Origin: a virus | Virus record (IMG/VR): IMGVR_UViG_3300045988_180644 | Reading direction: 5' to 3' (one strand) | DNA length: 64,000 nt | Shown: positions 1 through 64,000 of the stretch, in pieces | Layout: each line of letters opens with the position of its first letter | How positions within the stretch are numbered: position 1 is the first letter of the stretch | Translations under genes and position numbers: made by a program | The notes under the pieces: generated by a model | What the model was told of the DNA's origin: nothing | Seen by the model: only the letters and a program-made list of their open reading frames with translations | The model's database searches: none

Positions 1-238
1 TGCTAATATTCCTCTTAGTTTTATTTTCAAAATCATTGAGCTCTAAGCTAGAAATAAAGAAATAGCATCCTTCATGTATATCCATATATTCCATAGAAAG
101 AATCTCACTCTTAGTCATAAGGCCATAATAATCAATCGAAATTCTTCCTCCATACATATCAGCTAATGTATTTAAAACCTTATCAAAATCATTGCTATAC
201 TTCATTACTTTTTTATCTACAACCAAGAAATAACCCAT
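1..238 (-). CDS. hypothetical protein (partial; start at 238, 3' end beyond window edge)
   Basis: Minus-strand ORF read by hand: ATG at 238 (MGYFLVVDKK...) preceded by GGAGGATACAGAT; runs past position 1. Confidence 0.5.
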   Translation of the reverse strand, partial: MGYFLVVDKKVMKYSNDFDKVLNTLADMYGGRISIDYYGLMTKSEILSMEYMDIHEGCYFFISSLELNDFENKTKRNIS

Positions 239-264
239 ATCTGTATCCTCCTTCTCTTTTTTCC

Positions 265-450
265 TTATGAACATAACAATGCTATCACAATTGTTATTCC
301 TCCCAGCAATAAACATACTAGCCAATAATCTCTAAAAAACTGTTGAGAACCATTCACCTCCTGATGAGGTGTTGGATGACCGTAACGTTTACATCTTATC
401 TCATATAAGGGACAATACTCACAATCTTCTACATGTGTATTATCTCTCAT
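265..450 (-). CDS. small Cys-containing hypothetical protein
   Basis: 61 aa ORF, CEYCPLYEIRC motif; co-oriented with island genes. Confidence 0.4.
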   Translation of the reverse strand: MRDNTHVEDCEYCPLYEIRCKRYGHPTPHQEVNGSQQFFRDYWLVCLLLGGITIVIALLCS

Positions 451-453
451 AAC

Positions 454-828
454 TTATTTTGACTCCTCTTCTTCCAAAATCCTTTCAACAATCTTTACAA
501 CCTCTTCAACTTTTGGAACATATTTTCTATCCCAACTTGTCAATTTCTTATTCTTTTGACATCTTTGAAGATACTTTTTCATGTCCTCTAAAGTGAGACT
601 GCAAGAGCCAAATGTAGCAATCATTATCTCTTTGTAAGCATCTGTCTTATACGCTTTTAAAGTATTTTCATTAACAAAAGGCTGATGGCTGGCCAATTGA
701 CAAAATGGAACATATCCAGGAATAGCATCATATCCAATATTCCAAATCAAGTAATTCTGTGGCCATTTATCAACGAGTTCAAAACGATGATGCATATCAT
801 CTTCTATATAAATTCTTTTCTCTTCCAT
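454..828 (-). CDS. hypothetical protein
   Basis: 124 aa ORF, tight spacing with neighbours. Confidence 0.6.
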   Translation of the reverse strand: MEEKRIYIEDDMHHRFELVDKWPQNYLIWNIGYDAIPGYVPFCQLASHQPFVNENTLKAYKTDAYKEIMIATFGSCSLTLEDMKKYLQRCQKNKKLTSWDRKYVPKVEEVVKIVERILEEEESK

Positions 829-829
829 A

Positions 830-1120
830 CTATTCTCCTTTTTTTAAATATTCTTTCAACCAATTTCTTATGTCACCAATATAGACATATATATTGCTAT
901 GGTAACTACAATGATATTGAGGACATGTTTCAAAAAGCTTATCTGTTAAGAATTTGAACATGTCACTACCACCGAAATAGTCTATGTTAATGAGCAAATG
1001 ACTTTTATAATACAATATTGGAATAGCTAAATTATCATTATTTTCGACTTTCAACATATCCATAATCTCATTTAATATATTTACATCTTCCATAGTGTTT
1101 TCTCCTTTTCTTATTCCCAC
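830..1120 (-). CDS. hypothetical protein
   Basis: 96 aa ORF, abuts upstream gene. Confidence 0.55.
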   Translation of the reverse strand: MGIRKGENTMEDVNILNEIMDMLKVENNDNLAIPILYYKSHLLINIDYFGGSDMFKFLTDKLFETCPQYHCSYHSNIYVYIGDIRNWLKEYLKKGE

Positions 1121-1365
1121 TTTTCTTTTGGAATCATCTGTACAACTCCTTGCAATATTTCAAGCAACAACCATTGTCGATACCCTTCATCATCTTCGAA
1201 TAATGGTATATGCAATTCAATATGTCCACTATCAGGTGAGATGGATAGATAAGCTTCCTCTCCTAGTGTTTCTTCATCAGCCAAATAATTATCAACTAAA
1301 TAACACTTCTGACCAAATTGAATGCTGTTGTCTCGCATATAGTCTTTTATGTAATTATGATACAT
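1111..1365 (-). CDS. hypothetical protein
   Basis: 84 aa ORF overlapping next gene by 10 nt. Confidence 0.55.
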   Translation of the reverse strand: MYHNYIKDYMRDNSIQFGQKCYLVDNYLADEETLGEEAYLSISPDSGHIELHIPLFEDDEGYRQWLLLEILQGVVQMIPKEKWE

Positions 1366-1377
1366 ATAAACCTCCTA

Positions 1378-1884
1378 TCATCCAGCCAGACATCTTGCCC
1401 AAACCTCACCCAATACTTCACAGGCCTCTCTATCCCATAGGATATATTCCTCTTGTGAAGTGAGGTAAGATGTATTGAGAAAGTCCTTATTTAAAGAGGC
1501 AAGATATGCAAGACTCATGCTGGGAATGAATCTCCCATCAACCTTTTCATAATCTATTTTTGTATCCTTTAAGAAGCTGACAGGAATCTCTAAGGCTTCA
1601 TCTGACATACCTTCACATGAGTAATCCTTGAATTCCTCAATCAGTGATTCATCAATGTCAATAGAGAATAAAAAGAGATGGGGAGATTGTGAATGATTTA
1701 ACGCAGCTGTTATCTGAGCGTTTTGAATAGCCAATTCTTTCAAATACTCTTCATCTTCTTCAAAAGAATAATAGAAATAGATACAATCATCCATAGAGGT
1801 ATGCCATGTATGATTTTTTGGATTGAAACCTTCTTCTAAAATTTTCTTTCCAAATTCATAACTTGTTCCATGATAAATACGCAT
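1378..1884 (-). CDS. hypothetical protein
   Basis: 168 aa ORF. Confidence 0.6.
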   Translation of the reverse strand: MRIYHGTSYEFGKKILEEGFNPKNHTWHTSMDDCIYFYYSFEEDEEYLKELAIQNAQITAALNHSQSPHLFLFSIDIDESLIEEFKDYSCEGMSDEALEIPVSFLKDTKIDYEKVDGRFIPSMSLAYLASLNKDFLNTSYLTSQEEYILWDREACEVLGEVWARCLAG

Positions 1885-1899
1885 AATTTCACTCCTTTC

Positions 1900-2112
1900 C
1901 TATTCATTTCCCATCAAAAGGACATATAATTCCTTTGATGTATCACCTTTTTCATGCATTTTCAAGGCTTCTTCAATGATGACAATACGTGTCATAATGG
2001 TAATTGTCGTACCAAAGATGAGTTCCATCTGTCTTAGGGACTTCAACTCCTCTTGAGCTTTTCTTATAGCCTCATTCCAATCTAAAGTCATGATATTTTC
2101 AGTACATTCCAT
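1900..2112 (-). CDS. hypothetical protein
   Basis: 70 aa ORF; ATG at 2112 preceded by GAAAGGAAGG RBS, directly downstream of leader cassette a. Confidence 0.55.
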   Translation of the reverse strand: MECTENIMTLDWNEAIRKAQEELKSLRQMELIFGTTITIMTRIVIIEEALKMHEKGDTSKELYVLLMGNE

Positions 2113-2132
2113 AGTTTATCCTTCCTTTCTCC

Positions 2133-2201
2133 AACAAAAAAAGACATGCGTGTTGCATGTCTCTTTGCTCGTTTATATTGTACATATATATTTTAGCATA
2201 T
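2133..2201 (-). promoter_or_regulatory. leader cassette a: conserved promoter-like block + hairpin + U-tract before RBS of 1900..2112
   Basis: minus strand TATGCTAAAATATATATGTACAATATAAACGAGCAAAG-AGACATGC/GCATGTCT-TTTTTTT. Confidence 0.6.
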
Positions 2202-2399
2202 TTGCAATAGATGAGGGGAGTATGAATGATGAACTTTTGAAATGGAGCGCTCCAACACACGATTGGAACGCAAATGAAACGCAATATATGCAAAATAGGT
2301 ATAATCTTAGGTGCTCTATACTGTTTTTTATATATTTATATATGAATATGTGTTCATATGTGGTATTAAGCAGACTATACTACAGGTATACGTAAAGCT

Positions 2400-3420
2400 A
2401 TAGTGGACATTAAGTATAGTATATATAAATATTTAGTGTAGTATTACTAAACATTAGTATAAAAAATATATAAAAAAAGTATATCTAAGATAAGATATAC
2501 CATGTTTTACTCTATTTTAGGATATAATTATCCTTAAACCAATATAAACTTTATATAAGAGATAATGGTTTTGTGGTTGTTTTTTTATTTGACCCCTGGA
2601 AGTGGATGCTATACCCCCTACAGATTAGACACTAAAAAAATAGTGCTTCTGTAGGAGGTATATAGTTGACAGACCCGTATAGCCTCAACCAGTGGTGTTA
2701 CCGCGTGAATTAAACACAACATATATTTCCTGCTCATCTGAGCTAACGTCTAACAGTCGATTGGCCTACGTTATAGAAATATATCCCTCTTGAACTCTTA
2801 TCTGTCACCAGATAATGAAAGCATTATGCCCGTTTCTCGTTCATGAAACTTATTGACTGTATCCATCCGTGGGATATTCTTTTGCATCATTAGGAGTTCC
2901 CACTTCTCCTTCAGCCTTAGCACTACGCACACCACAGCGTAGGTAACCGGCGTAGACATTTTTGCTCTCTCGAACAGTCGGCTCTACACACCGCTCAACG
3001 GTTTTCCTTTTTTCGAGTAAAACCTAACAAAAACTCTATTCCTCCTTGTTTTCTTAGAATCATGAAAAGTGGTTTTAAAAACGTATCCATGAGGTTTACC
3101 AATTCACCAGTCGCAGTCTCTTACTCCCCAACATCACTTTTCAGCTTATTTGAGGCTTATGGAAATAGGAAGGGTCGGAAAATAGATATTCAATTGTCCG
3201 TTATCATAGATTGATGCCTCTATCATAAGGTTACTGTTTCTTTTTTGAATAATCTACCCTCCGGCCACATTGCCATTATATATTAGAAACAAAAAATGAC
3301 TTCTCACGAAGCCAAGAAAGTACAAGAAATATAAGTTATAGAATTGTGTACTCTCCTTTCTTCTTCGTCTATATTATATCATATTTTCCTAAATTAGGCA
3401 ACAAATCATTTCGTTTTATC
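2400..3420. ncRNA. ORF-free, GC-elevated ~1 kb block: candidate large structured RNA
   Basis: no ORF >60 aa on either strand across ~1 kb in an otherwise gene-dense island; GC visibly higher than flanks. Confidence 0.3.
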
Positions 3421-3457
3421 CAAAATAAAAAGGGTCCTTAGACCCTCTGCTACTATA

Positions 3458-3715
3458 TTACATAGATTCGTGGAATGTACGAGAAATAACATCATCTTGT
3501 TGTTCTTTTGTTAATTTAACAAAGTTAACAGCATATCCAGAAACACGAATAGTTAATTGAGGATATTTTTCAGGATGTTTTTGAGCATCAATTAATGTAT
3601 CTCTGTTTAAAACATTAACATTTAAATGATGTCCTCCTTTTGTAGCATAAGCATCTAACATTCCAACTAAATTTTCAACTTGTTGTTCACTTGCAAGCAT
3701 ATTAAGCACCTCCAT
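3458..3715 (-). CDS. grcA: autonomous glycyl radical cofactor (GrcA/YfiD-like, PFL C-terminal glycyl-radical domain)
   Basis: [55 protein letters not shown] is near-identical to GrcA/pyruvate formate-lyase C-terminus, including the RVSGY glycyl radical motif; no PFL N-terminal body upstream. Confidence 0.85.
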
Positions 3716-3771
3716 AGATTTTACTATTGTAGTATATCATATACTACAAAGAAAGAAGATTGATATGCTCA

Positions 3772-4443
3772 TCAATCTTCTCGTATAGCTTTCTCAGTTT
3801 CAATATCTTCCAAAATCCTTTCCACAATCTTTTCAGCTACTTTCTCAGGTTCTTGGTCTCCATCTATAGTTTCTCTAATCTTCTTACCATCAACATCAGT
3901 AAAATAAAGAGCATCGTAACTCTTCTGAATTTCCCTATGGAATGAGATATCCATCTCATCGAACTTGTTAGTATTACGGTGGTTTTTGGCGATTCTTTCA
4001 AGTCCAACTGACACATCAGAGAGCTGAAGATAAAAGGTTTTAGAAAGTTCTGGTGGGAAGATGAATCCAAACAAATCCTTCATAACTTCTTCAACCCACT
4101 CTCCTTTTGCTATTGAATATCTATATCCCTGATAGACAAGCGTACTATCCACATATCTATCACAAAGCACAATATAGCCTTTTTCAAGATAAGGTTTGAT
4201 AGATTTTTGATAGTTTTCATTTCTTATAGATAACATCAACAATAATTCCGTCGTTTTATCTATATCGCTATATTGGGGATTGAATATGATATTTCTGATA
4301 TCTTCACAGACTTCAAGCCCTCCCGGTTCACGGATGATGACGGATGGTATGTTGAGGATGTCTAGGTGTTGTTTAACAAGCTGGATAGCTGTACTTTTCC
4401 CACATCCTTCTGTTCCTTCTAATGCGTAAATTCTTCCTTTCAT
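3772..4443 (-). CDS. tmk: thymidylate kinase
   Basis: P-loop YALEGTEGCGKST, DR(Y) motif; start moved to internal ATG (MKGRIYALEG) with GGAGG RBS; tracker start at 4482 lies inside leader cassette. Confidence 0.85.
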   Translation of the reverse strand: MKGRIYALEGTEGCGKSTAIQLVKQHLDILNIPSVIIREPGGLEVCEDIRNIIFNPQYSDIDKTTELLLMLSIRNENYQKSIKPYLEKGYIVLCDRYVDSTLVYQGYRYSIAKGEWVEEVMKDLFGFIFPPELSKTFYLQLSDVSVGLERIAKNHRNTNKFDEMDISFHREIQKSYDALYFTDVDGKKIRETIDGDQEPEKVAEKIVERILEDIETEKAIRED

Positions 4444-4456
4444 TTGTTTACCTCCT

Positions 4457-4522
4457 AACAAAAAAGACGTGGACTTACCCACATCTCAATTCGTATATTT
4501 ATCTATTACTATTTTATCATAT
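4457..4522 (-). promoter_or_regulatory. leader cassette b (before tmk)
   Basis: TATGATAAAATAGTAATAGATAAATATACGAATTGAG + hairpin ATGTGGG/CCACGTCT + T6. Confidence 0.6.
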
Positions 4523-4585
4523 TTTCTTGCTTTCTTTGTTATAGGAAAAGGAATCATGTATCAATATTGTATTGATGACTATCCA

Positions 4586-4837
4586 TTATAATTCACCTTT
4601 TTTCTTTTTATCAATCAATGTGTCGAACTGTACACATAATAGGTATAAGGTATCTCCCGTCATGTCTTCAAGTTTATAATTGGAAATGCCGGTTTTTTCT
4701 TTGATATGTTGATAATTTTGTCCTCTTTTGTAAGGTATTTTTAAACTATCCATTTCCTTCATTAATTTTTTCGCTTCCTTGATTAATTCCTTTTTGGATG
4801 CTGATGCTATTGTTTCATAATATGTTATATCAATCAC
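4586..4837 (-). CDS. hypothetical protein
   Basis: 83 aa ORF. Confidence 0.55.
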   Translation of the reverse strand: MIDITYYETIASASKKELIKEAKKLMKEMDSLKIPYKRGQNYQHIKEKTGISNYKLEDMTGDTLYLLCVQFDTLIDKKKKGEL

Positions 4838-4838
4838 C

Positions 4839-5354
4839 TCATTTTTCTATGACTTTGAAGTCCTTACTGCCACATTTTTTACATGTTAGTATCTTCATTC
4901 CTTTTTCAACAGCTCCGACTGCTTGCGTATGTCTTTGAAGATAGCTTTTTGTGTGGCATTTTTGACATTCAATGATGTATTTATATTTCTTGTGCATATC
5001 ATCAGGAATTTGTGAGAGTCGTGAAATATGATAGTTTTTATATCTATTCATCTTCTGGGCATAAACTTTCCACATTCCTCCATGTCCAGCATAAACGCAA
5101 TCGGGTGCACTATGTATTAATTCATGACATATTGTATTTTTCATTAAATTTGCATCACCATAGTCTACCAATTCTTTAGATATGCCAATTTTATAGGCAA
5201 CGCGTTTGTTATCCTTCATCTGATAATAACATTTTCCTAAAGCTCTAGAATATCTTCCATTGATGAAGATTGGAACATCATGATTATAAGGAATCCCTAA
5301 TTCATCCATATCCTTTTTAACATCTTTTATTGCTATTTGAAATAGACTAACCAT
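4839..5354 (-). CDS. SprT-like zinc metalloprotease with C-terminal zinc ribbon
   Basis: HELIHS (HExxH) motif plus CxxC...CxxC (CQKCH...CKKCG). Confidence 0.7.
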   Translation of the reverse strand: MVSLFQIAIKDVKKDMDELGIPYNHDVPIFINGRYSRALGKCYYQMKDNKRVAYKIGISKELVDYGDANLMKNTICHELIHSAPDCVYAGHGGMWKVYAQKMNRYKNYHISRLSQIPDDMHKKYKYIIECQKCHTKSYLQRHTQAVGAVEKGMKILTCKKCGSKDFKVIEK

Positions 5355-5433
5355 TATTATTCCTCCTTTAAAAAAATATCCGTAATTTCTGAATTTTTAC
5401 GGATATTTTGTTTAACATTTCTATGATATTTGT

Positions 5434-5889
5434 TTAAATATTTAATTCTGCTTCACATTTTAGCGTCAAATCTAAATCAGGCTCATCAAAATATACCTGA
5501 CAATCTGTGATGACATCTTCTTTTGCCTTTTCAATATCTTCATCGTTCCATGGATATAACCCAATGACTGTGTCCGTTGAATTTTTGATAATGTTGATGA
5601 TTTTTACGATAGGATATAGCTGAAAAACCTCATCAATAGATAATTTATATAAATCTTTTTCTTCACCATTTTCTAAATCATATTCTGTCCAAGGATTTAA
5701 TGGTGTTTTACAGTGGCAATTGAATTCTATTCCATCTTTAGATGGATATGGCTCTCCAATATTGAATTCGCCTAAAACATCTAGAGTCAATTCAATTGTA
5801 TGTCCTTCTTCATTCTTGTATGTGAGTTGAATCCAATCTAACAAATATGCGATTCCTTGTTTGGTCTTGCCAGTTACACTCATTCTCAT
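5434..5889 (-). CDS. hypothetical protein
   Basis: 151 aa ORF. Confidence 0.6.
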   Translation of the reverse strand: MRMSVTGKTKQGIAYLLDWIQLTYKNEEGHTIELTLDVLGEFNIGEPYPSKDGIEFNCHCKTPLNPWTEYDLENGEEKDLYKLSIDEVFQLYPIVKIINIIKNSTDTVIGLYPWNDEDIEKAKEDVITDCQVYFDEPDLDLTLKCEAELNI

Positions 5890-5906
5890 ATGATTATTCC
5901 TCCTTT

Positions 5907-6233
5907 TTAACGTTGTAAATTTTGCTTTGCAATCTCATCATAATATTTCTTAATAGATTCATATTCAGTATCACCACAATCAGAAAATAGGTCTTCTAAT
6001 GTACTTTTTTCTATGTCATAACACATTTTCTCATTGCTTTTCATTTCCTGAATGATAGCATCATCATTATCGAAGTAATCTTCAACACATTCAATAGAAT
6101 TTTTACCATCCACAGCAATATCTAAATATCTGAATCTATCCATTTCATCACTTGTAAGTGTGATAACCTTGCCATCTCTCTTAATTTTAAAACCTTCTTC
6201 TACGAAAGATTCCATAGTGTTTAATTTTTCCAT
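5907..6233 (-). CDS. hypothetical protein
   Basis: ORF; start set to ATG (MEKLNTMESF) with AAAGGAG RBS rather than upstream TTG. Confidence 0.55.
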   Translation of the reverse strand: MEKLNTMESFVEEGFKIKRDGKVITLTSDEMDRFRYLDIAVDGKNSIECVEDYFDNDDAIIQEMKSNEKMCYDIEKSTLEDLFSDCGDTEYESIKKYYDEIAKQNLQR

Positions 6234-6246
6234 ATTATTGTCTCCT

Positions 6247-6450
6247 TTATATTTCTTTTTCAAAGACTACAAACATATAATCTCTATTTTTCTTATATGG
6301 TTCCTTATACAGAAGTTTCGAACCATGTTTCAATTCACTTTGTATAGTTTCTTCATACAAATCTATTCTAATTATTTTTGCCTCTTGAATAACATTACTA
6401 CCCATTCTCAATATAATTCCAGTTTTCCATAAATCTAATGCATCATTCAT
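6247..6450 (-). CDS. hypothetical protein
   Basis: start at ATG in ATGAATGA overlap with upstream stop, RBS AAAGGGA. Confidence 0.5.
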   Translation of the reverse strand: MNDALDLWKTGIILRMGSNVIQEAKIIRIDLYEETIQSELKHGSKLLYKEPYKKNRDYMFVVFEKEI

Positions 6451-6715
6451 TTGAATCGTCCCTTTCAAATACAATAAATAAATAATCTCCTGGACATAAA
6501 GTAACATATATAATCTTTGCCCCTGCTTCTAATTCCTTGTTAATCACCTCAGCACCAAAGTATGGTGTAAGCATAGCGTACTGCTTTGTTTGTTTTGGAA
6601 CTGTTGCATTTTTTGCAACTCTCTCGTTTTTTGCGACAGTTGGAAGATATTCAATCAAGTTATCTGCTAATTGCTGTCCTTTCACAGTATCCCAAAAACT
6701 ATTCTGATACATCAC
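6443..6715 (-). CDS. hypothetical protein
   Basis: 90 aa ORF, GGAGG RBS. Confidence 0.55.
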   Translation of the reverse strand: MMYQNSFWDTVKGQQLADNLIEYLPTVAKNERVAKNATVPKQTKQYAMLTPYFGAEVINKELEAGAKIIYVTLCPGDYLFIVFERDDSNE

Positions 6716-7283
6716 TCATTCCTCCTTCTTTTGGTTTCATGACCTGACAAATATTCCATTCAATCATATCGTCAGTATCATTATCAAAAATGATTTGTGC
6801 AAAACCATCTTCAATACAAGCCTCTCTTTCATCTGCAAAATCATCATTGTGAATTGCTTTTAACATATCTTTGTATTGACGCTTGATAAAATCATTTGCT
6901 TCCTTTCTTGTATTGAATTTGTATAGAGGTGAAGAGTTTTCAAAACTATAGTAAACACTGACATAAAAGCCTCGACTTTTCTCCACATTATTTGACGTAT
7001 CTTCTTTAAGTTCATTAAAAGTTGATAAAATATATTCTAAATATTCATGCAAGTTTCTGAGCATTGTTAATGCATATTCACCGTTTCTTTTTTCACTAAA
7101 GTAGGGTGAATTAAATTTTTCAGCTTCGTCTATAATTTCCTTAATCATACTACCCAAAACCTCATCAAAAGCCATTAAATTGTCATAGGCTAAGTTATCA
7201 TGATTTGTTTCACCATGAGCATGAATACTTCCAATCATTCTATTTAACATCTCAATAATAATTTTTTCATCTAAATGCATCAT
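6699..7283 (-). CDS. hypothetical protein
   Basis: 194 aa ORF. Confidence 0.6.
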   Translation of the reverse strand: MMHLDEKIIIEMLNRMIGSIHAHGETNHDNLAYDNLMAFDEVLGSMIKEIIDEAEKFNSPYFSEKRNGEYALTMLRNLHEYLEYILSTFNELKEDTSNNVEKSRGFYVSVYYSFENSSPLYKFNTRKEANDFIKRQYKDMLKAIHNDDFADEREACIEDGFAQIIFDNDTDDMIEWNICQVMKPKEGGMSDVSE

Positions 7284-7285
7284 TT

Positions 7286-7501
7286 TTACTTCTCTCCTTT
7301 ACATTTTTCATATTCAACTAAAATATCATTAGCTATTGCAACATTGTGACAATCAAAATATTTTTTACAGTCTTTTTCACACTCGTCAAGAGTTCGTGCA
7401 TAGGGACAGCCGCATATTTTAGTCATATCAATATCTTTTCCATCATCAATGACATACTCAAATTCTTTCATTTCTAAATCACCTTCTTCTTTTAATATCA
7501 A
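7286..7501 (-). CDS. small Cys-rich hypothetical protein
   Basis: 71 aa; CGCPYARTLDECEKDCKKYFDCH; true start may be internal MKEFEYV. Confidence 0.5.
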   Translation of the reverse strand: MILKEEGDLEMKEFEYVIDDGKDIDMTKICGCPYARTLDECEKDCKKYFDCHNVAIANDILVEYEKCKGEK

Positions 7502-7638
7502 TTGTCCATATGAGTCCTTTCAATCCTCTAGTCGCAGGACTATATTTTTTAGCAATATAAATGGGACCAATAATATGAAAAATGCCCCATTCCATTGTAT
7601 ACATTTTTTCAATTGTTTCTTCTTTTAATACAGCCAAA

Positions 7639-7866
7639 CTATATCACCTCAATGGCTTCAAGGATTTCCTTATTAAATCCCGTTTCTTCTGATGCTTCTA
7701 AAATCGCATCCTGTTCATCTGCTCCTTTGAATATTCCAACAAAGTGAGTGGGTGTAAAATCCCTCCAATGGAAATCATCATCATAAGGATTATCAAAATA
7801 ATCACCTGTGTATATCTGTGCATCTAAAATATAATATTTCTTGACCAGAATAATAAATGTTTTCAT
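7639..7866 (-). CDS. hypothetical protein
   Basis: 75 aa ORF. Confidence 0.5.
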   Translation of the reverse strand: MKTFIILVKKYYILDAQIYTGDYFDNPYDDDFHWRDFTPTHFVGIFKGADEQDAILEASEETGFNKEILEAIEVI

Positions 7867-7867
7867 G

Positions 7868-8320
7868 TTATAATTCCTCCTTGAATTCTTTTGTTTTCTG
7901 GATTTGTTCTAAAACATCAACGATTTCATTAAAATTTTTATCTGTTTGACTTGATAAAAAATGGATATATTGATTTATCAGATATAGCAGTTCAGCTTTA
8001 CCAAATTGTCCAATATATTTGACTTTATTGATGACTACCCATTTCCCGTTAATGTTTTCATTTTCGATTTCAGAAATAATAATTCTTTCATCTTCCTGCA
8101 ATTTCAAATCATGATTAATTTGTTCTTTACAACATTCACTTATTTCGATTATTTTTCTCACCGACGGTACATCTTTCTTTTCAGTTTCAACAAAGTTTTC
8201 CAGTAAATCTTCATATAGCTTTAAAATAAAGAGAAGTATCCCTTTTCCTGTTGTTTGCTCATGTTTGATTGTGATACCTTCTTGATTAAAAACTATCGTT
8301 CCTACATATTCCTTTTCCAT
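7868..8320 (-). CDS. hypothetical protein
   Basis: start moved to ATG (MEKEYVG) with GGAGAAAGGAGAG RBS; tracker start 8344 lies in leader hairpin. Confidence 0.6.
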   Translation of the reverse strand: MEKEYVGTIVFNQEGITIKHEQTTGKGILLFILKLYEDLLENFVETEKKDVPSVRKIIEISECCKEQINHDLKLQEDERIIISEIENENINGKWVVINKVKYIGQFGKAELLYLINQYIHFLSSQTDKNFNEIVDVLEQIQKTKEFKEEL

Positions 8321-8340
8321 TTTTCTCTCCTTTCTCCTAA

Positions 8341-8404
8341 ACAAAAAAGGTACGCCATGCGTACCTATCTCTCGTTTATGTTTTACATTATTATTTTACC
8401 ATAA
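8341..8404 (-). promoter_or_regulatory. leader cassette c (before 7868..8320)
   Basis: TATGGTAAAATAATAATGTAAAACATAAACGAGAGATA + GGTACGC/GCGTACC + T6. Confidence 0.6.
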
Positions 8405-8412
8405 TTTACTCT

Positions 8413-9051
8413 TTAATTCTCATTTGGTATAACGATAGATTGAATATTTCCTCCTACAACTCTAAATCTTTCGTCATATAGTTGATTTTCATAGTCAATT
8501 TCCTTTTTTACAGATTCCTTACATTTCTTTAAACCTTCTTTTAATCCTATAAACATATCATTGTACTCAAAATATTCTCTGGCATGATATTTATGTTCCT
8601 CTTCTCCCAGAAAAATAATATCTAACTCAAAAGGTTTTAAATTGTTTATGTAATGACCTCTGGCATGGAGAATATCTATGACAACAACATAATTATCTAT
8701 AACAAAAACTGTTGTATTATCCTTTTCTTCTCTATCACAAGTTATTTGCAACTTTTCAATATATTTTTCGACTATTTCTGACAACTTTTCAATATTGTTT
8801 ACATCCTTAAATAATCCTTTTATATAATCCCATATATCATAAAGCTGGTTATTATCATCATAGATTTGGTTAATTCCTGTACTAGCCACAACAAGCTTAT
8901 CATTAATTTTATATATCTTTTGGTAATTCCCATCTTTCAGTTCTCTGTTTGAGTATGTGCTATAAGAATCGGAGCATATAATAATTCCATTTTTATTTTT
9001 CAATATAACCATATAAGACATAAAATTTCTTCTCCTTTTTACTTTTTTCAT
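8413..9051 (-). CDS. HslV/proteasome-beta-like Ntn hydrolase paralog A (Ser instead of Thr at the nucleophile position)
   Basis: MSYMVILKNKNGIIICSDSYS...KLVVASTG aligns by eye to HslV N-terminus TTIVSVRRNGHVVIAGDG...KVIAGFAG; paralogous to 11803..12399; alternative start at 9021 (MSYM). Confidence 0.55.
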   Translation of the reverse strand: MKKVKRRRNFMSYMVILKNKNGIIICSDSYSTYSNRELKDGNYQKIYKINDKLVVASTGINQIYDDNNQLYDIWDYIKGLFKDVNNIEKLSEIVEKYIEKLQITCDREEKDNTTVFVIDNYVVVIDILHARGHYINNLKPFELDIIFLGEEEHKYHAREYFEYNDMFIGLKEGLKKCKESVKKEIDYENQLYDERFRVVGGNIQSIVIPNEN

Positions 9052-9107
9052 TAATTTCCTCCAGCATAATATTGCTAAGGATATTATAACATTTGATTTG
9101 GTATTAA

Positions 9108-9143
9108 TAAAAAGACTCTATGATGAGTCTTCTATCGTTTACC
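9108..9143 (-). terminator. variant hairpin/U-tract module at end of 9143..9712, followed by TGTTATAAT extended -10
   Basis: AAACGATAGAAGACTC-ATCATA-GAGTCTTTTT; conventional terminator-then-promoter order here. Confidence 0.5.
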
Positions 9144-9712
9144 TATTTTCTTGATGAATTTATTTGCTCTACAGCCAACTGAAATACCAATAAATAAATA
9201 TCTAAGATTCCTGTACTTCTTCTTCCAATCTTATGATAATCAGAATCGTCATGAAGAAGATTGTTTAATAGTTCTATTCCTCTCATACTTAGACCAGTTT
9301 GACTAGAATAATCAGTGAAAATGTCTCCAATGAGTTCTTCCATAGAATAATATCCATTAAGTCTATAATAATCCATAGACTGCTGAGATAATATTTCTAT
9401 AATATCTGCTTTAGCCGCATCCTTATCATAAGTATAAAGAGGTCGTGAACAGCATTTCACTTTCGATTCAAAATAATGCACATCATGACAATAATCTTTT
9501 AAGAAACTTGCATAAGTTAAGCCCGGATTATTAGACGCTATTAACTCTCCTAAATCACCAGTAATATGCAAGATATGTCGGTCTTCTTCAAATATAAATC
9601 TGATTTGATAGAATGATGAATCAGGTCTTTGAAAATCTAAGACTTTTATATTTCCAAAATCTTGAAAGGAAGCTACATGTTCTGCAAAGTTTTTCTTTTG
9701 GTTTTCTAACAT
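9143..9712 (-). CDS. hypothetical protein
   Basis: 189 aa ORF; 3' end overlaps a terminator-like hairpin. Confidence 0.6.
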   Translation of the reverse strand: MLENQKKNFAEHVASFQDFGNIKVLDFQRPDSSFYQIRFIFEEDRHILHITGDLGELIASNNPGLTYASFLKDYCHDVHYFESKVKCCSRPLYTYDKDAAKADIIEILSQQSMDYYRLNGYYSMEELIGDIFTDYSSQTGLSMRGIELLNNLLHDDSDYHKIGRRSTGILDIYLLVFQLAVEQINSSRK

Positions 9713-9769
9713 AAATTTCTCCTTTTTATTTCTTATTTTTATAATATCATAATGATTTTTTTATCAATA

Positions 9770-10264
9770 TTAATCATCCCAAATATCAAACATAAATCTC
9801 TTGATATTTGTCTTGCCTGCTTCTTTGATGAATTTTTTACAGGCTTCTTCTGATGTGAACAATACCTTGTTATGTACAGCTGAATAATAATAGTTAATAG
9901 ATATGCAATCCATCTTAGAGTTATAATATACATAATATTTTATAACGTGTTCATCTTTAATTTCATCCACTGAAAAATCATGGCTACATTTTTTTATTGC
10001 CATAAGATATTTAGCATATTCCATTGCTTCTTTTTCTGTCTGAAATGCATAATCTTTATTTATTAATAATAAATCAAATAAGGAATTATTCTTTGTGTCT
10101 TCTTTTATTGTGAAATCATCAATATTCACATAATAATATGTTTCTCCATATTCAGGAAAGAAGCGTTTATTTGAAATCCTATCTTTCACTATAACTTTTC
10201 CGTCATTATCAAGATATAAATCCTTTCCTTCTAACTCCTCAATACTAATCTTCTTCATCTTCAT
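9770..10264 (-). CDS. hypothetical protein
   Basis: 164 aa ORF. Confidence 0.6.
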   Translation of the reverse strand: MKMKKISIEELEGKDLYLDNDGKVIVKDRISNKRFFPEYGETYYYVNIDDFTIKEDTKNNSLFDLLLINKDYAFQTEKEAMEYAKYLMAIKKCSHDFSVDEIKDEHVIKYYVYYNSKMDCISINYYYSAVHNKVLFTSEEACKKFIKEAGKTNIKRFMFDIWDD

Positions 10265-10290
10265 TCTCCTCTAAGATTAGAATTATGAAT

Positions 10291-10542
10291 TTACTGTTTT
10301 GCTGCCATATCGGATGTATTCAGTGTGAAGACAGACCATACGAAGACGTCTTCGCCGTTGTTGTACAGCATAGCTTCGGTAGCACCACAGTAACTCATCT
10401 CAGCTTCGGATTCCTCTAGAGAGTCCGGCATATGAGCGTTGTAATCATTCTTCATGATGGATGTCGCTTCTTTTACATCGGATGTAAGTCCAAGGGAATC
10501 AATAGAGTATCCATCTGTGCGAACGATGTGATAAAGTTTCAT
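10291..10542 (-). CDS. hypothetical protein
   Basis: 83 aa ORF; locally GC-richer than surroundings. Confidence 0.5.
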   Translation of the reverse strand: MKLYHIVRTDGYSIDSLGLTSDVKEATSIMKNDYNAHMPDSLEESEAEMSYCGATEAMLYNNGEDVFVWSVFTLNTSDMAAKQ

Positions 10543-10560
10543 AATATATTCTCTCCTTTT

Positions 10561-10941
10561 CTACTCATTTTCATAAGGAACAGGCAATGGCTGCCATGCT
10601 TTAACAGGATTGTTTGCATAGAACTCAGCAAACCCTTTTCCACTAAAATACATAAACTTCTTTGTTGAGAAAAAATATGTTGCAGTTAATATACCACCGT
10701 TTTCCAAAGAAACTAATACCTCACTTGATTCGCCTAATTGAGGTACCCTTTCGCTAACAGGTATCCAATTATTGTCTTCTGGCATCACTGTAAGTATATC
10801 CAATACAGCATCTAAAGCATAATTCCATCCACGTTTGAACGCAATATCTTCTTTAGTATCTCCTTCCAAAATTCTATTTTGATACTTTTCTCTAATTTTC
10901 TCTCTTAACTTGATTCTATCAATCATTTTCATCCTCCACAA
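10561..10941 (-). CDS. hypothetical protein
   Basis: 126 aa ORF. Confidence 0.55.
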   Translation of the reverse strand: MWRMKMIDRIKLREKIREKYQNRILEGDTKEDIAFKRGWNYALDAVLDILTVMPEDNNWIPVSERVPQLGESSEVLVSLENGGILTATYFFSTKKFMYFSGKGFAEFYANNPVKAWQPLPVPYENE

Positions 10942-11560
10942 ATTCCTTCATAATTTTAAACTGGGCATCAATCATATCAATTAATGCTTTTCTGAGTTTT
11001 CCAAATTTACCATCAGGTTTTGTAATCATTTCTATAATGTTTTTAATAAGGATAAGTTTCTCATCATTGGAAACTTCTTCATTTTTAATTTGTTCAAACA
11101 AATCTTTCAATGACTTTGTTCCCCATGCGTAACTATAAGCTGAATTTCCACTCAATAAAGAATATTGTTGATTAATAAATTCGGTAATCCAATCATTGCA
11201 CCCTGAATGACTTGAAATAAAGTTATCATATAACCATGAATCATCATTGATATAAAAATAACAGCTAAGATTTCCATTCATATGACTCATCGAGAAATAG
11301 ATATTATCTGTGAGATAGTATTCCTCACCTAAATAGATATTTTCATCTGCTATTTTTTGATATAAATCTAATTGTTTTTCTAGATGTTTAATTTCTTCTT
11401 TTAACTGATATTCATTGACAGATATGTTACTTCTTCTCAAGTCTTCTAAACCTTCTTTATACAAAAACTGCTCATACTCTCTAACTTCTTCAATTTTCTT
11501 ATCCAAAACTTCAATCTCTTTTTCTAGAATTTGGATAATTTTTCTTTTATCTTCGCTCAT
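10919..11560 (-). CDS. hypothetical coiled-coil protein
   Basis: 213 aa ORF, K/E-rich N-terminus; preceded by a ~51 aa overlapping leader ORF (11553..11706). Confidence 0.6.
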   Translation of the reverse strand: MSEDKRKIIQILEKEIEVLDKKIEEVREYEQFLYKEGLEDLRRSNISVNEYQLKEEIKHLEKQLDLYQKIADENIYLGEEYYLTDNIYFSMSHMNGNLSCYFYINDDSWLYDNFISSHSGCNDWITEFINQQYSLLSGNSAYSYAWGTKSLKDLFEQIKNEEVSNDEKLILIKNIIEMITKPDGKFGKLRKALIDMIDAQFKIMKEFVEDEND

Positions 11561-11727
11561 TTTCGTTTTCCTCCTTCAAAAATCTCATACAATCCTCATA
11601 TTCATCTTTTATAAAATTTTGTAATTCTTTGTATTTCTCTTTTAATTCCTTGATTGATTTACATTTAGCAAATTCTTCATAAATCCATATTTTCGTCTCC
11701 TCATACATTTTTTTACTCCTTTCTACG

Positions 11728-11790
11728 AAAAAAAGAGAGACACATTTGTCTCTCTCATCGTTTAATATTTACATATTCATTATAGCATAA
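11728..11790 (-). promoter_or_regulatory. leader cassette d (before small ORF + 10919..11560)
   Basis: TTATGCTATAATGAATATGTAAATATTAAACGATGAG + AGAGACA/TGTCTCT + T7; duplicated with cassette e. Confidence 0.6.
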
Positions 11791-11802
11791 GACAGGGTAC
11801 TG

Positions 11803-12399
11803 TTAGTCAAAAGGTATAACTAAACACTGCACTTTTCCACCTATTGTTCTTTGACCTTCTATATGCAAAGCGTTTTCTGTCATGATGGCATATTCTACTG
11901 ACTCAATGCATCTCTTTTGGGCTTCCTTTAACGATACATTTATTTCTGTATTTCTAAATTGCATAAGCCCATTGACAGCTATAAGTTCATCTCCAGAACA
12001 AAAAATATCGACATCTCCTTTCCTTTTAACGGTTATTGCTGTTGTCTTTGAATGAATAATATCTATAACATATAAAGTATCTTTATAGACAATAATCAAA
12101 CGAATATCCTGTACATATCTATCACAAAATCTTTTAATATAAGATATATATCTGTTGATTTGTTCTTCAATACTATCAAAATTCATGAAATATTCTTTAT
12201 AAGTTTCATTGATATCAATCGCTTTCCCTGTATACTCATCAATAAATCCATTCAATCCAGTGCTTGCAATAACAACATCACCAATCTGATGAATTTTTTT
12301 ATAATTTGAATCTTTAAGTGTCCTGTCTCCATAACAGCTATATGAATCAGAAGCAATGACAATTCCTTCTTTTGTCATATAAGTAATCATGTATGACAT
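11803..12399 (-). CDS. HslV/proteasome-beta-like Ntn hydrolase paralog B (Ser at the nucleophile position)
   Basis: MSYMITYMTKEGIVIASDSYSCYGDRTLKDSNYKKIHQIGDVVIASTG matches HslV N-terminal pattern (x.VVIAxD...K.N.KK...D.VIA..G); RBS AAAGGAG. Confidence 0.55.
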   Translation of the reverse strand: MSYMITYMTKEGIVIASDSYSCYGDRTLKDSNYKKIHQIGDVVIASTGLNGFIDEYTGKAIDINETYKEYFMNFDSIEEQINRYISYIKRFCDRYVQDIRLIIVYKDTLYVIDIIHSKTTAITVKRKGDVDIFCSGDELIAVNGLMQFRNTEINVSLKEAQKRCIESVEYAIMTENALHIEGQRTIGGKVQCLVIPFD

Positions 12400-12529
12400 A
12401 ACATTTCTCCTTTCCTGTTTTTTTTTCTATGTATAACATTAAACAATTCCTCCATGAATAAACTACTCTTATTGTAACACACCAATCATTTCTATTTCAC
12501 TTTATCATGAAGGAATTCATTCTTTAGCA

Positions 12530-13351
12530 TTAATTCCAGTTGACTCCAATATGGCCGTCTGGATGGATAATAACATTTGAATATCCGTCCTCATAATCGT
12601 TATGAATTTGCTGATACATATCTCCTAAAGTGATACGAGCATGTTTCCCATTGTAATTGAATGTGGTATAAACAAAGAAATCTCCTACACGGAATGTATG
12701 CAAGTCAATTTCGTCATTTTCCTGCAATTCATCCAAGATATTGATGTCATAGTCATATTTTTCAAGACTGCTTAAAAACCGAAAAGAAAACGACTGTGCG
12801 TTTGTATTATCCATGTAATCTTTTAAGTGCTTTAAGTTCATATCTTTATCTTGGACAATGGTTTGAACGGTACAATCTGGGAAATCTTCAGGATTTGGCT
12901 TTACGTAATCATTCACTGAAAGGTTGATATGACCCAAACCATTTAATTCTTTGCTGTATCCTGACGTATTAATACTTAAGAAGATATTATCGCTGTATTC
13001 TTTATAGATATCAGATAATTCCTTTACGTATTCAGGATATAATCCTGGCTCTCCACCTGTAATTGTCAATCTCGCTGCAGGATGTTCACGTAATACTTTT
13101 CTAAGAGCTTCCTTTTGTTTTTCAATATCGATTTGCCCTTTCATAGGATTCTTTCTTTCAATACAGAACGGACAATGATAAGGACATTCCTGCGTCATGA
13201 TAATCTGAACATTAATACGATAATACAATGGACGACCTAAAGAAGTCCTTTCATGACGTGTTTCTAATCTATACTTTAAATCTTCTTTCATCTGATTTCT
13301 AATCCACTCATAATTATCAATATGTGGGATAAAGTTCATTTTTCTAGTCAT
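12530..13351 (-). CDS. radical SAM enzyme (family unresolved; activase-like)
   Basis: CPYHCPFC (CxxxCxxC) cluster, LTITGGEP and INTSG motifs; start set to ATG (MTRKMNF) with AGGAG RBS. Confidence 0.75.
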   Translation of the reverse strand: MTRKMNFIPHIDNYEWIRNQMKEDLKYRLETRHERTSLGRPLYYRINVQIIMTQECPYHCPFCIERKNPMKGQIDIEKQKEALRKVLREHPAARLTITGGEPGLYPEYVKELSDIYKEYSDNIFLSINTSGYSKELNGLGHINLSVNDYVKPNPEDFPDCTVQTIVQDKDMNLKHLKDYMDNTNAQSFSFRFLSSLEKYDYDINILDELQENDEIDLHTFRVGDFFVYTTFNYNGKHARITLGDMYQQIHNDYEDGYSNVIIHPDGHIGVNWN

Positions 13352-13383
13352 AATATTCACTCCTAATAAAAAAGCTATAACGA

Positions 13384-13428
13384 TTTAAAAATTTTTCTCG
13401 TTATAGCATGCTCTCTTTTATGTTTCCT
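13384..13428 (-). terminator. hairpin + U-tract between 430-aa gene and radical SAM gene
   Basis: TGCTATAACGA-loop-TCGTTATAGC followed by TTTTTT then AGGAG RBS. Confidence 0.5.
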
Positions 13429-14720
13429 TACTTAGATTCGTCATAGCCAACAACAAAATGATTAGTCTTTGTTACTGTTGTGTATCCTTCTTTAATATCT
13501 AATGTAAACATCACTTTACATGGCAATCCAGCAGTTGCATGTACACCAAATTTATTTGCATTGAGCCAGCCTTTTCCTTTAAAAGGAAATGATGTTTCTT
13601 CAATGAATTTTCTTGGTGTCGTATACCTTCTTCTAGAGAAATTAAAATCACAATATGAAGTTTTTAGCTGGTCTTTGGCGAGGTTTTCTAAGAATTCATC
13701 AAGATTTCCTGATTTGTCAATGATATCCCTTATTTTCTTAGTGATTTTTACATAATGATAGTATTGGATAGGATTGTTGTCAGTATATTCTAAAGCATGT
13801 TGCCAGATTCTATTATTTTCATAAGACACAGCCAGTCTTCCTAAATATAAAAATTCTGCACCATTTTTTTCTTTGTAGATAGCCCCTACATTTAAATCCT
13901 CCTGCTTCAAATATCTTGTTTTCTTTTTGATATCCTGAATATTTAAATCTTTATCTAGTAAAATGTTAGCTTTTTTGACTCCCATGATTAAAGCAATAGC
14001 TAAACGTGCTCTATGTTTATTAACAATTTCAGACATATCATATTCATCTCTGAATTCTACCGTTTCATCCGGTACAATGCATAATGCTATTCTATACCCA
14101 CATTCATAGTCTGTTAATCCGTTTTCAAAAATATATATTCTTCTATTTGCCTGAAATGTTCCGTCCTTTTTCAGTGGAATCAAATCAAAAATATCAGGTA
14201 ACTGCTCCTTATTCATAATCATATGAGCTATATCAATCATTTGCTTTATCTTTTGATAATATTTTTCACCCGTTAAACTTGACTCTGGAATCTTGCCTTT
14301 ACCATATTTAGCCAAATTTTTTTTAGCTTCATTTAAATAATAGTCTAGATTATATTCATCAAGAAATATTGATGCATTTGGACCATAAATTTCTTTTACA
14401 GTTTTAGGCGGATTTAAACAAATCTGTAACAGTTGCTTTTCATCCAAAAACTCATGTTTTAATTTACCAGTTGATGCTTCAAAAGATGAACCTTCAAATT
14501 CTGCTCTAATTTTAAATATCTCTAAAATCACATCTTGTCCATTTCTTGTTTTGACATATACATATGAGCGAGTGCGTGAGCAATTGTGCTTATTGAAAAA
14601 ATTAAGAATATCGCTTTCTGTTGTTGTTTGTGTAACTTCATAATAAATCCCGTATTTCTTTGCCTGTGTTTCAGTTATAGGACTAATATCTTCTTTTTTT
14701 AAAGCGAAAAGTTTTGCCAT
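13428..14720 (-). CDS. hypothetical protein, long paralog (430 aa)
   Basis: shares LPDIFDLIPLKKDGTFQANRRIYIFENG and EHRARLAIALI...IQDIKKKTRYLKQEDL blocks with 14880..15872. Confidence 0.65.
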   Translation of the reverse strand: MAKLFALKKEDISPITETQAKKYGIYYEVTQTTTESDILNFFNKHNCSRTRSYVYVKTRNGQDVILEIFKIRAEFEGSSFEASTGKLKHEFLDEKQLLQICLNPPKTVKEIYGPNASIFLDEYNLDYYLNEAKKNLAKYGKGKIPESSLTGEKYYQKIKQMIDIAHMIMNKEQLPDIFDLIPLKKDGTFQANRRIYIFENGLTDYECGYRIALCIVPDETVEFRDEYDMSEIVNKHRARLAIALIMGVKKANILLDKDLNIQDIKKKTRYLKQEDLNVGAIYKEKNGAEFLYLGRLAVSYENNRIWQHALEYTDNNPIQYYHYVKITKKIRDIIDKSGNLDEFLENLAKDQLKTSYCDFNFSRRRYTTPRKFIEETSFPFKGKGWLNANKFGVHATAGLPCKVMFTLDIKEGYTTVTKTNHFVVGYDESK

Positions 14721-14796
14721 TTTGTTATCCTCCTTATTGAATTTATTTTGTTTTGAAATATAGTTTATTTTCTTCTGTTTTAATCTCCTTTCTACG

Positions 14797-14859
14797 AAAA
14801 AAAAGAGAGACGAATTTGCCTCTCATATCGTTTATATTTACATATTTATTATAGCATAG
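14797..14859 (-). promoter_or_regulatory. leader cassette e (before 13428..14720)
   Basis: near-duplicate of cassette d incl. CGTAGAAAGGAG; stem weakened (GAGAG/CTCTC). Confidence 0.55.
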
Positions 14860-14879
14860 AAATTCATAAATAAAACACA

Positions 14880-15872
14880 TTATTCCGTGTCGTCATATTC
14901 AACATAAACATCATATTGTGATACAACTCCTGTATATTCATCTTTTAAATCCATTGAAAACATCGGAAATTCCGTTTGTCCTGGTGTTGCATTTGGTCCA
15001 TCGATATTGACCTTTACCCATCCTTTAGGACATGCATTTTCAACTTCATCAACAAATTTTCTTAGACTAGTTCGACTGCGTGATGAAAACCCTAACTCAT
15101 CTGTGTTATCTGTTTTTAATTTCACATGAGCCCATTTTTCTAGAAATTCATCAAGTGAATCACAACCATCAAGTATATCCCTCACTTTTTTAGTTACTCT
15201 TAGATATTCACAACCATCTATATGTTTGCATTTAGTTGTTAGGATAGTACGTGGAACATCTCTTAGAACAATACTAATGCCTCCTAAAAACAGGTACTCC
15301 GTTCCAGATTTTTCTTTGTAGATTCTCCCTGGCTTTAAGTCTGATTGCTTGATATACGTAGACCTCGTTTTGATATCCTGTATTTTAAGGCTTCTATTAA
15401 GAAGTGGATAGAGTTTTCTTACACCTGAAACAATGGTTATGGCTAAACGGGCACGATGTTCATCAACTTTTTCATTCATATCCATAAATTCATACCATGG
15501 ATTAATACCATAAGGAACAATAACTAATGCGATTCTCCTTCCTGTTATATATTCTCCAGAACTATCTGTCTCACAGTATGAAATTCCATTATCATAAATA
15601 TAAATACGTCTAGCCTTTTGAAATGTACCGTCTTTTTTCAATGGAATCAAATCAAAAAGATTAGGTACTTTTTCCTGATTCATAATCATGTTTGCTATTT
15701 TTACTAATTCGTAAATTTTACGATAATAATCTTCACCAGTTATATTGGTATCGGGTAATTTACTTTTTCCACAGACGTCTTTTATTTTTTTAGCATGTTC
15801 TAAATAATGATTGAAATTCTCTTCATCATAAAATATTGATAAACCTGCACCATAGATTTCCTTTTTTGCCAT
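14880..15872 (-). CDS. hypothetical protein, short paralog (330 aa) of 13428..14720
   Basis: aligns with residues ~100-430 of neighbour; VPNLFDLIPLKKDGTFQKARRIYIYDNG. Confidence 0.65.
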   Translation of the reverse strand: MAKKEIYGAGLSIFYDEENFNHYLEHAKKIKDVCGKSKLPDTNITGEDYYRKIYELVKIANMIMNQEKVPNLFDLIPLKKDGTFQKARRIYIYDNGISYCETDSSGEYITGRRIALVIVPYGINPWYEFMDMNEKVDEHRARLAITIVSGVRKLYPLLNRSLKIQDIKTRSTYIKQSDLKPGRIYKEKSGTEYLFLGGISIVLRDVPRTILTTKCKHIDGCEYLRVTKKVRDILDGCDSLDEFLEKWAHVKLKTDNTDELGFSSRSRTSLRKFVDEVENACPKGWVKVNIDGPNATPGQTEFPMFSMDLKDEYTGVVSQYDVYVEYDDTE

Positions 15873-15890
15873 AAGATTTATTTCCTCCTA

Positions 15891-16499
15891 CTAAAATCCA
15901 TATAAAATCACATCTTCATTTTCCCAATCCGTATGGTTATATAAATTAATAATCTGAAGAATTGTATATTCCGTAGATATGTTGATATTGTATGGAATTT
16001 CTAATTTATCTTTGTTTGTTCGTTTTGAAAATGACTTAAAAGCATCCATATTAAGACTATCATCTTGTTTCCATAAATTTGCTTTTCGATGGAAATATTC
16101 CTGTGCAAATATAGGCCCACATTCATCTTCAAAATCTTTTAACATGTCAGTATAATATTTATACATGCTTTTATAGATTGCATCGAGATACAACAGAATC
16201 ATTTCCTTAGTCAGTTTTACAATTCTTTCACCATCAATATCCCTTTCACCTTCATAAGGAATATTGACTAAATGACTCTGTTCTTTAGAAAGATATGATT
16301 TCCCCTGTTTACGTATTGTTTCAGCGTCATCATCACTTCCTAAAGGCATCACTTCTTGAAATCCTAAATGCTTGACAACATCGTATTGTGTAAGTTCATC
16401 TGGATTCTCTTTAAACACATCAATGAGTTCTTTTAGCTTTGCATCAATGTCTTGAGAGCATAGCTTTTTTCTTTTACAAATATACAAACGATAGCTCAA
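15891..16499 (-). CDS. hypothetical protein
   Basis: TTG start (LSYRLYICKRKK) 8 nt after GGAGG; tracker start 16541 overlaps leader cassette. Confidence 0.55.
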   Translation of the reverse strand: MSYRLYICKRKKLCSQDIDAKLKELIDVFKENPDELTQYDVVKHLGFQEVMPLGSDDDAETIRKQGKSYLSKEQSHLVNIPYEGERDIDGERIVKLTKEMILLYLDAIYKSMYKYYTDMLKDFEDECGPIFAQEYFHRKANLWKQDDSLNMDAFKSFSKRTNKDKLEIPYNINISTEYTILQIINLYNHTDWENEDVILYGF

Positions 16500-16518
16500 T
16501 TTATTTCCTCCTTTCAAA

Positions 16519-16578
16519 CAAAAAAGACATGCATAAAGCACGTCTCGTCTCGTTTAATATTTACATTTCTATTATACC
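16519..16578 (-). promoter_or_regulatory. leader cassette f (before 15891..16499)
   Basis: TGGTATAATAGAAATGTAAATATTAAACGAGACGAG + ACGTGC/GCATGTCT + T6. Confidence 0.6.
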
Positions 16579-16596
16579 ACATTATACTCTGCAATC

Positions 16597-16830
16597 TTAC
16601 AACAATCCTAGCATTTGTGCCATGGCTCTACCAAAGATTGATTTCATCTCTTCATTGTTCATTATGCTGGATTTTTTAGCGACATATAATCCACCCCATA
16701 GCATCGCAGCTTTCTGTTCAAGAGACAAATCTTTTTTCTCTGATAGGATTAGGTTTTCCAAATCATAATATGCTACATCTGATGACATGTCCTTGATGTG
16801 TTTTTCTTTTTCCATAAGCTTATCCTCCAT
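16597..16830 (-). CDS. hypothetical protein
   Basis: 77 aa ORF. Confidence 0.5.
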   Translation of the reverse strand: MEDKLMEKEKHIKDMSSDVAYYDLENLILSEKKDLSLEQKAAMLWGGLYVAKKSSIMNNEEMKSIFGRAMAQMLGLL

Positions 16831-17200
16831 ACATTTTTCTTATCTTTTTTCCTTCCAAATAATCAAGCAAAAAAGCTTTATGATTATGATATGTTTCACT
16901 TGGACGTTTTCTTAATTTTCCTTTTGTTGTATAAAGATAAACACAAATTCCAAATCCAAGCGAATCTTTTTCAACCATAAGTTTTCCAATTTTCCATTCA
17001 GATTTGTTATTGTATATGTTTTTGTCTTGATACCAAATATCCCCTGTCAATTTGTAATCTATCAACAGTTGCTCTAATGATTTTTTCTTAATTTCCAAAA
17101 ATTCATCTCGCAGTTTATTTAATTCAACTTTTTTTGCGTCTATTTCTTCTGACTTGCGGTTTAATTCTTCTAACAGTATTTCACTCTTTAATTTTGTCAT
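16820..17200 (-). CDS. hypothetical coiled-coil protein
   Basis: 126 aa ORF. Confidence 0.55.
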   Translation of the reverse strand: MTKLKSEILLEELNRKSEEIDAKKVELNKLRDEFLEIKKKSLEQLLIDYKLTGDIWYQDKNIYNNKSEWKIGKLMVEKDSLGFGICVYLYTTKGKLRKRPSETYHNHKAFLLDYLEGKKIRKMYGG

Positions 17201-17229
17201 ACGCTTCTCCTTCTATTCTTTATCTTTTC

Positions 17230-17369
17230 TTTTTATTCCTTCTCATCTTTCTCTTATTTTTGATTCTTTGGTTCCTCTTAGGTTGGAAGTAAGAACCACA
17301 ATTTTCACATCTACCAATGAAATCCATTGATTCTTGCCATTTGTAGTAATCGAACCACATAATTTTTAA
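17230..17369 (-). CDS. small zinc-ribbon protein with basic tail (46 aa, below tracker cutoff)
   Basis: hand translation MWFDYYKWQESMDFIGRCENCGSYFQPKRNQRIKNKRKMRRNKKKR; AAAAGGAG RBS 8 nt upstream. Confidence 0.4.
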
Positions 17370-17477
17370 CTCCTTTTCTTTATATTTTCCTTATTCATTT
17401 CACATATTTACTTTATTATTAATTACCCATCTCAATAATTATTAGCTTGATTTGCTTGATTTACTTATTCAGCATAA

Positions 17478-17726
17478 TCAGCTAATTTCACAATTATCTA
17501 ATATGTCAGTCATAGTCATATTGTTATCTACCAATCTAAAGTATCCACAGCCTTTAAGATTTAGCAAAACACCAACAGTATTTATTGTTTCCCTTGAAAA
17601 TCCGTTGTCTCGAAATGCCCTTAGTATTTCAAAATCCGTCTGTGTTATCACGATTTTCTTGTTTATAATGCTTTTAGGTTGACTTTCTATTGTTTCAGTG
17701 TAATCGTCCTCAAATCCTTCAAACAT
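17478..17726 (-). CDS. hypothetical protein
   Basis: 82 aa ORF. Confidence 0.5.
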   Translation of the reverse strand: MFEGFEDDYTETIESQPKSIINKKIVITQTDFEILRAFRDNGFSRETINTVGVLLNLKGCGYFRLVDNNMTMTDILDNCEIS

Positions 17727-17841
17727 TTAGCTCACTCCTTCTTTGATAATAAATTTAAAACTTAAGTCACCAAATTTGTTAAAATTAATATCTTCAAAAA
17801 ATCCATAATAATCTAATCCATTTATATAATTTTTGATTTCG

Positions 17842-18192
17842 TTAATCATTTTTATACTCCTCCTGATACACTAATGATTTTGTAATCGGGAATAAACGAT
17901 TTTCTTTATACTCTACATACCCAAATCCATAATCAATACACTTTTTATTTTCTTCTTCTAATTCAATAATGCTTCTAATTTTTACACACATTTTTAATTT
18001 ATTCTCCCAGACCCACATGCCAACTTTTAAATCTTCATATTTGTATGGGTTGGGATTAAAGTGCTCTTTTATTAAACTCTCTAAAATATCCAATTCTTTT
18101 GCACAAGATAAAGGATTCCTTAAGATATTCAACCATGCATTATAACACATGTCCTCAGTCAAACATTCACCTTTAGTCAACATCTTTATCAC
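17842..18192 (-). CDS. hypothetical protein
   Basis: 116 aa ORF. Confidence 0.55.
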   Translation of the reverse strand: MIKMLTKGECLTEDMCYNAWLNILRNPLSCAKELDILESLIKEHFNPNPYKYEDLKVGMWVWENKLKMCVKIRSIIELEEENKKCIDYGFGYVEYKENRLFPITKSLVYQEEYKND

Positions 18193-18460
18193 TCCTTTTG
18201 AACATCACTAATCTAACTATTTCGTATTCTTGAATTTCTTTATCTTCAAAAGGAAATTGATGGCAATATGGACATTTAATTGTTTCTAGCTTATCTTCAT
18301 TAGACAATCCATATCCTGTCCATGAAGAATCAATATCTATAACAACTGCATTTTCTTCGCATTCTTCGAAGCTGCAATTATCATAATAATCTCTTCCATC
18401 TCTAGCAAACATATTGATGTTAATATGGTTTAATTCTTTACCGCATTTTTCACATCTCAT
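18173..18460 (-). CDS. zinc-ribbon hypothetical protein
   Basis: CEKCGKEL...CPYCHQ paired CxxC. Confidence 0.55.
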   Translation of the reverse strand: MRCEKCGKELNHININMFARDGRDYYDNCSFEECEENAVVIDIDSSWTGYGLSNEDKLETIKCPYCHQFPFEDKEIQEYEIVRLVMFKRSDKDVD

Positions 18461-18750
18461 TCTTCATCACTCCCATATATTTCTTCCAACATTTCTTTTA
18501 CAGCTTCTATTGGGACCAACTCCTGCTCTCCAATGTGCCATCCTCTTGACTTTTCTTCAATGACCTTAAGATACTTTTCTTTCTCTTTCAGTTTTCTATC
18601 TTTGTATAATTCAAAATGCTCAAGCAAAATAGGAACTACTTCAATTGGTTTATCAGTTTCTTCATCATATCCAAAAGAAGTCAAATCATTATTTTCCAAT
18701 TCTTTGATGTAATTACCTAAAAACATCTGATTCATTGTATCTAGTTTCAT
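18457..18750 (-). CDS. hypothetical protein
   Basis: start set to ATG (MKLDTMNQMF) preceded by AGGAGGATTAAT. Confidence 0.55.
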   Translation of the reverse strand: MKLDTMNQMFLGNYIKELENNDLTSFGYDEETDKPIEVVPILLEHFELYKDRKLKEKEKYLKVIEEKSRGWHIGEQELVPIEAVKEMLEEIYGSDEE

Positions 18751-18760
18751 ATTAATCCTC

Positions 18761-19003
18761 CTAAAATACCAGCAATAATCTTTCTTCATTCAAATCATCT
18801 TGATGTATGACAACTTCTCTTCTTGTTCCATCCAACATCTCCACATACTCTTCATCAAGTGAAGAAATGTTTTCTGGTACCCATACACCCTGAATATCAA
18901 AAACTTCTCTCTTCTGTAAATCAACTTTACATAGTGCTTTGATATCGTGCTGTCCTTTGTTATATATTGAATGAAACCATGCAAAAACTATATTATTCAC
19001 CAT
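18761..19003 (-). CDS. hypothetical protein
   Basis: 80 aa ORF; preferred over overlapping alternate-frame 18790..18984. Confidence 0.5.
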   Translation of the reverse strand: MVNNIVFAWFHSIYNKGQHDIKALCKVDLQKREVFDIQGVWVPENISSLDEEYVEMLDGTRREVVIHQDDLNEERLLLVF

Positions 19004-19122
19004 TCATCCTCCTTACCTTAACTTTACATTTTTTGACTTTAGAACACTTTTTGTACTCAAAGAATGTTCTCCAGGCGATGCAGTATATCTCATTGCCTTT
19101 TGTAAAGCTATATGAGCATTCT

Positions 19123-19338
19123 TTACAACTTCTCATGCCCATTTTCTTCAACAGATACCTTAATTCCTGCTTCTTCTAATGCTGATAACAGTGTTTCAGG
19201 TGACTGTTTTGCCTTTTTCATAATTTTTGTGACCTTTAAAAGTTTCTTTCTCTTGATTCCATCAGTATGAATGATGAAAGTCTTTCCATCATGTTCAAAT
19301 AAGATATCATTACCTCTTCTTTCGTATTTTTTGTCCAT
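19123..19338 (-). CDS. hypothetical protein (first gene of an operon)
   Basis: start ATG (MDKKYERRGN) with GGAAAGGAGG RBS just downstream of leader cassette g. Confidence 0.55.
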   Translation of the reverse strand: MDKKYERRGNDILFEHDGKTFIIHTDGIKRKKLLKVTKIMKKAKQSPETLLSALEEAGIKVSVEENGHEKL

Positions 19339-19355
19339 AAATAACCTCCTTTCCA

Positions 19356-19420
19356 ACAAAAAAGACATGCCAAAGCACGTCTCAATTTCGTTTATAATTA
19401 CATATTTATTTTATCATATA
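19356..19420 (-). promoter_or_regulatory. leader cassette g (before 19123..19338; sits in a divergent intergenic region)
   Basis: TATATGATAAAATAAATATGTAATTATAAACGAAATTGAG + ACGTGC/GCATGTCT + T6; no upstream minus-strand gene to terminate. Confidence 0.65.
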
Positions 19421-19557
19421 TGTGTTTTGTTAAGAAAAAAGTATCCTGATGATGCAGACAGGATACTCCAAAAATATCTCACCAATGAGACAATCTTAGT
19501 TTATTCTATATTACATAAAATTTCAACTCATTCTTATATATAAATTTAAAAAGTTAT

Positions 19558-19586
19558 TTGACAATATGTTGTATACGACATATAAT
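19558..19586 (+). promoter_or_regulatory. consensus sigma-70 promoter of higBA
   Basis: TTGACA-17 nt-TATAAT, ~24 nt upstream of RBS. Confidence 0.7.
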
Positions 19587-19609
19587 ATAATTGAAAGATG
19601 AGGAGTATT

Positions 19610-19978
19610 ATGAATTTTGAAATAGAATTTTATGAAACAGAGAATGGACGTGAGCCAGCAAAAGAATTTATTTTATCATTAGAGCCTAAAATGCAAGCTA
19701 AAATGTTACATGAAATAGATTTATTGAAAGAAAATGGGATTTTTTTACGAGAACCACATACAAAAATGATTGAAAAAGGAATATATGAAATTCGAGCTAA
19801 ACAAGGAAGTAATATAAGTAGAGTTTTATACTTCTTCACTATAGGTCAAAGAATCATTCTTACAAATGGATTTATAAAGAAAACACAAAAAACACCTAAA
19901 AGATATATTAACTATGCAAAACAATGTAAGAAAGATTATGAAGCTAGGCATACTATGAAAAAGGAGGAGATTTTATGA
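19610..19978 (+). CDS. higB: type II toxin, HigB/RelE-ParE (Gp49-like) family
   Basis: MNFEIEFYETENGREPAKEFILSL...IYEIRAK...RVLYFF fits Gp49/HigB-type toxin; GAGGAG RBS; 4-nt ATGA overlap with antitoxin. Confidence 0.7.
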   Translation: MNFEIEFYETENGREPAKEFILSLEPKMQAKMLHEIDLLKENGIFLREPHTKMIEKGIYEIRAKQGSNISRVLYFFTIGQRIILTNGFIKKTQKTPKRYINYAKQCKKDYEARHTMKKEEIL

Positions 19979-20253
19979 GCAGTTATGATGATTTTAGAAA
20001 TAAGTTATTAGAAAATCCTGAAGTTAAAGCTGAGTATGAAGCAATGCAACCTGAATATGATATTATTCAAGCACTTATTGATGCAAGAAAACAACAGGGC
20101 TTAACACAAAAAGATTTATCTCATATTACAGGAATTACACAGGCTGATATTAGTAGAATTGAAAATGGAACACGAAATCCAAGTTTAGCTATGTTGAAAA
20201 GATTAGCTGATGGTATGGGTATGAGATTAAAATTAGAGTTTGTTAAAAAATAA
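19975..20253 (+). CDS. higA: HTH (XRE-family) antitoxin, HigA-like
   Basis: GLTQKDLSHITGITQADISRIENG helix-turn-helix; 92 aa. Confidence 0.75.
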   Translation: MSSYDDFRNKLLENPEVKAEYEAMQPEYDIIQALIDARKQQGLTQKDLSHITGITQADISRIENGTRNPSLAMLKRLADGMGMRLKLEFVKK

Positions 20254-20254
20254 A

Positions 20255-20281
20255 GAGTCTACCATAAGGTAGACTTTTTTC
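20255..20281 (+). terminator. intrinsic terminator between convergent higA and ClpC-like gene
   Basis: AGTCTACC-ATAA-GGTAGACT + TTTTTT; A-run on other side makes it potentially bidirectional. Confidence 0.7.
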
Positions 20282-20289
20282 GTATTCCA

Positions 20290-21528
20290 TTAAGCTATGT
20301 TGACCATATATTCATCGTTCTTGTTGTCTTTTCCTAACAAAGAAGTCACATAATCACTAGCAACCTCCAGATTAAACCTTTCCATATCCTCACATGCACA
20401 CCATGCCATTGTATAGTCGATGATGTCTAGTGCCTTGTCTGGAAAGTATCTATCTGGAATAGTCTTCGCCATAGAAATGACTTTTTCTATATCCTCTAAT
20501 TCAATGCTAACATGATGATACTTACAATATCCCTGCAACTTCTTTTGAATCATTGCAGGAATTTGAGAAGGTTTTGGCTCATGAATATGAATTCTTCTAA
20601 AACGTCTTGCTAAAGCCTTGTTTACCGCTAGATATCTGTCATATTCTTCTTCAGTCGTAGCAATGATGAACTTGTGTTTCCCTTGTGTCAAAATAGGTTT
20701 TAATATTTCTGACAAAGATGTACTCCCTTCACTGCTTCCTGCCTGTGTTAAAGAGTGGGCTTCATCAATGAATACGATAAGTTTTTTACCTTTGACTGCT
20801 TTCAAAAATCTTTGAATCTTCTCTTCAAATTCCCCTCTATATTTAGTACCAGCCACAGTTGCTGTCACATCTAGATTGACAATTTGGTATCCTTTGAGTT
20901 TTTGGGGAGGATTGTATCGAATCAGTCTAGCTAATTCTTCTACAATGGCACTCTTCCCTACCCCAGCCTTACCAAGAAGAGCAATATTAGCCTTATCCTT
21001 GCATGATAAACCAATAATCATCTGTTTAACCTCTTTGTCTCTGCCAAGAATTGTCTTGGTTTTGGCTGGTTTGATGATTTCCGTGAATGATTCACAACCT
21101 TTTATAGCCTTTAATGAACTTTCTTTTTCTCTTAGTTTGTCAACAACTTCATCAATGTCGACTCCCTCTTCCTTAAGGATTTCTACAGAGACAGATTCTG
21201 ACTCTAATAATGCAACGCACAATTCATCAATGTTTACTTTAGCCTTTTTCTTGTTTTCTAAGGCATTATTAAGAATCTTTTTAAAAACATCGCCATATTC
21301 TAAATAGAACGGCTGTACTTCCTTTTCTGGGAAGAAATATTCTACCCTTTTAGCAAAAGATGTATAATCAACTCCATACTTTTTTAGTTCCTTTGTTAAT
21401 AAAACATCCATTTGTAATAGAGCTAATAGTAAATGACATGTGTCAACTCTTTCGTGTCCTTTATCGAAACAGATAGATTCAGCTGTCACAATTGCTTTTT
21501 GACATTTTTCATCAAATTTATCTAACAT
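20290..21528 (-). CDS. ClpA/ClpC-like AAA+ ATPase, truncated: Clp N-domain repeats + D1 module only
   Basis: two Clp_N-like repeats (LLLALL...), Walker A GKAGVGKS, LIVFIDEAHSL Walker B, ARRF sensor; no D2 domain; 412 aa. Confidence 0.75.
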   Translation of the reverse strand: MLDKFDEKCQKAIVTAESICFDKGHERVDTCHLLLALLQMDVLLTKELKKYGVDYTSFAKRVEYFFPEKEVQPFYLEYGDVFKKILNNALENKKKAKVNIDELCVALLESESVSVEILKEEGVDIDEVVDKLREKESSLKAIKGCESFTEIIKPAKTKTILGRDKEVKQMIIGLSCKDKANIALLGKAGVGKSAIVEELARLIRYNPPQKLKGYQIVNLDVTATVAGTKYRGEFEEKIQRFLKAVKGKKLIVFIDEAHSLTQAGSSEGSTSLSEILKPILTQGKHKFIIATTEEEYDRYLAVNKALARRFRRIHIHEPKPSQIPAMIQKKLQGYCKYHHVSIELEDIEKVISMAKTIPDRYFPDKALDIIDYTMAWCACEDMERFNLEVASDYVTSLLGKDNKNDEYMVNIA

Positions 21529-21547
21529 AGTATTCCTCCTTTTGATG

Positions 21548-21610
21548 CAAAAAAGACGTGCTATGCACGTCTTCGTTCGTTTATTTATCTACGTTAATAT
21601 TATATCATAG
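21548..21610 (-). promoter_or_regulatory. leader cassette h (before ClpC-like gene)
   Basis: CTATGATATAAT (perfect extended -10) ...AAACGAACGA + AGACGTGC/GCACGTCT + T6. Confidence 0.65.
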
Positions 21611-21615
21611 AAAAT

Positions 21616-22068
21616 TTAATTCAACACTGTATCGTCTTTAAACATATTCAATGCATTAATGACAATTTCAAGTGCATTGATATCATTATTCGTTAAAATT
21701 GTCAAAATGCAGTATGTGACTACCATGATATCACACAAGAATACATCTCCTTTATACCCTATATCTCTATATCCTGTCTCTTCATTGTTTTGAATGCTTA
21801 TTTCCTCACGGATATATATTTCTCTTTCTTCCTCATGTTTCTGTGCTTCCTGAGCAATGAAGTTCTGTGCTTCAACAACATATCTGATAAAAGTTTCTAT
21901 ATCATAGAAGTCATTCATTTCCTCATCATTCATATTATCAATCTCCTGACAGATAATTTCATGTAAATTGACAATAGCCATTAAACATCCTTCCTGCGTT
22001 ATTGTAGGACAGTTGACATCAATGTTTTCCTTATTCAATTGAAACGTTCCTTCAAATTTTACTTCCAT
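21616..22068 (-). CDS. hypothetical acidic protein
   Basis: 150 aa ORF. Confidence 0.55.
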   Translation of the reverse strand: MEVKFEGTFQLNKENIDVNCPTITQEGCLMAIVNLHEIICQEIDNMNDEEMNDFYDIETFIRYVVEAQNFIAQEAQKHEEEREIYIREEISIQNNEETGYRDIGYKGDVFLCDIMVVTYCILTILTNNDINALEIVINALNMFKDDTVLN

Positions 22069-22082
22069 AAGTTCACCTCCAA

Positions 22083-22150
22083 AATAAAAACTGTAATGTT
22101 TCCATTACAGTCCTTCTAAGAAAAGTATATCATAAATCGCTTATATTTTG
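22083..22150 (-). promoter_or_regulatory. same architecture, different sequence: TGATATACT -10, hairpin CTGTAATG/CATTACAG, U-tract, RBS of 21616..22068
   Basis: read on minus strand from 22150 down to 22083. Confidence 0.45.
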
Positions 22151-22182
22151 CGTTATAGAAGATTTTTGATTCATAGGTAATC

Positions 22183-23001
22183 TTATACCACCTTTAACTT
22201 AAAACTTGCTTCAGCCCCAAATAAAGAAGTTCTGATAGTTGTTTCTCCTTTCTTTTTAGGGTTAATCTTTCCACTTTCATTAATACTGGCTATTTCTTCA
22301 TCATCAATAGCATACTTTATATCATCTGTTTTATCACTACCAATTATATGTGGCTTTAATGTTGTTGTCTGATTAAGTCTTAGGGTTAATGTATCATTCT
22401 GAAACCCAAATACGATTTCTGGATTTTGTATAGAAACCTCAATATCCTTAGACACTTTATTTCCTGATTCATCGTTGGCAGTCACTTCTAATTGGTAAGT
22501 TCCTGCTTTTGTCATATCAACGTCACTGTCATCTATTTCTAACTGACACTTTGACAGGTCCTTGACCCCAAAATATTCGTTCCAGTCGATTGTCTGTCCA
22601 ACATAGACATTTAAATCCTTGTATTGAACAATTTCAGGTTTTACTGTATCTTCAACAGAAACTGTAAATGGAAGTTCAATTGTTTCTGAATCGCTTTTGT
22701 ATGTTATCTTGCATTGATATGTTCCTACTGCTGGATAATTCTTACCTTTTTCCATCTCTACATCAGTTTCTAATGTCGAATCAAATAATGGGCTTCCTTG
22801 TTTTTTAGCCTTGGATTTATTGATGTTGACATATTCAGATATAGACGAAGATATATTTGTTCCATACTCTATAGTGAAGTTATCCTGTTTGAGGGATATG
22901 ATAGGGCCTGTTTCATCCAGAATGAATCTTATCAAAAATACAGTGCCAAAACATGCAATCATTATCATAATCGTAAGAATAATTATTTTTCCTTTTTTCA
23001 T
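22183..23001 (-). CDS. membrane-anchored surface protein with Ig-like repeats
   Basis: N-terminal TM/signal (IIILTIMIMIACFGTVFLI); domain paralogous to N-terminus of 23077..24402 (YPAVG...VEDT.KP). Confidence 0.6.
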   Translation of the reverse strand: MKKGKIIILTIMIMIACFGTVFLIRFILDETGPIISLKQDNFTIEYGTNISSSISEYVNINKSKAKKQGSPLFDSTLETDVEMEKGKNYPAVGTYQCKITYKSDSETIELPFTVSVEDTVKPEIVQYKDLNVYVGQTIDWNEYFGVKDLSKCQLEIDDSDVDMTKAGTYQLEVTANDESGNKVSKDIEVSIQNPEIVFGFQNDTLTLRLNQTTTLKPHIIGSDKTDDIKYAIDDEEIASINESGKINPKKKGETTIRTSLFGAEASFKLKVV

Positions 23002-23076
23002 CTCCTTTCCTCCGATTCAAAAGTTCTTGTATCTTTATTATTTTATCACACATATAAAAAAAGAGGCATTTTGCCC

Positions 23077-24402
23077 CTAATATTTCGTAATATTCTTTTC
23101 CAAGTCAATGATAAACACTGTGTTGCTGTCAATAGCCTGCATAACTTTCTTCATCTGAGAAGTCGGAATTGCTACACATCCTCCTGTATAATGGATACTA
23201 TTAGCACAATGCAGGAAAAAAGCAAAGCCTTTTCCTTTTACATTAGATGTATTATAGCTGAAGGCTGCAGCATACTTATATTGAGTAGGATAATCAATTA
23301 AATGCTCATCATTTTTTTTACTGCAAGAATGTTCTGTTACATCCTCATCTACAAATTGATTGTATAATGTTTCTCCACACCAGTAATCATTGTTATCAAT
23401 TCTATGATACGGAAGCTGAGTACCAGGATTTGATGATATTCCCATTAATTTTGTAAAAGTATATTGTCCAATAGGCGTTCTCGTACTGTTTTCACTTCCT
23501 GTTCCTACTCCAGCCTTACCAAAATCAGCTGTTGTCTCTAGAACTTCTTTCCATTTTCCATTCACTTTCTGATAATAAGTAAATGTTCCTTGTCTTGATG
23601 AACTTGATGGAGCTGATGCAATCATAATTTTTGAATAGCTTTTAGCAACATCTAATTTAGAAACCCATAAATCATTTGACGATGCGCTGGATGAACCAGA
23701 TGTTCCAGTTGATGTTCCGGTATTCTTATTTGAAGTGCTTGAAGAATTGCTACTTGCTGTTTTGTTACTCGTAGAACTCCCCTTCTGTGATGAGCTTGAG
23801 TTGTTTGTCTTGTTTGATGATTGACTTGTAGTGCTTCCCTTTGAAGAACTCTTAGAAGTAGTATTCTTTGATGCCGTTATAGCTTTTTCTTTGACTGTCA
23901 AATCAATTTCCTTTTGAGCCTTGTTCTGATATTCATCAGTAGCTGTGACCTTCACCTTATAATTTCCTGATTTTGTATAGTCAATTTGAGCATCTTCTAC
24001 TGTAATGGTTACATCAGATAAATCTGTTGCTGTAAATTTCTTTTTATCAATCTTTTCACCATTATCAACAGTGACCTTTGTTATTCCATCGGTAAAGGTT
24101 GGAGCCTTTGTGTCTTCAACTTTTATTGTCACTTCCTGATTCGTATTTCCGTGACTAATCTTTAATGTATACTCCCCAACGGCAGGGTATTCTTTACCTT
24201 CTTCATTTTCTGGAATCCCTGTCATTGTTGAATTTTTCATATATTCATCACTGTTTTCTAGATACGTTTTTAAATCCGAAGAAACGATTTCTCCATATTC
24301 TACTGTTAATTCTTTATTCTTTAATTTCATTTGTTCCTGCTGGCATCCACTAATCATTAATGACACTAACAGTACCAAAAAAACTTGTAAACATTTTCTC
24401 AT
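23077..24402 (-). CDS. lipoprotein with Ig-like domains, S/T-rich linker and C-terminal L,D-transpeptidase (YkuD-like) domain
   Basis: lipobox LMISGC; LHCANSIHYTGGCVAIP matches LD-transpeptidase catalytic motif; start moved to ATG (MRKCLQV) with GGAGG RBS. Confidence 0.65.
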   Translation of the reverse strand: MRKCLQVFLVLLVSLMISGCQQEQMKLKNKELTVEYGEIVSSDLKTYLENSDEYMKNSTMTGIPENEEGKEYPAVGEYTLKISHGNTNQEVTIKVEDTKAPTFTDGITKVTVDNGEKIDKKKFTATDLSDVTITVEDAQIDYTKSGNYKVKVTATDEYQNKAQKEIDLTVKEKAITASKNTTSKSSSKGSTTSQSSNKTNNSSSSQKGSSTSNKTASSNSSSTSNKNTGTSTGTSGSSSASSNDLWVSKLDVAKSYSKIMIASAPSSSSRQGTFTYYQKVNGKWKEVLETTADFGKAGVGTGSENSTRTPIGQYTFTKLMGISSNPGTQLPYHRIDNNDYWCGETLYNQFVDEDVTEHSCSKKNDEHLIDYPTQYKYAAAFSYNTSNVKGKGFAFFLHCANSIHYTGGCVAIPTSQMKKVMQAIDSNTVFIIDLEKNITKY

Positions 24403-24417
24403 TTTATTCCTCCTTAC

Positions 24418-24486
24418 AACAAAAAAAAGATGTGTAGCTTTGTACACATCTCCTTCGTATATATTTACATGATTATTTTATCATAA
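24418..24486 (-). promoter_or_regulatory. leader cassette i (before LD-transpeptidase lipoprotein)
   Basis: TATGATAAAATAATCATGTAAATATATACGAAGGAG + ATGTGTACA/TGTACACATCT + T8. Confidence 0.6.
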
Positions 24487-24506
24487 GTTAACATTCTATG
24501 GAAAAT

Positions 24507-26321
24507 CTACGCCTTGTCTACTTCCAATACATTGTATCTTGGTCCAACCCCATTAAAATCAGTATATCCGACTTCAATCAGATAATTGACATTGGCCTTT
24601 TTATCCTTCTTTCTTTGATATGTTTCGGCACGGATTTCTCTAGCTTCATTTTCTGTGACATTATCTCTTTCCATGATTCGCTGAACATTATCACTCATTG
24701 TAAATGACTCTTCATTACAAATCGGTTTTACATTTTTTAATCCTCCAAACAACCACAATTCCAAAGCTGGGAAGGATTTCTTTCCATGGTCAAAGACCAT
24801 TTCATATTGCGTCATCTTAGCGTGATTAGACTTGTAATAGAGGTCAATTCTTGATACATTGAAACTCATTTTTGCTATAGGCAAAGGTAATCCATTTCCA
24901 AATGGCTTCAATTTCTTAATCTCTTCTACAAAAGCCAATCTTTCCTTGCGATTATGGATTTGAACATAAGTCTTTTCAATAACCTTACCTTGTTCTTGCT
25001 TTTCCACACTCTCGCAAAACTCTTGTTTAAACTCTTCCAAATTTTCATCCAGCACGGTCAACCCTGCTGCATCGGCATGTCCTCCATATGCATATAACAA
25101 ATGTTTTCTGTCATCAATGTCCTGAAGAGTATCATACAAGTTGATAAGCGAGTTGCCTCTTGCTGAACCTTTCCAGGCTTTTTGACCATCCACCATACAG
25201 TCTGTCATGACTAGAGTTGTCTTATTATTTTCATTCATGTAAGCACCAGCCAAAATCCCAATAATTCCCTCATGGATTCCTTCTTGAGCAATAAAATTGA
25301 CTGATGTTGATTCATCAAGATGGATTCCTTCCATAGTCTGTTTTTTGATGTCCTTTCTTTCTTCATTTAAAAAGACAATAAATGAACAGGCTCTTCTGGC
25401 ATCTTCTTTATTATCAGTTGTTAAGAAATCAACTGCCAACTTAGCATCATGTAAACGTCCAACAGCATTGATGGCCGGCGCAATGGAAAATCCAATGGAC
25501 TGCTCATCAAATGTTTCCTGATTCACTTCCTGATAATCCATAAGCATTTTAAGATGCCAGTCGGGCTCAGTCTGGATAGACTTGATTCCATCCTTTAACC
25601 ATTTTCTATTCTCATTGACCTGAGATAAAGCATCATCTGCTGATGCAATAGGCATGACGTCTGAAACAATGGTCAAAGCTGAAAGCTGTAATAGGTATTT
25701 TCGAAGATTGTCTTTTTTCTTCTTTAACGCCTTGCTATTATCCAATAATAAGCTTGCAACCTTATATGCAACCTGTGCTCCACTGATGTATGGGAATGGA
25801 TATGCTCCAATTTGAGGATGCACGATGAGATTGGCATTTGGCAAGACTGATGATGGTGTATGATGGTCGGTAACGTATACGTACAATCCTTTCTCTCTTG
25901 CATAGTCAATAACCTCATGACAGGCAATTCCATTATCACAGGTTAAGATGGCCTTGATATTATCATCTAAAGCCTTATCTATCATCTCCTTGCATAATCC
26001 ATATCCATTTCTGATACGATGAGGGATATCATAATCCACTCTGGCATGAATGAATGTTAAAGCAAGGTATAAGATAGAAGTTGCTCCTACACCATCCATA
26101 TCATAATCTCCCATAATTCTGATTTTTTCATTGTTTTTGATGTGAGTTTGAAGAGCTTCGCATAACTCTACACAATTATCCAATAACTTTGGCGAATGCA
26201 ACTCACAGGGGTTGTAGAGAGTTTGGATGGATTTTTGGGAGAATCCTAAATGTGTTAACCACTCATCCATCTGCACATTGTCTACAAGTCCGCTTGTTTT
26301 ATCTAATTCCTTCCAGTTCAT
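24507..26321 (-). CDS. recJ: single-stranded-DNA-specific exonuclease RecJ (DHH family)
   Basis: DHH motifs GDYDMDG, TCDNG, VTDHH; 604 aa. Confidence 0.8.
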   Translation of the reverse strand: MNWKELDKTSGLVDNVQMDEWLTHLGFSQKSIQTLYNPCELHSPKLLDNCVELCEALQTHIKNNEKIRIMGDYDMDGVGATSILYLALTFIHARVDYDIPHRIRNGYGLCKEMIDKALDDNIKAILTCDNGIACHEVIDYAREKGLYVYVTDHHTPSSVLPNANLIVHPQIGAYPFPYISGAQVAYKVASLLLDNSKALKKKKDNLRKYLLQLSALTIVSDVMPIASADDALSQVNENRKWLKDGIKSIQTEPDWHLKMLMDYQEVNQETFDEQSIGFSIAPAINAVGRLHDAKLAVDFLTTDNKEDARRACSFIVFLNEERKDIKKQTMEGIHLDESTSVNFIAQEGIHEGIIGILAGAYMNENNKTTLVMTDCMVDGQKAWKGSARGNSLINLYDTLQDIDDRKHLLYAYGGHADAAGLTVLDENLEEFKQEFCESVEKQEQGKVIEKTYVQIHNRKERLAFVEEIKKLKPFGNGLPLPIAKMSFNVSRIDLYYKSNHAKMTQYEMVFDHGKKSFPALELWLFGGLKNVKPICNEESFTMSDNVQRIMERDNVTENEAREIRAETYQRKKDKKANVNYLIEVGYTDFNGVGPRYNVLEVDKA

Positions 26322-26830
26322 CTTGACTCCTCCTTTATGATTCTTTTAAGTTCTGAAGCGAATATCCAGTCAGGAAGTTCATAGTGGACAGTATGTCCTT
26401 TCCATGTTCCCTTTGTAAAGTTAATATTGTTGACAAGTTTAATTCCTGTCATGTTATGTAAAGCAACATCTTCTAGATTCTTTGTATAGTCATCAAGCAA
26501 GTATAACTCATGAGAATTATCACTTGAATTCATGTAATGGCTTTTTTGCTTGCCATAGGGAACATAGATTCTATCTTTTTTATCAATAAATGGTAGATAT
26601 TTATCTACAAGCTGATTCTTTTCTTCTAGAATATAATCTCTGTCCAGACATGATGACAATATCTTGAGTTTCACATCTGGATTCTCTTTGTGGAAAGTCT
26701 TAATCCCTCTAATGACATTATCGAATGGATAAAGTGATGAGAAAAAGCCTCTTTCCAGTATTTCATCCAGTGATGCATCCTTTTTAAATTCAAAGCATGT
26801 TCCATCTAAATCTATATATAATGTTTTCAT
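26318..26830 (-). CDS. 5'(3')-deoxyribonucleotidase (HAD superfamily, NT5C-like)
   Basis: LYIDLDGT HAD motif I; start set to ATG (MKTLYIDLDG) with AAAGGAGAG RBS. Confidence 0.65.
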   Translation of the reverse strand: MKTLYIDLDGTCFEFKKDASLDEILERGFFSSLYPFDNVIRGIKTFHKENPDVKLKILSSCLDRDYILEEKNQLVDKYLPFIDKKDRIYVPYGKQKSHYMNSSDNSHELYLLDDYTKNLEDVALHNMTGIKLVNNINFTKGTWKGHTVHYELPDWIFASELKRIIKEESR

Positions 26831-26929
26831 ATCTTCTCTCCTTTCTTTAGTGACATTATTTTCATTTATACATGACATTTTTTTCTTTTCGTCTTGTATC
26901 TGATGACAACATTTTCTTTTGGTCTTGTA

Positions 26930-29176
26930 TTAGATATCATATTGCTCCAGCAGTTCAGTCAGCATGGTATTTCTCTTTCTTTCCTTGTTGTCCAATGCAT
27001 GTTGCATCATATTCTTTTGACCAACAATAAAAAGTTCGTTTTTGTTTCTTGTCATTCCTGTATAGACAAGACGTTTCTTTATCATGAATCGGTGTAATCC
27101 ATCCATAAGCATAATAGAGCACTTGTATTCAGACCCTTGCGTTTTATGAATGGTCATAGCATAAGCCAAGCGCAATTCATCAAACTCTTCTCTTAGGTAT
27201 GTATGTTCCATTCCATCATAATCCACAACGATTCTATCTTCATTGCTGTTCTTTGTATCTGAGTAAATACAATCAATCACATTTCCGACCATACCATTGA
27301 ACAGATTAAATTCCGGATGGTTCTTCAACTGAAGAACTCTATCCCCTACCCTAATGATTTTCTTGAATCCAACTTTCATTTCAGGCTTGTCTTCATCATA
27401 GGGATTTAATATAGCCTGTATTTCTACGTTCATGACATCACAGCCGATATCTCCCTTATTCTGTGGCTCCAACAAGCAGACATTTTCAACACCCCACTGT
27501 GTCACTTTCTTGAGATAAAGCTGTAACACTTCATCTTTAGTTGCCTGAATATCACTTTCTGGTGTTTCAATGAATGCAAAATCTTGAGCATCTGTTAAAT
27601 CTGGTACTCTTTCCTGAAAGTTGAAATCAAGAGCTCTAGGCAAAGTTGTACTACCATCAACAGCTCGATAGATTTTTTCAAGGATTGTTTTTGGAATATA
27701 ATCTACATCAATCAAATCCTCCAAGACTTGTCCTGGGTCAACAGATGGCAACTGGTCCTTATCACCTGTCAAGATGACAACAGTATCTGAAGAGATGGCT
27801 TTCATCAGTCGTTCAAACAAAACAATATCAACCATTGAAAACTCGTCGACAATCAGCAAATCAACCTGCAAAGGATTATGTTCATTATATTTCCATCCCG
27901 TTTCAGGATTATATCCAAGTAATCTATGGATTGTGCTTGCTTCCATTCCAGTGGCTTCTGACATTCTTGTAGCAGCCTTTCCTGCTAGCGCACATAACTT
28001 AATGTTGACTCGTTTCTTGCTGTTTTGGAATATATAGCAGATACAATCAATCAATGTTGTCTTTCCACTTCCTGGTGGACCAGAAATAATGGAAAACTGA
28101 TTAATAGATGAACGCTTGATTCCTTCTCTTTGCTTGTCAGCCAACTGAAAACCTTTCATTGCCTCATATTGTGCAATCATTTCATCTACTTTGCTCTCTG
28201 CAACTATTCTGTTTTTGCGTACTGCTGTAGCAACCATTTGAGCAACATTGTTTTCTGCTTTGTAGATATATGGCAGGTAAATGACAATATCTGTTTTCTT
28301 TAGTCTCTTATATATCTTTCTAGAATCCAGCATTTTAATGATTGCCTCTCTGATAAGCGATTCATCTACATTTAACCCTCTCTCTGCCTGAACTATCAAT
28401 TCTTCTAGAATCATGTAACAGTCGCCAGTATATAGTTTTGCTTTTAGCAATGATATGATATATGCCTCTATTCTTCTTAAATCCTCTTTTGAATAGTTAT
28501 AATATCTTAAACCAATCCCATCAACGGTTTCAAAAGAAAATCCATCAACATTAATTAATTGATATGGATTATCATCTATGATACTTGAGGCATTTGTTCC
28601 CCAGAGTTTTAAGAGTTTGAGTGCTGAGTTTAATGAAACACCAAAACGAACAAATTTATAATAAAGAGAATCTATCGCCTGGTATTTTTTCTGTTTTTCA
28701 AGAGCTTTGTCAATAGTTTTCTGTCCAATCCCACTTACATCCTTCATATCCACTCTAAACTCCTCAATGTTTTGTTTGAAGGTGTTGATGGCATTTAGTG
28801 GGTTGCTATCATAATACTCAATCAGTCTTTCTGCTCTTTTAGGGCCGAATAGAAATGCCAGCATTGACGTTGCTCCTACGATGTCATCATCAGCTCTGAT
28901 AGCATAAGTGAAATGAAATTCATCTTTCCCGTTCTTTCCTTTCTTCCATTCTCCAATAAATTCCAGATAATCACCTACAGAATGATGATTTGTTGTACCG
29001 ACAGCTTTGAACTTCTTGTTTGTCAATGGGTCTCTAACGTTTAAAACACACCATAATAGTTCATCTGCTTCTAGAAATCCTTTAGGTACTATCACATAAT
29101 CAATCCATCCTCTGATTCTTTCTAAATTTTCCTGACTCTCCATCTTCTTTTTTATAATTCTTTCTTTGAGTCCCAT
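26930..29176 (-). CDS. recD2: RecD2-like ATP-dependent DNA helicase
   Basis: GPPGSGKTT Walker A, LIVDEFSMVD, ILTGDKDQLPSV, TIHKTQGSEY motifs; 748 aa. Confidence 0.8.
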   Translation of the reverse strand: MGLKERIIKKKMESQENLERIRGWIDYVIVPKGFLEADELLWCVLNVRDPLTNKKFKAVGTTNHHSVGDYLEFIGEWKKGKNGKDEFHFTYAIRADDDIVGATSMLAFLFGPKRAERLIEYYDSNPLNAINTFKQNIEEFRVDMKDVSGIGQKTIDKALEKQKKYQAIDSLYYKFVRFGVSLNSALKLLKLWGTNASSIIDDNPYQLINVDGFSFETVDGIGLRYYNYSKEDLRRIEAYIISLLKAKLYTGDCYMILEELIVQAERGLNVDESLIREAIIKMLDSRKIYKRLKKTDIVIYLPYIYKAENNVAQMVATAVRKNRIVAESKVDEMIAQYEAMKGFQLADKQREGIKRSSINQFSIISGPPGSGKTTLIDCICYIFQNSKKRVNIKLCALAGKAATRMSEATGMEASTIHRLLGYNPETGWKYNEHNPLQVDLLIVDEFSMVDIVLFERLMKAISSDTVVILTGDKDQLPSVDPGQVLEDLIDVDYIPKTILEKIYRAVDGSTTLPRALDFNFQERVPDLTDAQDFAFIETPESDIQATKDEVLQLYLKKVTQWGVENVCLLEPQNKGDIGCDVMNVEIQAILNPYDEDKPEMKVGFKKIIRVGDRVLQLKNHPEFNLFNGMVGNVIDCIYSDTKNSNEDRIVVDYDGMEHTYLREEFDELRLAYAMTIHKTQGSEYKCSIMLMDGLHRFMIKKRLVYTGMTRNKNELFIVGQKNMMQHALDNKERKRNTMLTELLEQYDI

Positions 29177-29216
29177 TATAATCCTCCTTTTAAAGAAAGA
29201 GGCCTAATAGCCTCTT

Positions 29217-29849
29217 CTAATGATTCTTGATATATGCTAGGTAAATGAATTCCAACATGGCTACGAGTCTTTCTGTTCTGACAGGAACTGATACTCTAGC
29301 TGTTTTACCATCTCTTGTTTCTGAAACACCAATCATCCAGTTTCCTTCACGATTTCCTGGAGTGACTGTAAATGTTCTTTGGAATGCCTTCCCTTCAAAT
29401 TCGGGTTGTTTAAATTCACTAAAGACTGCCGAAGCAAATTTCTTCTTTCCATCTCTCATGGCTTCTCTTTCTGTTGCTTCTAAATCAAAGATATAGCCTG
29501 ACGTAAAGGCCCATCTTAAATATAGTAAATTCTTAAAGTCCAAATAGTAAGGGATGAACGCCTTTTGTTTATTGGATTCGTCCAATTCGACGAAGTTCAT
29601 ATGAACCTTACAGTCCATACCAGCATCATCATCAATCAAATTAAATCCATCCTGTAAAACTTCTAAGAATACATCTCCGCCTGTTTTTCTTTGAGCATAT
29701 ACTTTATCAATTTTCTTAGCATATTCTTTCTTCACTTCTTTTTCTTTGACTTCAGTTTTAACTTCTGAATTCATAGTTTTAGGAGTATATGTTTTCATTT
29801 CTACTCCCTTGTTTTCTTTATTTGCTTTTGCTTTGTCTTTTAATCCCAT
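29217..29849 (-). CDS. hypothetical protein
   Basis: 210 aa ORF, AAAGGAGG RBS after leader cassette j. Confidence 0.6.
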   Translation of the reverse strand: MGLKDKAKANKENKGVEMKTYTPKTMNSEVKTEVKEKEVKKEYAKKIDKVYAQRKTGGDVFLEVLQDGFNLIDDDAGMDCKVHMNFVELDESNKQKAFIPYYLDFKNLLYLRWAFTSGYIFDLEATEREAMRDGKKKFASAVFSEFKQPEFEGKAFQRTFTVTPGNREGNWMIGVSETRDGKTARVSVPVRTERLVAMLEFIYLAYIKNH

Positions 29850-29865
29850 AGTTTTCCTCCTTTAA

Positions 29866-29934
29866 ACAAAAAAGACACACCTTATGTGCGTCTTTTCTTT
29901 CGTATATGATTTACATATATATTTTATCATATAT
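29866..29934 (-). promoter_or_regulatory. leader cassette j (before 29217..29849)
   Basis: TATATGATAAAATATATATGTAAATCATATACGAAAGAAAAG + ACGCAC/GTGTGTCT + T6. Confidence 0.6.
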
Positions 29935-29959
29935 TTCAGTTATGTGTTTATGTTTTATA

Positions 29960-29981
29960 AAAAAGAACTCAGGTTCATATG
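29960..29981. repeat. perfect 22-bp palindrome CTCAGGTTCATATGAACCTGAG (parS-like) just downstream of parB
   Basis: exact inverted repeat; 6 further copies of core GGTTCATATGAAC in 32.3-34.5 kb. Confidence 0.7.
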
Positions 29982-29991
29982 AACCTGAGAA

Positions 29992-31014
29992 TTATTTTAA
30001 ACTTTGTCTTAGTTTTTTTATATCAGCCTCTAAGGATAGTAAATAATTTTTAAATTCCTTTTTTTCATCATTATCAGCAAAGATGATTTTATCAGGTGTT
30101 AAATTTGTAGTTATTGTCTTAAATGTTCTCACTTTTTTTATGATTTCATTGCCAGTGTAATTTTTATCCTTATTCCCTTCAATTTCCATTTGTAAATCAA
30201 AAAGATATTTTGAGAATCCTTTTCTATCCATTTTGCTAAGAGCCTTCATGACTCTATCTTGTTCTGCATCAGTTAGCGAAGATATTAAATAAGCTTGATT
30301 AAAATTAATGAGTTCTTTTCTGAAGTATTCCTTAATGAGAGTATTATGTGCAAAGTATATTGCGTTAACTTTTTTGGCTTTTGCTAGTGAATATGAAAAA
30401 CCAAATCTTTTCATTTTATTAACAACATATTCAGCTTTATTAACTACACCTTCAAGTTTTGTGTAAACTCCATTTTCATATCCAAAAATATAGTCGTAAT
30501 GTATCATGAGCTTTTCAGCACTTAAGTTTCTAGACAGAAGGTTTGTATCATGATATACCTTTTCTATTTCCTTTTGTGTTGCCCCGCGTGGTACTACAAT
30601 GGCTGGTATCTTCGAAAACTTTCTTCTCTTGGCTTCATTTCTTTCTTCAATAGCTCTTTTATATAGATTATGAACAGCTCTAAATCTCTGAGACCCAGCT
30701 CTTATCTCGTATTTTCCCGTTTCATTTCCTTCTTCATCTACTTCTCTTATGACATTGATTGGCTGTAACACCCCTACTAACCAAATAGATTCCTGAAACT
30801 CCTCCATTTCTTCTGGGGTCTTATTTGGATATTCATTCTTTTTATTATCAACAATTTTATCTAAGGGGATGTATTGCATCTCATATTCTTCAAGTTCATC
30901 TAAAGTTTTTTTATCATTAGCTTCAAATGGTGTTTCAAATGAGTTCCCAAAAAAATCAATTGATTCAACTGGCTCCATGTCACCAACACTTAAACTTCTT
31001 TTATTCCTTGCCAT
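29992..31014 (-). CDS. parB: ParB/Spo0J-like partition protein
   Basis: LQPINVIRE...YEIRAGSQRFRAV resembles ParB N-terminal box; downstream of parA; perfect palindrome parS-like site just 3' of it. Confidence 0.65.
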   Translation of the reverse strand: MARNKRSLSVGDMEPVESIDFFGNSFETPFEANDKKTLDELEEYEMQYIPLDKIVDNKKNEYPNKTPEEMEEFQESIWLVGVLQPINVIREVDEEGNETGKYEIRAGSQRFRAVHNLYKRAIEERNEAKRRKFSKIPAIVVPRGATQKEIEKVYHDTNLLSRNLSAEKLMIHYDYIFGYENGVYTKLEGVVNKAEYVVNKMKRFGFSYSLAKAKKVNAIYFAHNTLIKEYFRKELINFNQAYLISSLTDAEQDRVMKALSKMDRKGFSKYLFDLQMEIEGNKDKNYTGNEIIKKVRTFKTITTNLTPDKIIFADNDEKKEFKNYLLSLEADIKKLRQSLK

Positions 31015-31017
31015 TTT

Positions 31018-32160
31018 CTATGCCTCCTTTTTCCCTTGCAAGAGCTTTGACACATATTCATCAACCATTAATAATTCTTCGGTAGATAAACCATCCATTT
31101 TATCTTCTACATGTCTCTGAGCTCTAATTCTTTCAGCCGCTTTTTGATTTTCCTCTGTTCTCTTATTAGCACTTACTATTCCTGCTAATAAATCCATTTC
31201 ATACTCAATTTTTTCTGCATCAAAATATTCTTTAACAAAATTTATGATACTTGTTCTATAATCATCTTTAACTTGTGAAGCTAAATAATCCCAAGTATTT
31301 GAATCAACAACTAATTGTTTATCTACAATTTTAGTATCAAAAACTTTAATACCTGCTACATCAGAAATACTATTATTAATTTCTTCAAGGACTATTCTAT
31401 CGTTACTTCTTACTCTTTTATATTTATTACATAAAATACCTTTAATCTCAAAATCTGGTATATACTTCTTTACACTTTCTACATTTCTTAAAACGGTATT
31501 TATTCCTTCAGCTGAATTCATATCCATAAAGGTAGGAATAATTAATTCTCTAGACGCAGCAATTCCATTAAGCGATAATACTCCTAAAGATGGAGGGCAG
31601 TCTATAAAGATAAAGTCATAATCGAAATACTCTTCAATTTGTTTTACAACTAATTGCAACATGATACGATTGTACTTTTTCCCTTCATCTGTTAGTATAT
31701 AATGTCTTTCTACATGATTGTCAGGAGTTTGACTCATAAAGGCTAGTTCAATAAAAGATGTATCTTGTCCGACTCCAGGAATGATATCACATCCAAAAGG
31801 AATATCATTATATATCCACTTCATTCCATTTCTTTCAGCTTTTGTATATGTTGGAGTTCTTTTTGAATTGCTTATATATTGTATAGGAGGTAACTTTCCC
31901 CATCTTTCGAAATAAGACACAAGATATGCCATCGTTGGAATTCCATGTTCTTTCCCAAATTCCAATGCACCCATTCGATTCGTGTTAATATTAAACATAC
32001 TCGTTAAAGAGTTCTGAGGGTCCCAATCTATCAGGAGAACCTTCTTATGAAAAACTGTCCCCATAATATTAGCAATATTTGCTGTCAATGTCGTTTTACC
32101 TATTCCACCTTTATTATTATAAATGAGTATGACATGTGTTTTATTTTTATTTGTTGACAT
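31018..32160 (-). CDS. parA: ParA/Soj-family partition ATPase (long C-terminal extension)
   Basis: deviant Walker A NNKGGIGKTT; start set to ATG (MSTNKNKTHVIL) with AAAGGAG RBS rather than tracker start 32292. Confidence 0.8.
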   Translation of the reverse strand: MSTNKNKTHVILIYNNKGGIGKTTLTANIANIMGTVFHKKVLLIDWDPQNSLTSMFNINTNRMGALEFGKEHGIPTMAYLVSYFERWGKLPPIQYISNSKRTPTYTKAERNGMKWIYNDIPFGCDIIPGVGQDTSFIELAFMSQTPDNHVERHYILTDEGKKYNRIMLQLVVKQIEEYFDYDFIFIDCPPSLGVLSLNGIAASRELIIPTFMDMNSAEGINTVLRNVESVKKYIPDFEIKGILCNKYKRVRSNDRIVLEEINNSISDVAGIKVFDTKIVDKQLVVDSNTWDYLASQVKDDYRTSIINFVKEYFDAEKIEYEMDLLAGIVSANKRTEENQKAAERIRAQRHVEDKMDGLSTEELLMVDEYVSKLLQGKKEA

Positions 32161-32308
32161 CCTGATTCTCCTTTCATATTCACACTTTATTATATTAAAA
32201 TTATATATTTTTTTCAACTTGTATTTACATTCCCTTGAATTTGTGCGTATCGTTTTCGCGGCCCCAAAATCTTTTGATTTTGCCAGGTTCACTTTTCATT
32301 TTAGATAA

Positions 32309-32326
32309 AGTTCATATGAACCTGGT
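32309..32326. repeat. parS-like palindrome copy
   Basis: AAGTTCATATGAACCTGG. Confidence 0.6.
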
Positions 32327-32540
32327 CATCATGTCATGTATCTTAAAAATATGACTTTTAGATTTCTTTAATAAATTTAAGATATTTTTTAAAAACATAG
32401 CAATTTCTTAAATACGACTGACTTATGACAATTGTTTCTAACAAATTTATAAAAGACCTTATTGTTGGTATATAAAACTCTTAACCTTCTTCTCAATACT
32501 TTGTTTTCTATATAAACTCTATCATTAAACTTAATATCTT

Positions 32541-32558
32541 TTGAGTTCATATGAACCT
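32541..32558. repeat. parS-like palindrome copy
   Basis: TGAGTTCATATGAACCTC. Confidence 0.6.
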
Positions 32559-33218
32559 CTATACAAACTCATCATATTCTTTTATCTAATGATATGAATT
32601 GTGATTGACTTTTAAAGGACTTCTTCCTTATGTCATATAAATTATAACTTTATATTCTAAGATAATTTTTTCTTGTTTTATAAGGTTTTTTGATAGGTTT
32701 TTTATAGTATTTTGAGTCCATCATGTTTTTATTGTTTTTTAATAGAATTTTTCTCATTTCTATTTAGTTTTCTATAATTATCTATCAGAGTCCCACTCCT
32801 ACAATCCCCACCAAACTCTCTCCATCATCCTACAACCACCTCATGTATTTGGATAGGTTATTAATAGGATTTTTATAATTTATCAGACATATCAAGTCCC
32901 CTATTCAAAATCTATCCTCTTCCTTACACTCTCGCTTTCATTTCATATACTCATACCTTACTTTCCACCCACCTCCCTCAAATTAATCCATTATCAGAGC
33001 ATAACAAAAATTAGTGGTTTATAGATAGATTGTTAATAGGATTGTAAATAGAATCGAGTCATATGTTGTTCATGAGTAAGACAGGATTCAATTCTATCCA
33101 TCCCCTATTCACTTCCATTAAAACTCAAGCATAACTTTAGTTAATAGGACAGTATTACTTTAAGTTCTTAATAGATAATTGATAGAATCAATATTACACT
33201 TCTATAAAAGTTATGACT

Positions 33219-33236
33219 GAGGTTCATATGAACTTC
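33219..33236. repeat. parS-like palindrome copy
   Basis: GAGGTTCATATGAACTTC. Confidence 0.6.
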
Positions 33237-33525
33237 AAGCTTATATATTAAAAAAAGTATAGACGTACTATTAACAATCTATCCACAATCATAAACTAAA
33301 GCTATACTTGAGAATAGAAGCAAGATAGAATATTAATAGAATTGTATAAAACGAATCATAGATAAGTTTCCTGATGTCTTTTGTGAATATAACAATCCTA
33401 TTCAAAATCTATCATAACTCAAACTTATTTCATAATACTGAAATTAGATTTGTGAGAGGATTTACAATAGAAATGTGTATCCTTTCAAACTCTTCCAACA
33501 TCTAAATAAACACTTTTATATATTC

Positions 33526-33542
33526 GGGTTCATATGAACTTC
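33526..33542. repeat. parS-like palindrome copy
   Basis: GGGTTCATATGAACTTC. Confidence 0.6.
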
Positions 33543-33760
33543 TATATAGATTTGCAAGAGCTATGTCTATATTTTGATTTTAGAAAGATATATTTAGATT
33601 CCTATGATGAATAGATGCTCGATAGAAGCTAAAGTATAACTTGAGTCGTTGTAAAATTCTATCAACAACCTTTCATAAATCAATTCATGTAAACGAAGAA
33701 AAAATTTGAAGAGTTAATAATGGGGTTTTGATAGAGGGTTAATAGGATTTATTTATATAT

Positions 33761-33777
33761 AGGTTCATATGAACTTC
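33761..33777. repeat. parS-like palindrome copy
   Basis: AGGTTCATATGAACTTC. Confidence 0.6.
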
Positions 33778-34456
33778 ATGAATTAAAAAGCACAGAATAC
33801 TAATTTATATCTAATCACTCTATCAATAACCTATCAAAGCTCCATTCATAAGAGTAAAAATACTTTCTACTTAAATAAAGTATAACTTAAGTTATAAAAA
33901 AAATCTATCAATAATCTTTCAATCAACCTTCATATTATTTTTGTGTAAGATGAGCTTAGAACAGGTGGAGGATTTAGATAGATGATGGATAATGTTAGTG
34001 ACATAAATAAATCATTTCTATTTCAATAAAGAAAATCCTATCAACTCTCTATCAAAATTCCTTCAATCTCAATTCATATAAACTATAGCTTGAGTTATAA
34101 AAAGAACAACTCCTCATAAATTCCATTCATCTCCATTCTGAATATAAAAATCTTATTGCATAGAAATAGTTTCAATAGAAGATAAAAAGAATATGAGAAG
34201 ATTATATGTAATAGGTACAATATTATCAAATACCAATGTGACACAATCCAAACTCTTATCAAAACAAAAAAAGGATAACGATATTATATGAATGAGATTA
34301 TGATAGGAGTAGGAAGGTGATAAAACGAATCATAATACATCATCAAAACTCTATCAAAAAGCCTAATGATATTGAGTTGTAAAAGTTTGGATGATGATAG
34401 ACTTTAGATGGGATTGAATGGGTTAAATAAATGGGAGGGTTTGGAAAGAATGTGGG

Positions 34457-34476
34457 GAGGTTCATATGAACCTGAG
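34457..34476. repeat. parS-like palindrome copy
   Basis: GAGGTTCATATGAACCTGAG. Confidence 0.6.
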
Positions 34477-34798
34477 AATAGGATAATAAGGGATATAGAT
34501 AGACTTGTATTGGAAAAACATTAAAAAAATACGATAAATCGCATATTTATCAAGAAAATAGTATTTTTAAGGAAAAAGAGGGAAAACCAATTAAAAACTA
34601 TCAAAAACCCAATAAGAAATAGGATAAAACTTAAAGTTATTATTCTTATTGTCTAAGGAAGAAGTCCTCTTAAAGTCAGCCCAATCATTTTATTTCACTC
34701 ATCCCATAATATGATACAATAGTAATGTAAATTAATACGAATAGAGACATGTAGCACTATACATGTCTCTTTTTTTATGAACTAAAAGGAGGATTAAA

Positions 34799-35455
34799 AT
34801 GAAGAAAAAGAAATGTCCTATATGTGGTTCATTTTTAGATGAAGAAAATGAATTGCGTTGCAGTAAGTTTCCAATATGTACGTATCAGGAGACAACTGAC
34901 AAGGAGCTGAATAGATTTGTTATGTATGACTTAGAAACATCAGGATTTAAGGATAGCGACCATATCATAGAGATAGGAGCAATTTATGTGGAAGATGGAA
35001 AGATTATGGATAGGTTCGACAAACTATGCAATCCAGGAATTTTCATCAACCAGAGAATCACACAAGTTACAAATATTACTAATGATATGTTGAAGGACAA
35101 AGAATCTGAAGAGAATATTTTGAAGGAATTTATAGAATGGGTCAATACGAAAGGTATAGATGTCTGTGTCGGTCATAATATCGATGCATTCGATAACAGA
35201 ATGTTAAACGCAGCGTGTAAGAAATACAAACAGCAGATGCCATTCCATAGAACACTAGATACCCTCAAAATGGCAAGAAATCTAAAATTAAAGGAAAGGG
35301 GGTTAGTCCTAGATTATAAACAGGAAACATTAGCAAGTGAATATTGTCATTTCACATATACAGCCCATAGAGCAATCCAAGACGTAGAAGCATTATTTAG
35401 AATTTTTGAAGTATTAAGAAAGGAATATAAACAACTTCCAATTATCAATATCTGA
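34799..35455 (+). CDS. DEDDh 3'-5' exonuclease (DnaQ/Pol III epsilon-like) with N-terminal zinc finger
   Basis: MYDLETSGF...HIIEIGAIYV exo I motif, GHNIDAFD exo II; N-terminal CPICG...CTY. Confidence 0.75.
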   Translation: MKKKKCPICGSFLDEENELRCSKFPICTYQETTDKELNRFVMYDLETSGFKDSDHIIEIGAIYVEDGKIMDRFDKLCNPGIFINQRITQVTNITNDMLKDKESEENILKEFIEWVNTKGIDVCVGHNIDAFDNRMLNAACKKYKQQMPFHRTLDTLKMARNLKLKERGLVLDYKQETLASEYCHFTYTAHRAIQDVEALFRIFEVLRKEYKQLPIINI

Positions 35456-35458
35456 TAA

Positions 35459-36169
35459 ATGGGATTAAAACAGAAGTGTCTAAATAATGCAAAGAAATCT
35501 AACTATCTTGGAGATAAATGTTTTGAAGAAACGTCTATGCACTACCTTGAAAATACTCAGATATTCAAAGATATGAATATTAGAGAAGTCGTTCATGATA
35601 GAGCGAGACAGTTAAAAGGTATTGATGCTATAGGAAGCATAGGTAATGTTAGTATCAATGTCGATGTCAAGGCTATCGCATCTCAATTAAATACATTCTG
35701 CTTTGAAATAAGTGGTAATGTATCAACAAATCAGGTGGGATGGCTGATTAATCCAAAACTAGAAACAACACATTATCTGATTGTCTATCACACAGTGAAA
35801 GGAGCTGAAAGAAATTACAGATTAGGAAAAAGAATTATGACAGTCAATAACGTGATAGAAACAGAAGCGTTGTTAATAGAAAAAGAAAAACTGAAGTCAT
35901 TCATTCAAAAAGAGTTAGGACAGAATCTTGATAGTGTTGTCAAGGAAATAAGAAAACAGGATTTAGAGGGTAGGGGAGTTGTAAGATTCAATAAAGAAAT
36001 GAACGCAGTCAAAGGTACAGTGAATCAGAAAGCCTATCCTACAATTTCTCTAGGTTTAAAAGAACAGCCTATCAATGTGGTTGTCAGAAAAGAAAGCTTA
36101 AAAGAATTAGCTGACAAGCATTGGATTATAGAAGATGAAAAGAATTTGGTCACTAGTGACCAAATCTAA
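35459..36169 (+). CDS. hypothetical protein
   Basis: 236 aa ORF directly after exonuclease. Confidence 0.6.
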   Translation: MGLKQKCLNNAKKSNYLGDKCFEETSMHYLENTQIFKDMNIREVVHDRARQLKGIDAIGSIGNVSINVDVKAIASQLNTFCFEISGNVSTNQVGWLINPKLETTHYLIVYHTVKGAERNYRLGKRIMTVNNVIETEALLIEKEKLKSFIQKELGQNLDSVVKEIRKQDLEGRGVVRFNKEMNAVKGTVNQKAYPTISLGLKEQPINVVVRKESLKELADKHWIIEDEKNLVTSDQI

Positions 36170-36312
36170 AATTTACCTATTATCTTGCTAAATAAACATG
36201 ATTAACTTTCACACATCAAAGAAAATATATGATATACTTTATGTGTAAATATTATACGAGAAGAGATTCATGTAGCTATGAATCTCTTTTTTATTTGAAG
36301 GAGGAAAATTTA

Positions 36313-36939
36313 ATGCCAAGTTTAAAAGGTAGAGCAAAAGCTAAAACAGAATCACAAGAAACAAAAGGAACTAAAACAGTAGAAGTAAGAATGAGAAAAG
36401 TAGAATTTGAAAAGAATCCATCACTTAAAGCATTCTTTAATGCAACAGTAACGGGTTATCCTGTATCTACAAAAGTAACATTTACTGAAAAAGAAGATGG
36501 TGACGATTCTATTTATGGAATTCTATTCCAATCTCAAAAAGGTAAAGATGGTAAATATTATGACCATATTCATCCTATTGACAAAGAAACAAGAACAGTC
36601 ATTGTCAATAACTTGTTATCAGCTTTTACAAAGTTTTTTGAAGGAGACGAAGATGTCACTATTGATGAAAATGATGTAAAGGTATCACAAGTTGTAGAAA
36701 AAGGCAACTTTAAAGGTCAGCTTGGAGACGCTATTATTGAAACATCAAGACCTATGGCTCTTCAAAATTTAGAATTACATCAAAGTAAAGATGGTAATTA
36801 CTATTTAGCATATCCAGGTCGTAATTATAAAAATTCTAATGGTGAGTGGCAAAAAATGCCATATTACTGGCCACAAAAAGACAGTGATACAACACAAGCT
36901 ATCTTAGAGGCTGCCATCAAAGAATATGAAAAGGCTTAA
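36313..36939 (+). CDS. hypothetical protein (possible DNA-binding/recombination accessory)
   Basis: start at ATG (MPSLKGRAK) after GAAGGAGG RBS; K-rich N-terminus. Confidence 0.55.
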   Translation: MPSLKGRAKAKTESQETKGTKTVEVRMRKVEFEKNPSLKAFFNATVTGYPVSTKVTFTEKEDGDDSIYGILFQSQKGKDGKYYDHIHPIDKETRTVIVNNLLSAFTKFFEGDEDVTIDENDVKVSQVVEKGNFKGQLGDAIIETSRPMALQNLELHQSKDGNYYLAYPGRNYKNSNGEWQKMPYYWPQKDSDTTQAILEAAIKEYEKA

Positions 36940-37003
36940 AGTTTAGAGCTAAATAAACGATAGAAAAGGGATGCTCTAGCATCTCTTTTTTCTTCAATCG
37001 GAG

Positions 37004-37576
37004 GTGTTTCGTATAAGCCTAAAAAAAGTTTCACGTGAAACGAAATCCATCAAAAAACTCCCATCAATCCAACTCTTTTTAGACGTCTCCTCTACAAACA
37101 CAGGAGTTGCTATCTTGTTGGAAGATGGAAGGGTGATGATGGACTCAATCAACCTCAAAAGATTCCAAAGACCACCCTGTATGTCTTTGACGGATTATGA
37201 AAAGGTTAAAATAGGAGTCATCAAGGCATATCTAGATAAGCTCGAAGAGGAATACAGGATTGATTTGGTATGTGTTGAGGGTATATTCATTCGCCCTGGA
37301 TATAATCAATCTTCTCAAATCCTTCTCAAACTCCATGGATTTTTGATGGGATATTTTCTGGATACACCATTCATATCAATACCACCATCAAACATTAAAA
37401 AAGCTATAGCAGACAAGGGTAATGCAAAAAAGGAAGAAGTGAGAGGAAGATTAGAAGAGGTTTACCAATTTCATTTTCGAAGTGATGATGAAAGTGATGC
37501 AATGGCTCTGCTCGTCACTTACAGAGGCCATAGTCAATATCAAATAGAACAGAAGGAGGATACTTATGGAATATGA
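37004..37576 (+). CDS. RuvC-like Holliday junction resolvase
   Basis: LFLDVSSTNTGVAIL (RuvC motif I-like), CVEG, ESDAMAL; apparent GTG start. Confidence 0.6.
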   Translation: MFRISLKKVSRETKSIKKLPSIQLFLDVSSTNTGVAILLEDGRVMMDSINLKRFQRPPCMSLTDYEKVKIGVIKAYLDKLEEEYRIDLVCVEGIFIRPGYNQSSQILLKLHGFLMGYFLDTPFISIPPSNIKKAIADKGNAKKEEVRGRLEEVYQFHFRSDDESDAMALLVTYRGHSQYQIEQKEDTYGI

Positions 37577-38153
37577 TACATTATATAAAGAAGTGCTAGG
37601 TAGACTGGATGCTTATAAGGACAATGAAAAGAAGATAAAAGACACAGATGTCAATAAAAAAGCTTTTAATAAGATGTTATATAAGTATGAGGTTAATAAG
37701 CAGACAGAAGAATTATCTGATGAGTTCAAGGAAAGTATTCAGTTGTTAAAGGATTCTGGATTAAGCTTGAATGATATCTTAACTGTGCTTACTGTTTCCA
37801 GCAAAGAGATGAAACCATTTTTAACCGAGGCTAAAAATGAGTTAAAAACTTTAGCAGAAACGAATGAAGAATTATATCAGGAAATTGGAAAGGTGATGCT
37901 TGAAGATGAGAAGATGACTGAAAGAAGTATGCACTTCCCGCACATTGGAACAGTCAAAGTTGTAAGAGAAAAAGAGGTCACAATCACAGACGAAGACAAA
38001 CTGATTGTTGAATTAGCAAATATTAAAGAATGGCGAGATAAATATTTAAAGATATCAAAGACTGTCACAAAATTACCAGAGGCAAAAGATGGATTGATTG
38101 ATGGAATCTCAATTGAAGAGAAATTCAAAGTCACAGTGAAGTCAGATAAATAA
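37566..38153 (+). CDS. hypothetical coiled-coil protein
   Basis: 195 aa ORF, overlaps upstream gene by 11 nt. Confidence 0.6.
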   Translation: MEYDTLYKEVLGRLDAYKDNEKKIKDTDVNKKAFNKMLYKYEVNKQTEELSDEFKESIQLLKDSGLSLNDILTVLTVSSKEMKPFLTEAKNELKTLAETNEELYQEIGKVMLEDEKMTERSMHFPHIGTVKVVREKEVTITDEDKLIVELANIKEWRDKYLKISKTVTKLPEAKDGLIDGISIEEKFKVTVKSDK

Positions 38154-38512
38154 TGGGATTAAAAGAACGAGTCAAAAAACAACAAAAACAAAAGACTGAA
38201 CAGTCTCCATCAAAAACCCAACAAAACTCCCCAATAGGAAATGAACTTGCTGGATATGTGCAATCATATCTTGCCTGGTTAAAGGTTCAAAATCCTAACT
38301 TTGCCGAAAACCTAACAACAGAAGAATTAGCCAATTATTTTTATGGTAAGGTCAAATTACCAGAGGAAATAATGATATACATGGAAAGCAATCCTCTCCA
38401 GACTCTTTCTAAAGTCTATGAATATATAGACCGTTACAAGGATAAGACTGATATGTTTGCAATCAATAAGAAAATCATTCCCAAAGATAAAGGAAACTAC
38501 AAGGAGGTTTAA
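38153..38512 (+). CDS. hypothetical protein
   Basis: 119 aa ORF, ATGA-type coupling. Confidence 0.6.
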   Translation: MGLKERVKKQQKQKTEQSPSKTQQNSPIGNELAGYVQSYLAWLKVQNPNFAENLTTEELANYFYGKVKLPEEIMIYMESNPLQTLSKVYEYIDRYKDKTDMFAINKKIIPKDKGNYKEV

Positions 38513-39499
38513 ATGTATAAGAAGAAAGATTTCCAGTTCCTAGAGAAATATGAAAAGATATCTTATAAGACAGGAATTATCCTTTGTACAGGAGACTGGA
38601 TTCATATTATCATCAACAGCTTTCAAGAATCTCACAAGATTCAAACAGAATGTAGTCAGGATGTCTATTTCGACCTCAGAGATTTTCTAGGTAAGTATAA
38701 AAAGATACATGGAAGTAGACATGTGTTTACAATTGGAGATGATGGATTACATATTCAAACAAAAAAGACAGGAGTAGAAGAAATTATTGAAGTAGAGGAG
38801 GGGATAAAAGTATCTCCTCTGATTCCAAAAGAAAAGAGATGTTACTTCACTGATTGCAACTTTAAACAGTTTGATATTCTTAGCTCCATTAACATGGATT
38901 TGAGTTATATCAGTTTTTTAAAGGATGCCTCGTTGGTGATAGATGAAGATAAATCCTATATCTGGAAAACAAATGGAATTACTGATATCTATATACAGTT
39001 GCCTTCATTGTCTAAACCAATGGGATATATTCCTCATAGCTTAATTTCATTATTTGCCAATTGGCAAGGTGAAGAAGCGTATATCAGCATTGAAAAGAAT
39101 GTACCAGGTATTGGGGTGGATAATCTTGTTTTACATGATGATGAAAACATCTTAGCTGTAGCAATGAATAGAAATCAGGAATACAACACCTATGAACTTC
39201 CATCATCTTCTCAACAATACACTTTAACCAGTGAAGAATTGAAAAACCTTCAAAGTATCAAGTTTAAGAAGTTATTAGCTCAGATAAAGAAGGAAAAGAA
39301 TCTGAAAACAAGTTATGAAGTATATGTTGAGATTGTTGATGGGATTTGGTATATGAATGGAGAGAAATTCTTTGAAACAGAAGAAAAGATAACGACACGA
39401 CGCTACGAAGGCTATAAGCTTGCCACATTCATTAACAACGCCAAACACTTAACAGTTCATGATACTTATCTACAAGATGAAAATATTTATTTCATATAA
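38513..39499 (+). CDS. hypothetical protein
   Basis: 328 aa ORF; followed by a hairpin terminator (AAAAGGTCCC...GGGGACCTCTTTTTTT) at 39503..39530. Confidence 0.6.
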   Translation: MYKKKDFQFLEKYEKISYKTGIILCTGDWIHIIINSFQESHKIQTECSQDVYFDLRDFLGKYKKIHGSRHVFTIGDDGLHIQTKKTGVEEIIEVEEGIKVSPLIPKEKRCYFTDCNFKQFDILSSINMDLSYISFLKDASLVIDEDKSYIWKTNGITDIYIQLPSLSKPMGYIPHSLISLFANWQGEEAYISIEKNVPGIGVDNLVLHDDENILAVAMNRNQEYNTYELPSSSQQYTLTSEELKNLQSIKFKKLLAQIKKEKNLKTSYEVYVEIVDGIWYMNGEKFFETEEKITTRRYEGYKLATFINNAKHLTVHDTYLQDENIYFI

Positions 39500-39531
39500 A
39501 CGAAAAGGTCCCTTTTTGGGGACCTCTTTTT

Positions 39532-40002
39532 TTATTTACTGAAAGTTTTGACTGTTCCTTGTAATACCTCTAGCATCTTTCCAGAATCTGTATCTTTGGC
39601 GGCCGAAATAGAGGTTAGTTTGCTATTGCTAACTAATTCATTTCTTTCTTCAAGATAGACTTCTGAATATGCCTGCATTGTTGCCACATAATCCATATAC
39701 TTATCAGAAAAGGCATCTAATATTTCTAAATCAAGATTAACTCGATTTGATGCAATCTGATAAACATCATCCAAATACTTAACAGTCACAACCTGCTTCT
39801 GAGTATTCGTATCTGCTTTTTTCATATTTGTTTCATAAATATCTTCTGCCTTTTGAATCAATTCATAATCGTTTTGAACATTACTTAATTCGACTTCACT
39901 ATAATCCATTGTTTTGCTGGAATCTATACTTTGCTTACATCCAAGAAGAGAAAAACAAAGAAGTAAGCAAATCACAGCCTTGAATAATCTTGATATTTTC
40001 AT
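39532..40002 (-). CDS. lipoprotein
   Basis: signal + lipobox LLGCKQ. Confidence 0.6.
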   Translation of the reverse strand: MKISRLFKAVICLLLCFSLLGCKQSIDSSKTMDYSEVELSNVQNDYELIQKAEDIYETNMKKADTNTQKQVVTVKYLDDVYQIASNRVNLDLEILDAFSDKYMDYVATMQAYSEVYLEERNELVSNSKLTSISAAKDTDSGKMLEVLQGTVKTFSK

Positions 40003-40004
40003 AA

Positions 40005-40982
40005 CTATTTCACTGACTTAATAATATTCTTGACTTTATTCTGATAGCTTTTAGATGTACTGGCTGAATTACCAGCGGAACTAATAGCTTTCTGTGCTGA
40101 AATTATCTGTTTTCTTAATGTATTATAGTTCTTTTGAATTGTTGTATTTTGATTTGCTGCAGCAGAGCCAAAGGCAGAATTATTTTGTTTGCTATTAGCA
40201 ATATTACTGTTATTTTGTGCTGTTGATGAATTTTTATCATTCTTTATCTCATTATTCTTTTTATCTATTGCTTGTTGATTCGCTTGTTGCTTTGAAGCTG
40301 TATCGGATGCATTGTTTTGCGCATTTTCCTCACTTTTGGATAGACTCCCTCCAAATTCTTTTGATTGACTTTCCTTATCTGTTAATGATTGTTGTTTCTG
40401 TTGGTCTTTGATGGCATTATAATCATCTTTACTGGCTAAGCTTTCATCACCAAAAGCCTCAGCAAATGTCTCATTACCATCCTCGATTTTCAGTATGCTG
40501 TCTTCTTCCTCTTTTTGACTAGCTTCCTGTTGTTCTAGTTCTTTAGCTTTTTCTTCATCACTGACTCCTCCAACTGCATCAGCAAGACTATTCATAGTAC
40601 TCGTATTTGCGTTAACTGTATAATAGCCTTGAGCTATCTGATTGATTTCATTTTGTAAAGCCTGATTTTCTTTATCTGCCTGAATACTTTTCAAATACGC
40701 TTGAAATCCTTTGCCAGCATTTGTTTCTTCATCTAAAGACCCGTATTGTGCCTGAAGATTTTGAAAATTCTGTTTAGCTTCTCCAAATAGAGAATAAGCT
40801 TCTTCTTGTATATCAAAAGGTTGTTCCTTTCTTGCCTCATTGCTATTATCTTCTGACTTGAATCTTTCCTCGGCAGATTGTGTTGCATTTGTCTGCGAAC
40901 TTTCTAGGGGGTTTGTAGCAAAGACAGGGGTAGGGGCTATCATGAATAGAGATAAAGCACCTGCAAAAAACTTTTTATTCAC
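40005..40982 (-). CDS. secreted low-complexity (Q/N/S-rich) protein
   Basis: signal peptide NKKFFAGALSLFMIAPTPVFA; probable GTG start after GGAGGTG. Confidence 0.55.
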   Translation of the reverse strand: MNKKFFAGALSLFMIAPTPVFATNPLESSQTNATQSAEERFKSEDNSNEARKEQPFDIQEEAYSLFGEAKQNFQNLQAQYGSLDEETNAGKGFQAYLKSIQADKENQALQNEINQIAQGYYTVNANTSTMNSLADAVGGVSDEEKAKELEQQEASQKEEEDSILKIEDGNETFAEAFGDESLASKDDYNAIKDQQKQQSLTDKESQSKEFGGSLSKSEENAQNNASDTASKQQANQQAIDKKNNEIKNDKNSSTAQNNSNIANSKQNNSAFGSAAANQNTTIQKNYNTLRKQIISAQKAISSAGNSASTSKSYQNKVKNIIKSVK

Positions 40983-41138
40983 CTGTATCACCTCCACACT
41001 TTATTTTATCATACATAGGCTTCAATTCGATTTTCCTCAGATTGATGAATAGTTGATACAATAGTGTAAGGATAAAAACTTGAGAAAGTCATGGAAATGA
41101 GTTTTTGTCACTACACCAATAACAAAAGAGGTGATGAA

Positions 41139-41891
41139 ATGAAACAGATTTATTTTTATGGAAATACAGCACAATGCCAATGTGATAAACAGGAAGATGC
41201 TATCTTTATGAGTGAATTAGAAGATTATTACATACTGATGATTGCTGATGGTAATGGAGGACAGGCAGGGGACATCAATACTGGTCAGCTTGCCATAAAC
41301 ATCATGTTCAACTATCTACAAAAAATCATTACACCTTATTCCTCTTTACAGGATATTAGAGATTCGATGGATTTTGGCATGTTTATAGTATCGCAGTCAT
41401 TTCTGTCAATTAATGCTATCTCTGAAAAATATAGAAACATCTATGCATCATTGGCAGTTGTTATCATTTCTAAGACAACACAAAAAATGATGTTTGCCAG
41501 TACAGGGAATACTGAATTGCAATTGATACGCAATGGTAAACTTCAAAGAATCAACAGAATCTATTCAGATGCCTATGAAGCTCTGCAAAGAGGAGAGATA
41601 GAAGAAAGGGATTTCTATATTCATCCTGGCAGAAGTATGTTAACAAGTGCAATAGGAGTCTTTCCAGATGTCTCAGCTGATATCATGCTGTTTGGAGAAT
41701 TACAGGAAAAAGATATCTTTATTTTAAGTACAGACGGTGTCTATCGTTATCTAAATCCTGATGAAGTCATTTCTATCCTTGGAGAAGCATCCAATATTCA
41801 GGAAGGAGTGAATCAAATCTTAACAGAAATAAATGATAAAGGTGGCGAAGACAATGCCTCTTTAATAGTGGGACATCTGTTCAATCAGTAA
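41139..41891 (+). CDS. PP2C-family Ser/Thr protein phosphatase
   Basis: IADGNGG and LSTDGV metal-binding motifs; start at ATG (MKQIYFY) after AAGAGGTGA. Confidence 0.65.
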   Translation: MKQIYFYGNTAQCQCDKQEDAIFMSELEDYYILMIADGNGGQAGDINTGQLAINIMFNYLQKIITPYSSLQDIRDSMDFGMFIVSQSFLSINAISEKYRNIYASLAVVIISKTTQKMMFASTGNTELQLIRNGKLQRINRIYSDAYEALQRGEIEERDFYIHPGRSMLTSAIGVFPDVSADIMLFGELQEKDIFILSTDGVYRYLNPDEVISILGEASNIQEGVNQILTEINDKGGEDNASLIVGHLFNQ

Positions 41892-42012
41892 AAATACGAT
41901 TTTACACAACTTGAAAATGAAATGATATAATGATTGAGATGTCAGATTTGTTTTAGGCAAATACAGATACATCAAAATTATTTATGTAGCAAAGGCTACG
42001 GAGGATTTACAA

Positions 42013-42300
42013 ATGAATAAAATTATGAAGATTGGAAGTGGTATTGAAAGAGTAGACGGAGAAGCAAGAGAAGTGACAGCTTATGTAAGTAAATGTAGCA
42101 CTTCATTAACAAGATTGTTAGAAGGAAACGACCCGGTAACAATCAAAGCTATGGGAAATAGAGCCATTGCTAACACAATGAAAGTTATTGCTAGAGTTCA
42201 CAAAACTGTCCCTTTAAAATTAGATGCTCCAGTGTTCTTAGATGAACAGGTTGGCGAATCTGAATTAGCAGTATTCAACATCACAGTAGAAAAAGCATAG
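42013..42300 (+). CDS. SpoVS-like (Alba-fold) protein
   Basis: IKAMGNRAIANTMKVIARV resembles SpoVS IQAIGAGALNQAVKAVAIAR; 95 aa. Confidence 0.5.
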   Translation: MNKIMKIGSGIERVDGEAREVTAYVSKCSTSLTRLLEGNDPVTIKAMGNRAIANTMKVIARVHKTVPLKLDAPVFLDEQVGESELAVFNITVEKA

Positions 42301-42304
42301 TTCA

Positions 42305-42682
42305 ATGGATAATGGACAGTTAGAAGACTGGGGACAAATCATTCTTATTTGCCCTTGTCATATAAAAGAAGCGAAGGAATGTGAAGATATTAGAAAAATG
42401 AAAGATATGACCATGAAGATGGTCAATGGATATAGAAATGTCAATTTTCAATGTCCTTACTGCACAAACAGCTTTGATTATGAAGTGAAAATTAAACTCT
42501 TTGAACTTCTTAACAAATACTTTCAAAACAACCAGACATATGTGGGATTTAACAAGTATGTAAGTAGGAAAGGGGAAAGGATTCGTTTAAGATATATCAA
42601 AGAAATGAAAACTAACACAGGAAAAGCAATCATTATCGAAGCGGCTAATCTCACACAACATCCAAGCTTTAAAAATGCTTAG
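42305..42682 (+). CDS. zinc-finger hypothetical protein
   Basis: CPCH...CED and CPYCTNSF. Confidence 0.55.
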   Translation: MDNGQLEDWGQIILICPCHIKEAKECEDIRKMKDMTMKMVNGYRNVNFQCPYCTNSFDYEVKIKLFELLNKYFQNNQTYVGFNKYVSRKGERIRLRYIKEMKTNTGKAIIIEAANLTQHPSFKNA

Positions 42683-43001
42683 GACTCTGATGAGTCCTTT
42701 TTTTGTTGAAAAATGAAAAGAAGTCGTTTATAATAGTTATTGGGTAAATAAAAAACAAAACACAGCAAAATTTTCAATGAAAACAAGCTAAAACATCTTG
42801 ATTTTTACATATCAAAGATGTATTATAGTTATGCATTGATAATGCTTTTGCGTACAAATTAAAAATTATGAAAAGTGCATGTATGAAGGCATGACCATTA
42901 TTCAATGGTGATGCTGTGTATCGCCTTATTTACCCAACAAATAGGTCGTGACTTCGTACATGCATTTTTATTTTAAAAAAAAGAAAGGAGGATAAATATT
43001 C

Positions 43002-44624
43002 ATGGACAAATATTATAAATATGAAGACAAAATAGTCAATTCCTTTCTTTTTGTACCAAAGTTCTTGTTTTCTGACGAACGCTTTATGAAGTTAAGTGTC
43101 ACAGAGAAACTGATTTATTCCTTATATCTACACAGATATACAATAAGCCAATATCATGACGAGATAGGACGATATATCATTTTTACTGATGATGATGTTG
43201 TTGACAAACTTTACATCACTTCAAGGACTTGTATCAGAGCTAGAAAAAAACTCGAAGAAGCAAATCTCATCAAAATCCAAAAAACTCTAACATATAACAA
43301 AATCTATCTTGTGAATGTACTGAAAGCTTCTGAAAGTGAACATTTCTTTAACGAAAATGATTTAGAGGGATTAAAATTTTATCAGTTCCCAAGAGAATTC
43401 TTTGAAAATACTTATAAAAACTTAACACTGAATGCCAAGATGGTCTATACAGTTTTTCTAGATACTTTAACTCTTAGTCAAATGAATTACTTTGTAGATT
43501 CTAACAAAAGGATTTATTTTCAGGAGAACATGGACATACAGATAAAAAAACTAAATCTAACAAAGCCGACAATACGTGAGGCAAGATACCTCTTGATGGT
43601 ATGTGGATTGTTGTTAGAGTATAAAACTTTCACTGAAGATATCAGATATTATCCATTAAAGCTGTCTCATTATACAGATAGAACTGCTGAATATAAGAAA
43701 TGTAAGACAGCGAAAGAGAAAAAAGCATTTATAGAGAAGACAACAAAACAAGACAAAGATGAGTTAATACTGAATCCATTAAAAATAGGTGTAAAACTTC
43801 AGGACTATAGAAAAGACGCAGGACTTACACAGACAAGACTAATCTCTTTATTAAGAGAAAGAAATGTAGATATTACTCAGCAGACTTATTCTGCGTATGA
43901 AAATGGAAAGTTACATATCAAAAAAGAACTATATGATATCTGTTTAGAGTGTATACAAGACGAAAAGAAAAAAATGTCTGAGTATACAATACCAAAAGAA
44001 AATATTGTCATAAATGACAACCCTAAAGAAAAAAATTGTCATGACATACAAGATAAAAACAAAGAAATGTCAGTAGAGGAAGAAAAATTAGTCACGAATG
44101 AAAAGAAAGAATTGACATCTCCTGAAAGAAAAGAAAGTCATATAAATTATACTTATACAAACAAAACAGAAAATAATTATAATGAAAAATTAATAGAATT
44201 AATTAATTATATTAATAACATTATAAATACTTCACATATTCTTTTAGAAGAAAAAGATTACTTAACTGCATGCTTTGATAAACTTCGTATATATAAACGA
44301 TTCTATCTCAATACTTCACAAGAACTATTCACAACAGAAAGATTATATGAAATCTTACAGAAGATGAATGAAAAAAATAAAGTTGAAGAAGTGTGTTTGA
44401 AGATTTTAGATAGAATTGAAACAAGTCACTATCAATTTAAAACACCAGATGCAGCCATCAATTGTTTTATTACTTTCTTGCTTAATGAACTAAAAGTAGA
44501 GGAAAAACAAGCTGATGATGTCCCAGAATGGTTTTCTAAAAAGAAATTTCAGTTTAATAGATTACCTGAACGAAAAATAGAAGTGTCAGATGAAATAAAA
44601 GACTATAAATGGTGGGAGGAATAA
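43002..44624 (+). CDS. rep: RepA_N-family replication initiator with duplicated N-domain and internal HTH
   Basis: YYKYEDKIVNSFLFVPKFLF...LSVTEKLIYSLYLHRY...IGRYIIFT matches Firmicutes RepA_N signature; second copy FYQFPREFF...LTLNAKMVYTVFLD; XRE-like HTH GLTQTRLISLL. Confidence 0.7.
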   Translation: MDKYYKYEDKIVNSFLFVPKFLFSDERFMKLSVTEKLIYSLYLHRYTISQYHDEIGRYIIFTDDDVVDKLYITSRTCIRARKKLEEANLIKIQKTLTYNKIYLVNVLKASESEHFFNENDLEGLKFYQFPREFFENTYKNLTLNAKMVYTVFLDTLTLSQMNYFVDSNKRIYFQENMDIQIKKLNLTKPTIREARYLLMVCGLLLEYKTFTEDIRYYPLKLSHYTDRTAEYKKCKTAKEKKAFIEKTTKQDKDELILNPLKIGVKLQDYRKDAGLTQTRLISLLRERNVDITQQTYSAYENGKLHIKKELYDICLECIQDEKKKMSEYTIPKENIVINDNPKEKNCHDIQDKNKEMSVEEEKLVTNEKKELTSPERKESHINYTYTNKTENNYNEKLIELINYINNIINTSHILLEEKDYLTACFDKLRIYKRFYLNTSQELFTTERLYEILQKMNEKNKVEEVCLKILDRIETSHYQFKTPDAAINCFITFLLNELKVEEKQADDVPEWFSKKKFQFNRLPERKIEVSDEIKDYKWWEE

Positions 44625-44781
44625 ACCCACCTTTTCTTATATTTCAAAATTTAGGATTTTACTAAATGCACTTAGTTTATGTTATAATACATTTGTATAG
44701 ATAAACGATTTCCGGAGATTACATTGAAGTAATCTCTTTTTTCTTTTTGGAGGGAAAAGGAAAACGTGGAAAGGAGAAAAG

Positions 44782-44985
44782 ATGAAAACATTAAAAAAAA
44801 TCAAATGGAATCATGTTGCTTTGACTTTCATGACTCCAATGTTCATTGGAGTAAACTTCTATTGTATCTGGAAATTAATGTTAGCTTTTTTAACAGCTAA
44901 CGTAAACACTGGATATAGTGCTTCTTGTTTTCTATTGATTGAAGCAATTATTCTATTTCTTATTATTACAATTAGATTTAAATAA
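44782..44985 (+). CDS. small membrane protein
   Basis: 67 aa, two predicted TM helices. Confidence 0.5.
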   Translation: MKTLKKIKWNHVALTFMTPMFIGVNFYCIWKLMLAFLTANVNTGYSASCFLLIEAIILFLIITIRFK

Positions 44986-45012
44986 TGACCTATCTTGAAA
45001 GGAGGGATTGAG

Positions 45013-45369
45013 ATGATGGTCATAAAGAAAAACCGTGTTTATGTGGATTTGAGTAGCATATCATACTCAATCCACTCACAGGAAAAAGGTAGAGAGAAAA
45101 GAATGTCTTATGTTGGAGACATTGCTTCCATGCATGTTCTCAAATCATTTAGTGTTGACAGAGGTCATTTTGACGGACCAGAAATCCATCTCATTACAAC
45201 AGATGGATATATCATCATTGTCAATGCATGGACATTTAAGTTATGTACGGTCTTGATAGCAAGACCAGGACAGATTGATAGATATTATAAAGCTATCAAT
45301 CAAAAAGCACCAGTCTGGTTGCTTGATAAGGCTTTTTACAATCAAAAAAGAAAATTAAACAAACTCTAG
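45013..45369 (+). CDS. hypothetical protein
   Basis: start at ATGATG after AAAGGAGGG. Confidence 0.55.
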   Translation: MMVIKKNRVYVDLSSISYSIHSQEKGREKRMSYVGDIASMHVLKSFSVDRGHFDGPEIHLITTDGYIIIVNAWTFKLCTVLIARPGQIDRYYKAINQKAPVWLLDKAFYNQKRKLNKL

Positions 45370-45404
45370 TCTGGCCAACTGGAGCAAGAAAGGAAGAAAG
45401 AATT

Positions 45405-45629
45405 ATGAGTTATATTGGTGAATCAAAATTAATGAGAGCAATTAGAAAAAAATTAGAAAGATATGGATATGGTGATATGGAAACGGCATGTGCTGCTGAG
45501 CATATCATCGATGACAGATATGCGATTGAAGCTATCATTGCTGATGTCTTGGATGAAGATATGACCATCAATGAAGCTGTAAAGAAAGCAGTGAATGCGG
45601 AAGTTGAAAGAATGGAGTGTATGGAATAG
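45405..45629 (+). CDS. hypothetical acidic protein
   Basis: 74 aa ORF. Confidence 0.5.
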   Translation: MSYIGESKLMRAIRKKLERYGYGDMETACAAEHIIDDRYAIEAIIADVLDEDMTINEAVKKAVNAEVERMECME

Positions 45630-45681
45630 AGTGATAAGAATCACTCTATTTTATCTTAAAACAAATAATATGATATAATTA

Positions 45682-45710
45682 TTGACACAATATCATTTAT
45701 ATGATATAAT
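45682..45710 (+). promoter_or_regulatory. consensus sigma-70 promoter for the tRNA array
   Basis: TTGACA-17 nt-TATAAT ~110 nt upstream of first tRNA. Confidence 0.7.
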
Positions 45711-45820
45711 GTGTGTACAGTGATGAAAGGAGAGAACATATTAAGACGATTTGTGATAGACTTTTCAATATTTCTTAATTTGTTGCTTCTTGGTCACAAG
45801 AAGTTTTTATTTTGAAAAAC

Positions 45821-45903
45821 GTCCTCGTGATGGAACAGGTAGACATGCATGGCTTAGACCCATGTGCTTATGCGTAAGGGTTCGAATCCCTTCGAGGACA
45901 CCA
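45821..45903 (+). tRNA. tRNA-Leu (anticodon TAG), class II long variable arm
   Basis: hand-folded cloverleaf: acceptor GTCCTCG/CGAGGAC, anticodon stem CATGG/CCATG loop CTTAGAC, GGTTCGAATCC T-arm, CCA encoded. Confidence 0.7.
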
Positions 45904-45947
45904 ATATCACTCCAATGCTTGTAAAGAGTGAATATATGAAATTATAT

Positions 45948-46020
45948 GAACATCTAGCATAATGGAAATGCGTAGGGTTCAGCGCCCTTCATGATACTGG
46001 TTCAAGTCCAGTGGTGTTCA
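45948..46020 (+). tRNA. atypical tRNA-like gene (anticodon loop TTCAGCG; no encoded CCA)
   Basis: acceptor GAACATC/GATGTTC, D-arm TAGCATAATGGAAATGC, T-arm ACTGG-TTCAAGT-CCAGT; paralog of 46396..46468. Confidence 0.45.
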
Positions 46021-46070
46021 AATGCCAGATAAGAAATAAAGCTAAAACAGGGATAATCATATCCCTACAT

Positions 46071-46208
46071 GGTCCTTTAGCTCAGTAGGTAGAGTAGATG
46101 ACTGTTATACATCACTACATCAAATAAAGAAAGTTAAGTACGTGATGTATGTCAACACTTTGTGTTGATAAATCATGGTTACAGGTTCGAATCCTGTAGG
46201 GACCACCA
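46071..46208 (+). tRNA. tRNA-Asn-like (GTT) gene carrying ~62-nt insertion in variable region
   Basis: acceptor GGTCCTT/AGGGACC+A+CCA pairs across 138 nt; D-arm TAGCTCAGTAGGTAGAG; anticodon loop CTGTTAT; insert forms 9-bp hairpin ATACATCAC/GTGATGTAT. Confidence 0.45.
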
Positions 46209-46236
46209 AATATACATTTTTTGTGACAAACAATAT

Positions 46237-46313
46237 TGGTGAGTAGCGTAGTTGGTTAGCGCAATCGGCTGTTAACCGATGGGTCGTGGGTTCAAGTCCC
46301 ACCTCGCCAGCCA
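46237..46313 (+). tRNA. tRNA-Asn (GTT)
   Basis: acceptor TGGTGAG/CTCGCCA, anticodon stem ATCGG/CCGAT loop CTGTTAA, CCA encoded. Confidence 0.7.
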
Positions 46314-46314
46314 T

Positions 46315-46390
46315 GGCCTGTTCGTCTAAAGGTTAGGACACAACCCTTTCACGGTTGCAATGTTGAGTTCAAGTCTCACACAGGTCACCA
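46315..46390 (+). tRNA. tRNA-Glu (TTC)
   Basis: anticodon stem CAACC/GGTTG loop CTTTCAC; GTCTAAAGG D-loop. Confidence 0.65.
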
Positions 46391-46395
46391 AAAAT

Positions 46396-46468
46396 AGACA
46401 TCTAGCATGATGGTAATGCAAAGGGTTAATTACCCTTTATGATATCGGTTCAAGTCCGATGATGTTCA
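46396..46468 (+). tRNA. atypical tRNA-like gene (anticodon loop TTAATTA; A1-C72 mismatch; no CCA)
   Basis: paralog of 45948..46020: same acceptor/D-arm, T-arm ATCGG-TTCAAGT-CCGAT. Confidence 0.45.
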
Positions 46469-46528
46469 GAATCTAATAATTATATAGACTATGTATTATG
46501 TATTGTTATTAGGGCTTAGCCCTAAAGT

Positions 46529-46605
46529 GGACATTTAGCTCAGGTGGTTAGAGCCATCGCCTCATAAGCGATTGGTCGGAGGTTCAAGTCCTTCAATGTC
46601 CACCA
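46529..46605 (+). tRNA. tRNA-Met (CAT), elongator-type
   Basis: acceptor GGACATT/AATGTCC, anticodon stem ATCGC/GCGAT loop CTCATAA. Confidence 0.7.
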
Positions 46606-46615
46606 TATAAAGATG

Positions 46616-46689
46616 GTGAGGTTAGCTTAATGGTAAAGCACTGGACTGTGGCCCCAGTTATACGAGTTCGATTCTCGTACTTCACACCA
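46616..46689 (+). tRNA. tRNA-His (GTG)
   Basis: anticodon loop CTGTGGC; extra 5' G at 46615 (His G-1). Confidence 0.65.
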
Positions 46690-46694
46690 TATAT

Positions 46695-46771
46695 TGGAAA
46701 GTAGCTCAGTTTGGTAGGGCGCACGCTTTGGGAGCGTGAGGGCATGGGTTCAAATCCCGTCTTTCCAGCCA
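46695..46771 (+). tRNA. tRNA-Pro (TGG)
   Basis: acceptor TGGAAAG/CTTTCCA, anticodon stem CACGC/GCGTG loop TTTGGGA. Confidence 0.7.
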
Positions 46772-46776
46772 TATAT

Positions 46777-46853
46777 GCCACCATAGCACAACTGGCAGTG
46801 CAACTGACTTGTAATCAGGAGGTTGGAGGTTCGATTCCTTCTGGTGGCACCAT
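46777..46853 (+). tRNA. tRNA-Thr (TGT)
   Basis: acceptor GCCACCA/TGGTGGC, anticodon loop CTTGTAA. Confidence 0.7.
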
Positions 46854-46857
46854 ATTT

Positions 46858-46944
46858 GGAGAGGTATGCCTAGTGGCGATGGCACCTGACTGTAAATCAG
46901 GCACGTTAGAAACACCGTAGGTTCGACTCCTACTCTCTCCACCA
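46858..46944 (+). tRNA. tRNA-Tyr (GTA), long variable arm
   Basis: anticodon stem CCTGA/TCAGG loop CTGTAAA. Confidence 0.7.
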
Positions 46945-46952
46945 TTTCAAAT

Positions 46953-47041
46953 GCCCAAATGGTGAAATCAGGTAGACACACTGGACTTAAAATCCAGAGG
47001 AAAATAATTCCGTGCCAGTTCGAGTCTGGCTTTGGGTACCA
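46953..47041 (+). tRNA. tRNA-Leu (TAA), long variable arm
   Basis: anticodon stem CTGGA/TCCAG loop CTTAAAA. Confidence 0.7.
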
Positions 47042-47047
47042 TATTTT

Positions 47048-47122
47048 GCGGGTGTGATTCAACGGCTAGAATGTCAGCCTTCCAAGCTGAATACGTGGGT
47101 TCGATTCCCATCACCCGCTCCA
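47048..47122 (+). tRNA. tRNA-Gly (TCC)
   Basis: acceptor GCGGGTG/CACCCGC, anticodon stem TCAGC/GCTGA loop CTTCCAA. Confidence 0.7.
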
Positions 47123-47127
47123 TAAAT

Positions 47128-47217
47128 GGAAAGTAAATCCAAGAGGTTTTGGAACACGCCTGCTAAGCGTTGTGTGGGTATGACACCCATGAGTTTCGAT
47201 TACTCTGCTTTCCGCCA
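47128..47217 (+). tRNA. tRNA-Ser (GCT), long variable arm
   Basis: anticodon loop CTGCTAA; 90 nt. Confidence 0.65.
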
Positions 47218-47220
47218 TAT

Positions 47221-47296
47221 ACGTCCTTAGCTCAGAGGAAAGAGCACGCGCCTTCTAAGCGTGATGTCAAAGGTTCGACTCCTTTAGGGCGTACCA
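47221..47296 (+). tRNA. tRNA-Arg (TCT)
   Basis: anticodon stem CGCGC/GCGTG loop CTTCTAA. Confidence 0.65.
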
Positions 47297-47305
47297 ATTC
47301 AATAT

Positions 47306-47382
47306 CGCGGGGTAGAGCAGTTTGGTAGCTCGTCGGGCTCATTCCCCGAAGGTCGCAAGTTCAAATCTTGCCCCCGCAACCA
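47306..47382 (+). tRNA. initiator tRNA-fMet (CAT)
   Basis: C1xA72 mismatch, three G-C pairs in anticodon stem (TCGGG/CCCGA), loop CTCATTC. Confidence 0.7.
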
Positions 47383-47384
47383 AT

Positions 47385-47459
47385 GGTGCATTCGTATAAT
47401 GGTTAGTATGCTTGACTGTCTATCATGAGATAGGGGTTCGATTCCCCTATGCACCGCCA
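47385..47459 (+). tRNA. tRNA, probably Asp (GTC); anticodon arm imperfect
   Basis: acceptor GGTGCAT/ATGCACC, T-arm AGGGG-TTCGATT-CCCCT; loop CTGTCTA. Confidence 0.5.
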
Positions 47460-47465
47460 AAAAAC

Positions 47466-47550
47466 GCCGAATGTCCGGGTGGTGAGGAAGGAATCTTGAA
47501 AACTCTGGGCGGGCAACCGCTTGCAGGTTCGAATCCTGTGTTCGGCGCCA
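47466..47550 (+). tRNA. tRNA-Ser (TGA), long variable arm
   Basis: loop CTTGAAA; 85 nt. Confidence 0.55.
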
Positions 47551-47551
47551 C

Positions 47552-47627
47552 GGTTTCGTAGCTCAATAGGTAGAGCGCGTGGCCGAAGACCACGGCAGTA
47601 TTGGTTCAATTCCAGTCGAAACCACCA
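47552..47627 (+). tRNA. tRNA-Phe (GAA)
   Basis: anticodon stem CGTGG/CCACG loop CCGAAGA. Confidence 0.7.
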
Positions 47628-47632
47628 TAAAT

Positions 47633-47711
47633 GGGAAATGGGACTGCTTGGAGTGGTCATCTGTTTTGCACACAGAACATCAGATGGATTCGAATCCCAT
47701 ATTTTCCACCA
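47633..47711 (+). tRNA. tRNA-Ala (TGC)
   Basis: anticodon stem TCTGT/ACAGA loop TTTGCAC. Confidence 0.6.
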
Positions 47712-47718
47712 AAAATCT

Positions 47719-47793
47719 AGGAGCGTAGCACAAAGGTGAGTGTACACGACCGATAATCGTGCGATGTAAGTTCGAGTCTTGCCGTTCCTACCA
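47719..47793 (+). tRNA. tRNA-Ile (GAT)
   Basis: anticodon stem CACGA/TCGTG loop CCGATAA. Confidence 0.7.
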
Positions 47794-47800
47794 TTTATAT

Positions 47801-47874
47801 CATCTGTAGCTTATATGGTAAAGCCACAGCCGTTAGTGCTGGGGAAGTTTGGTTCGACTCCAGACCGGATGCCA
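47801..47874 (+). tRNA. atypical tRNA-like gene; anticodon loop CGTTAGT (would read TTA = ochre UAA if functional)
   Basis: T-arm TTTGG-TTCGACT-CCAGA, acceptor CATCTGT/CCGGATG with one mismatch; position-33 G. Confidence 0.35.
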
Positions 47875-48283
47875 GAGTTAAGGATTCTCTGAGAAAAATC
47901 TATATTGGAAAGGACCACGGTGAGGAACTGTAAGCTTTTTTGCGACACTATTCCAAAACCGAAAGCATCTAGCTAATGCCTTGTTGGTCTGAGTTTCAAG
48001 TGCGAGGTTTGGGGCGACTTGAATAAAAATAGTATGGGAATAAAAAATCTGACGACAGCCGGATTGACAATATATTTCCGTCCTGTATAGGTAAAAGTGG
48101 TTTGATGTGAACCGTCAAAAGAAAAAACATCGCTGTCAAATACCGAACAAAGGATAAGAGTAGGTAAAAGACAAACCAGAATTCTTGAGGCTATTAACCT
48201 CTATTTGAATATCATTGAATAAGTTAATGGTCAACAGTCCATTGGGTAACTCCATAGGAGCGCTGTTAGGTCTTTTCTTTTAT

Positions 48284-48360
48284 AGCAGAATGGCGAAATT
48301 GGTAGACGCACAGGACTTTGACTCCTGCATTTGAAGGTTCGAATCCTTCTTCTGCTGCCA
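48284..48360 (+). tRNA. tRNA-Gln (TTG)
   Basis: acceptor AGCAGAA/TTCTGCT, anticodon stem CAGGA/TCCTG loop CTTTGAC, CCA encoded. Confidence 0.7.
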
Positions 48361-48375
48361 AAATACTCAAATAGG

Positions 48376-48969
48376 GTGATAGATTTGTCAACTTATTATG
48401 ATTATTATGTTTTTATTAAAAAGGATAATGAGTTTAAGTATGCTGGATACTATGATATCTCTGGCAAACCCCTTCCCATATATTATCATACCCGTAGCTT
48501 CTCATACGGTTTCTTAGATTATGGACAATACGTTAATGACCTAGATAAATATGGTATCCATTTACCAAACGAAGGTGATGAGGAAGATGAAGCCAGATTT
48601 GGTTACCTTTTCCAATTACCAGACATAGATTCCATTCCAGACAGAAGCCATAAAGAAGCTTATATATATCAAACTCTACAAAGAGATATGGAAATTAATC
48701 ATTTCGAATATGACATAGAAGAATATTTGGAAAATGATGAAGAATCTGTCGATGGGCATCCACTTGTTATCTGCAAGAGCGAATTTGATAGATTGTCATT
48801 AGATAAACAAAGGGAATATTTTTACTATCACTGGACTGATTATGAAGATATGTCCTACCATAGAAATATTCTATGTACCATCATCAATAACTGGATTAAT
48901 ATAAGACAATTCAAGGAATTCAGTGATGTAGATAGAAAAGACATTTATATTGTTGCCTTTGGAGGGTAG
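48376..48969 (+). CDS. hypothetical protein (start uncertain)
   Basis: tracker ORF begins inside tRNA-Gln; candidate GTG start VIDLSTYYDYY just after it. Confidence 0.4.
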   Translation: MIDLSTYYDYYVFIKKDNEFKYAGYYDISGKPLPIYYHTRSFSYGFLDYGQYVNDLDKYGIHLPNEGDEEDEARFGYLFQLPDIDSIPDRSHKEAYIYQTLQRDMEINHFEYDIEEYLENDEESVDGHPLVICKSEFDRLSLDKQREYFYYHWTDYEDMSYHRNILCTIINNWINIRQFKEFSDVDRKDIYIVAFGG

Positions 48970-48983
48970 GGGGGGTGATGTAA

Positions 48984-49712
48984 GTGCAATGTAAAATATA
49001 TAAACGCACTTGGTCGTTGAAAAGGAAGTATCAATCAGAAGCGAGTTGTTATTATCTTTTTGATATTGATTATCCTTTTCCTTATAAACCATCCTATTTA
49101 AAAGCTCACAATTATCCTCGATTTTGGTGGACAACAGAATGGAATCTTATCTGTGATGAATTCAATCCTGAAAAGTATGAAGATATGGAATGGTTTAGGA
49201 AGAATGTTGCAGGATGCTTTGTGTCTCCTAAAGCGCTTAAATATATTCCATTTGCCAAATCAGATGATGATTTCCCTGTCCATGAAATATATGAAATAGA
49301 AGTTGTACAATATAAGGTAGTCAATGAAATGAGCTATCCTATAGATATGAATAACTATATCAGTGATTATATTGAGGAAAATATTAGAAGGCGTAAGGAA
49401 ACAGCACAACATTTCGATATTGGTCGTTATTATCCATCTCTACGCTACTATTGGCGAAATCCTCAAACAACAAATGAAAAAAGACAGCAGTTATCTAAAG
49501 AGGAGAAAAGATACTATCAGGAAAACGGATGGCCTATCCAAGAACGTTCTAAAAGAAATGCAAGGAATTTGCCAGACCTGTTTGACGATAAATTCATCCA
49601 TGTTGATAAATGCTGGAAATCTCAGACTCGTCAGTCTCGACAATATTTTAGAAATAAAAGAGCCAAAAGAAAAAGAATTCATGGAGAGGAATATAGGAAT
49701 TTTGTGGGGTGA
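48984..49712 (+). CDS. hypothetical protein with basic C-terminus
   Basis: 242 aa; GTG start; RNKRAKRKRIH tail. Confidence 0.5.
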   Translation: MQCKIYKRTWSLKRKYQSEASCYYLFDIDYPFPYKPSYLKAHNYPRFWWTTEWNLICDEFNPEKYEDMEWFRKNVAGCFVSPKALKYIPFAKSDDDFPVHEIYEIEVVQYKVVNEMSYPIDMNNYISDYIEENIRRRKETAQHFDIGRYYPSLRYYWRNPQTTNEKRQQLSKEEKRYYQENGWPIQERSKRNARNLPDLFDDKFIHVDKCWKSQTRQSRQYFRNKRAKRKRIHGEEYRNFVG

Positions 49713-50011
49713 TATTCTTGTCATATACTCAAAAACGTCATTCAAAAGAAGATATTCGACATGAAGCATGTGTTCATATCAAAAGAAAAGAAAAAATATT
49801 AAAGAATGTTTATGATGCGGGCAATGGTGAATGTAAAAACAATGAAAAACTTGGCTCTTACTACGGATACACGAAAGGAAAGTCGCACCGTCTTTCAAAA
49901 GGCAAAATTCATTGCTCCTGTCCAATGTGTAGAGAAAAGACGAAGGAAAGAGGATGGAAACACGCTGATGAAGTCAATATGATGAAAGGACTTGAAGATG
50001 AGAGAGAATAG
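49709..50011 (+). CDS. small basic CxC...CxxC protein (paralog of 51856..52113)
   Basis: SHRLSKGKIHCSCPMCREKTKERGW vs THRLSDAKIHKSCPLLQRKTNKLGY. Confidence 0.5.
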   Translation: MIFLSYTQKRHSKEDIRHEACVHIKRKEKILKNVYDAGNGECKNNEKLGSYYGYTKGKSHRLSKGKIHCSCPMCREKTKERGWKHADEVNMMKGLEDERE

Positions 50012-50134
50012 CCAATGTGAATGATGGATAATTCTAGAAAAAATCCGTCAAGACTCTACTCCTATTGAGGATGGGAAAAACTCAAGCTGAAAGATGCACC
50101 AATAACCAAGTATAAGAGGAAGGCTGTTTTATAT

Positions 50135-50209
50135 CTGTCTGTGGTCCAAAGGATACGATACAGAGCTACGGACTCTGTGATGATGGTTCGATTCCATCCA
50201 GACAGGCCA
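50135..50209 (+). tRNA. tRNA-Arg (ACG)
   Basis: acceptor CTGTCTG/CAGACAG, anticodon stem CAGAG/CTCTG loop CTACGGA. Confidence 0.65.
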
Positions 50210-50221
50210 AGAGGTAGAAAG

Positions 50222-50833
50222 ATGATAAGAGATTTTGTTTATCAGAGACTTGAATCTATGATAAACACTGTACCAACAGAACATTCTCAATCTCTTAATC
50301 AATATGCGAAAGATTTTATAAAAGGAATACAAGAGAAATGTGATGTCACAATGTCACATGTGTTTATCGAAAATTTCCCTATGATAGTTACTATTCATGA
50401 TATAGGGAAAAAGCATATTCCAGATTATATTTTAGAAAAAACAACTCAGTTGACGGATGATGAATATGAATGTGTGAAACATCATTGCATTTTAGGATAT
50501 GAAGACTTGCAAAAAGCTTTCAACAACATACCTCTGAATGAAGAAGAAAGGGAGTTGATAGAATTATGCAAGGAATCATGTTTATATCATCACGAAAGAC
50601 TTGATGGGAGCGGATATCCTTATGGTTATAAGCAAATCCCTCTTATCGCTCAGATGGTAGGAATTCTTGATAGTTTTGATGCTATGACTGTAAACAGATG
50701 CTATAAGAAAGCCATGAGCAAAGAAGAAGCTATCAAAAAACTTATTCAATCAGACAAATATAATGAGGAATTTATTTATGTATTATCGGAGGTGATAGAA
50801 AATGAAAATGAAATTAGAAATTCAGACAAATGA
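50222..50833 (+). CDS. HD-GYP domain phosphohydrolase (cyclic-dinucleotide phosphodiesterase family)
   Basis: HDIGK...HHCILGYED...HHERLDGSGYPYGY signature; start moved past tRNA-Arg to ATG (MIRDFVYQ) with AGAGGTAGAAAG RBS. Confidence 0.75.
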   Translation: MIRDFVYQRLESMINTVPTEHSQSLNQYAKDFIKGIQEKCDVTMSHVFIENFPMIVTIHDIGKKHIPDYILEKTTQLTDDEYECVKHHCILGYEDLQKAFNNIPLNEEERELIELCKESCLYHHERLDGSGYPYGYKQIPLIAQMVGILDSFDAMTVNRCYKKAMSKEEAIKKLIQSDKYNEEFIYVLSEVIENENEIRNSDK

Positions 50834-51008
50834 ATTGAATGTAACATATGAAGAATTAGTCAATCATGTTAAAGACTCTTTAAAAATGAAGAATGTCCCT
50901 TTAACAAAAGTGAAAGATGTAAAAGCATATTATGTTCCTAACACAAAAGTTTTGTATTACACAGCCATGTATAATGGTGAAGAAATCAAAGGAGAAAAAT
51001 ACTTGTAG
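50802..51008 (+). CDS. hypothetical protein
   Basis: 68 aa ORF overlapping HD-GYP 3' end. Confidence 0.4.
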   Translation: MKMKLEIQTNELNVTYEELVNHVKDSLKMKNVPLTKVKDVKAYYVPNTKVLYYTAMYNGEEIKGEKYL

Positions 51009-51009
51009 T

Positions 51010-51450
51010 TTTATACTTACAGTTTTCTCTTTATGCCAGCATTGCGATGAAACCTCCTCGTGGTTGCTGGTGGGTCGCGCTAATATCATCACAAGAAACA
51101 GACATATGGCTGAAAATCCTTTCAACGGGATAAGGCACACTTGCTTCATGGTGGGTGGAATTCCCATTACAGAAACTCGATTGAGATATAACATAAAGTG
51201 GTTCCAAGATGAACAATGCCGTTTGTAAATTGGCTGTGCGGACAAGGCTTTCCTATCCGGGTAACAAGGAAAGGGAAATCCTTCTGGTGATGCAAAGGTC
51301 GAGGCACAGGCTCCATGGTAGAAAAATCCAGAGAAGAAAAACATATGGTGATATATTCTGTAGTTGATACCATGGTTGAAGGTTACAGAGTCCTTTTTTA
51401 ATGCAATGAAAGCAAACGAGGAGCAGCATGTTGAGGTATGTACGTCTGTT
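51010..51450. ncRNA. ORF-free, GC-elevated ~440 nt block immediately upstream of tRNA-Gln: candidate structured RNA
   Basis: only overlapping low-complexity ORFs on both strands (50901..51539 etc.); GC-rich relative to flanks. Confidence 0.3.
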
Positions 51451-51453
51451 TGT

Positions 51454-51528
51454 ATCGGGATAGCATAATGGTAATGCGCATGGCTCTGAACCATGTCAGT
51501 GGAGGTTCGAATCCTTCTCCCGATGCCA
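51454..51528 (+). tRNA. tRNA-Gln (CTG)
   Basis: acceptor ATCGGGA/TCCCGAT, anticodon stem CATGG/CCATG loop CTCTGAA. Confidence 0.65.
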
Positions 51529-51683
51529 AAATAATGCAAATGACCTAAATCATGATAAAATGATAGTGGTAATCCTAATATCAGGAGCCACTATAATAGA
51601 AGATGGTAGCAGGGAACTATCATCTTCACTATTACATTAAAAAAAAGGAGAAAGATGATAGAAAACCACTATCATCTTCAAAT

Positions 51684-51758
51684 ATCTCCATAGTTTAGTT
51701 GGTAGAACGTCGGTCTCCAAAACCGAAAGCAGATGTTCGAGTCGTCTTGGAGGTGCCA
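51684..51758 (+). tRNA. tRNA-Trp (CCA)
   Basis: acceptor ATCTCCA/TGGAGGT, anticodon stem TCGGT/ACCGA loop CTCCAAA. Confidence 0.65.
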
Positions 51759-51759
51759 T

Positions 51760-51833
51760 GGTTTCTTGGCAGATTGGTTATGCGCAGGACTGCAACTCCT
51801 GTCAAGCTGGTTCGATTCCAGCAGAAATCTCCA
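51760..51833 (+). tRNA. tRNA-Cys (GCA)
   Basis: anticodon stem CAGGA/TCCTG loop CTGCAAC, T-arm GCTGG-TTCGATT-CCAGC. Confidence 0.65.
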
Positions 51834-51855
51834 TAAATTCTATTGAGGTGATTTT

Positions 51856-52113
51856 ATGTCTTATATGAGAAAAAGACACGACAGAGCTACAAAGCTTCGT
51901 AATGATTACAAGCACATGGCTCGCAAGAAAGAAATCATCCGTAATACATATACGGATAGCTTTTGGAGGGATGAAAGAGCAAAGAAAAGACTCTTTACGC
52001 ATCGTCTAAGCGATGCCAAGATACACAAAAGCTGTCCTTTGCTTCAAAGGAAAACAAATAAACTTGGATATTCATATTCAGACAAGAAAAGAATGAAGCC
52101 TATTGAAGCGTAA
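51856..52113 (+). CDS. small basic protein (paralog of 49709..50011)
   Basis: 85 aa; shared KIHxSCP block. Confidence 0.5.
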   Translation: MSYMRKRHDRATKLRNDYKHMARKKEIIRNTYTDSFWRDERAKKRLFTHRLSDAKIHKSCPLLQRKTNKLGYSYSDKKRMKPIEA

Positions 52114-52390
52114 AGAAAATTTCAAGCGTGAAGGGTATCTCTTGCAGATAGCATCCTTTTAAAAAGTAAGTCATATTATAAAGTATATAAGGATACTCTT
52201 TTACTCGCTATCAGATAGCTTGAAATTTGTGAACGTACTTTTCTGTTGTGTGCTTTCCTTGGAAAGCATTTGATGTAGCATCCTTTTAATTCTAAAAAAC
52301 GGAAGATTGGGGAAGCAGAAAAGCTTATCGCTACAAGATAGTTCGCATGGGGCTTTATGCCCCTTTTCTTTGTATATAAGGAGGTCAAAC

Positions 52391-54352
52391 ATGGAATTAA
52401 AGAACAATTATCAGTATTTATTACTTTCACAATATAGAATGGCTGTTTATGATGATACAGAATTGCCATTAACTCATGAAAATCTCATTAAAGCCATCAC
52501 ATTGAATGAGAATCTACTATCTCTCGGTTATACTTTAACAGCTAAGGATATCATCACTTTAGCATCTTCTCCATCATTAGACACCTTTTACTCCTCAATC
52601 AAATCCATCATCCCAAATATCAAAGCCAAGCCAATGTATCCAAACTTTCCAAGTCAGGTCATGAAGATGGATGAGGCAACATATCGCTTCCATCAGATGG
52701 TTCATTATTTTTCAACATATGGTCTTGAATCTATGTTGCCAATTGAGATTTGTAAAGGATGGTTGCCTAGCGTTGAAGACACAGAAAAGAATAAGGAGGA
52801 TGATACGTTATTAGAAGCCAAGGTACTAAGACTTTTACCTTGTAAACTCCAATATCAAACTCCTTACATATTATCTGTATCAAAGACGGAAAGAATGACT
52901 GCCATGGAAAGAGAAATTGTCAGACATGCGTGTACAGAAATTCCTTTAAAAATCCTTCAGGAAACACCTATCCCATTTAAGGAGAATCTATTGGAATTAT
53001 CATGGATTCTTTTCAATACATTAGAAAAGAAGTCTTTCCAGGATACACTTTCAAAAATCTGCAAACATACTGGAGATGTTTTAAGAGTCATCGCATACAT
53101 TTATAAAAGAAATCATTACCATTTCAAGACAAGTCAGAAAAGAATGTTTGTGCAGGTTCTGGAAAGATATTCCCCTGCAGACCTTGAAACAAACCTGATG
53201 CTTTCTTGGAAGAAAAGAGAGGGAAATATCAAGGTTTTACAGGGGATTGATTATCAGAACTACTCTCGCTCATTACCTCATATAAATGCTGTCAAAAAGC
53301 TAAGAAACAAGGAGTTGCGTTCATGGAATGGACAGGTTGATGCTATGCTTAAGATAAAGGATGAAAATGCTGTCTCTTTCATTGGTCAAAGACCAGGAAT
53401 GCTACTGAGAATGATGGCATGGTTGATGAGACTAGGATATGATAAAGAGTCAATCAAGAAGGAGTTGATAAATCATTGTGAAGACTTATCTATGTCAACT
53501 CTTATAACAGTCTTGACGTATTTCGGGGGACATGAGGAAAGAGAAGAGGCTGAAGGAATTTATGAAGTCTTAAGCGAGGTTCTTTTTGAAAAGATGAAAC
53601 ATCTCAAAACACCTCTACAGAACAAGAAAGTCTATGTGGATGAAGGAAACTTCTCTATGATAGATTCCATTGTTGAGTGTTCATCAAAATCTGATGAGGG
53701 AGGATACATCAGAAGTGGACTTGCCATCAAGATTCCAGAGAATGTAAAGAGATTACGTTTCTTTGTCTACTGGAATGATAAGCATCGTGTAGACATTGAC
53801 CTACACGCTAATGCCTTTGATAAGGAAGGAAATGCATTTCATGTCGGATGGTATGAAGAATATCATAAAAATGGTATCGTGACGTCAGGAGATATCACAC
53901 ATAGCAACGCTGCAGAATATATTGATATTGATATGACAAAGAATGTAGCTCGTGTCGATGCTCAAATTGATATCTACGATGGAAAGAGAAGTTTCAAGGA
54001 AATAGAAGAGTGTTTTGTTGGAATGATGGCTGTCAATCAATTAGGAGAAGACGTGAAGCTATATAATCCAAAGAACTGCTTCTTTTCACATTATCTAAGA
54101 AGTCAGCTGGACTATATGAACTATGGATTTATTGATGTAGACAAAAGACTTCTAATCTTTGGAGGAAAGAATAGAATAGAAGACTTGTACTCATCAAAGT
54201 TCAATCTTAAAGTCTATGTAGATTTGCTTTGCTTGGCACAAGGGGCAACAATGGTTTCCAATAGAGAGGAAGCTGAAATCATCTTAAGTGTAGATAAGAG
54301 AGAAGAAAAGAATAGCGTTTCTCTATTGGATAATAACTTTTTTGTTGAATAG
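52391..54352 (+). CDS. large protein with C-terminal TerD-like domain
   Basis: C-terminus VDIDLHANAFDKEGN...SGDITHSNAAEYIDIDMTK...IDIYDGKRSFKEIEECFVGM parallels TerD DLDASAF...TGDNRTGEGDGDDE...TIHDAQARRQSFGQV; start at ATG (MELKNNY) after AAGGAGG. Confidence 0.55.
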   Translation: MELKNNYQYLLLSQYRMAVYDDTELPLTHENLIKAITLNENLLSLGYTLTAKDIITLASSPSLDTFYSSIKSIIPNIKAKPMYPNFPSQVMKMDEATYRFHQMVHYFSTYGLESMLPIEICKGWLPSVEDTEKNKEDDTLLEAKVLRLLPCKLQYQTPYILSVSKTERMTAMEREIVRHACTEIPLKILQETPIPFKENLLELSWILFNTLEKKSFQDTLSKICKHTGDVLRVIAYIYKRNHYHFKTSQKRMFVQVLERYSPADLETNLMLSWKKREGNIKVLQGIDYQNYSRSLPHINAVKKLRNKELRSWNGQVDAMLKIKDENAVSFIGQRPGMLLRMMAWLMRLGYDKESIKKELINHCEDLSMSTLITVLTYFGGHEEREEAEGIYEVLSEVLFEKMKHLKTPLQNKKVYVDEGNFSMIDSIVECSSKSDEGGYIRSGLAIKIPENVKRLRFFVYWNDKHRVDIDLHANAFDKEGNAFHVGWYEEYHKNGIVTSGDITHSNAAEYIDIDMTKNVARVDAQIDIYDGKRSFKEIEECFVGMMAVNQLGEDVKLYNPKNCFFSHYLRSQLDYMNYGFIDVDKRLLIFGGKNRIEDLYSSKFNLKVYVDLLCLAQGATMVSNREEAEIILSVDKREEKNSVSLLDNNFFVE

Positions 54353-54501
54353 ACTGCTCATATAGGGTAGTCTATTTTTTACAAAGAAACGGATATGTTA
54401 ATATTAGGAAAAACATAAACATATTTAGAAAAATAACAAATATATATGAAAATATGTTATTATAGAGAAGTCAAAAATAGTAAAGAAAGGAGGTTGGATG
54501 A

Positions 54502-55965
54502 ATGTTAAATACTATTTTATCGCCAGGAATTATTATAGGAGCCATCGTTATTATCATTATTGTTTTGATTATGTTGACTGGTTATGTCAAGGCATCGCCA
54601 GATACGGCGTATATTATATCTGGATTGAGAAAAGAACCAAAAGTTTTGATTGGTAAAGCAGGAATTAAAATACCTTTCCTAGAAAAGAAAGATGAATTGA
54701 ATTTACAATTAATTCCTATTGATGTACAAACTTCTAACGCTGTACCAACAGCCGATTATATCAATATCAATGTCGATGCTACAGTGAATGTAAAAATCAG
54801 TGACAAAACAGAATTATTGAATTTAGCTGCACAAAACTTTTTAAATAAATCGACAGAATATATTGCAAGAGTAGCACGAGAAGTCCTTGAGGGAAACGTT
54901 CGTGAAATTGTCGGCCGAATGAATTTGGAAGAAATGGTTTCTGATAGACAAAAATTTGCTGAATTGGTTAAGGAAAATGCAGAACCAGATTTGGCAAAAA
55001 TGGGATTAGATATCGTTTCTTTTAATGTTCAGAATTTCATGGATGACCAACAAGTTATTGAAAACCTTGGTGTTGATAATATTGTAAAAATTCAAAAGAA
55101 TGCAGCCATTTCTAGAGCAGTGAGCGAACGAGACATTGCAGAAGCCCAATCAAAAGCTTCACAAGAAGCCAATGATGCTAGAATTGAAGCGGAAACAAAA
55201 ATTGCAGAAAGAAATAATGAATTAGCCATTAAACAGGCAGAATTAAAGAAGGTTTCTGATGCAAAGAAAGCAGAAGCAGATGCTGCTTATAAGATTCAAG
55301 AAGAACAATCTCGTAAGTCTATTGAAATTGCCACTGCAGATGCTAACATTATGCGCCAAGAAAAGGAAATTGAATTAAGAAGAAAAGATGTAGAAGTCAC
55401 TGAACAAGAATTAGAAGCCAAAATCAAAAAACAAGCAGAAGCTGAAAAATTTGCTGCTCAACAAAAAGCTGATGCTGAATTGTATAAGCGTCAAAAAGAA
55501 GCTGAAGCAAGATATTTTGAGACTCAAAAAGAAGCCGAAGCTCAAAAGGCTCAAGCAGAAGCTATCAAATATCAAATGGAACAGGAAGCTGCAGGTATTG
55601 CAGCCAAAGGTGAGGCTGAAGCCAAAGCCATTGAAGCAAAAGGTATTGCTGAAGCTCAAGCTCTTGACAGAAAAGCAGAAGCTATGAAAAAATATGGAGA
55701 AGCTGCCATTGCTGAAATGTATTTCAATGCTTGGCCAAAAGCTGTTGAAGCCGCTGCAAAGCCACTTGAAAAGGTTGGTAATATTACTATGTATGGTGAA
55801 GGAAACAGTGCAAAGCTTATTGAGGACGTTATGAAAAGTACAACTCAAGTCAATTCAGGTTTAGAAGGAAGTATCGGCATGGGATTAAATCCAATGTTAT
55901 CTAGTTTGCTTGGAATCAAAGCAATGTCAACTTTATCTGATAATCAGCTTAATGAAGGAGAGTAA
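54502..55965 (+). CDS. floT: flotillin-like SPFH/band-7 protein
   Basis: N-terminal TM, SPFH domain, long AEAKA/EAEA coiled-coil repeats; 487 aa. Confidence 0.8.
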   Translation: MLNTILSPGIIIGAIVIIIIVLIMLTGYVKASPDTAYIISGLRKEPKVLIGKAGIKIPFLEKKDELNLQLIPIDVQTSNAVPTADYININVDATVNVKISDKTELLNLAAQNFLNKSTEYIARVAREVLEGNVREIVGRMNLEEMVSDRQKFAELVKENAEPDLAKMGLDIVSFNVQNFMDDQQVIENLGVDNIVKIQKNAAISRAVSERDIAEAQSKASQEANDARIEAETKIAERNNELAIKQAELKKVSDAKKAEADAAYKIQEEQSRKSIEIATADANIMRQEKEIELRRKDVEVTEQELEAKIKKQAEAEKFAAQQKADAELYKRQKEAEARYFETQKEAEAQKAQAEAIKYQMEQEAAGIAAKGEAEAKAIEAKGIAEAQALDRKAEAMKKYGEAAIAEMYFNAWPKAVEAAAKPLEKVGNITMYGEGNSAKLIEDVMKSTTQVNSGLEGSIGMGLNPMLSSLLGIKAMSTLSDNQLNEGE

Positions 55966-56112
55966 TCCCCTTCATTTTTTTCTGTATTTTTCGCACAAAG
56001 CAACATTTATATGATAAAATATAGACAATTTGAAATAGGTGTAGACACCTGGAGGGCAGAGAAGATACATATTTACTTATGTGTTTTCTCTGTCTTTTTT
56101 ATGGAGGTAGAA

Positions 56113-56412
56113 ATGATAAGAGTTAATTACGATTTTACTATCAAATCTTATTCACAGGGATATAAGGTTTATCGTGAGTTACATAAAATTGATAAAAAGG
56201 GAAACCCATTATATGATTTTTTAGGATATGCTACTGATATTCCACATGCTCTGGGAATGATTCAAAAACGCATGGAAAGAGAAAAAGTAGATGAAGGTGA
56301 TTGGACATTAAAAGAAGCAATTGAACAATTCAAGGCAATTCATGATGATTTATATAAGGATTTTTTAAGTATTGAACAAACTATCAAAAACCATGAAAAC
56401 ACTCACTCATAA
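56113..56412 (+). CDS. hypothetical protein
   Basis: start at ATG (MIRVNYDF) after GGAGG. Confidence 0.55.
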   Translation: MIRVNYDFTIKSYSQGYKVYRELHKIDKKGNPLYDFLGYATDIPHALGMIQKRMEREKVDEGDWTLKEAIEQFKAIHDDLYKDFLSIEQTIKNHENTHS

Positions 56413-56632
56413 TTGGATAAGATTTTGGATTGGCTACATAGCCATGTTTATGATTTTATGCATGGCTGATGTAAAAACTGGATTGTTCTTTTATGGACCA
56501 ATAGGGATTATGCATGGAATGTTGATAGGATATATCATATATCCAAATATGAATGATAAGAAGTTATATATTCCATACTATTTGTATTATATTTGGACAT
56601 TTGCTAACTGTTTATTGTTTATATACTTGTAA
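56372..56632 (+). CDS. small membrane protein (start uncertain)
   Basis: two TM helices; alternative start ATG 56393. Confidence 0.45.
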   Translation: MNKLSKTMKTLTHNWIRFWIGYIAMFMILCMADVKTGLFFYGPIGIMHGMLIGYIIYPNMNDKKLYIPYYLYYIWTFANCLLFIYL

Positions 56633-56727
56633 AATAAAAACAACAAAAACTAGATAATAGCATATCTATATTGACTGAAAACAGTTAATATGATATAATA
56701 TGTATACATTTGAAGGAGGTATGATAG

Positions 56728-57621
56728 ATGGCCAATAAAAGCTTTATTATTAATAAATTAAAAGAAAGATTAGCATGGATGAAGGAAAATACTGACTATA
56801 ATGTGGCATTTATCTGTCTTCAGGGAAGCCAAAATTATGCTATGGATACAAAAAAAAGTGATGTTGACGTTAAGTGCTTTATTGTTCCTACGCTAAAGGA
56901 CATGGTAAGCAATAAACAACCAATCAGCAAAATTTATACTATGGATGATAACAGCATCATTGATGTTAAAGATATAAGACTGTTACCTTCATTGCTACAT
57001 AAATGCAATCCATCTTATCTTGAACTTTTATATTCTGATTATTTTTTAACAAACAATTCTTATCATCGCGTACCGACTTTAAGATTGAAAAAACAGTTAA
57101 AGAAAGTTCGTCATGATATTTGCAATAGAGATGTGATGCGTTTTATGAAATGTTTAAAAGGGAATATTCATGATAGGCGTAAACATATGGAAAAAGAAAC
57201 AGAAACGACAGCTAAGGACATTGAAATCTATGGATATGTTCCTAAAGACTTTCATCATTTATTGAGATATACTTACATGATTGAAGAAATCAATAGACTT
57301 GGTAAAATCAAGTTTGAGTCATTAATGTCTCTTGATTTTTTAACAAAGCCGAAATTCAATGAATTAAAGCTCTACAAGACAAATCCAGTTTCAAAAGTGG
57401 AAGCCATGAGATTAGCAGATATGTATGTCAATAAAGCGGATAGAATTGTAGAAGAATTTGAAGCAAACTATAGTGGCAATATTAATGATGAAATTGATGA
57501 AAAAGTGAAACATTATGTCAATGAGTATGTAGAGTTCTGTATTGAACGTGATGTGATTACAGAATTCGTTGACAAGGTTCAACAAAAGAAATTAAAAGAA
57601 GTAGAAAGAGAAAGGAGCTAA
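56728..57621 (+). CDS. nucleotidyltransferase-domain protein (Pol-beta superfamily, ANT(6)/Lnu-like size)
   Basis: FICLQGSQNYAMDTKKSDVDVKCFIV = GS...D.D NTase motif; GGAGG RBS. Confidence 0.6.
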   Translation: MANKSFIINKLKERLAWMKENTDYNVAFICLQGSQNYAMDTKKSDVDVKCFIVPTLKDMVSNKQPISKIYTMDDNSIIDVKDIRLLPSLLHKCNPSYLELLYSDYFLTNNSYHRVPTLRLKKQLKKVRHDICNRDVMRFMKCLKGNIHDRRKHMEKETETTAKDIEIYGYVPKDFHHLLRYTYMIEEINRLGKIKFESLMSLDFLTKPKFNELKLYKTNPVSKVEAMRLADMYVNKADRIVEEFEANYSGNINDEIDEKVKHYVNEYVEFCIERDVITEFVDKVQQKKLKEVERERS

Positions 57622-57690
57622 GTTATAATTTTATAGAATCTGAAAAGCTACCTTTTATGGTGGCTTTTTTTTCTTAGGAGGGATACAAGC

Positions 57691-58191
57691 ATGACTTTAG
57701 AAGAATTAAAAAATATTAGTAATGAAATCAAGATAAGAAATAGTACAGGTACTCATATGATAAAGCATGTTTTTATTTATAAACCTTCAAAGAAAACATT
57801 TAAGACCTTTCAAAAATTAAATTTACCTTATATAAGTGACTTAATTCTTTCAATAGATGAGGACAAAAAATCATGCTTTCAGTTCTACTATGAGTCTCAT
57901 CTAGAGAATGAGTTTCATGGTGTTATAGATATAGAATGCAATGAAAATGGTTTTTGTTCCTATGTCTGTTTTAAAACAAGATACTTGAGAAAGAAATCTC
58001 CAAATAAGTATAGAGATTTATGCAATTTTGAAATATATGGCGTCATAAGGGGTGGGAAGTTATTTCAATATCAGGTTTATACATCGATAGCTTTTTATAA
58101 AGATGCTGATATTTGTCCGGGTTGTGGAAATATTAATTATTTAAGCTATCAAGAAGCGTTAAAAAAAAGAAATAGCTATTTACATGAATAA
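57691..58191 (+). CDS. hypothetical protein, paralog 1
   Basis: MTLEELKNISNEIKIRN... paralogous to next gene. Confidence 0.6.
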   Translation: MTLEELKNISNEIKIRNSTGTHMIKHVFIYKPSKKTFKTFQKLNLPYISDLILSIDEDKKSCFQFYYESHLENEFHGVIDIECNENGFCSYVCFKTRYLRKKSPNKYRDLCNFEIYGVIRGGKLFQYQVYTSIAFYKDADICPGCGNINYLSYQEALKKRNSYLHE

Positions 58192-58237
58192 CCCAGATTT
58201 TGGGCTAAGAAGAATGTATACACTGAAATAAAAGGAG

Positions 58238-58726
58238 TTGAAAAATATGACTTTAGAAGAATTCAAAAGTGTCAGCAATGAAATTAAATTAAGAAATATG
58301 ACATCTCAAAATATGATTCGACATTGCTTTATTTATAATCCAACAGAGGAAGATATTCAAAATCTTGTTAAGATGAAACTCATATATCATGAGCATAAGG
58401 ATTCAGATTTCTTTACATTTGGAAAGTGGAAGCGTCCAAACAATGAAATGATTTCCTTTTTGAATGTAAAGATAGATATTCAATGCAATGAAGAAGGATG
58501 TGTAGCTTATACATGCTTCTTTGCTACTGAAGGAGGAAATAATAATAATCGAGGATATCTGAATTTAAAAGAAAACGAAATCATAGGAGTTATTCATAAT
58601 CATCAATTTGGTTATTCAAAGTATGAGTCACTTAATTTTTATTTAGATATGTTATGTAGAGATAGAGAAACAAGACCTGATTTCTCTATATATCAAGAAA
58701 TTCAAAAAGCAACAGCTTTATGTTAG
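58238..58726 (+). CDS. hypothetical protein, paralog 2
   Basis: MTLEEFKSVSNEIKLRN... Confidence 0.6.
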   Translation: MKNMTLEEFKSVSNEIKLRNMTSQNMIRHCFIYNPTEEDIQNLVKMKLIYHEHKDSDFFTFGKWKRPNNEMISFLNVKIDIQCNEEGCVAYTCFFATEGGNNNNRGYLNLKENEIIGVIHNHQFGYSKYESLNFYLDMLCRDRETRPDFSIYQEIQKATALC

Positions 58727-58762
58727 AAAATTTATTGGGATTTTACCCAGGAGTGAAAGGAG

Positions 58763-59257
58763 TTGGAATTAAGAAATCTATTCCCTAATGAAGCTTTGGA
58801 TTTTACACCATGGCTAGCAAAAAACAATTTAATACCAGATATCATTCATACCCTCAACCTCTTTGATAATCCTATCCATCTCTATAAGACTGAAGTTTCA
58901 GTAGGAGACTATCGTTTAGATATGATTTACAAAGAATCTGGAGGGAAGGGGAGTCTGATAGTAGAAAATCAATATGGCGACAGCGACTCCCGACATCTCG
59001 GACAAATCATCGTTTATTCCAAGCTGACTCATATACCTAAAATACTGTGGATATGTGACAAGGTGTGCTTGGAGCATCGAAGAATATCCGAGAGTTTGAA
59101 TGGTATCGAGATAATCCCAGTGTCTATGGAGATTGTTCCTAGAGCAGAGGGAGGATACTTCCTTAAATCTCACATATATGGCAACTATAACCGAGTTTTG
59201 ACTTATCGACTTGGGGAAGATTGTGAGGTTTTGGGAAGGATTATAAATGGAGTGTAG
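58763..59257 (+). CDS. hypothetical protein
   Basis: 164 aa ORF. Confidence 0.55.
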   Translation: MELRNLFPNEALDFTPWLAKNNLIPDIIHTLNLFDNPIHLYKTEVSVGDYRLDMIYKESGGKGSLIVENQYGDSDSRHLGQIIVYSKLTHIPKILWICDKVCLEHRRISESLNGIEIIPVSMEIVPRAEGGYFLKSHIYGNYNRVLTYRLGEDCEVLGRIINGV

Positions 59258-59296
59258 ATATAATTTCTTTTGAAAAAAGCATGAGGAGGTAGGAGA

Positions 59297-59737
59297 ATGG
59301 AAATCACAATAAACTCAAATATATTAATTGGAAGTATTATTGCAATTATAGTCATTGTTTTTAGTCTAATAGGACTATTTTGTGATGAAGATGAAAAACT
59401 TCTGTCTCATATGGGATATTTTGCTTGTTTCTTTTTTGGAACATCAGCGTTAGCGTTAGTCCTTTTTGGAAACAGTGTATTATATTCTGAAAATACGGTA
59501 TTTCTAACAGAAATTCCTAATACTCATGAATATTATATTTATCATCAAGGAGATGAACAAAGTTCATTGCAGTATATGGAAGGAAATAAATTGATAACTG
59601 ACAAAGTCAATGATTTAGAGATTATCTATGATGCCAAAGATGAACCTTATATGGAAATAGAGGAAGGGAAAAGCATCATCAATCAGACAATAGAAAAAAA
59701 TGTAACTATTCATATGACTGTTGAGGGAAATGAATAG
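59297..59737 (+). CDS. small membrane protein, tandem paralog 1 of 5
   Basis: N-terminal TM helices + conserved C-terminal YxxxxxPYMEIEE...V.IH module. Confidence 0.6.
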   Translation: MEITINSNILIGSIIAIIVIVFSLIGLFCDEDEKLLSHMGYFACFFFGTSALALVLFGNSVLYSENTVFLTEIPNTHEYYIYHQGDEQSSLQYMEGNKLITDKVNDLEIIYDAKDEPYMEIEEGKSIINQTIEKNVTIHMTVEGNE

Positions 59738-59782
59738 ACTTGAGATGCCAAAATGGCATTTCAAGATGTGAGGAGGTAATAG

Positions 59783-60244
59783 ATGGCAAATGTAATTATT
59801 ATACTCGGAATAATTTTTTTAATCATTGGATGCGTTTATGCTATATATTGTTTCATAAATGAAATGGGCTTATATATGACGATATTCTTTTCTGTGTTTT
59901 GTTTGGTCATAGGTGGGATACTCATAAAAGATGGAATAGATAGGAAGAACGCTAAAGAACAAGAACAAATGAGAAACGAGATTGTTGATATTGATGAAAG
60001 AACTGTTGTTCTCAAAGAATTACCAGAGCAATCATCGTATTATGAGGTTCAGAATTTGTCTGGTGGTACAAAGATAAAATATTTGGATGGCAAAGAATTA
60101 GTGACCTTAAATATTGATAATTATAGAGAATTCTATGATGCTAAGAATCAACCATATATTGAAATCAAAGAGAGCAAAAATACATACGGTGACGTGCTAG
60201 AAACAAATGTTGTTATTCATTTGAAGGAGCTAGAAGATGAGTAA
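59783..60244 (+). CDS. small membrane protein, tandem paralog 2 of 5
   Basis: KYLDGKELVTL...QPYIEIKE...VVIHLKELE. Confidence 0.6.
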   Translation: MANVIIILGIIFLIIGCVYAIYCFINEMGLYMTIFFSVFCLVIGGILIKDGIDRKNAKEQEQMRNEIVDIDERTVVLKELPEQSSYYEVQNLSGGTKIKYLDGKELVTLNIDNYREFYDAKNQPYIEIKESKNTYGDVLETNVVIHLKELEDE

Positions 60245-60668
60245 TAATGAACTTTTCCTTTATATAGGATTCGCATGTTTCTTCTTTGCGTTTATAGCTT
60301 TCTTGCAATTTCTTCGGGATGATTATGATATTGTTATGAAGGAGTTTAGAGAAAGAGTATCCTTTTTCATCATTTCTATAATCGTAGGATTCTTATGTTT
60401 GATTCCTGTGACGACATCTACTCAGGAAAATACTATCAAACTCAAGCCTATACCTGAACAAGGAACTTATTACACGTATCAAGAGATTGATAAAACAATA
60501 CGATATTTAGATGGGAGCGAATTAAAGAGCATGAAAGCAAATAGCTGTAAGGTTCTTTTTGATATTAATGATGATAGGCAGCCATATATGGTGAAAACTG
60601 ATAATTATAATATTTATGGTAATAAAATTAAAACAGAAGTCATTGTTCATCTTAAATATAATTCTTAA
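60237..60668 (+). CDS. small membrane protein, tandem paralog 3 of 5
   Basis: RYLDGSELKSM...QPYMVKTD...VIVHLKY. Confidence 0.6.
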   Translation: MSNNELFLYIGFACFFFAFIAFLQFLRDDYDIVMKEFRERVSFFIISIIVGFLCLIPVTTSTQENTIKLKPIPEQGTYYTYQEIDKTIRYLDGSELKSMKANSCKVLFDINDDRQPYMVKTDNYNIYGNKIKTEVIVHLKYNS

Positions 60669-60676
60669 TAGAAGAG

Positions 60677-61102
60677 GTGATGATTTTGATAAGATTTAAT
60701 ATAGTCATGATTTTATGTCTTACAGGAATTTTGACTCTTTCTATTTATATGCATAAAAAAACTGAAGATAATTACTTTTTTCCTATTTTTACCTGTGTAA
60801 TAACGATTTTAGTTCTTGGATGTGCTTTAATAGAAAGTTGCATCACGTCTACCGAAGAAAGCATTGTTTATCTGGAACAAATGCCAGACGAATCCAAATG
60901 CTATTATCACTATACAAACAAAGAAGATAATAGAACAATAAAGTATTTAGATGGAGCAGAAATGGTTACATTGCCCGTTGACGAATACAGGTTATATTAT
61001 GACTCGGATGATAAACCATACATGAAAATTGAAGAAAATAAGAATCTTTTTGGTAGAACCGTTCAAACGAAAGTGGTTGTCCATCTGGAAAAATTAGAGT
61101 AA
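60677..61102 (+). CDS. small membrane protein, tandem paralog 4 of 5
   Basis: KYLDGAEMVTL...KPYMKIEE...VVVHLEKLE. Confidence 0.6.
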   Translation: MMILIRFNIVMILCLTGILTLSIYMHKKTEDNYFFPIFTCVITILVLGCALIESCITSTEESIVYLEQMPDESKCYYHYTNKEDNRTIKYLDGAEMVTLPVDEYRLYYDSDDKPYMKIEENKNLFGRTVQTKVVVHLEKLE

Positions 61103-61122
61103 TAAGAGTAACGGAGGTATAT

Positions 61123-61548
61123 ATGATAATAGCTGTAAGTCTAATATTAATGGGGATATTCTTATTTTGTTTATGTATTTATTTTATGTCCGAATTTTGT
61201 GATATGCTTGGGTTTATATGTGTTATTTTAGCCTCGATTTCTTTTGCTGTTGGGATTTTTTATCCAATAAATGAGAAAACAACAAAATACTATATCGTTT
61301 ATGAAATGAAAAATAATGAAAATGTAGCCTTGCTAGATAGCAACAGCGACGAATATATAATGAAGTATATAGAAGATAATGAATTGAAGACAATAGATGA
61401 AGACAAGTCTGATACCAAAATTTATTTTGATGCTGAAAAGCCATTTATCGAGGTGGAAAGAATACAAACTCTATTCTTTAGTGGGACGTCTATGAGCTTG
61501 CATTTTCAAACACAAAAACAGATGGAAAAATTGATAGAAAATGAATAA
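61123..61548 (+). CDS. small membrane protein, tandem paralog 5 of 5 (most divergent)
   Basis: same TM + C-terminal architecture. Confidence 0.55.
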   Translation: MIIAVSLILMGIFLFCLCIYFMSEFCDMLGFICVILASISFAVGIFYPINEKTTKYYIVYEMKNNENVALLDSNSDEYIMKYIEDNELKTIDEDKSDTKIYFDAEKPFIEVERIQTLFFSGTSMSLHFQTQKQMEKLIENE

Positions 61549-61575
61549 CCTTATCCTAAATAGGAGGAGTAATAT

Positions 61576-62277
61576 ATGGATAAAACAAATCAAAGTATCG
61601 AACAGATATTTACAGACCCAAAAAATCTTGATAACTTCTTAGAAAATCCCAAGGAGTTAGAATATATATTATACGAACTTCTGACTCAAGGTGATAATAT
61701 ACGTTTCATTCAAATACTGACATTATTAAAAAGAAGGTTAAATCAAATAACTAGAACGTCTGAAGAAAATAATGAAAAAGCATATAAAATTGGATGTGCT
61801 GAAGGAATGTTAAATCTCTGCATGAAAATTGTCACTTTTAATTCTGAAAAAGAAATGAAAGAAATGAATTCCTCTGAGAATTTAGTAGAGAATATAGAAA
61901 ACAATTGCTGGCATAGCACATTGGTAGACAATCCAGATGAAGATGGCCAATATTATGTTTTCATATCTAATTGTATGGATAACTCTAATGAAGTGCGCAA
62001 ACTTGAATATAAAAACAAGCAATGGGATATATCAGATAATGATTATGATAGAATTTTGGCATGGAAGCCTATAGCAAGAAAAATCATATTTGATGAAGAA
62101 GCATGGTTAAAAAATCATATTAATGAAATACAAACAGCTTTTCATAATGATAAAATACAATATAATGATTGCTTTATTGCAGAGACTTTAGAAGAGTGTA
62201 TAAGTGAATATGAATATTTCTTATGGGCAGGATATGTACGATTTATCGACGATATATTTGTAATAATAGTTATTTGA
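61576..62277 (+). CDS. hypothetical protein
   Basis: 233 aa ORF with GGAGG RBS. Confidence 0.55.
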   Translation: MDKTNQSIEQIFTDPKNLDNFLENPKELEYILYELLTQGDNIRFIQILTLLKRRLNQITRTSEENNEKAYKIGCAEGMLNLCMKIVTFNSEKEMKEMNSSENLVENIENNCWHSTLVDNPDEDGQYYVFISNCMDNSNEVRKLEYKNKQWDISDNDYDRILAWKPIARKIIFDEEAWLKNHINEIQTAFHNDKIQYNDCFIAETLEECISEYEYFLWAGYVRFIDDIFVIIVI

Positions 62278-62336
62278 TTCGCTTTTTGCTAATGTAAATT
62301 ATCCAAAGAAAGATAAAAAAGGGGAAAAGAAGACAG

Positions 62337-62720
62337 ATGAATAACAAAAAAAATTATGAAATCAAAACGGATGAAGATTACAATATCTATATATTGGCTA
62401 CATCCTATGAAATAGATGACCTTATTAAAATGAAAGAAGGGTTATTGTCTAATCCACGTGGATATTCTAAAAAGGAGTTATCTAAGGCAATAGAACTTTA
62501 TAATACAGAGGAGTTTATAAATATAAGAGAAGACCTTTTGAAAGATAATATTGTGGCATCCTATGAAGTAACACTTATTATTGATGATTTTGGTAAAGAC
62601 TTTTATTCGATTTATGATGAACCAGAGATAGATGAGTATTTAAAAGGATTTTCAAATGAAAGATTTCGTATAAAGAATATAAAACATTTAAAGGCTTTGA
62701 AAAGATATAAAAATTACTAA
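62337..62720 (+). CDS. hypothetical protein
   Basis: 127 aa ORF. Confidence 0.55.
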   Translation: MNNKKNYEIKTDEDYNIYILATSYEIDDLIKMKEGLLSNPRGYSKKELSKAIELYNTEEFINIREDLLKDNIVASYEVTLIIDDFGKDFYSIYDEPEIDEYLKGFSNERFRIKNIKHLKALKRYKNY

Positions 62721-63130
62721 TTGGTTTCAATCAAAAATAAGTATTAACAAAAACAAAAAAAACAAAATATCAGAGGTGATACAATGACTATAGGAGATAT
62801 AATACCTTTATTTCTTAAGCTATTTGCTCAATCGTGGGGACTCTGCTTTTTGGCTATTTTTGCATGTATGAGCCTAAGTTTCTTGTTTTTGATTATGATG
62901 GAACCAGTATTTAGAAAGTTAGATAAGAATACCTAACCAAAAGTAGATAGAATTTTTGAAAGGTGATGAAATGAATTATGTTTTGATGATGATAGTTTGT
63001 GGAATGATTGTTAATGGGTTTAGATTAACCATCAATAAAAAAATGGCTAAGGGCATGATAATGTACGCCTTAGCTATTGTTCTAACTGTATATAGTATTT
63101 CATGGCTTGGATAAAAAAAGAGATGGCAAG

Positions 63131-63622
63131 CTATTTGCCATCTTCTTCACCTGTAAAGAAACCATCTAATAAACTATCAATTTCTTTATCAAGTTTAGCA
63201 TCGTCTTCAACTATAGGAGTATAGTTAGAAGTTGATACTTTTTGCTGAGTGTCTTTATTGACATCATTCAACATTGCCAAAAGCTCCTCTTTAGAGAAGT
63301 TTGACATGAGTGCTCTAAGTAATGGAGCATTTTGTTGGTCAGCAGCCTTAATATGTGCTTCCAACATATCTGCATTTGCAGAAATTTTGGCTTGTTCAAC
63401 TTTAGCTCTTTCAACCTTAACTTTTTCTCTGTGAGCAAGTAAGTTAAGAACTGCACTTCCAATAATAGCAAAGATAGCCATTATGAATAAGATAATTAGT
63501 GCAATTTGTACCAAGTTAAACATTCCTTCAACATTGTTCATGGCAGCAGTATTTTCTGCGTATGCCTGTTCATACTGTGATGCTAAATCTGCATATGAAG
63601 ATAAAGTTATAAAGTTTGCCAT
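63131..63622 (-). CDS. membrane protein (single TM, coiled-coil)
   Basis: 163 aa; TM IALIILFIMAIFAIIGSAVL. Confidence 0.55.
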   Translation of the reverse strand: MANFITLSSYADLASQYEQAYAENTAAMNNVEGMFNLVQIALIILFIMAIFAIIGSAVLNLLAHREKVKVERAKVEQAKISANADMLEAHIKAADQQNAPLLRALMSNFSKEELLAMLNDVNKDTQQKVSTSNYTPIVEDDAKLDKEIDSLLDGFFTGEEDGK

Positions 63623-64000
63623 AATATTCTCCCTTCCGATACATTCAAATGAATATACCTCACCCTGGCAAAGAATATATATTTTATAGTTTATATATTC
63701 AGGTGGCCTAAATTTATTAGGACTTGAAATGAATAGTTGATATTTAATCCATAAATGATGTGAAGTGAAGAAAGATAAATATCAGACTCCCAAAACACAA
63801 AAAAGAGACTTTGAAATAAAGTCTCAAGTCGGAATAAATATACATATATATTATAGCATCAACATTGCTATTTGTAATAAAACGAAATATTTTAAATATA
63901 TATTTAGAAAATAACTAAAGTCATGCTTGATATGATAAAATAAAGATGTGGAGGTGGAACATGACAGTAAATAAAATCATAAAAAAAATCATTATTTATA

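What the first reader, a model, noticed from the sequence alone, without database searches (positions are those of the whole stretch)
29960..34500. Putative partition/origin locus: parAB plus 7 copies of a GGTTCATATGAACC palindrome and dense iterons
A perfect 22-bp palindrome lies immediately 3' of parB. Six further copies of the core are spread through a 2.5-kb non-coding region upstream of parA, interleaved with more than 15 CTATCAA-type iterons, ~6 TTAATAGGA repeats and 4 AGTATAACTTGAGT repeats. This is the architecture of a plasmid or phage-plasmid centromere plus origin. A RepA_N initiator is encoded 9 kb away. Together these suggest the element replicates and segregates as an episome.
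Basis: seen in the sequence. Interest (0 to 1): 0.6.

Follow-up and report, generated by a model that had tools for sequence, protein, structure and literature searches.

The report
Partition locus with scattered centromere palindromes
A large (about 230 kb), undescribed mobile element of the gut bacterium Massilimicrobiota carries a very divergent parA-parB segregation cassette ringed by eight copies of one palindrome that probably serve as its centromere, next to a 2.6-kb gene-free stretch packed with a second repeat whose role (possibly a replication origin) is not settled.

Summary
GTTCATATGAAC occurs 8 times in 64 kb, all within 29.6-34.5 kb (0.3 expected).

"CTATCAA iterons" and "TTAATAGGA repeats" are two halves of one 22-bp bipartite unit. 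It occurs 12 times in the 2.6-kb gap and once in the other 57.7 kb.

parA (31018-32160) and parB (29992-31014) are genuine but very divergent. Only four ParB clusters turned up among 5.8 billion proteins.

Evidence that the palindromes are the centromere:
- A relative with 67% ParB identity keeps them in an otherwise barely alignable gap.
- They vary less than their surroundings among strains (p=0.005).
- A 32-39% ParB clade carries a different scattered palindrome (TTGCAC-NN-GTGCAA).

The origin claim is not established:
- GC skew follows gene orientation.
- DnaA boxes are not enriched.
- The RepA_N gene holds its own 31-nt x3.9 tandem repeat, where that family's origins normally lie.

Phage versus plasmid is undecided. 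Independent contigs of 226-257 kb suggest a separate replicon, but this is unproven.

Verdict: a new member of a known kind (ParABS with scattered parS), with an unexplained iteron field. Moderate interest.

The parts
31018..32160 (-). parA: 380-aa Walker-type partition ATPase. The true start is the ATG at 32160, preceded by a GGAG ribosome-binding site. The N-terminus is MSTNKNKTHVILIYNNKGGIGKT, and there is no N-terminal HTH.
   Evidence: PF13614 at 9e-30 and PF01656 at 9.6e-15. phrog_164, ParA-like, at 2.7e-41. Gene callers give 380 aa in L001-L005. The deviant Walker A motif KGGIGKT is read directly from the sequence.
29992..31014 (-). parB: 340-aa ParB-family protein. Only the N-terminal domain (residues about 45-120) is recognisable. 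The arginine-patch motif reads GSQRFR instead of GERRxR.
   Evidence: PF02195 at 36.2 bits, above the 26.3 cut-off. phrog_4715, ParB-like. The best matches among solved structures are the Noc and Spo0J N-terminal domains only. Translation. Only 4 clusters were found among 5.8 billion proteins.
29968..29989 (.). Perfect 22-bp palindrome CTCAGGTTCATATGAACCTGAG: a parS-like site. On the - strand it is also the hairpin of an intrinsic terminator (followed by TTCTTTTTT) ending the parAB transcript.
   Evidence: The RNA fold is -15.7 kcal/mol, z = -5.96. It is present in L001-L008 and absent from L009.
29594..29607 (.). parS-like site AGTTCATATGAACC inside the 210-aa ORF 29217-29849 (-). The codons read K V H M N F.
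   Evidence: It is kept exactly in L009. In the strains that are 97.6% identical it reads GTTCATATTAAC, so it is the least secure of the eight sites.
32309..32322 (.). parS-like site AGTTCATATGAACC, about 93 nt upstream of the -35 element of the parA promoter-like site.
   Evidence: It aligns with a copy in L009 (columns 148-161).
32544..32557 (.). parS-like site AGTTCATATGAACC.
33221..33234 (.). parS-like site GGTTCATATGAACT, flanked by inverted bipartite repeat units at 33170-33185 (-) and 33268-33283 (+).
   Evidence: Inverted repeat I11.
33527..33540 (.). parS-like site GGTTCATATGAACT. It is degenerate (one substitution) in strains L003, L005 and L006.
33762..33775 (.). parS-like site GGTTCATATGAACT, 18 nt from bipartite unit 33730-33745.
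34458..34473 (.). 16-bp perfect palindrome AGGTTCATATGAACCT: the outermost right-hand parS-like site.
   Evidence: A 19-nt inverse match to 29968-29986 (I20).
32189..32217 (-). Sigma-70-like promoter candidate for parAB (TTGAAA-17-TATAAT, 11 of 12 matches).
   Evidence: This is a consensus match only. The block is conserved in L009 (columns 1-90).
32680..34610 (.). Field of 12 (strict) to 22 (relaxed) bipartite 22-bp units. The consensus is AATCCTATTAAnAAtCTATCAAA, two CTATYAA half-sites in 11-bp phase. Units occur in both orientations, 60-170 nt apart, interleaved with the palindromes.
   Evidence: 12 in the gap against 1 in the other 57.7 kb; shuffles give 0.03. Among close strains the units are not significantly more conserved than the rest of the gap (8.9% against 11.9% variable columns, p=0.12).
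32605..32630 (+). Left arm of a conserved inverted repeat bounding the core of the gap (TTGACTTTTAAAGGACTTCTTCCTTA), followed by ATAACTTTA.
   Evidence: (I1). The same pair is present in L009.
34654..34679 (-). Right arm of the same inverted repeat (3 mismatches).
33128..34095 (+). Five copies of a third motif, AAGYATAACTTGAG (small inverted repeat CAAGT-ATA-ACTTG), at 33128, 33295, 33633, 33879 and 34082.
   Evidence: D6, D7, D20. Similar copies were read by eye in the L009 gap. Function unknown.
34710..34770 (+). Outward-facing promoter and leader module at the right edge of the gap: extended -10 TATGATACAAT, then ATGTAAAT, then a hairpin with a T-run, then the ribosome-binding site of the exonuclease gene.
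29868..29931 (-). The same promoter and leader module, facing left, between parB and the 210-aa ORF.
43002..44624 (+). RepA_N-family initiator gene, 540 aa: RepA_N domain at residues 14-83, a DnaD-like region at 113-213, and a weak, sub-threshold XRE-type HTH (PF13560) match at 262-308.
   Evidence: PF06970 at 2.6e-16. phrog_7882. Distant relatives are staphylococcal RepA_N plasmids at about 29% identity.
43951..44071 (.). 31-nt tandem repeat, 3.9 copies, inside the RepA_N ORF. The period is not a multiple of 3. This is a candidate set of Rep boxes, that is, an intragenic origin.
   Evidence: TRF score 96. It is the strongest tandem periodicity in the whole window: 64 of 93 matches at lag 31, against a mean of 26.2 and sd of 4.9. 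The family rule is from PMC5703833.

Best explanation
**The partition cassette.**
- The locus is the active-partition (ParABS, Walker type) cassette of a roughly 230-kb, tRNA-rich, probably extrachromosomal element of Massilimicrobiota, a gut member of the Erysipelotrichales.
- The eight R-GTTCATATGAAC-Y palindromes lie on both sides of parAB over 4.9 kb. They are its parS centromere sites.
- Inferred mechanism, not shown: ParB dimers load on these sites and nucleate a partition complex over the whole region. ParA then positions that complex so that each daughter cell inherits a copy.
- The copy directly after parB also forms the terminator hairpin of the operon.

**The gene-free gap.**
- The 2.6-kb stretch upstream of parA is a control region built from degenerate repeated modules.
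- Besides six of the palindromes it holds 12-22 bipartite 22-bp units: two CTATYAA half-sites one helical turn apart.
- These units most likely bind a second, unidentified sequence-specific protein as a head-to-tail pair, in the manner of winged-helix initiators or regulators.
- The gap sits at the point from which the two gene arms diverge. Its most likely role is therefore replication origin or copy-number control coupled to partition. This step is inference.
- The cognate origin of the RepA_N initiator encoded about 8 kb to the right of the gap is more probably the 31-nt tandem repeat inside its own gene.
For: **Shown here.**
- ParA and ParB domains pass the Pfam cut-offs, and the genes form an operon 3 nt apart.
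- There are 8 exact palindromes, all within 4.9 kb around parAB, against 0.3 expected.
- L009 (ParB 67% identical) keeps 4 exact and 2 one-mismatch copies in its 2.0-kb gap, plus the intragenic one. The gaps are barely alignable beyond the first roughly 600 nt.
- Among close strains, variable columns number 2 of 84 in the palindromes against 266 of 2227 elsewhere in the gap (Fisher p=0.0046).
- The 32-39% ParB clade (L010, L015) has a different palindrome, TTGCAC-NN-GTGCAA. L010 has 4 copies and L015 has 3 variant copies, all within about 8 kb upstream of its parAB.
- That clade shares only parA and parB with the window. The palindrome therefore travels with, and changes with, the par cassette.
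- The palindrome resembles the canonical parS, with a TTCA..TGAA core and 10 of 16 positions identical (read from the sequence).
- The bipartite unit is enriched about 260-fold in the gap.
- In L010, 20-nt iterons arrayed directly upstream of a Rep_3 gene recur next to the palindromes. Interleaving of initiator sites with par palindromes therefore occurs in that second par-cassette clade as well.
- RepA_N intragenic repeat: with the family rule from PMC5703833.

**Replicon size.** Independent contigs measure 226,682, 231,374, 232,006 and about 256,500 bp. None exceeds 1 Mb in more than 100 assemblies.
Against: - No binding data exist. The DNA-binding part of ParB has no recognisable homology, and the structure model was too poor to use (pLDDT 52.7).
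- Its nucleotide-pocket motif is GSQRFR rather than GERRxR.
- The site 3' of parB is missing in L009. The intragenic site and site 33528 are mutated in some close strains.
- Covariation rests on only two ParB clades.
- The iterons are not significantly conserved among strains (p=0.12). Only 2 strict copies are found in the L009 gap.
- They are scattered, not tandem. No initiator gene adjoins them.
- DnaA boxes are not enriched, and GC skew gives no independent support for an origin.
- Episomal state and topology were not shown.
Confidence: 0.6

Rival explanations
1. One reading: the 2.6-kb gap is the vegetative origin (oriV), fired by the RepA_N initiator encoded about 8 kb to its right (9 kb from the end of the reported region). 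On this reading the CTATCAA-type repeats are that protein's iterons.
For: - RepA_N is the only initiator recognised in the window and 10 kb either side.
- It has two winged-helix-like regions, RepA_N at 14-83 and DnaD-like at 113-213. These could match a bipartite site with an 11-bp phase.
- The gap lies at the switch in gene strand.
- It contains AT-rich stretches of 7.5-13% GC.
Against: - RepA_N origins characterised so far lie inside the rep gene (PMC5703833).
- This gene has exactly such a repeat, and it is the strongest tandem repeat in the window.
- The sequence of that repeat does not resemble the gap unit.
- GC skew follows gene orientation.
- The units are scattered and lie in both orientations.
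Confidence: 0.25
2. The palindromes are operators of a transcriptional regulator that controls the outward-facing promoters around the gap. That regulator would be either ParB acting as a KorB-like global repressor or an unrelated HTH protein. On this reading the palindromes are not primarily a centromere.
For: - Three sites lie upstream of promoters: 29968 is about 50 nt from the -10 element at 29921-29931; 32310 is about 93 nt from the parA -35; 34460 is about 250 nt from the promoter at 34710.
- An XRE-type HTH gene is present at 19975-20253.
Against: - Distances to the promoters are irregular, and no site overlaps a -35 or -10 element.
- Five sites have no recognisable promoter nearby.
- The sites cluster only around parAB, while the same promoter module occurs 11 times across the window.
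- The palindrome changes together with the ParB clade.
Confidence: 0.12
3. The gap is a phage-specific cis element (packaging site or lytic origin), or it encodes non-coding RNAs transcribed inward from the conserved TTGACT-containing inverted repeats at its edges.
For: - The conserved inverted repeats at 32605 and 34679 both begin with a -35-like TTGACT and face inward. They are also present in L009.
- A third conserved motif, AAGYATAACTTGAG, remains unexplained.
- The gene content resembles a large phage: 25 tRNAs, DUF551, and nucleotide-metabolism genes.
Against: - No Rfam family matches.
- Promoter-like sites are not enriched in the region: 32 found against 38.6 in shuffles.
- No terminase or structural gene was seen.
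- The element is absent from IMG/VR.
- 2.6 kb is far larger than known pac or cos sites (general knowledge).
Confidence: 0.08

Closest known systems
Prophage-plasmid N15 sop system (SopA, SopB and four separate IR centromere sites)
   Same: A Walker-type partition operon whose centromere is several separate copies of one 16-18-bp palindrome (IR1-4), not a tandem array (PMC7205306). The replicon is an extrachromosomal mobile element.
   Different: - N15 SopB is 49% identical to F SopB. The ParB here has no close characterised relative.
- Here the 8 sites all lie within 4.9 kb around parAB. In N15, by my recollection rather than any test here, the sites are spread across the genome.
- The site sequence is unrelated.
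- A phage nature is not shown for this element.
Chromosomal and secondary-replicon ParABS (B. subtilis Spo0J with parS; Burkholderia and Vibrio cholerae chromosome 2 with replicon-specific parS)
   Same: - Replicon-specific 14-16-bp palindromes scattered around parAB and near the replication control region.
- The half-site core TTCA..TGAA matches the canonical TGTTNCACGTGAAACA at 10 of 16 positions.
- The ParB N-terminal domain is most similar to those of Noc and Spo0J.
   Different: - The central bases are TA instead of CG.
- The ParB C-terminal two-thirds is unrecognisable.
- The GERRxR motif is altered to GSQRFR.
- ParA is long (380 aa), with insertions.
RK2 KorB and its OB sites
   Same: One ParB-family protein with many copies of a short palindrome placed at varying distances from promoters, combining partition and regulation (general knowledge).
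   Different: The OB sites are distributed around the whole plasmid. Regulation by this ParB has not been tested. No KorA or IncC relatives were recognised.
pSK41-type RepA_N theta replicons
   Same: An initiator with an N-terminal RepA_N domain and a block of direct repeats in the central, poorly conserved part of its own gene (PMC5703833).
   Different: - The protein is 540 aa, with an extra DnaD-like region and a weak, sub-threshold HTH match. pSK41 Rep is 319 aa.
- Identity is about 29%, over the N-terminal third only.
- The partition system here is ParAB, not the ParM/ParR of pSK41.
- No antisense RNA was identified.
[quoted passage not shown]
   Same: Repeated units of about 22 bp with two half-sites one helical turn apart, in a long AT-rich gene-free region beside par genes. 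Hodor megaplasmids of 211-389 kb from the human gut have Rep_3, ParA, ParB and a predicted oriV of this kind (PMC12934698).
   Different: - No Rep_3 gene is present here.
- The units are scattered in both orientations rather than tandem.
- No T4SS or sortase genes were seen in the part examined.

Membership tests
Type I (Walker ParA) ParABS partition system | ParA/Soj-family ATPase with the deviant Walker A motif KGGxxK[ST] | tested here: met
   KGGIGKT at residues 17-23. PF13614 at 104 bits and PF01656 at 55 bits, both above their cut-offs. No NCBIfam equivalog cut-off is reached.
Type I (Walker ParA) ParABS partition system | ParB with a ParB/Srx N-terminal domain, encoded directly downstream of parA | tested here: met
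   PF02195 at 36.2 bits against a 26.3 cut-off. parA ends at 31018 and parB starts at 31014.
Type I (Walker ParA) ParABS partition system | Conserved arginine patch (GERRxR) for CTP binding in ParB | tested here: inconclusive
   The motif reads GSQRFR in the window protein and GHKRTR in P0003. The glycine and two arginines are kept; the glutamate and the first arginine are not.
Type I (Walker ParA) ParABS partition system | HTH DNA-binding domain and C-terminal dimerisation domain in ParB | tested here: inconclusive
   No sequence match beyond residue about 120. The AlphaFold model is all-helical there but has pLDDT below 50.
Type I (Walker ParA) ParABS partition system | Cis-acting centromere: repeated inverted-repeat sites near the operon, specific to the ParB lineage | tested here: met
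   8 sites around parAB. They are kept in the 67% relative, and a different palindrome is found in the 32-39% clade. Binding itself is not testable here.
Type I (Walker ParA) ParABS partition system | ParB binds the sites, and the cassette stabilises a replicon | not testable with these tools
   Needs EMSA or ChIP and a plasmid-stability assay.
Iteron-controlled theta origin | Multiple direct repeats of 17-22 bp | tested here: met
   12 strict and 22 relaxed bipartite units. However, they are scattered and lie in both orientations.
Iteron-controlled theta origin | Initiator gene adjacent to the iterons | tested here: not met
   The flanking genes are parA and a DnaQ-like exonuclease. The nearest initiator is 8.2 kb away. 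No Rep_3-like protein was found by Pfam, NCBIfam or tblastn.
Iteron-controlled theta origin | DnaA boxes and an AT-rich unwinding element | tested here: inconclusive
   There is one DnaA box with at most 1 mismatch in the gap, against 27 in the rest of the window, so no enrichment. AT-rich stretches of 7.5-13% GC exist at 32186, 32336-32356 and 32635.
RepA_N replicon (pSK41, pAD1 type) | Initiator with an N-terminal RepA_N domain | tested here: met
   PF06970 at 59.7 bits against a cut-off of 30.
RepA_N replicon (pSK41, pAD1 type) | Origin made of direct repeats in the central part of the rep gene | tested here: met
   31-nt x3.9 repeat at 43951-44071, corresponding to amino acids about 317-357. 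Origin function is not testable here.
Phage-plasmid | Phage structural and packaging genes on the same replicon as the plasmid maintenance genes | tested here: inconclusive
   None was found in the roughly 84 kb examined, out of about 230 kb. The element is absent from IMG/VR. About 150 kb could not be inspected.

The most novel reading that the evidence does not exclude
The gene-free region is a composite centromere and origin. ParB-parS complexes and the binding sites of a replication initiator or controller are deliberately interleaved, so that partition-complex assembly gates replication, as with ParB2-RctB crosstalk on Vibrio cholerae chromosome 2. This would belong to a previously undescribed family of roughly 230-kb tRNA-rich extrachromosomal elements (possibly jumbo phage-plasmids) of gut Erysipelotrichales. 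The element also carries a canonical host-type parS at 37028-37041 and so might recruit the host Spo0J/SMC machinery as well.
Probability: 0.2. Interest if true: 0.6.

Novelty: new member of a known kind. Interest (0 to 1): 0.4.

Why it matters
- It gives a concrete, testable centromere (R-GTTCATATGAAC-Y) and a maintenance module for a widespread but undescribed element of about 230 kb in a human and animal gut Firmicute.
- The ParB lineage is very isolated: four clusters in 5.8 billion proteins. Two clades have different cognate palindromes, which is a small natural experiment in ParB-parS specificity.
- The cassette could serve as a stabilising module for genetic tools in Erysipelotrichales.
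- The unexplained bipartite repeat field and the separate intragenic RepA_N repeat raise a testable question: does the element have two origins, or an origin plus a copy-control array?
- None of this overturns current understanding of partition systems.

Tried and rejected
- **Nucleotide similarity.** The 6.3-kb locus had no match in the phage or plasmid collections.
- **ParB protein search.** Against phages and plasmids it gave only weak N-domain matches.
- **Relatives in public collections.** None in IMG/VR for ParB, ParA or the RecD2-like helicase. None in GTDB representative genomes for ParB or RepA_N.
- **Metagenome scan with the ParB alignment.** It returned a truncated L015-type contig with no upstream region, a 1.2-kb fragment that was not examined, and one distant locus with no repeated palindrome.
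- **Rfam on the region.** Nothing near any gathering score.
- **Alternative genetic codes for the gap.** Prompted by the TTA-anticodon tRNA. No convincing ORFs appeared, and TAA is the main stop codon.
- **Small ORFs in the gap.** Not conserved between relatives.
- **GC skew as origin evidence.** Rejected, because the skew follows gene orientation on both arms.
- **DnaA-dependent origin.** Rejected, because DnaA boxes are not enriched.
- **AlphaFold model of ParB from a 4-sequence alignment.** Mean pLDDT was 52.7, so no fold search was run.
- **Hidden initiator near the gap.** Lenient Pfam and NCBIfam scans found none. tblastn of the L010 and L015 proteins against the window matched only ParA and ParB.
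- **Promoter-like sites.** Not enriched in the region.
- **Literature.** Searches for Massilimicrobiota with 'plasmid' or 'phage' found nothing relevant.

Full report
**1. Observation**

*Palindrome*
- GTTCATATGAAC occurs exactly 8 times in the 64-kb window. The core starts are 29595, 29973, 32310, 32545, 33222, 33528, 33763 and 34460. There are none elsewhere.
- Shuffles allowing up to one mismatch give 0.30 matches. The composition-based expectation for exact copies is about 0.008.
- With one flanking base the sites read R-GTTCATATGAAC-Y.
  - The three left sites are AGTTCATATGAACC.
  - The three right sites are the reverse complement, GGTTCATATGAACT.
  - The two outermost intergenic sites are perfect over 22 bp (29968-29989) and 16 bp (34458-34473).
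- The 22-bp copy starts 3 nt after the parB stop codon. On the - strand it is followed by TTCTTTTTT. It therefore scores as an intrinsic terminator for parAB and folds at -15.7 kcal/mol, z = -5.96.

*The gap*
- The stretch from parA to the next gene (32161-34798) has no open stretch above 67 codons.
- No convincing ORF appears if TAA, TAG or TGA is read as sense.
- The 53- and 63-aa ORFs that gene callers place there are unrelated between relatives. They begin at the ATG of the palindrome.

*Repeats in the gap*
Its consensus is AATCCTATTAAnAAtCTATCAAA: two CTATYAA half-sites 11 bp apart, found in both orientations.
- The strict form, CTATY-N-A-N4-CTATY, occurs 12 times in the gap and once in the other 57.7 kb. 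Shuffles of the gap give 0.03. A relaxed form gives 22 units.
- A third motif, AAGYATAACTTGAG, occurs five times.
- The core of the gap is bounded by a conserved inverted repeat, TTGACTTTTAAAGGACTTCTTCCTTA, at 32605 and 34679.

**2. The genes**
- ORF 31018-32160 (-) is a 380-aa Walker-type ParA. Evidence: PF13614 at 9e-30, phrog_164 at 2.7e-41, and KGGIGKT at residues 17-23.
- ORF 29992-31014 (-) is a 340-aa ParB-family protein. Only the N-terminal domain is recognisable: PF02195 at 36.2 bits against a 26.3 cut-off.
  - The best matches among solved structures are the N-terminal domains of Noc and Spo0J.
  - Its arginine-patch motif reads GSQRFR.
- The lineage is very isolated. Two searches of 5.8 billion proteins found only four clusters.
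- An AlphaFold model built from these four sequences was too poor to use (pLDDT 52.7).
- The RepA_N ORF is real: 43002-44624, PF06970 at 2.6e-16.

**3. What the element is**
- Exact copies of ParB occur on human-gut metagenome contigs.
- Members of the RepA_N cluster are annotated from Massilimicrobiota sp. An142 and from a Massilimicrobiota timonensis MAG.
- The longest independent contigs measure 226,682, 231,374, 232,006 and about 256,500 bp. None exceeds 1 Mb in more than 100 assemblies. This suggests a separate replicon of about 230 kb but does not prove it.
- The window and 10 kb either side encode the following:
  - 25 tRNAs
  - a RecD2-like helicase, RecJ-like, DnaQ-like and RuvC-like nucleases, and a SpoVG-like protein
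  - a Clp-type ATPase, thymidylate kinase, a flotillin-like protein
  - many small genes of unknown function
- No capsid, terminase, tail, conjugation or integrase gene was seen.
- The element is absent from IMG/VR, from GTDB representative genomes and from the phage and plasmid nucleotide collections.
- Phage, plasmid or phage-plasmid therefore remains open.

**4. Are the palindromes the centromere?** Three lines of comparative evidence say yes.

(a) *Retention in a diverged relative.*
- L009 has a ParB 67% identical to the window's.
- It has the same gene order and a 2.0-kb gap that aligns only over its first roughly 600 nt.
- That gap still holds 4 exact and 2 one-mismatch copies, and L009 also keeps the intragenic copy.

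(b) *Conservation among close strains.*
- Strains 93-98% identical in the gap were compared.
- Variable columns number 2 of 84 in the palindromes against 266 of 2227 in the rest of the gap (Fisher p=0.0046).

(c) *Covariation with the ParB clade.*
- ParBs only 32-39% identical (L010; L015-L017) are surrounded by a different scattered palindrome, TTGCAC-NN-GTGCAA.
- L010 has four copies and L015 has three variant copies, all within about 8 kb upstream of parAB.
- Those elements share nothing with the window except parA and parB.
- The palindrome therefore moves with, and changes with, the par cassette.

Two further points:
- The site resembles the canonical parS (TGTTNCACGTGAAACA) at 10 of 16 positions, with the same TTCA..TGAA core.
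- Known systems with the same logic include the four separate IR sites of prophage-plasmid N15 (PMC7205306). Replicon-specific parS sets of multi-replicon bacteria and the KorB OB sites of RK2 are further examples (general knowledge).

Caveats:
- There are no binding data.
- The DNA-binding part of ParB is unrecognisable.
- The site after parB is absent from L009.
- Two sites are mutated in some close strains.
- Only two clades support the covariation.

**5. Is the gap the origin?** This is not established.
- The cumulative GC-skew minimum lies at 33-34 kb. However, genes on the minority strand of each arm carry the skew of their own orientation. The skew therefore only restates the strand switch.
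- DnaA boxes are not enriched: 1 in the gap against 27 elsewhere.
- The bipartite units are scattered, lie in both orientations, and have no initiator gene next to them.
- They are not significantly more conserved than the rest of the gap among strains (p=0.12).
- The RepA_N gene contains a 31-nt tandem repeat of 3.9 copies at 43951-44071.
  - Its period is not a multiple of three.
  - It is the strongest tandem periodicity in the whole window: 64 of 93 matches, against a mean of 26.2 and sd of 4.9.
  - In pSK41-type RepA_N plasmids the origin is a set of Rep boxes in the centre of the rep gene (PMC5703833).
  - The cognate origin of this initiator is therefore more likely intragenic.
- On the other side, L010 has 20-nt iterons arrayed directly upstream of a Rep_3 gene, and these recur beside its palindromes. 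Initiator sites interleaved with par palindromes are thus also seen in that clade. By analogy, the window's bipartite units are probably sites for a replication or copy-control protein.
- The 11-bp phase of two similar half-sites fits head-to-tail binding by winged-helix domains. This is inference.
- No candidate protein was found near the gap.

**6. Comparison and novelty**
- The locus meets the sequence-level criteria for a Walker-type ParABS system: ParA, ParB N-terminal domain, operon order and lineage-specific palindromes.
- Two criteria remain inconclusive: the CTP motif and the HTH.
- It does not meet the criteria for a classical iteron origin, because there is no adjacent initiator and no DnaA-box cluster.
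- The RepA_N gene meets both sequence-level criteria of its family.
- I classify the finding as a new member of a known kind. It has a new parS sequence, a very divergent ParB, and a still unexplained repeat field.

**7. Verdict**
The partition locus and centromere are likely; the origin, its RepA_N link and a phage-plasmid nature are unproven.
- Interest is moderate, at 0.4.
- The most novel reading not excluded is a composite centromere-origin that couples partition to replication control, in a new family of giant elements of gut Erysipelotrichales. I give it a probability of about 0.2.

Noticed in passing
window 37028-37041 (inside the 5' end of the RuvC-like ORF 37004-37576): An exact copy of GTTTCACGTGAAAC, the 14-bp core of the canonical chromosomal parS. 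About 1-2e-4 copies are expected by composition. It is present in all close strains that cover the position. L009 has it with one change, and the four fully overlapped codons are identical. The element may also recruit the host Spo0J/ParB-SMC system.
   Followed up: partly
window 8381, 11767, 14836, 16559, 19396, 21587, 24463, 29909, 63838 (- strand); 34710, 36228 (+ strand): Eleven copies of a stereotyped promoter and leader module, always pointing in the direction of the genes. The layout is TATGnTAnAAT, N4, ATGTAAAT, ATAAACGA, then a GC-rich hairpin whose sequence varies while the stem is kept, then T6-8, then AAAGGAGG, then ATG. 0.39 copies are expected by chance. A terminator-like hairpin between the -10 element and the ribosome-binding site suggests antitermination or attenuation control, or a 5' stabiliser. 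The same module is present in L009.
   Followed up: partly
window 45821-51833, especially 47801-47873: An array of 25 tRNA genes. One is predicted to have anticodon TTA, which would make it an ochre (UAA) suppressor. TAA is nevertheless the commonest stop codon of the long ORFs, at 14 of 22. Global recoding is therefore unlikely.
   Followed up: partly
window 43951-44071: A 31-nt tandem repeat of 3.9 copies inside the RepA_N gene. It is the strongest tandem periodicity in the window and the likely intragenic origin.
   Followed up: yes
window 32605-32630 and 34654-34679; L009 equivalents: A conserved inverted repeat, TTGACTTTTAAAGGACTTCTTCCTTA, bounds the 2-kb core of the gap. Each arm is followed about 12 nt later by ATAACTTTA. 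Both arms face inward and begin with a -35-like TTGACT. Function unknown.
   Followed up: partly
L001-L003, L005 at locus coordinates about 13,600-21,000, against window 20290-21528: Strain-variable accessory region. A type I restriction HsdR gene (970-1012 aa) sits where the window and L004 have a Clp-type AAA ATPase and an XRE-type HTH gene.
   Followed up: no
L010 and L015-L017 (ParB 509-511 aa): A second family of elements carries a related parAB. It also has Rep_3 with tandem 20-nt iterons, DNA polymerase III alpha, a Toprim primase, anaerobic ribonucleotide reductase and a ribosome hibernation factor. Its own palindrome is TTGCAC-NN-GTGCAA.
   Followed up: partly
window 33861-34360: A hypervariable sub-region of the gap among otherwise 93-98% identical strains, with 20-39 variable columns per 100 nt. 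The flanking palindromes stay intact.
   Followed up: no

What the first reader, a model, noticed from the sequence alone, without database searches (positions are those of the whole stretch)
46071..46208. tRNA-Asn-like gene with a ~62-nt insertion forming a long hairpin in the variable region
The acceptor stem (GGTCCTT/AGGGACC) pairs only across a 138-nt span. The D-arm and anticodon arm (loop CTGTTAT) are tRNA-Asn-like and the T-arm is canonical. Between the anticodon arm and the T-arm, however, there is a ~62-nt insert containing a 9-bp perfect inverted repeat (ATACATCAC/GTGATGTAT). That is too short for a group I intron and not in the canonical intron position. A normal tRNA-Asn(GTT) follows 30 nt later, so this may be a disrupted duplicate, a tRNA carrying a mobile mini-insertion, or a tRNA-derived regulatory RNA.
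Basis: seen in the sequence. Interest (0 to 1): 0.55.

Follow-up and report, generated by a model that had tools for sequence, protein, structure and literature searches.

The report
Oversized chimeric tRNA-Asn-like phage gene
A real but abnormal 138-base tRNA-like gene sits in a phage tRNA cluster: it is a hybrid of two tRNA types carrying about 60 extra bases that fold into two hairpins, and it resembles the unexplained "introns" already reported in other phage tRNAs.

Summary
Positions 46071-46208 are one oversized tRNA-like gene: Rfam tRNA scores 51.3 bits against a threshold of 29. Default ARAGORN misses it. It has anticodon GUU, an encoded CCA end and a two-hairpin insert that folds far better than shuffled sequence (z = -3.75).

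The interpretation needs revising.
- The gene is not a copy of the neighbouring tRNA-Asn. It is a chimera. Its acceptor stem and T arm match the tRNA-Val(UAC) in the same slot of a related element. Its D and anticodon arms match a tRNA-Asn type found in over 120 viral contigs.
- The extra DNA lies at the 3' junction of the swapped segment, between diverged direct repeats of the anticodon-stem 3' strand.
- The repeats allow the insert to be read either at the variable region (43/44) or at the canonical intron site (37/38).
- No group I core, bulge-helix-bulge motif, second copy or donor sequence was found, and no RNA ligase was seen in the window.
- As transcribed, hairpin 1 sequesters the anticodon-stem strand, so a normal anticodon arm forms in only 2-3% of the predicted ensemble.

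Fourteen contigs (eight haplotypes) carry the gene, but their variation is too small to prove selection.

The most likely product is an unspliced, processed tRNA-like RNA. Splicing is not excluded. The closest precedents are the Lak megaphage tRNA "introns" and T4 species 1 RNA.

The parts
45682..45710 (+). Consensus sigma-70-type promoter-like site (TTGACA-17-TG-TATAAT) upstream of the co-oriented tRNA array. It is context for transcription of the element.
   Evidence: 12 of 12 matches, with TG before the second hexamer.
46047..46068 (+). Conserved hairpin immediately 5' of the element. The stem is kept and the loop varies among relatives.
46071..46077 (+). Acceptor stem, 5' strand (GGTCCTT). 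L018 has GGTTCCT, identical to the tRNA-Val of L010.
46080..46095 (+). D arm (GCTC AGTAGGTA GAGT), with G18 and G19.
46097..46106 (+). Anticodon-stem 5' strand (GATGA) plus C32, U33 and anticodon GTT (46104-46106). This segment matches the widespread phage tRNA-Asn arm.
46108..46122 (+). Two tandem copies of TACATCA (46108-46114 and 46116-46122). These are the proximal copies of the anticodon-stem 3' strand. The first gives the 4-bp 'variable-region' reading used by the Rfam model.
46107..46150 (+). Hairpin 1. Arms are 46107-46118 and 46138-46150 (12 bp, one bulge), with a 19-nt A-rich loop. It sequesters A37 and the proximal anticodon-stem 3' strand.
46151..46169 (+). Hairpin 2 (GTCAACAC TTT GTGTTGAT), with pairing probability about 0.99. 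Two pair-preserving one-sided changes occur among haplotypes.
46171..46176 (+). Distal copy (AATCAT) of A38 plus the anticodon-stem 3' strand. It gives the 37/38 'intron' reading (AUGA/UCAU).
46177..46180 (+). Short junction or variable segment: GGTT here, AGCTT in most haplotypes. It is the most variable part and includes a 1-nt indel.
46181..46197 (+). T arm (ACAGG TTCGAAT CCTGT).
46198..46208 (+). Acceptor 3' strand (AGGGACC), discriminator A73 and encoded CCA.
46237..46313 (+). Ordinary tRNA-Asn(GTT) with G73. It is a neighbour, not the parent of the element.

Best explanation
The interval encodes one oversized, chimeric tRNA-like RNA. It is not a duplicated tRNA-Asn, and it does not belong to any known self-splicing intron class.

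Origin (inferred from comparison). Single-tRNA cassettes recombine freely in this family of large, low-GC, phage-like elements. In the slot that holds tRNA-Val(UAC) in a relative, the D arm and anticodon arm were replaced by those of a common phage tRNA-Asn(GUU). The Val-type acceptor stem and T arm were kept. The 3' junction of the exchange kept about 56-64 extra nucleotides. These lie between diverged direct repeats of the anticodon-stem 3' strand and fold into two hairpins.

Mechanism (inferred, not shown). The gene is transcribed with the array from the consensus promoter at 45682-45710. It is probably released by the ordinary tRNA end-processing enzymes, because the acceptor stem, D arm, T arm and encoded CCA are intact. 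The insert most likely stays in the RNA. I found no ribozyme core, no bulge-helix-bulge motif and no ligase or endonuclease gene in the window.

In the unspliced RNA, hairpin 1 captures A37 and the proximal CAUC strand. GUU then lies in a single-stranded linker rather than in a normal anticodon arm. The discriminator is A73, not the G73 seen in every intact tRNA-Asn examined here. I therefore expect a stable 138-nt tRNA-like RNA that decodes poorly or not at all. That would be comparable in kind to T4 species 1 RNA. Efficient decoding would require an unidentified activity to remove the insert.
For: A single tRNA-like gene:
- Rfam tRNA scores 51.3 bits over 46071-46205.
- All in-silico deletions of the insert give an ARAGORN-callable tRNA-Asn.

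Chimera:
- L010 has an ordinary 76-nt tRNA-Val(tac) between the same flanks.
- The L018 allele has the same 5' acceptor strand, GGTTCCT, as that Val gene.
- T arm plus acceptor 3' strand match the Val gene at 25 of 29 positions.
- The 5' half is closest to the tRNA-Asn of relatives L015 (31/35) and L016 (32/36). The rejoined anticodon arm matches L015 tRNA-Asn at 17 of 18.
- That arm, AGATGACTGTTAATCATC, occurs uninterrupted in more than 120 viral contigs.
- Cassette mosaicism of the arrays is visible directly.

Insert not self-removing and not mobile:
- No Rfam family other than tRNA hits the interval at E<=10, apart from a weak YrlA match attributable to its tRNA-like features.
- The insert is unique in the window and has no donor in any fetched locus.
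- No exact matches were found in the genome or viral collections.
- No RNA ligase or splicing endonuclease was recognised among the window's ORFs scanned with Pfam or PHROGs.

Fold:
- Hairpin 2 has pairing probability about 0.99. Hairpin 1 has 0.39 in the window haplotype and 0.94 in the majority haplotype.
- The proximal anticodon stem has 0.02-0.03 and the distal one 0.04-0.16.

Retention: the element is present in 14 contigs and 8 haplotypes despite cassette swaps around it. Six of seven substitutions at paired sites keep pairing.
Against: - Nothing shows that the RNA is made, processed or stable.
- Diversity is very low (98% mean column identity). There are no double compensatory changes.
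- By my own estimate, 6 of 7 pair-preserving transitions has p of about 0.09 under neutrality.
- The whole array, spacers included, is 93-100% identical among these contigs. Conservation of the insert therefore proves nothing.
- Against L025, the element differs at 6 of 138 positions. That is nearer the spacers (about 3%) than the ordinary tRNAs (about 1.6%). This is equally compatible with a decaying pseudogene.
- Nearest-neighbour folding ignores tRNA tertiary contacts and base modifications, which could favour the cloverleaf.
- Only 64 kb of an element of at least 144 kb was examined for splicing or repair enzymes. An RlaP-type 'RNA repair' nucleotidyltransferase is present at 56728-57621.
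- Large variable-loop insertions can be compatible with translation (engineered V-Spinach tRNA, PMC5397188). An active oversized tRNA is therefore not excluded.
Confidence: 0.42

Rival explanations
1. It is an intron-containing tRNA-Asn gene. A 64-nt non-group-I intervening sequence at position 37/38 is removed after transcription by an unidentified host or phage activity. The product is either religated or left as a two-piece tRNA, and gives a working tRNA(GUU) of about 74 nt. This would match what was suggested for the Lak megaphage tRNA 'introns'.
For: - Homology with uninterrupted phage tRNA-Asn places the break exactly at A37|A38 and restores the canonical loop CUGUUAA.
- The spliced sequence is called tRNA-Asn by ARAGORN at the default threshold.
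- The distal stem AUGA/UCAU is compatible with both hairpins at only 2.2 kcal/mol above the MFE.
- Hairpin 1 pairs with A37, loosely like the anticodon-intron helix of eukaryal and archaeal pre-tRNAs.
- Lak phage tRNAs carry 79-93-nt Rfam-negative inserts predicted at 37/38 (PMC6784885 Table S6).
- An RlaP RNA-repair-type nucleotidyltransferase lies 10 kb downstream.
Against: - By inspection there is no bulge-helix-bulge motif. The intron 3' end (UUGAUAA) is not complementary to positions 32-36.
- No ribozyme hit was found.
- No ligase or endonuclease was recognised in the window.
- The 3' exon is imperfect: position 27-43 is G.G or G.A, and the variable loop is only 3-4 nt. That loop also varies in length between close haplotypes.
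- The discriminator is A73, not G73.
- No insert-free allele with the same exons was found.
- Splicing has not been demonstrated for the Lak cases either.
Confidence: 0.2
2. It is a functional oversized tRNA. The proximal CAUC copy forms the anticodon stem. The two hairpins project as a giant extra arm from the 43/44 junction, and the RNA is charged and used on the ribosome for AAY codons.
For: - The Rfam model aligns it this way at 51.3 bits.
- The G27-C43 to G30-C40 pairs are Watson-Crick.
- In the majority haplotype, the 5 nt before the T stem (AGCUU) resemble a complete variable loop.
- Engineered tRNAs with 50-100-nt aptamers in the variable loop are stable, aminoacylated and active in E. 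coli translation (PMC5397188).
- Relatives L015 and L016 carry a 95-nt tRNA(UAU) with a 25-nt variable arm. Arm expansion is therefore tolerated in this phage family.
Against: - This stem forms in only 2-3% of the predicted ensemble, because the 12-bp hairpin 1 competes for the same strand.
- There is an A31.A39 mismatch.
- One haplotype group has C32 changed to A.
- A73 and G1-C72 are unlike the tRNA-Asn genes seen here. The best-matching uninterrupted IMG/VR genes have U1-A72 and G73; the window's own tRNA-Asn and those of L015 and L016 have G73.
- A normal tRNA-Asn(GUU) is already encoded 28 nt downstream.
Confidence: 0.13
3. It is a dead recombination scar (a pseudo-tRNA) with no function. 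It persists only because the array is young and recombines as blocks.
For: - Its substitution density against L025 (6/138) is nearer that of spacers than of tRNAs.
- Changes occur at normally constrained sites: A26G, C32A, and an indel in the variable segment.
- One haplotype has a stem-breaking G-to-A change in hairpin 1.
- Other degenerate tRNA-likes occur in the same array.
Against: - All tRNA arms and CCA are intact, and it scores 51 bits.
- Six of seven paired-site changes preserve pairing.
- It is retained in all 14 contigs of the clade, although whole cassettes of similar size are gained and lost nearby.
Confidence: 0.2
4. It is a miniature mobile element (MITE-like, or an intron remnant that has lost its endonuclease) inserted into a tRNA gene with a target-site duplication.
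For: Direct repeats (TACATCA ... AATCAT) bracket the extra DNA.
Against: - It is single-copy in the 64-kb window at up to 3 mismatches.
- Only chance-level short matches were found in the loci fetched up to that point.
- 18-24-nt exact probes found nothing in the viral or genome collections.
- The inverted repeats are internal hairpins, not terminal repeats.
Confidence: 0.04

Closest known systems
'Enigmatic' tRNA introns of Lak megaphages (Devoto et al. 2019, Nat Microbiol; PMC6784885)
   Same: - It is an oversized tRNA gene within a phage tRNA set.
- The insert is tens of nucleotides long: 79-93 nt in Lak and 56-64 nt here.
- The insert is predicted at anticodon-loop position 37/38 and has no Rfam match.
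- It is nearly invariant across samples, and the removal mechanism is unknown.
   Different: - The replicon is of a different kind: a low-GC element with RepA_N and ParAB from an unknown host, versus 540-kb Prevotella phages.
- The anticodon-stem 3' strand is duplicated here, so a variable-region reading is equally possible.
- The 3' exon is imperfect.
- The gene is a Val/Asn chimera.
- No insert-free allele with the same exons was found.
- The two Lak inserts I read (tRNA-Tyr and tRNA-Phe) contain a tRNA T-loop-like motif, and the paper reports that the tRNA-Thr intron may encode a tRNA. This insert has neither.
Bacteriophage T4 species 1 RNA (rnaC, 139 nt) in the T4 tRNA cluster
   Same: - It is an RNA gene of about 140 nt inside a phage tRNA array, co-oriented with it.
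- It has a tRNA-like T arm and paired termini.
- It is annotated as a small stable RNA, with no function given.
   Different: - rnaC is not recognised by the Rfam tRNA model. Its best hit is tRNA-Sec at 17.5 bits, E = 0.7.
- The element here scores 51.3 bits and has a full D arm and a GUU anticodon context.
- No sequence homology was sought beyond this.
- Stability of the present RNA is untested.
Bacterial tRNA genes with group I introns in the anticodon loop (cyanobacteria, Patescibacteria; PMC3984707, PMC13011429)
   Same: An insertion in or next to the anticodon loop of a bacterial-type tRNA gene makes standard tRNA finders miss the gene.
   Different: The insert is only about 60 nt and has no group I core. 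No Rfam group I hit appears at E<=10.
Class II tRNAs and engineered variable-loop fusions (V-Spinach tRNA, PMC5397188)
   Same: An extra helical domain emerges between the anticodon stem and the T stem. Engineered examples show that such RNAs can be stable and translationally active.
   Different: Natural class II variable arms, from established knowledge, form a single hairpin of about 10-24 nt. Here there are two hairpins totalling about 62 nt, and one of them competes with the anticodon stem.

Membership tests
tRNA (Rfam RF00005) | Covariance-model score at or above the gathering threshold (29 bits) | tested here: met
   51.3 bits over 46071-46205, covering model positions 1-71.
tRNA (Rfam RF00005) | Acceptor stem of 7 bp, D stem, T stem with T loop, and conserved U8, A14, G18G19 and U33 | tested here: met
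   Read from the alignment. Pairs are kept in all 8 haplotypes.
tRNA (Rfam RF00005) | A stable 5-bp anticodon stem with a 7-nt loop in the transcript, and a length of about 70-95 nt | tested here: not met
   The gene is 138 nt. Each reading gives 4 bp plus a mismatch. Ensemble probability is 0.02-0.03 for the proximal stem and 0.04-0.16 for the distal stem.
tRNA-Asn isoacceptor | Anticodon GUU in a CU-GUU-A context | tested here: met
   46102-46107 reads CTGTTA.
tRNA-Asn isoacceptor | Discriminator G73. From established knowledge this is an identity element for E. coli AsnRS. It is present in every intact tRNA-Asn seen here. | tested here: not met
   All 8 haplotypes have A73. G73 is present in the window's tRNA-Asn (46237-46313), in the tRNA-Asn of L015 and L016, and in the best-matching IMG/VR tRNA-Asn genes.
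tRNA-Asn isoacceptor | Whole-body similarity to tRNA-Asn genes | tested here: inconclusive
   The D and anticodon arms are Asn-like (31/35, 32/36, 17/18). The acceptor and T arm match the tRNA-Val of the same slot (25/29, and an identical 5' strand in L018).
Group I intron in a tRNA gene | Group I catalytic core (Rfam Intron_gpI) and a length of roughly 200 nt or more | tested here: not met
   No such hit at E<=10. The insert is 56-64 nt.
Archaeal/eukaryal-type tRNA intron | Position 37/38 | tested here: inconclusive
   The position is met when aligned to uninterrupted homologues. The duplicated strand also allows placement at 43/44.
Archaeal/eukaryal-type tRNA intron | Bulge-helix-bulge motif at the splice sites | tested here: not met
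   By inspection, the nucleotides preceding the 3' site (UUGAUAA) are not complementary to positions 32-36 (CUGUU). No 3-4-3 geometry is present.
Archaeal/eukaryal-type tRNA intron | Splicing endonuclease and RNA ligase available | tested here: inconclusive
   None was recognised among the window's ORFs that were scanned. The host and the remaining 80 kb or more of the element are unknown. Several ORFs of 300 aa or more have no family match.
Lak-type phage tRNA 'introns' | Oversized phage tRNA gene with an Rfam-negative insert of tens of nucleotides at the anticodon loop | tested here: met
   compared with PMC6784885 Table S6.
Lak-type phage tRNA 'introns' | Alleles with and without the insert that fix the excision point | tested here: not met
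   All 14 contigs with these exons carry the insert. The alternative allele at the slot is a different gene, tRNA-Val in L010.
Lak-type phage tRNA 'introns' | Actual removal of the insert from the RNA | not testable with these tools
   This needs RNA data. In what I read of the Lak paper, the excision points are predictions (tRNAscan) and alignment-based, with no splicing experiment described.
Class II (long variable arm) tRNA | Single variable-arm hairpin of about 10-24 nt between positions 44 and 48 | tested here: not met
   There are about 62 nt forming two hairpins.
T4 species 1-like stable tRNA-like RNA | RNA of about 140 nt inside a phage tRNA cluster, with a tRNA-like T arm and termini | tested here: met
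   138 nt here versus 139 nt for rnaC.
T4 species 1-like stable tRNA-like RNA | Accumulates as a stable processed RNA | not testable with these tools
   No expression data are available.
Miniature mobile element | Multiple dispersed copies | tested here: not met
   The JGI metagenome collection was not scanned for the insert itself.

The most novel reading that the evidence does not exclude
The about-64-nt segment is a genuine intervening sequence of a new, non-group-I, non-BHB kind in a bacterial-virus tRNA. It would be removed after transcription by a host or phage nuclease, with or without religation, so that the Val/Asn chimera becomes a working tRNA(GUU). A related possibility concerns the altered loop-stem sequence, U36-A-U-A-C in place of the U36-A-A-U-C of its uninterrupted relatives. 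That motif is cleaved in tRNA-Asn, tRNA-Lys and tRNA-Thr by the PARIS effector AriB (PMC12409363). The change, together with the extra arm, might make the RNA resistant to, or a decoy for, a tRNA-targeting defence nuclease.
Probability: 0.2. Interest if true: 0.8.

Novelty: new variant of a known kind. Interest (0 to 1): 0.42.

Why it matters
Phage tRNA arrays are now seen as tools against host tRNA-cleaving defences as well as for codon supply. Insert-bearing phage tRNAs were reported in 2019, and I found no explanation for them in the literature I searched.

This case is compact and recurs in many metagenomes. It also has a clear evolutionary history: a cassette swap between a tRNA-Val and a tRNA-Asn, with junction repeats. 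It shows one way such inserts can arise. It also shows that the 'intron position' inferred by gene finders can be an artefact of duplicated stem strands.

If the insert were shown to be removed, that would reveal a tRNA-processing activity not known in bacteria or their viruses. If it is not removed, the element joins T4 species 1 RNA as an example of stable tRNA-like RNAs of unknown role.

In practice, standard annotation (default ARAGORN) misses the gene. This phage lineage would therefore be annotated as having one tRNA fewer than it encodes.

Tried and rejected
- **Two ordinary tRNAs, or a tRNA inside the insert.** Rejected. No tool calls a second tRNA in 46071-46208.
- **Hidden tRNA-Val(UAC).** The array lacks tRNA-Val and the slot holds Val in L010. 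Rejected. Both UAC triplets in the insert lack U33 and flanking stems (inspection).
- **Hairpin 2 as a tRNA-Lys(UUU) anticodon arm.** The array lacks tRNA-Lys. Rejected. The loop would be A-C-UUU-G-U, with C33 and G37, and it is predicted to close to 3 nt.
- **Known ribozymes or other RNA families.** None found at E<=10. The weak YrlA hits (16-21 bits against a gathering score of 69) reflect tRNA-likeness only.
- **Internal promoter or terminator in the insert.** None predicted.
- **Donor of the insert.** blastn-short against the window and the loci fetched up to that point gave only chance-level 10-13-mers.
- **Wider searches that found nothing.**
  - Exact 38-nt and 18-24-nt probes in viral contigs and genome contigs.
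  - RepA_N protein or profile searches in viral contigs and genome contigs.
  - Megablast of the array against the phage collection, which matched only a generic tRNA.
- **Host.** It was not identified.
- **Covariation analysis.** Eight haplotypes gave no double compensatory changes and cannot discriminate between the alternative anticodon stems.
- **Conservation of the insert relative to spacers.** Uninformative, because the whole array is 93-100% identical among the contigs.
Full report
**Context**

The window is low in GC (about 30-38%). It carries phage-type replication and nucleotide-metabolism genes:
- a RecD/Dda-like helicase, RecJ and thymidylate kinase;
- a RepA_N initiator, ParA and ParB, a radical-SAM protein, an HD-domain protein and an RlaP nucleotidyltransferase.

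No structural gene falls in the 64 kb. Identical or near-identical DNA occurs on metagenome contigs of up to 143.8 kb. The nearest entries in the phage collection are only about 30% identical at protein level. No relative was found in species-representative genomes. I therefore call it a large phage-like element of unknown host.

From 45821 to 51833, ARAGORN finds 25 co-oriented tRNA genes. A perfect sigma-70 consensus promoter lies upstream at 45682-45710. The set lacks tRNA-Val and tRNA-Lys.

**Check of the observation**

There is also a second hairpin at 46151-46169.
- Default ARAGORN skips the interval. So does ARAGORN with intron search at the default threshold.
- At a relaxed threshold, ARAGORN reports tRNA-Asn(gtt) with a 43-nt intron after position 38 and a 24-nt variable arm.
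- The Rfam tRNA model matches 46071-46205 end to end at 51.3 bits (threshold 29). It places about 62 nt after position 44.
- The whole element and the insert alone both fold much better than shuffled sequence (z = -3.74 and -3.75; 0 of 200 shuffles).

The feature is real and is a single tRNA-like gene. It is not two genes.

**Where the insert sits**

Three parses exist, and all give anticodon GUU.
- Parse A (Rfam): anticodon stem GAUG/CAUC with an A31.A39 mismatch, and the insert at 43/44.
- Parse B (relaxed ARAGORN): the 43-nt intron described above.
- Parse C: stem AUGA/UCAU using a distal copy, with the insert of 64 nt at 37/38.

The ambiguity has a physical cause. The 3' strand of the anticodon stem is present three times: TACATCA at 46108-46114, TACATCA at 46116-46122, and AATCAT at 46171-46176.

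Constrained folding gives -36.9 kcal/mol for A, -34.2 for B and -37.9 for C, against an MFE of -40.1. In the MFE, hairpin 1 uses A37 and the proximal copy, and no anticodon stem forms.

In the Boltzmann ensemble:

| Element | Probability |
|---|---|
| Proximal anticodon stem | 0.02-0.03 |
| Distal anticodon stem | 0.04-0.16 |
| Hairpin 2 | about 0.99 |
| Hairpin 1 | 0.39 (window haplotype), 0.94 (majority haplotype) |

In-silico removal of the insert under any parse gives a sequence that ARAGORN calls tRNA-Asn at the default threshold.

**Relatives**

I used the neighbouring RepA_N protein and a 74-aa protein together with exact-protein look-ups. One metagenome scan used a conserved spacer next to the element.

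This recovered the element in 14 contigs that form 8 haplotypes. I also recovered more distant relatives: L010, with 68% RepA_N identity, and L015 and L016, with about 48%.

Three results matter.
1. In L010, the same slot between the same flanking sequences holds an ordinary 76-nt tRNA-Val(UAC).
   - Its acceptor 5' strand, GGTTCCT, is identical to that of the L018 allele of the element.
   - Its T arm and 3' acceptor strand match the element at 25 of 29 positions.
2. The element's 5' half is closest to the tRNA-Asn genes of L015 (31/35) and L016 (32/36).
   - The rejoined anticodon arm matches L015's tRNA-Asn at 17 of 18 positions.
   - That arm, AGATGACTGTTAATCATC, occurs uninterrupted in more than 120 IMG/VR contigs, in genes with G73.
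   - The best-matching of those genes also have U1-A72.
3. The adjacent normal tRNA-Asn (46237-46313) is not among the element's 14 best matches.

The arrays themselves are mosaics of swapped single-tRNA cassettes.

I infer that the element is a Val/Asn chimera produced by cassette recombination. The extra DNA sits at the 3' crossover, flanked by duplicated stem-strand sequence.

**What the insert is not**

- No Rfam family other than tRNA hits the interval at E<=10, apart from a weak YrlA match attributable to its tRNA-like features. It is therefore not a group I intron or a known ribozyme.
- By inspection there is no bulge-helix-bulge geometry.
- It is single-copy in the window.
- It has no donor in any fetched locus.
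- Exact probes did not find it in the viral or genome collections.
- No promoter or terminator is predicted inside it.
- No RNA ligase or splicing endonuclease was recognised among the ORFs I scanned. However, an RlaP 'RNA repair pathway' nucleotidyltransferase lies at 56728-57621, and several large ORFs have no family match.

**Evidence for constraint is weak**

The eight haplotypes are 98% identical and show 12 variable columns.
- Seven variable columns fall in paired positions. Six of them keep pairing through one-sided transitions: acceptor 4 and 6, D-stem 25, T-stem 49, and two in hairpin 2.
- One contig has a G-to-A change that breaks hairpin 1.
- There are no double compensatory changes.
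- By my estimate, about 54% of random transitions in this structure preserve pairing. Six of seven then has p of about 0.09.
- The whole array, spacers included, is 93-100% identical among these contigs, whereas the upstream protein gene is 82-86% identical. The near-invariance of the insert is therefore not evidence of selection.
- Against L025, the element differs at 6 of 138 positions. That is closer to the spacers than to the ordinary tRNAs.
- Changes at A26G, at C32A and in the variable segment (a substitution, a 1-nt indel and a change at the first T-stem pair) suggest relaxed constraint on decoding-related positions.

**Most likely mechanism**

- Shown: the gene has all the arms recognised by tRNA end-processing enzymes, and an encoded CCA. 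It lies in a co-oriented array behind a consensus promoter.
- Inferred: it is transcribed and released as an RNA of about 138 nt that retains the insert. Hairpin 1 out-competes the 4-bp anticodon stem.
- Taken with A73 and the non-Asn acceptor stem, the RNA is probably a poor decoder or a non-decoder.

My probabilities:

| Reading | Probability |
|---|---|
| Unspliced tRNA-like RNA | about 0.42 |
| Removal of the insert (splicing or excision) | about 0.20 |
| Functionless scar | about 0.20 |
| Active oversized tRNA | about 0.13 |
| Mobile element | about 0.04 |

The oversized-tRNA reading has an engineering precedent. tRNAs carrying aptamers in the variable loop work in E. coli (PMC5397188).

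**Comparison with known systems**

- The nearest precedent is the set of 'enigmatic' tRNA introns in Lak megaphages. Two that I read are 79 and 93 nt, predicted at position 37/38, and marked Rfam-negative. The paper reports that the introns are nearly invariant across cohorts (PMC6784885).
- T4 species 1 RNA (rnaC, 139 nt) is a second analogue. It is a stable RNA in the T4 tRNA cluster with only a T arm and termini that look like tRNA. The Rfam tRNA model does not recognise it.
- A quick ARAGORN -i pass over 1.08 Mb of unrelated phage loci produced 16 insert-bearing calls among about 930 tRNAs. Several look like oversized tRNA-likes with good acceptor and T arms, for example L075 5947-6077 at 131 nt. 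The general kind is therefore not rare.

What is particular here is the traceable chimeric origin, the duplicated stem strand that makes the insert position ambiguous, and the competition between the insert and the anticodon stem.

**Verdict**

- Novelty: a new variant of a known but unexplained kind.
- Interest is moderate (0.42). It would rise sharply if RNA data showed that the insert is removed.

Noticed in passing
window 45947-46021 and 46395-46469: Two paralogous odd tRNA-like genes share the same body and an 8-bp acceptor stem in ARAGORN's drawing. Their anticodon loops differ (called Leu-cag and Ile-aat). The L010, L011, L014 and L018 versions have an 8-nt loop, called tRNA-???(aatc). 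They score 45-47 bits with Rfam tRNA. The second copy and its spacer are absent from L009 and L010.
   Followed up: partly
window 47801-47873: ARAGORN calls a tRNA with anticodon TTA, which would read the UAA stop codon. Rfam does not list it at E<=10. The homologous position in L010 is called tRNA-???(ag). It may be a degenerate tRNA or a suppressor.
   Followed up: no
window 45682-45710 and 45785-45804: A perfect sigma-70 consensus promoter (TTGACA-17-TATAAT, with TG before the second hexamer) is followed by a terminator-like hairpin with a T-run. Both lie just upstream of the first tRNA of the array.
   Followed up: no
window 46047-46068: A hairpin lies immediately 5' of the element. Its stem is conserved and its loop varies among window, L010 and L018. 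It may be a processing or stability signal.
   Followed up: no
L015 12950-13044; L016 12904-12998: A 95-nt tRNA with anticodon UAU, discriminator A73 and a 25-nt class-II-like variable arm is the first gene of the array in more distant relatives. A long-arm tRNA reading an Ile codon is unusual and could indicate non-standard charging.
   Followed up: partly
L015 14188-14761; L016 13847-14421: Full-length ROOL RNA (Rfam RF03087, about 303 bits) is embedded in the tRNA arrays of the distant relatives. The window itself has none.
   Followed up: no
window 56728-57621, 50141-50833, 29992-32292, 43002-44624: The window encodes an RlaP 'RNA repair pathway' nucleotidyltransferase, an HD_5 domain protein inside the tRNA region, a ParA/ParB pair and a RepA_N initiator. 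Together these suggest a plasmid-like or phage-plasmid lifestyle and some RNA-repair capacity.
   Followed up: partly
window 45821-47130 versus L009, L010, L018, L025: The tRNA arrays are mosaics. Individual tRNA cassettes (Asn, Tyr, Met and the slot studied here) are swapped between otherwise 96-100% identical arrays. The upstream protein gene is only 82-86% identical.
   Followed up: partly
L075 5947-6077 (-), L042 3979-4079, L079 4388-4491: Other oversized tRNA-like genes (100-131 nt) with good acceptor and T arms but aberrant middles occur in unrelated IMG/VR phage tRNA arrays.
   Followed up: partly
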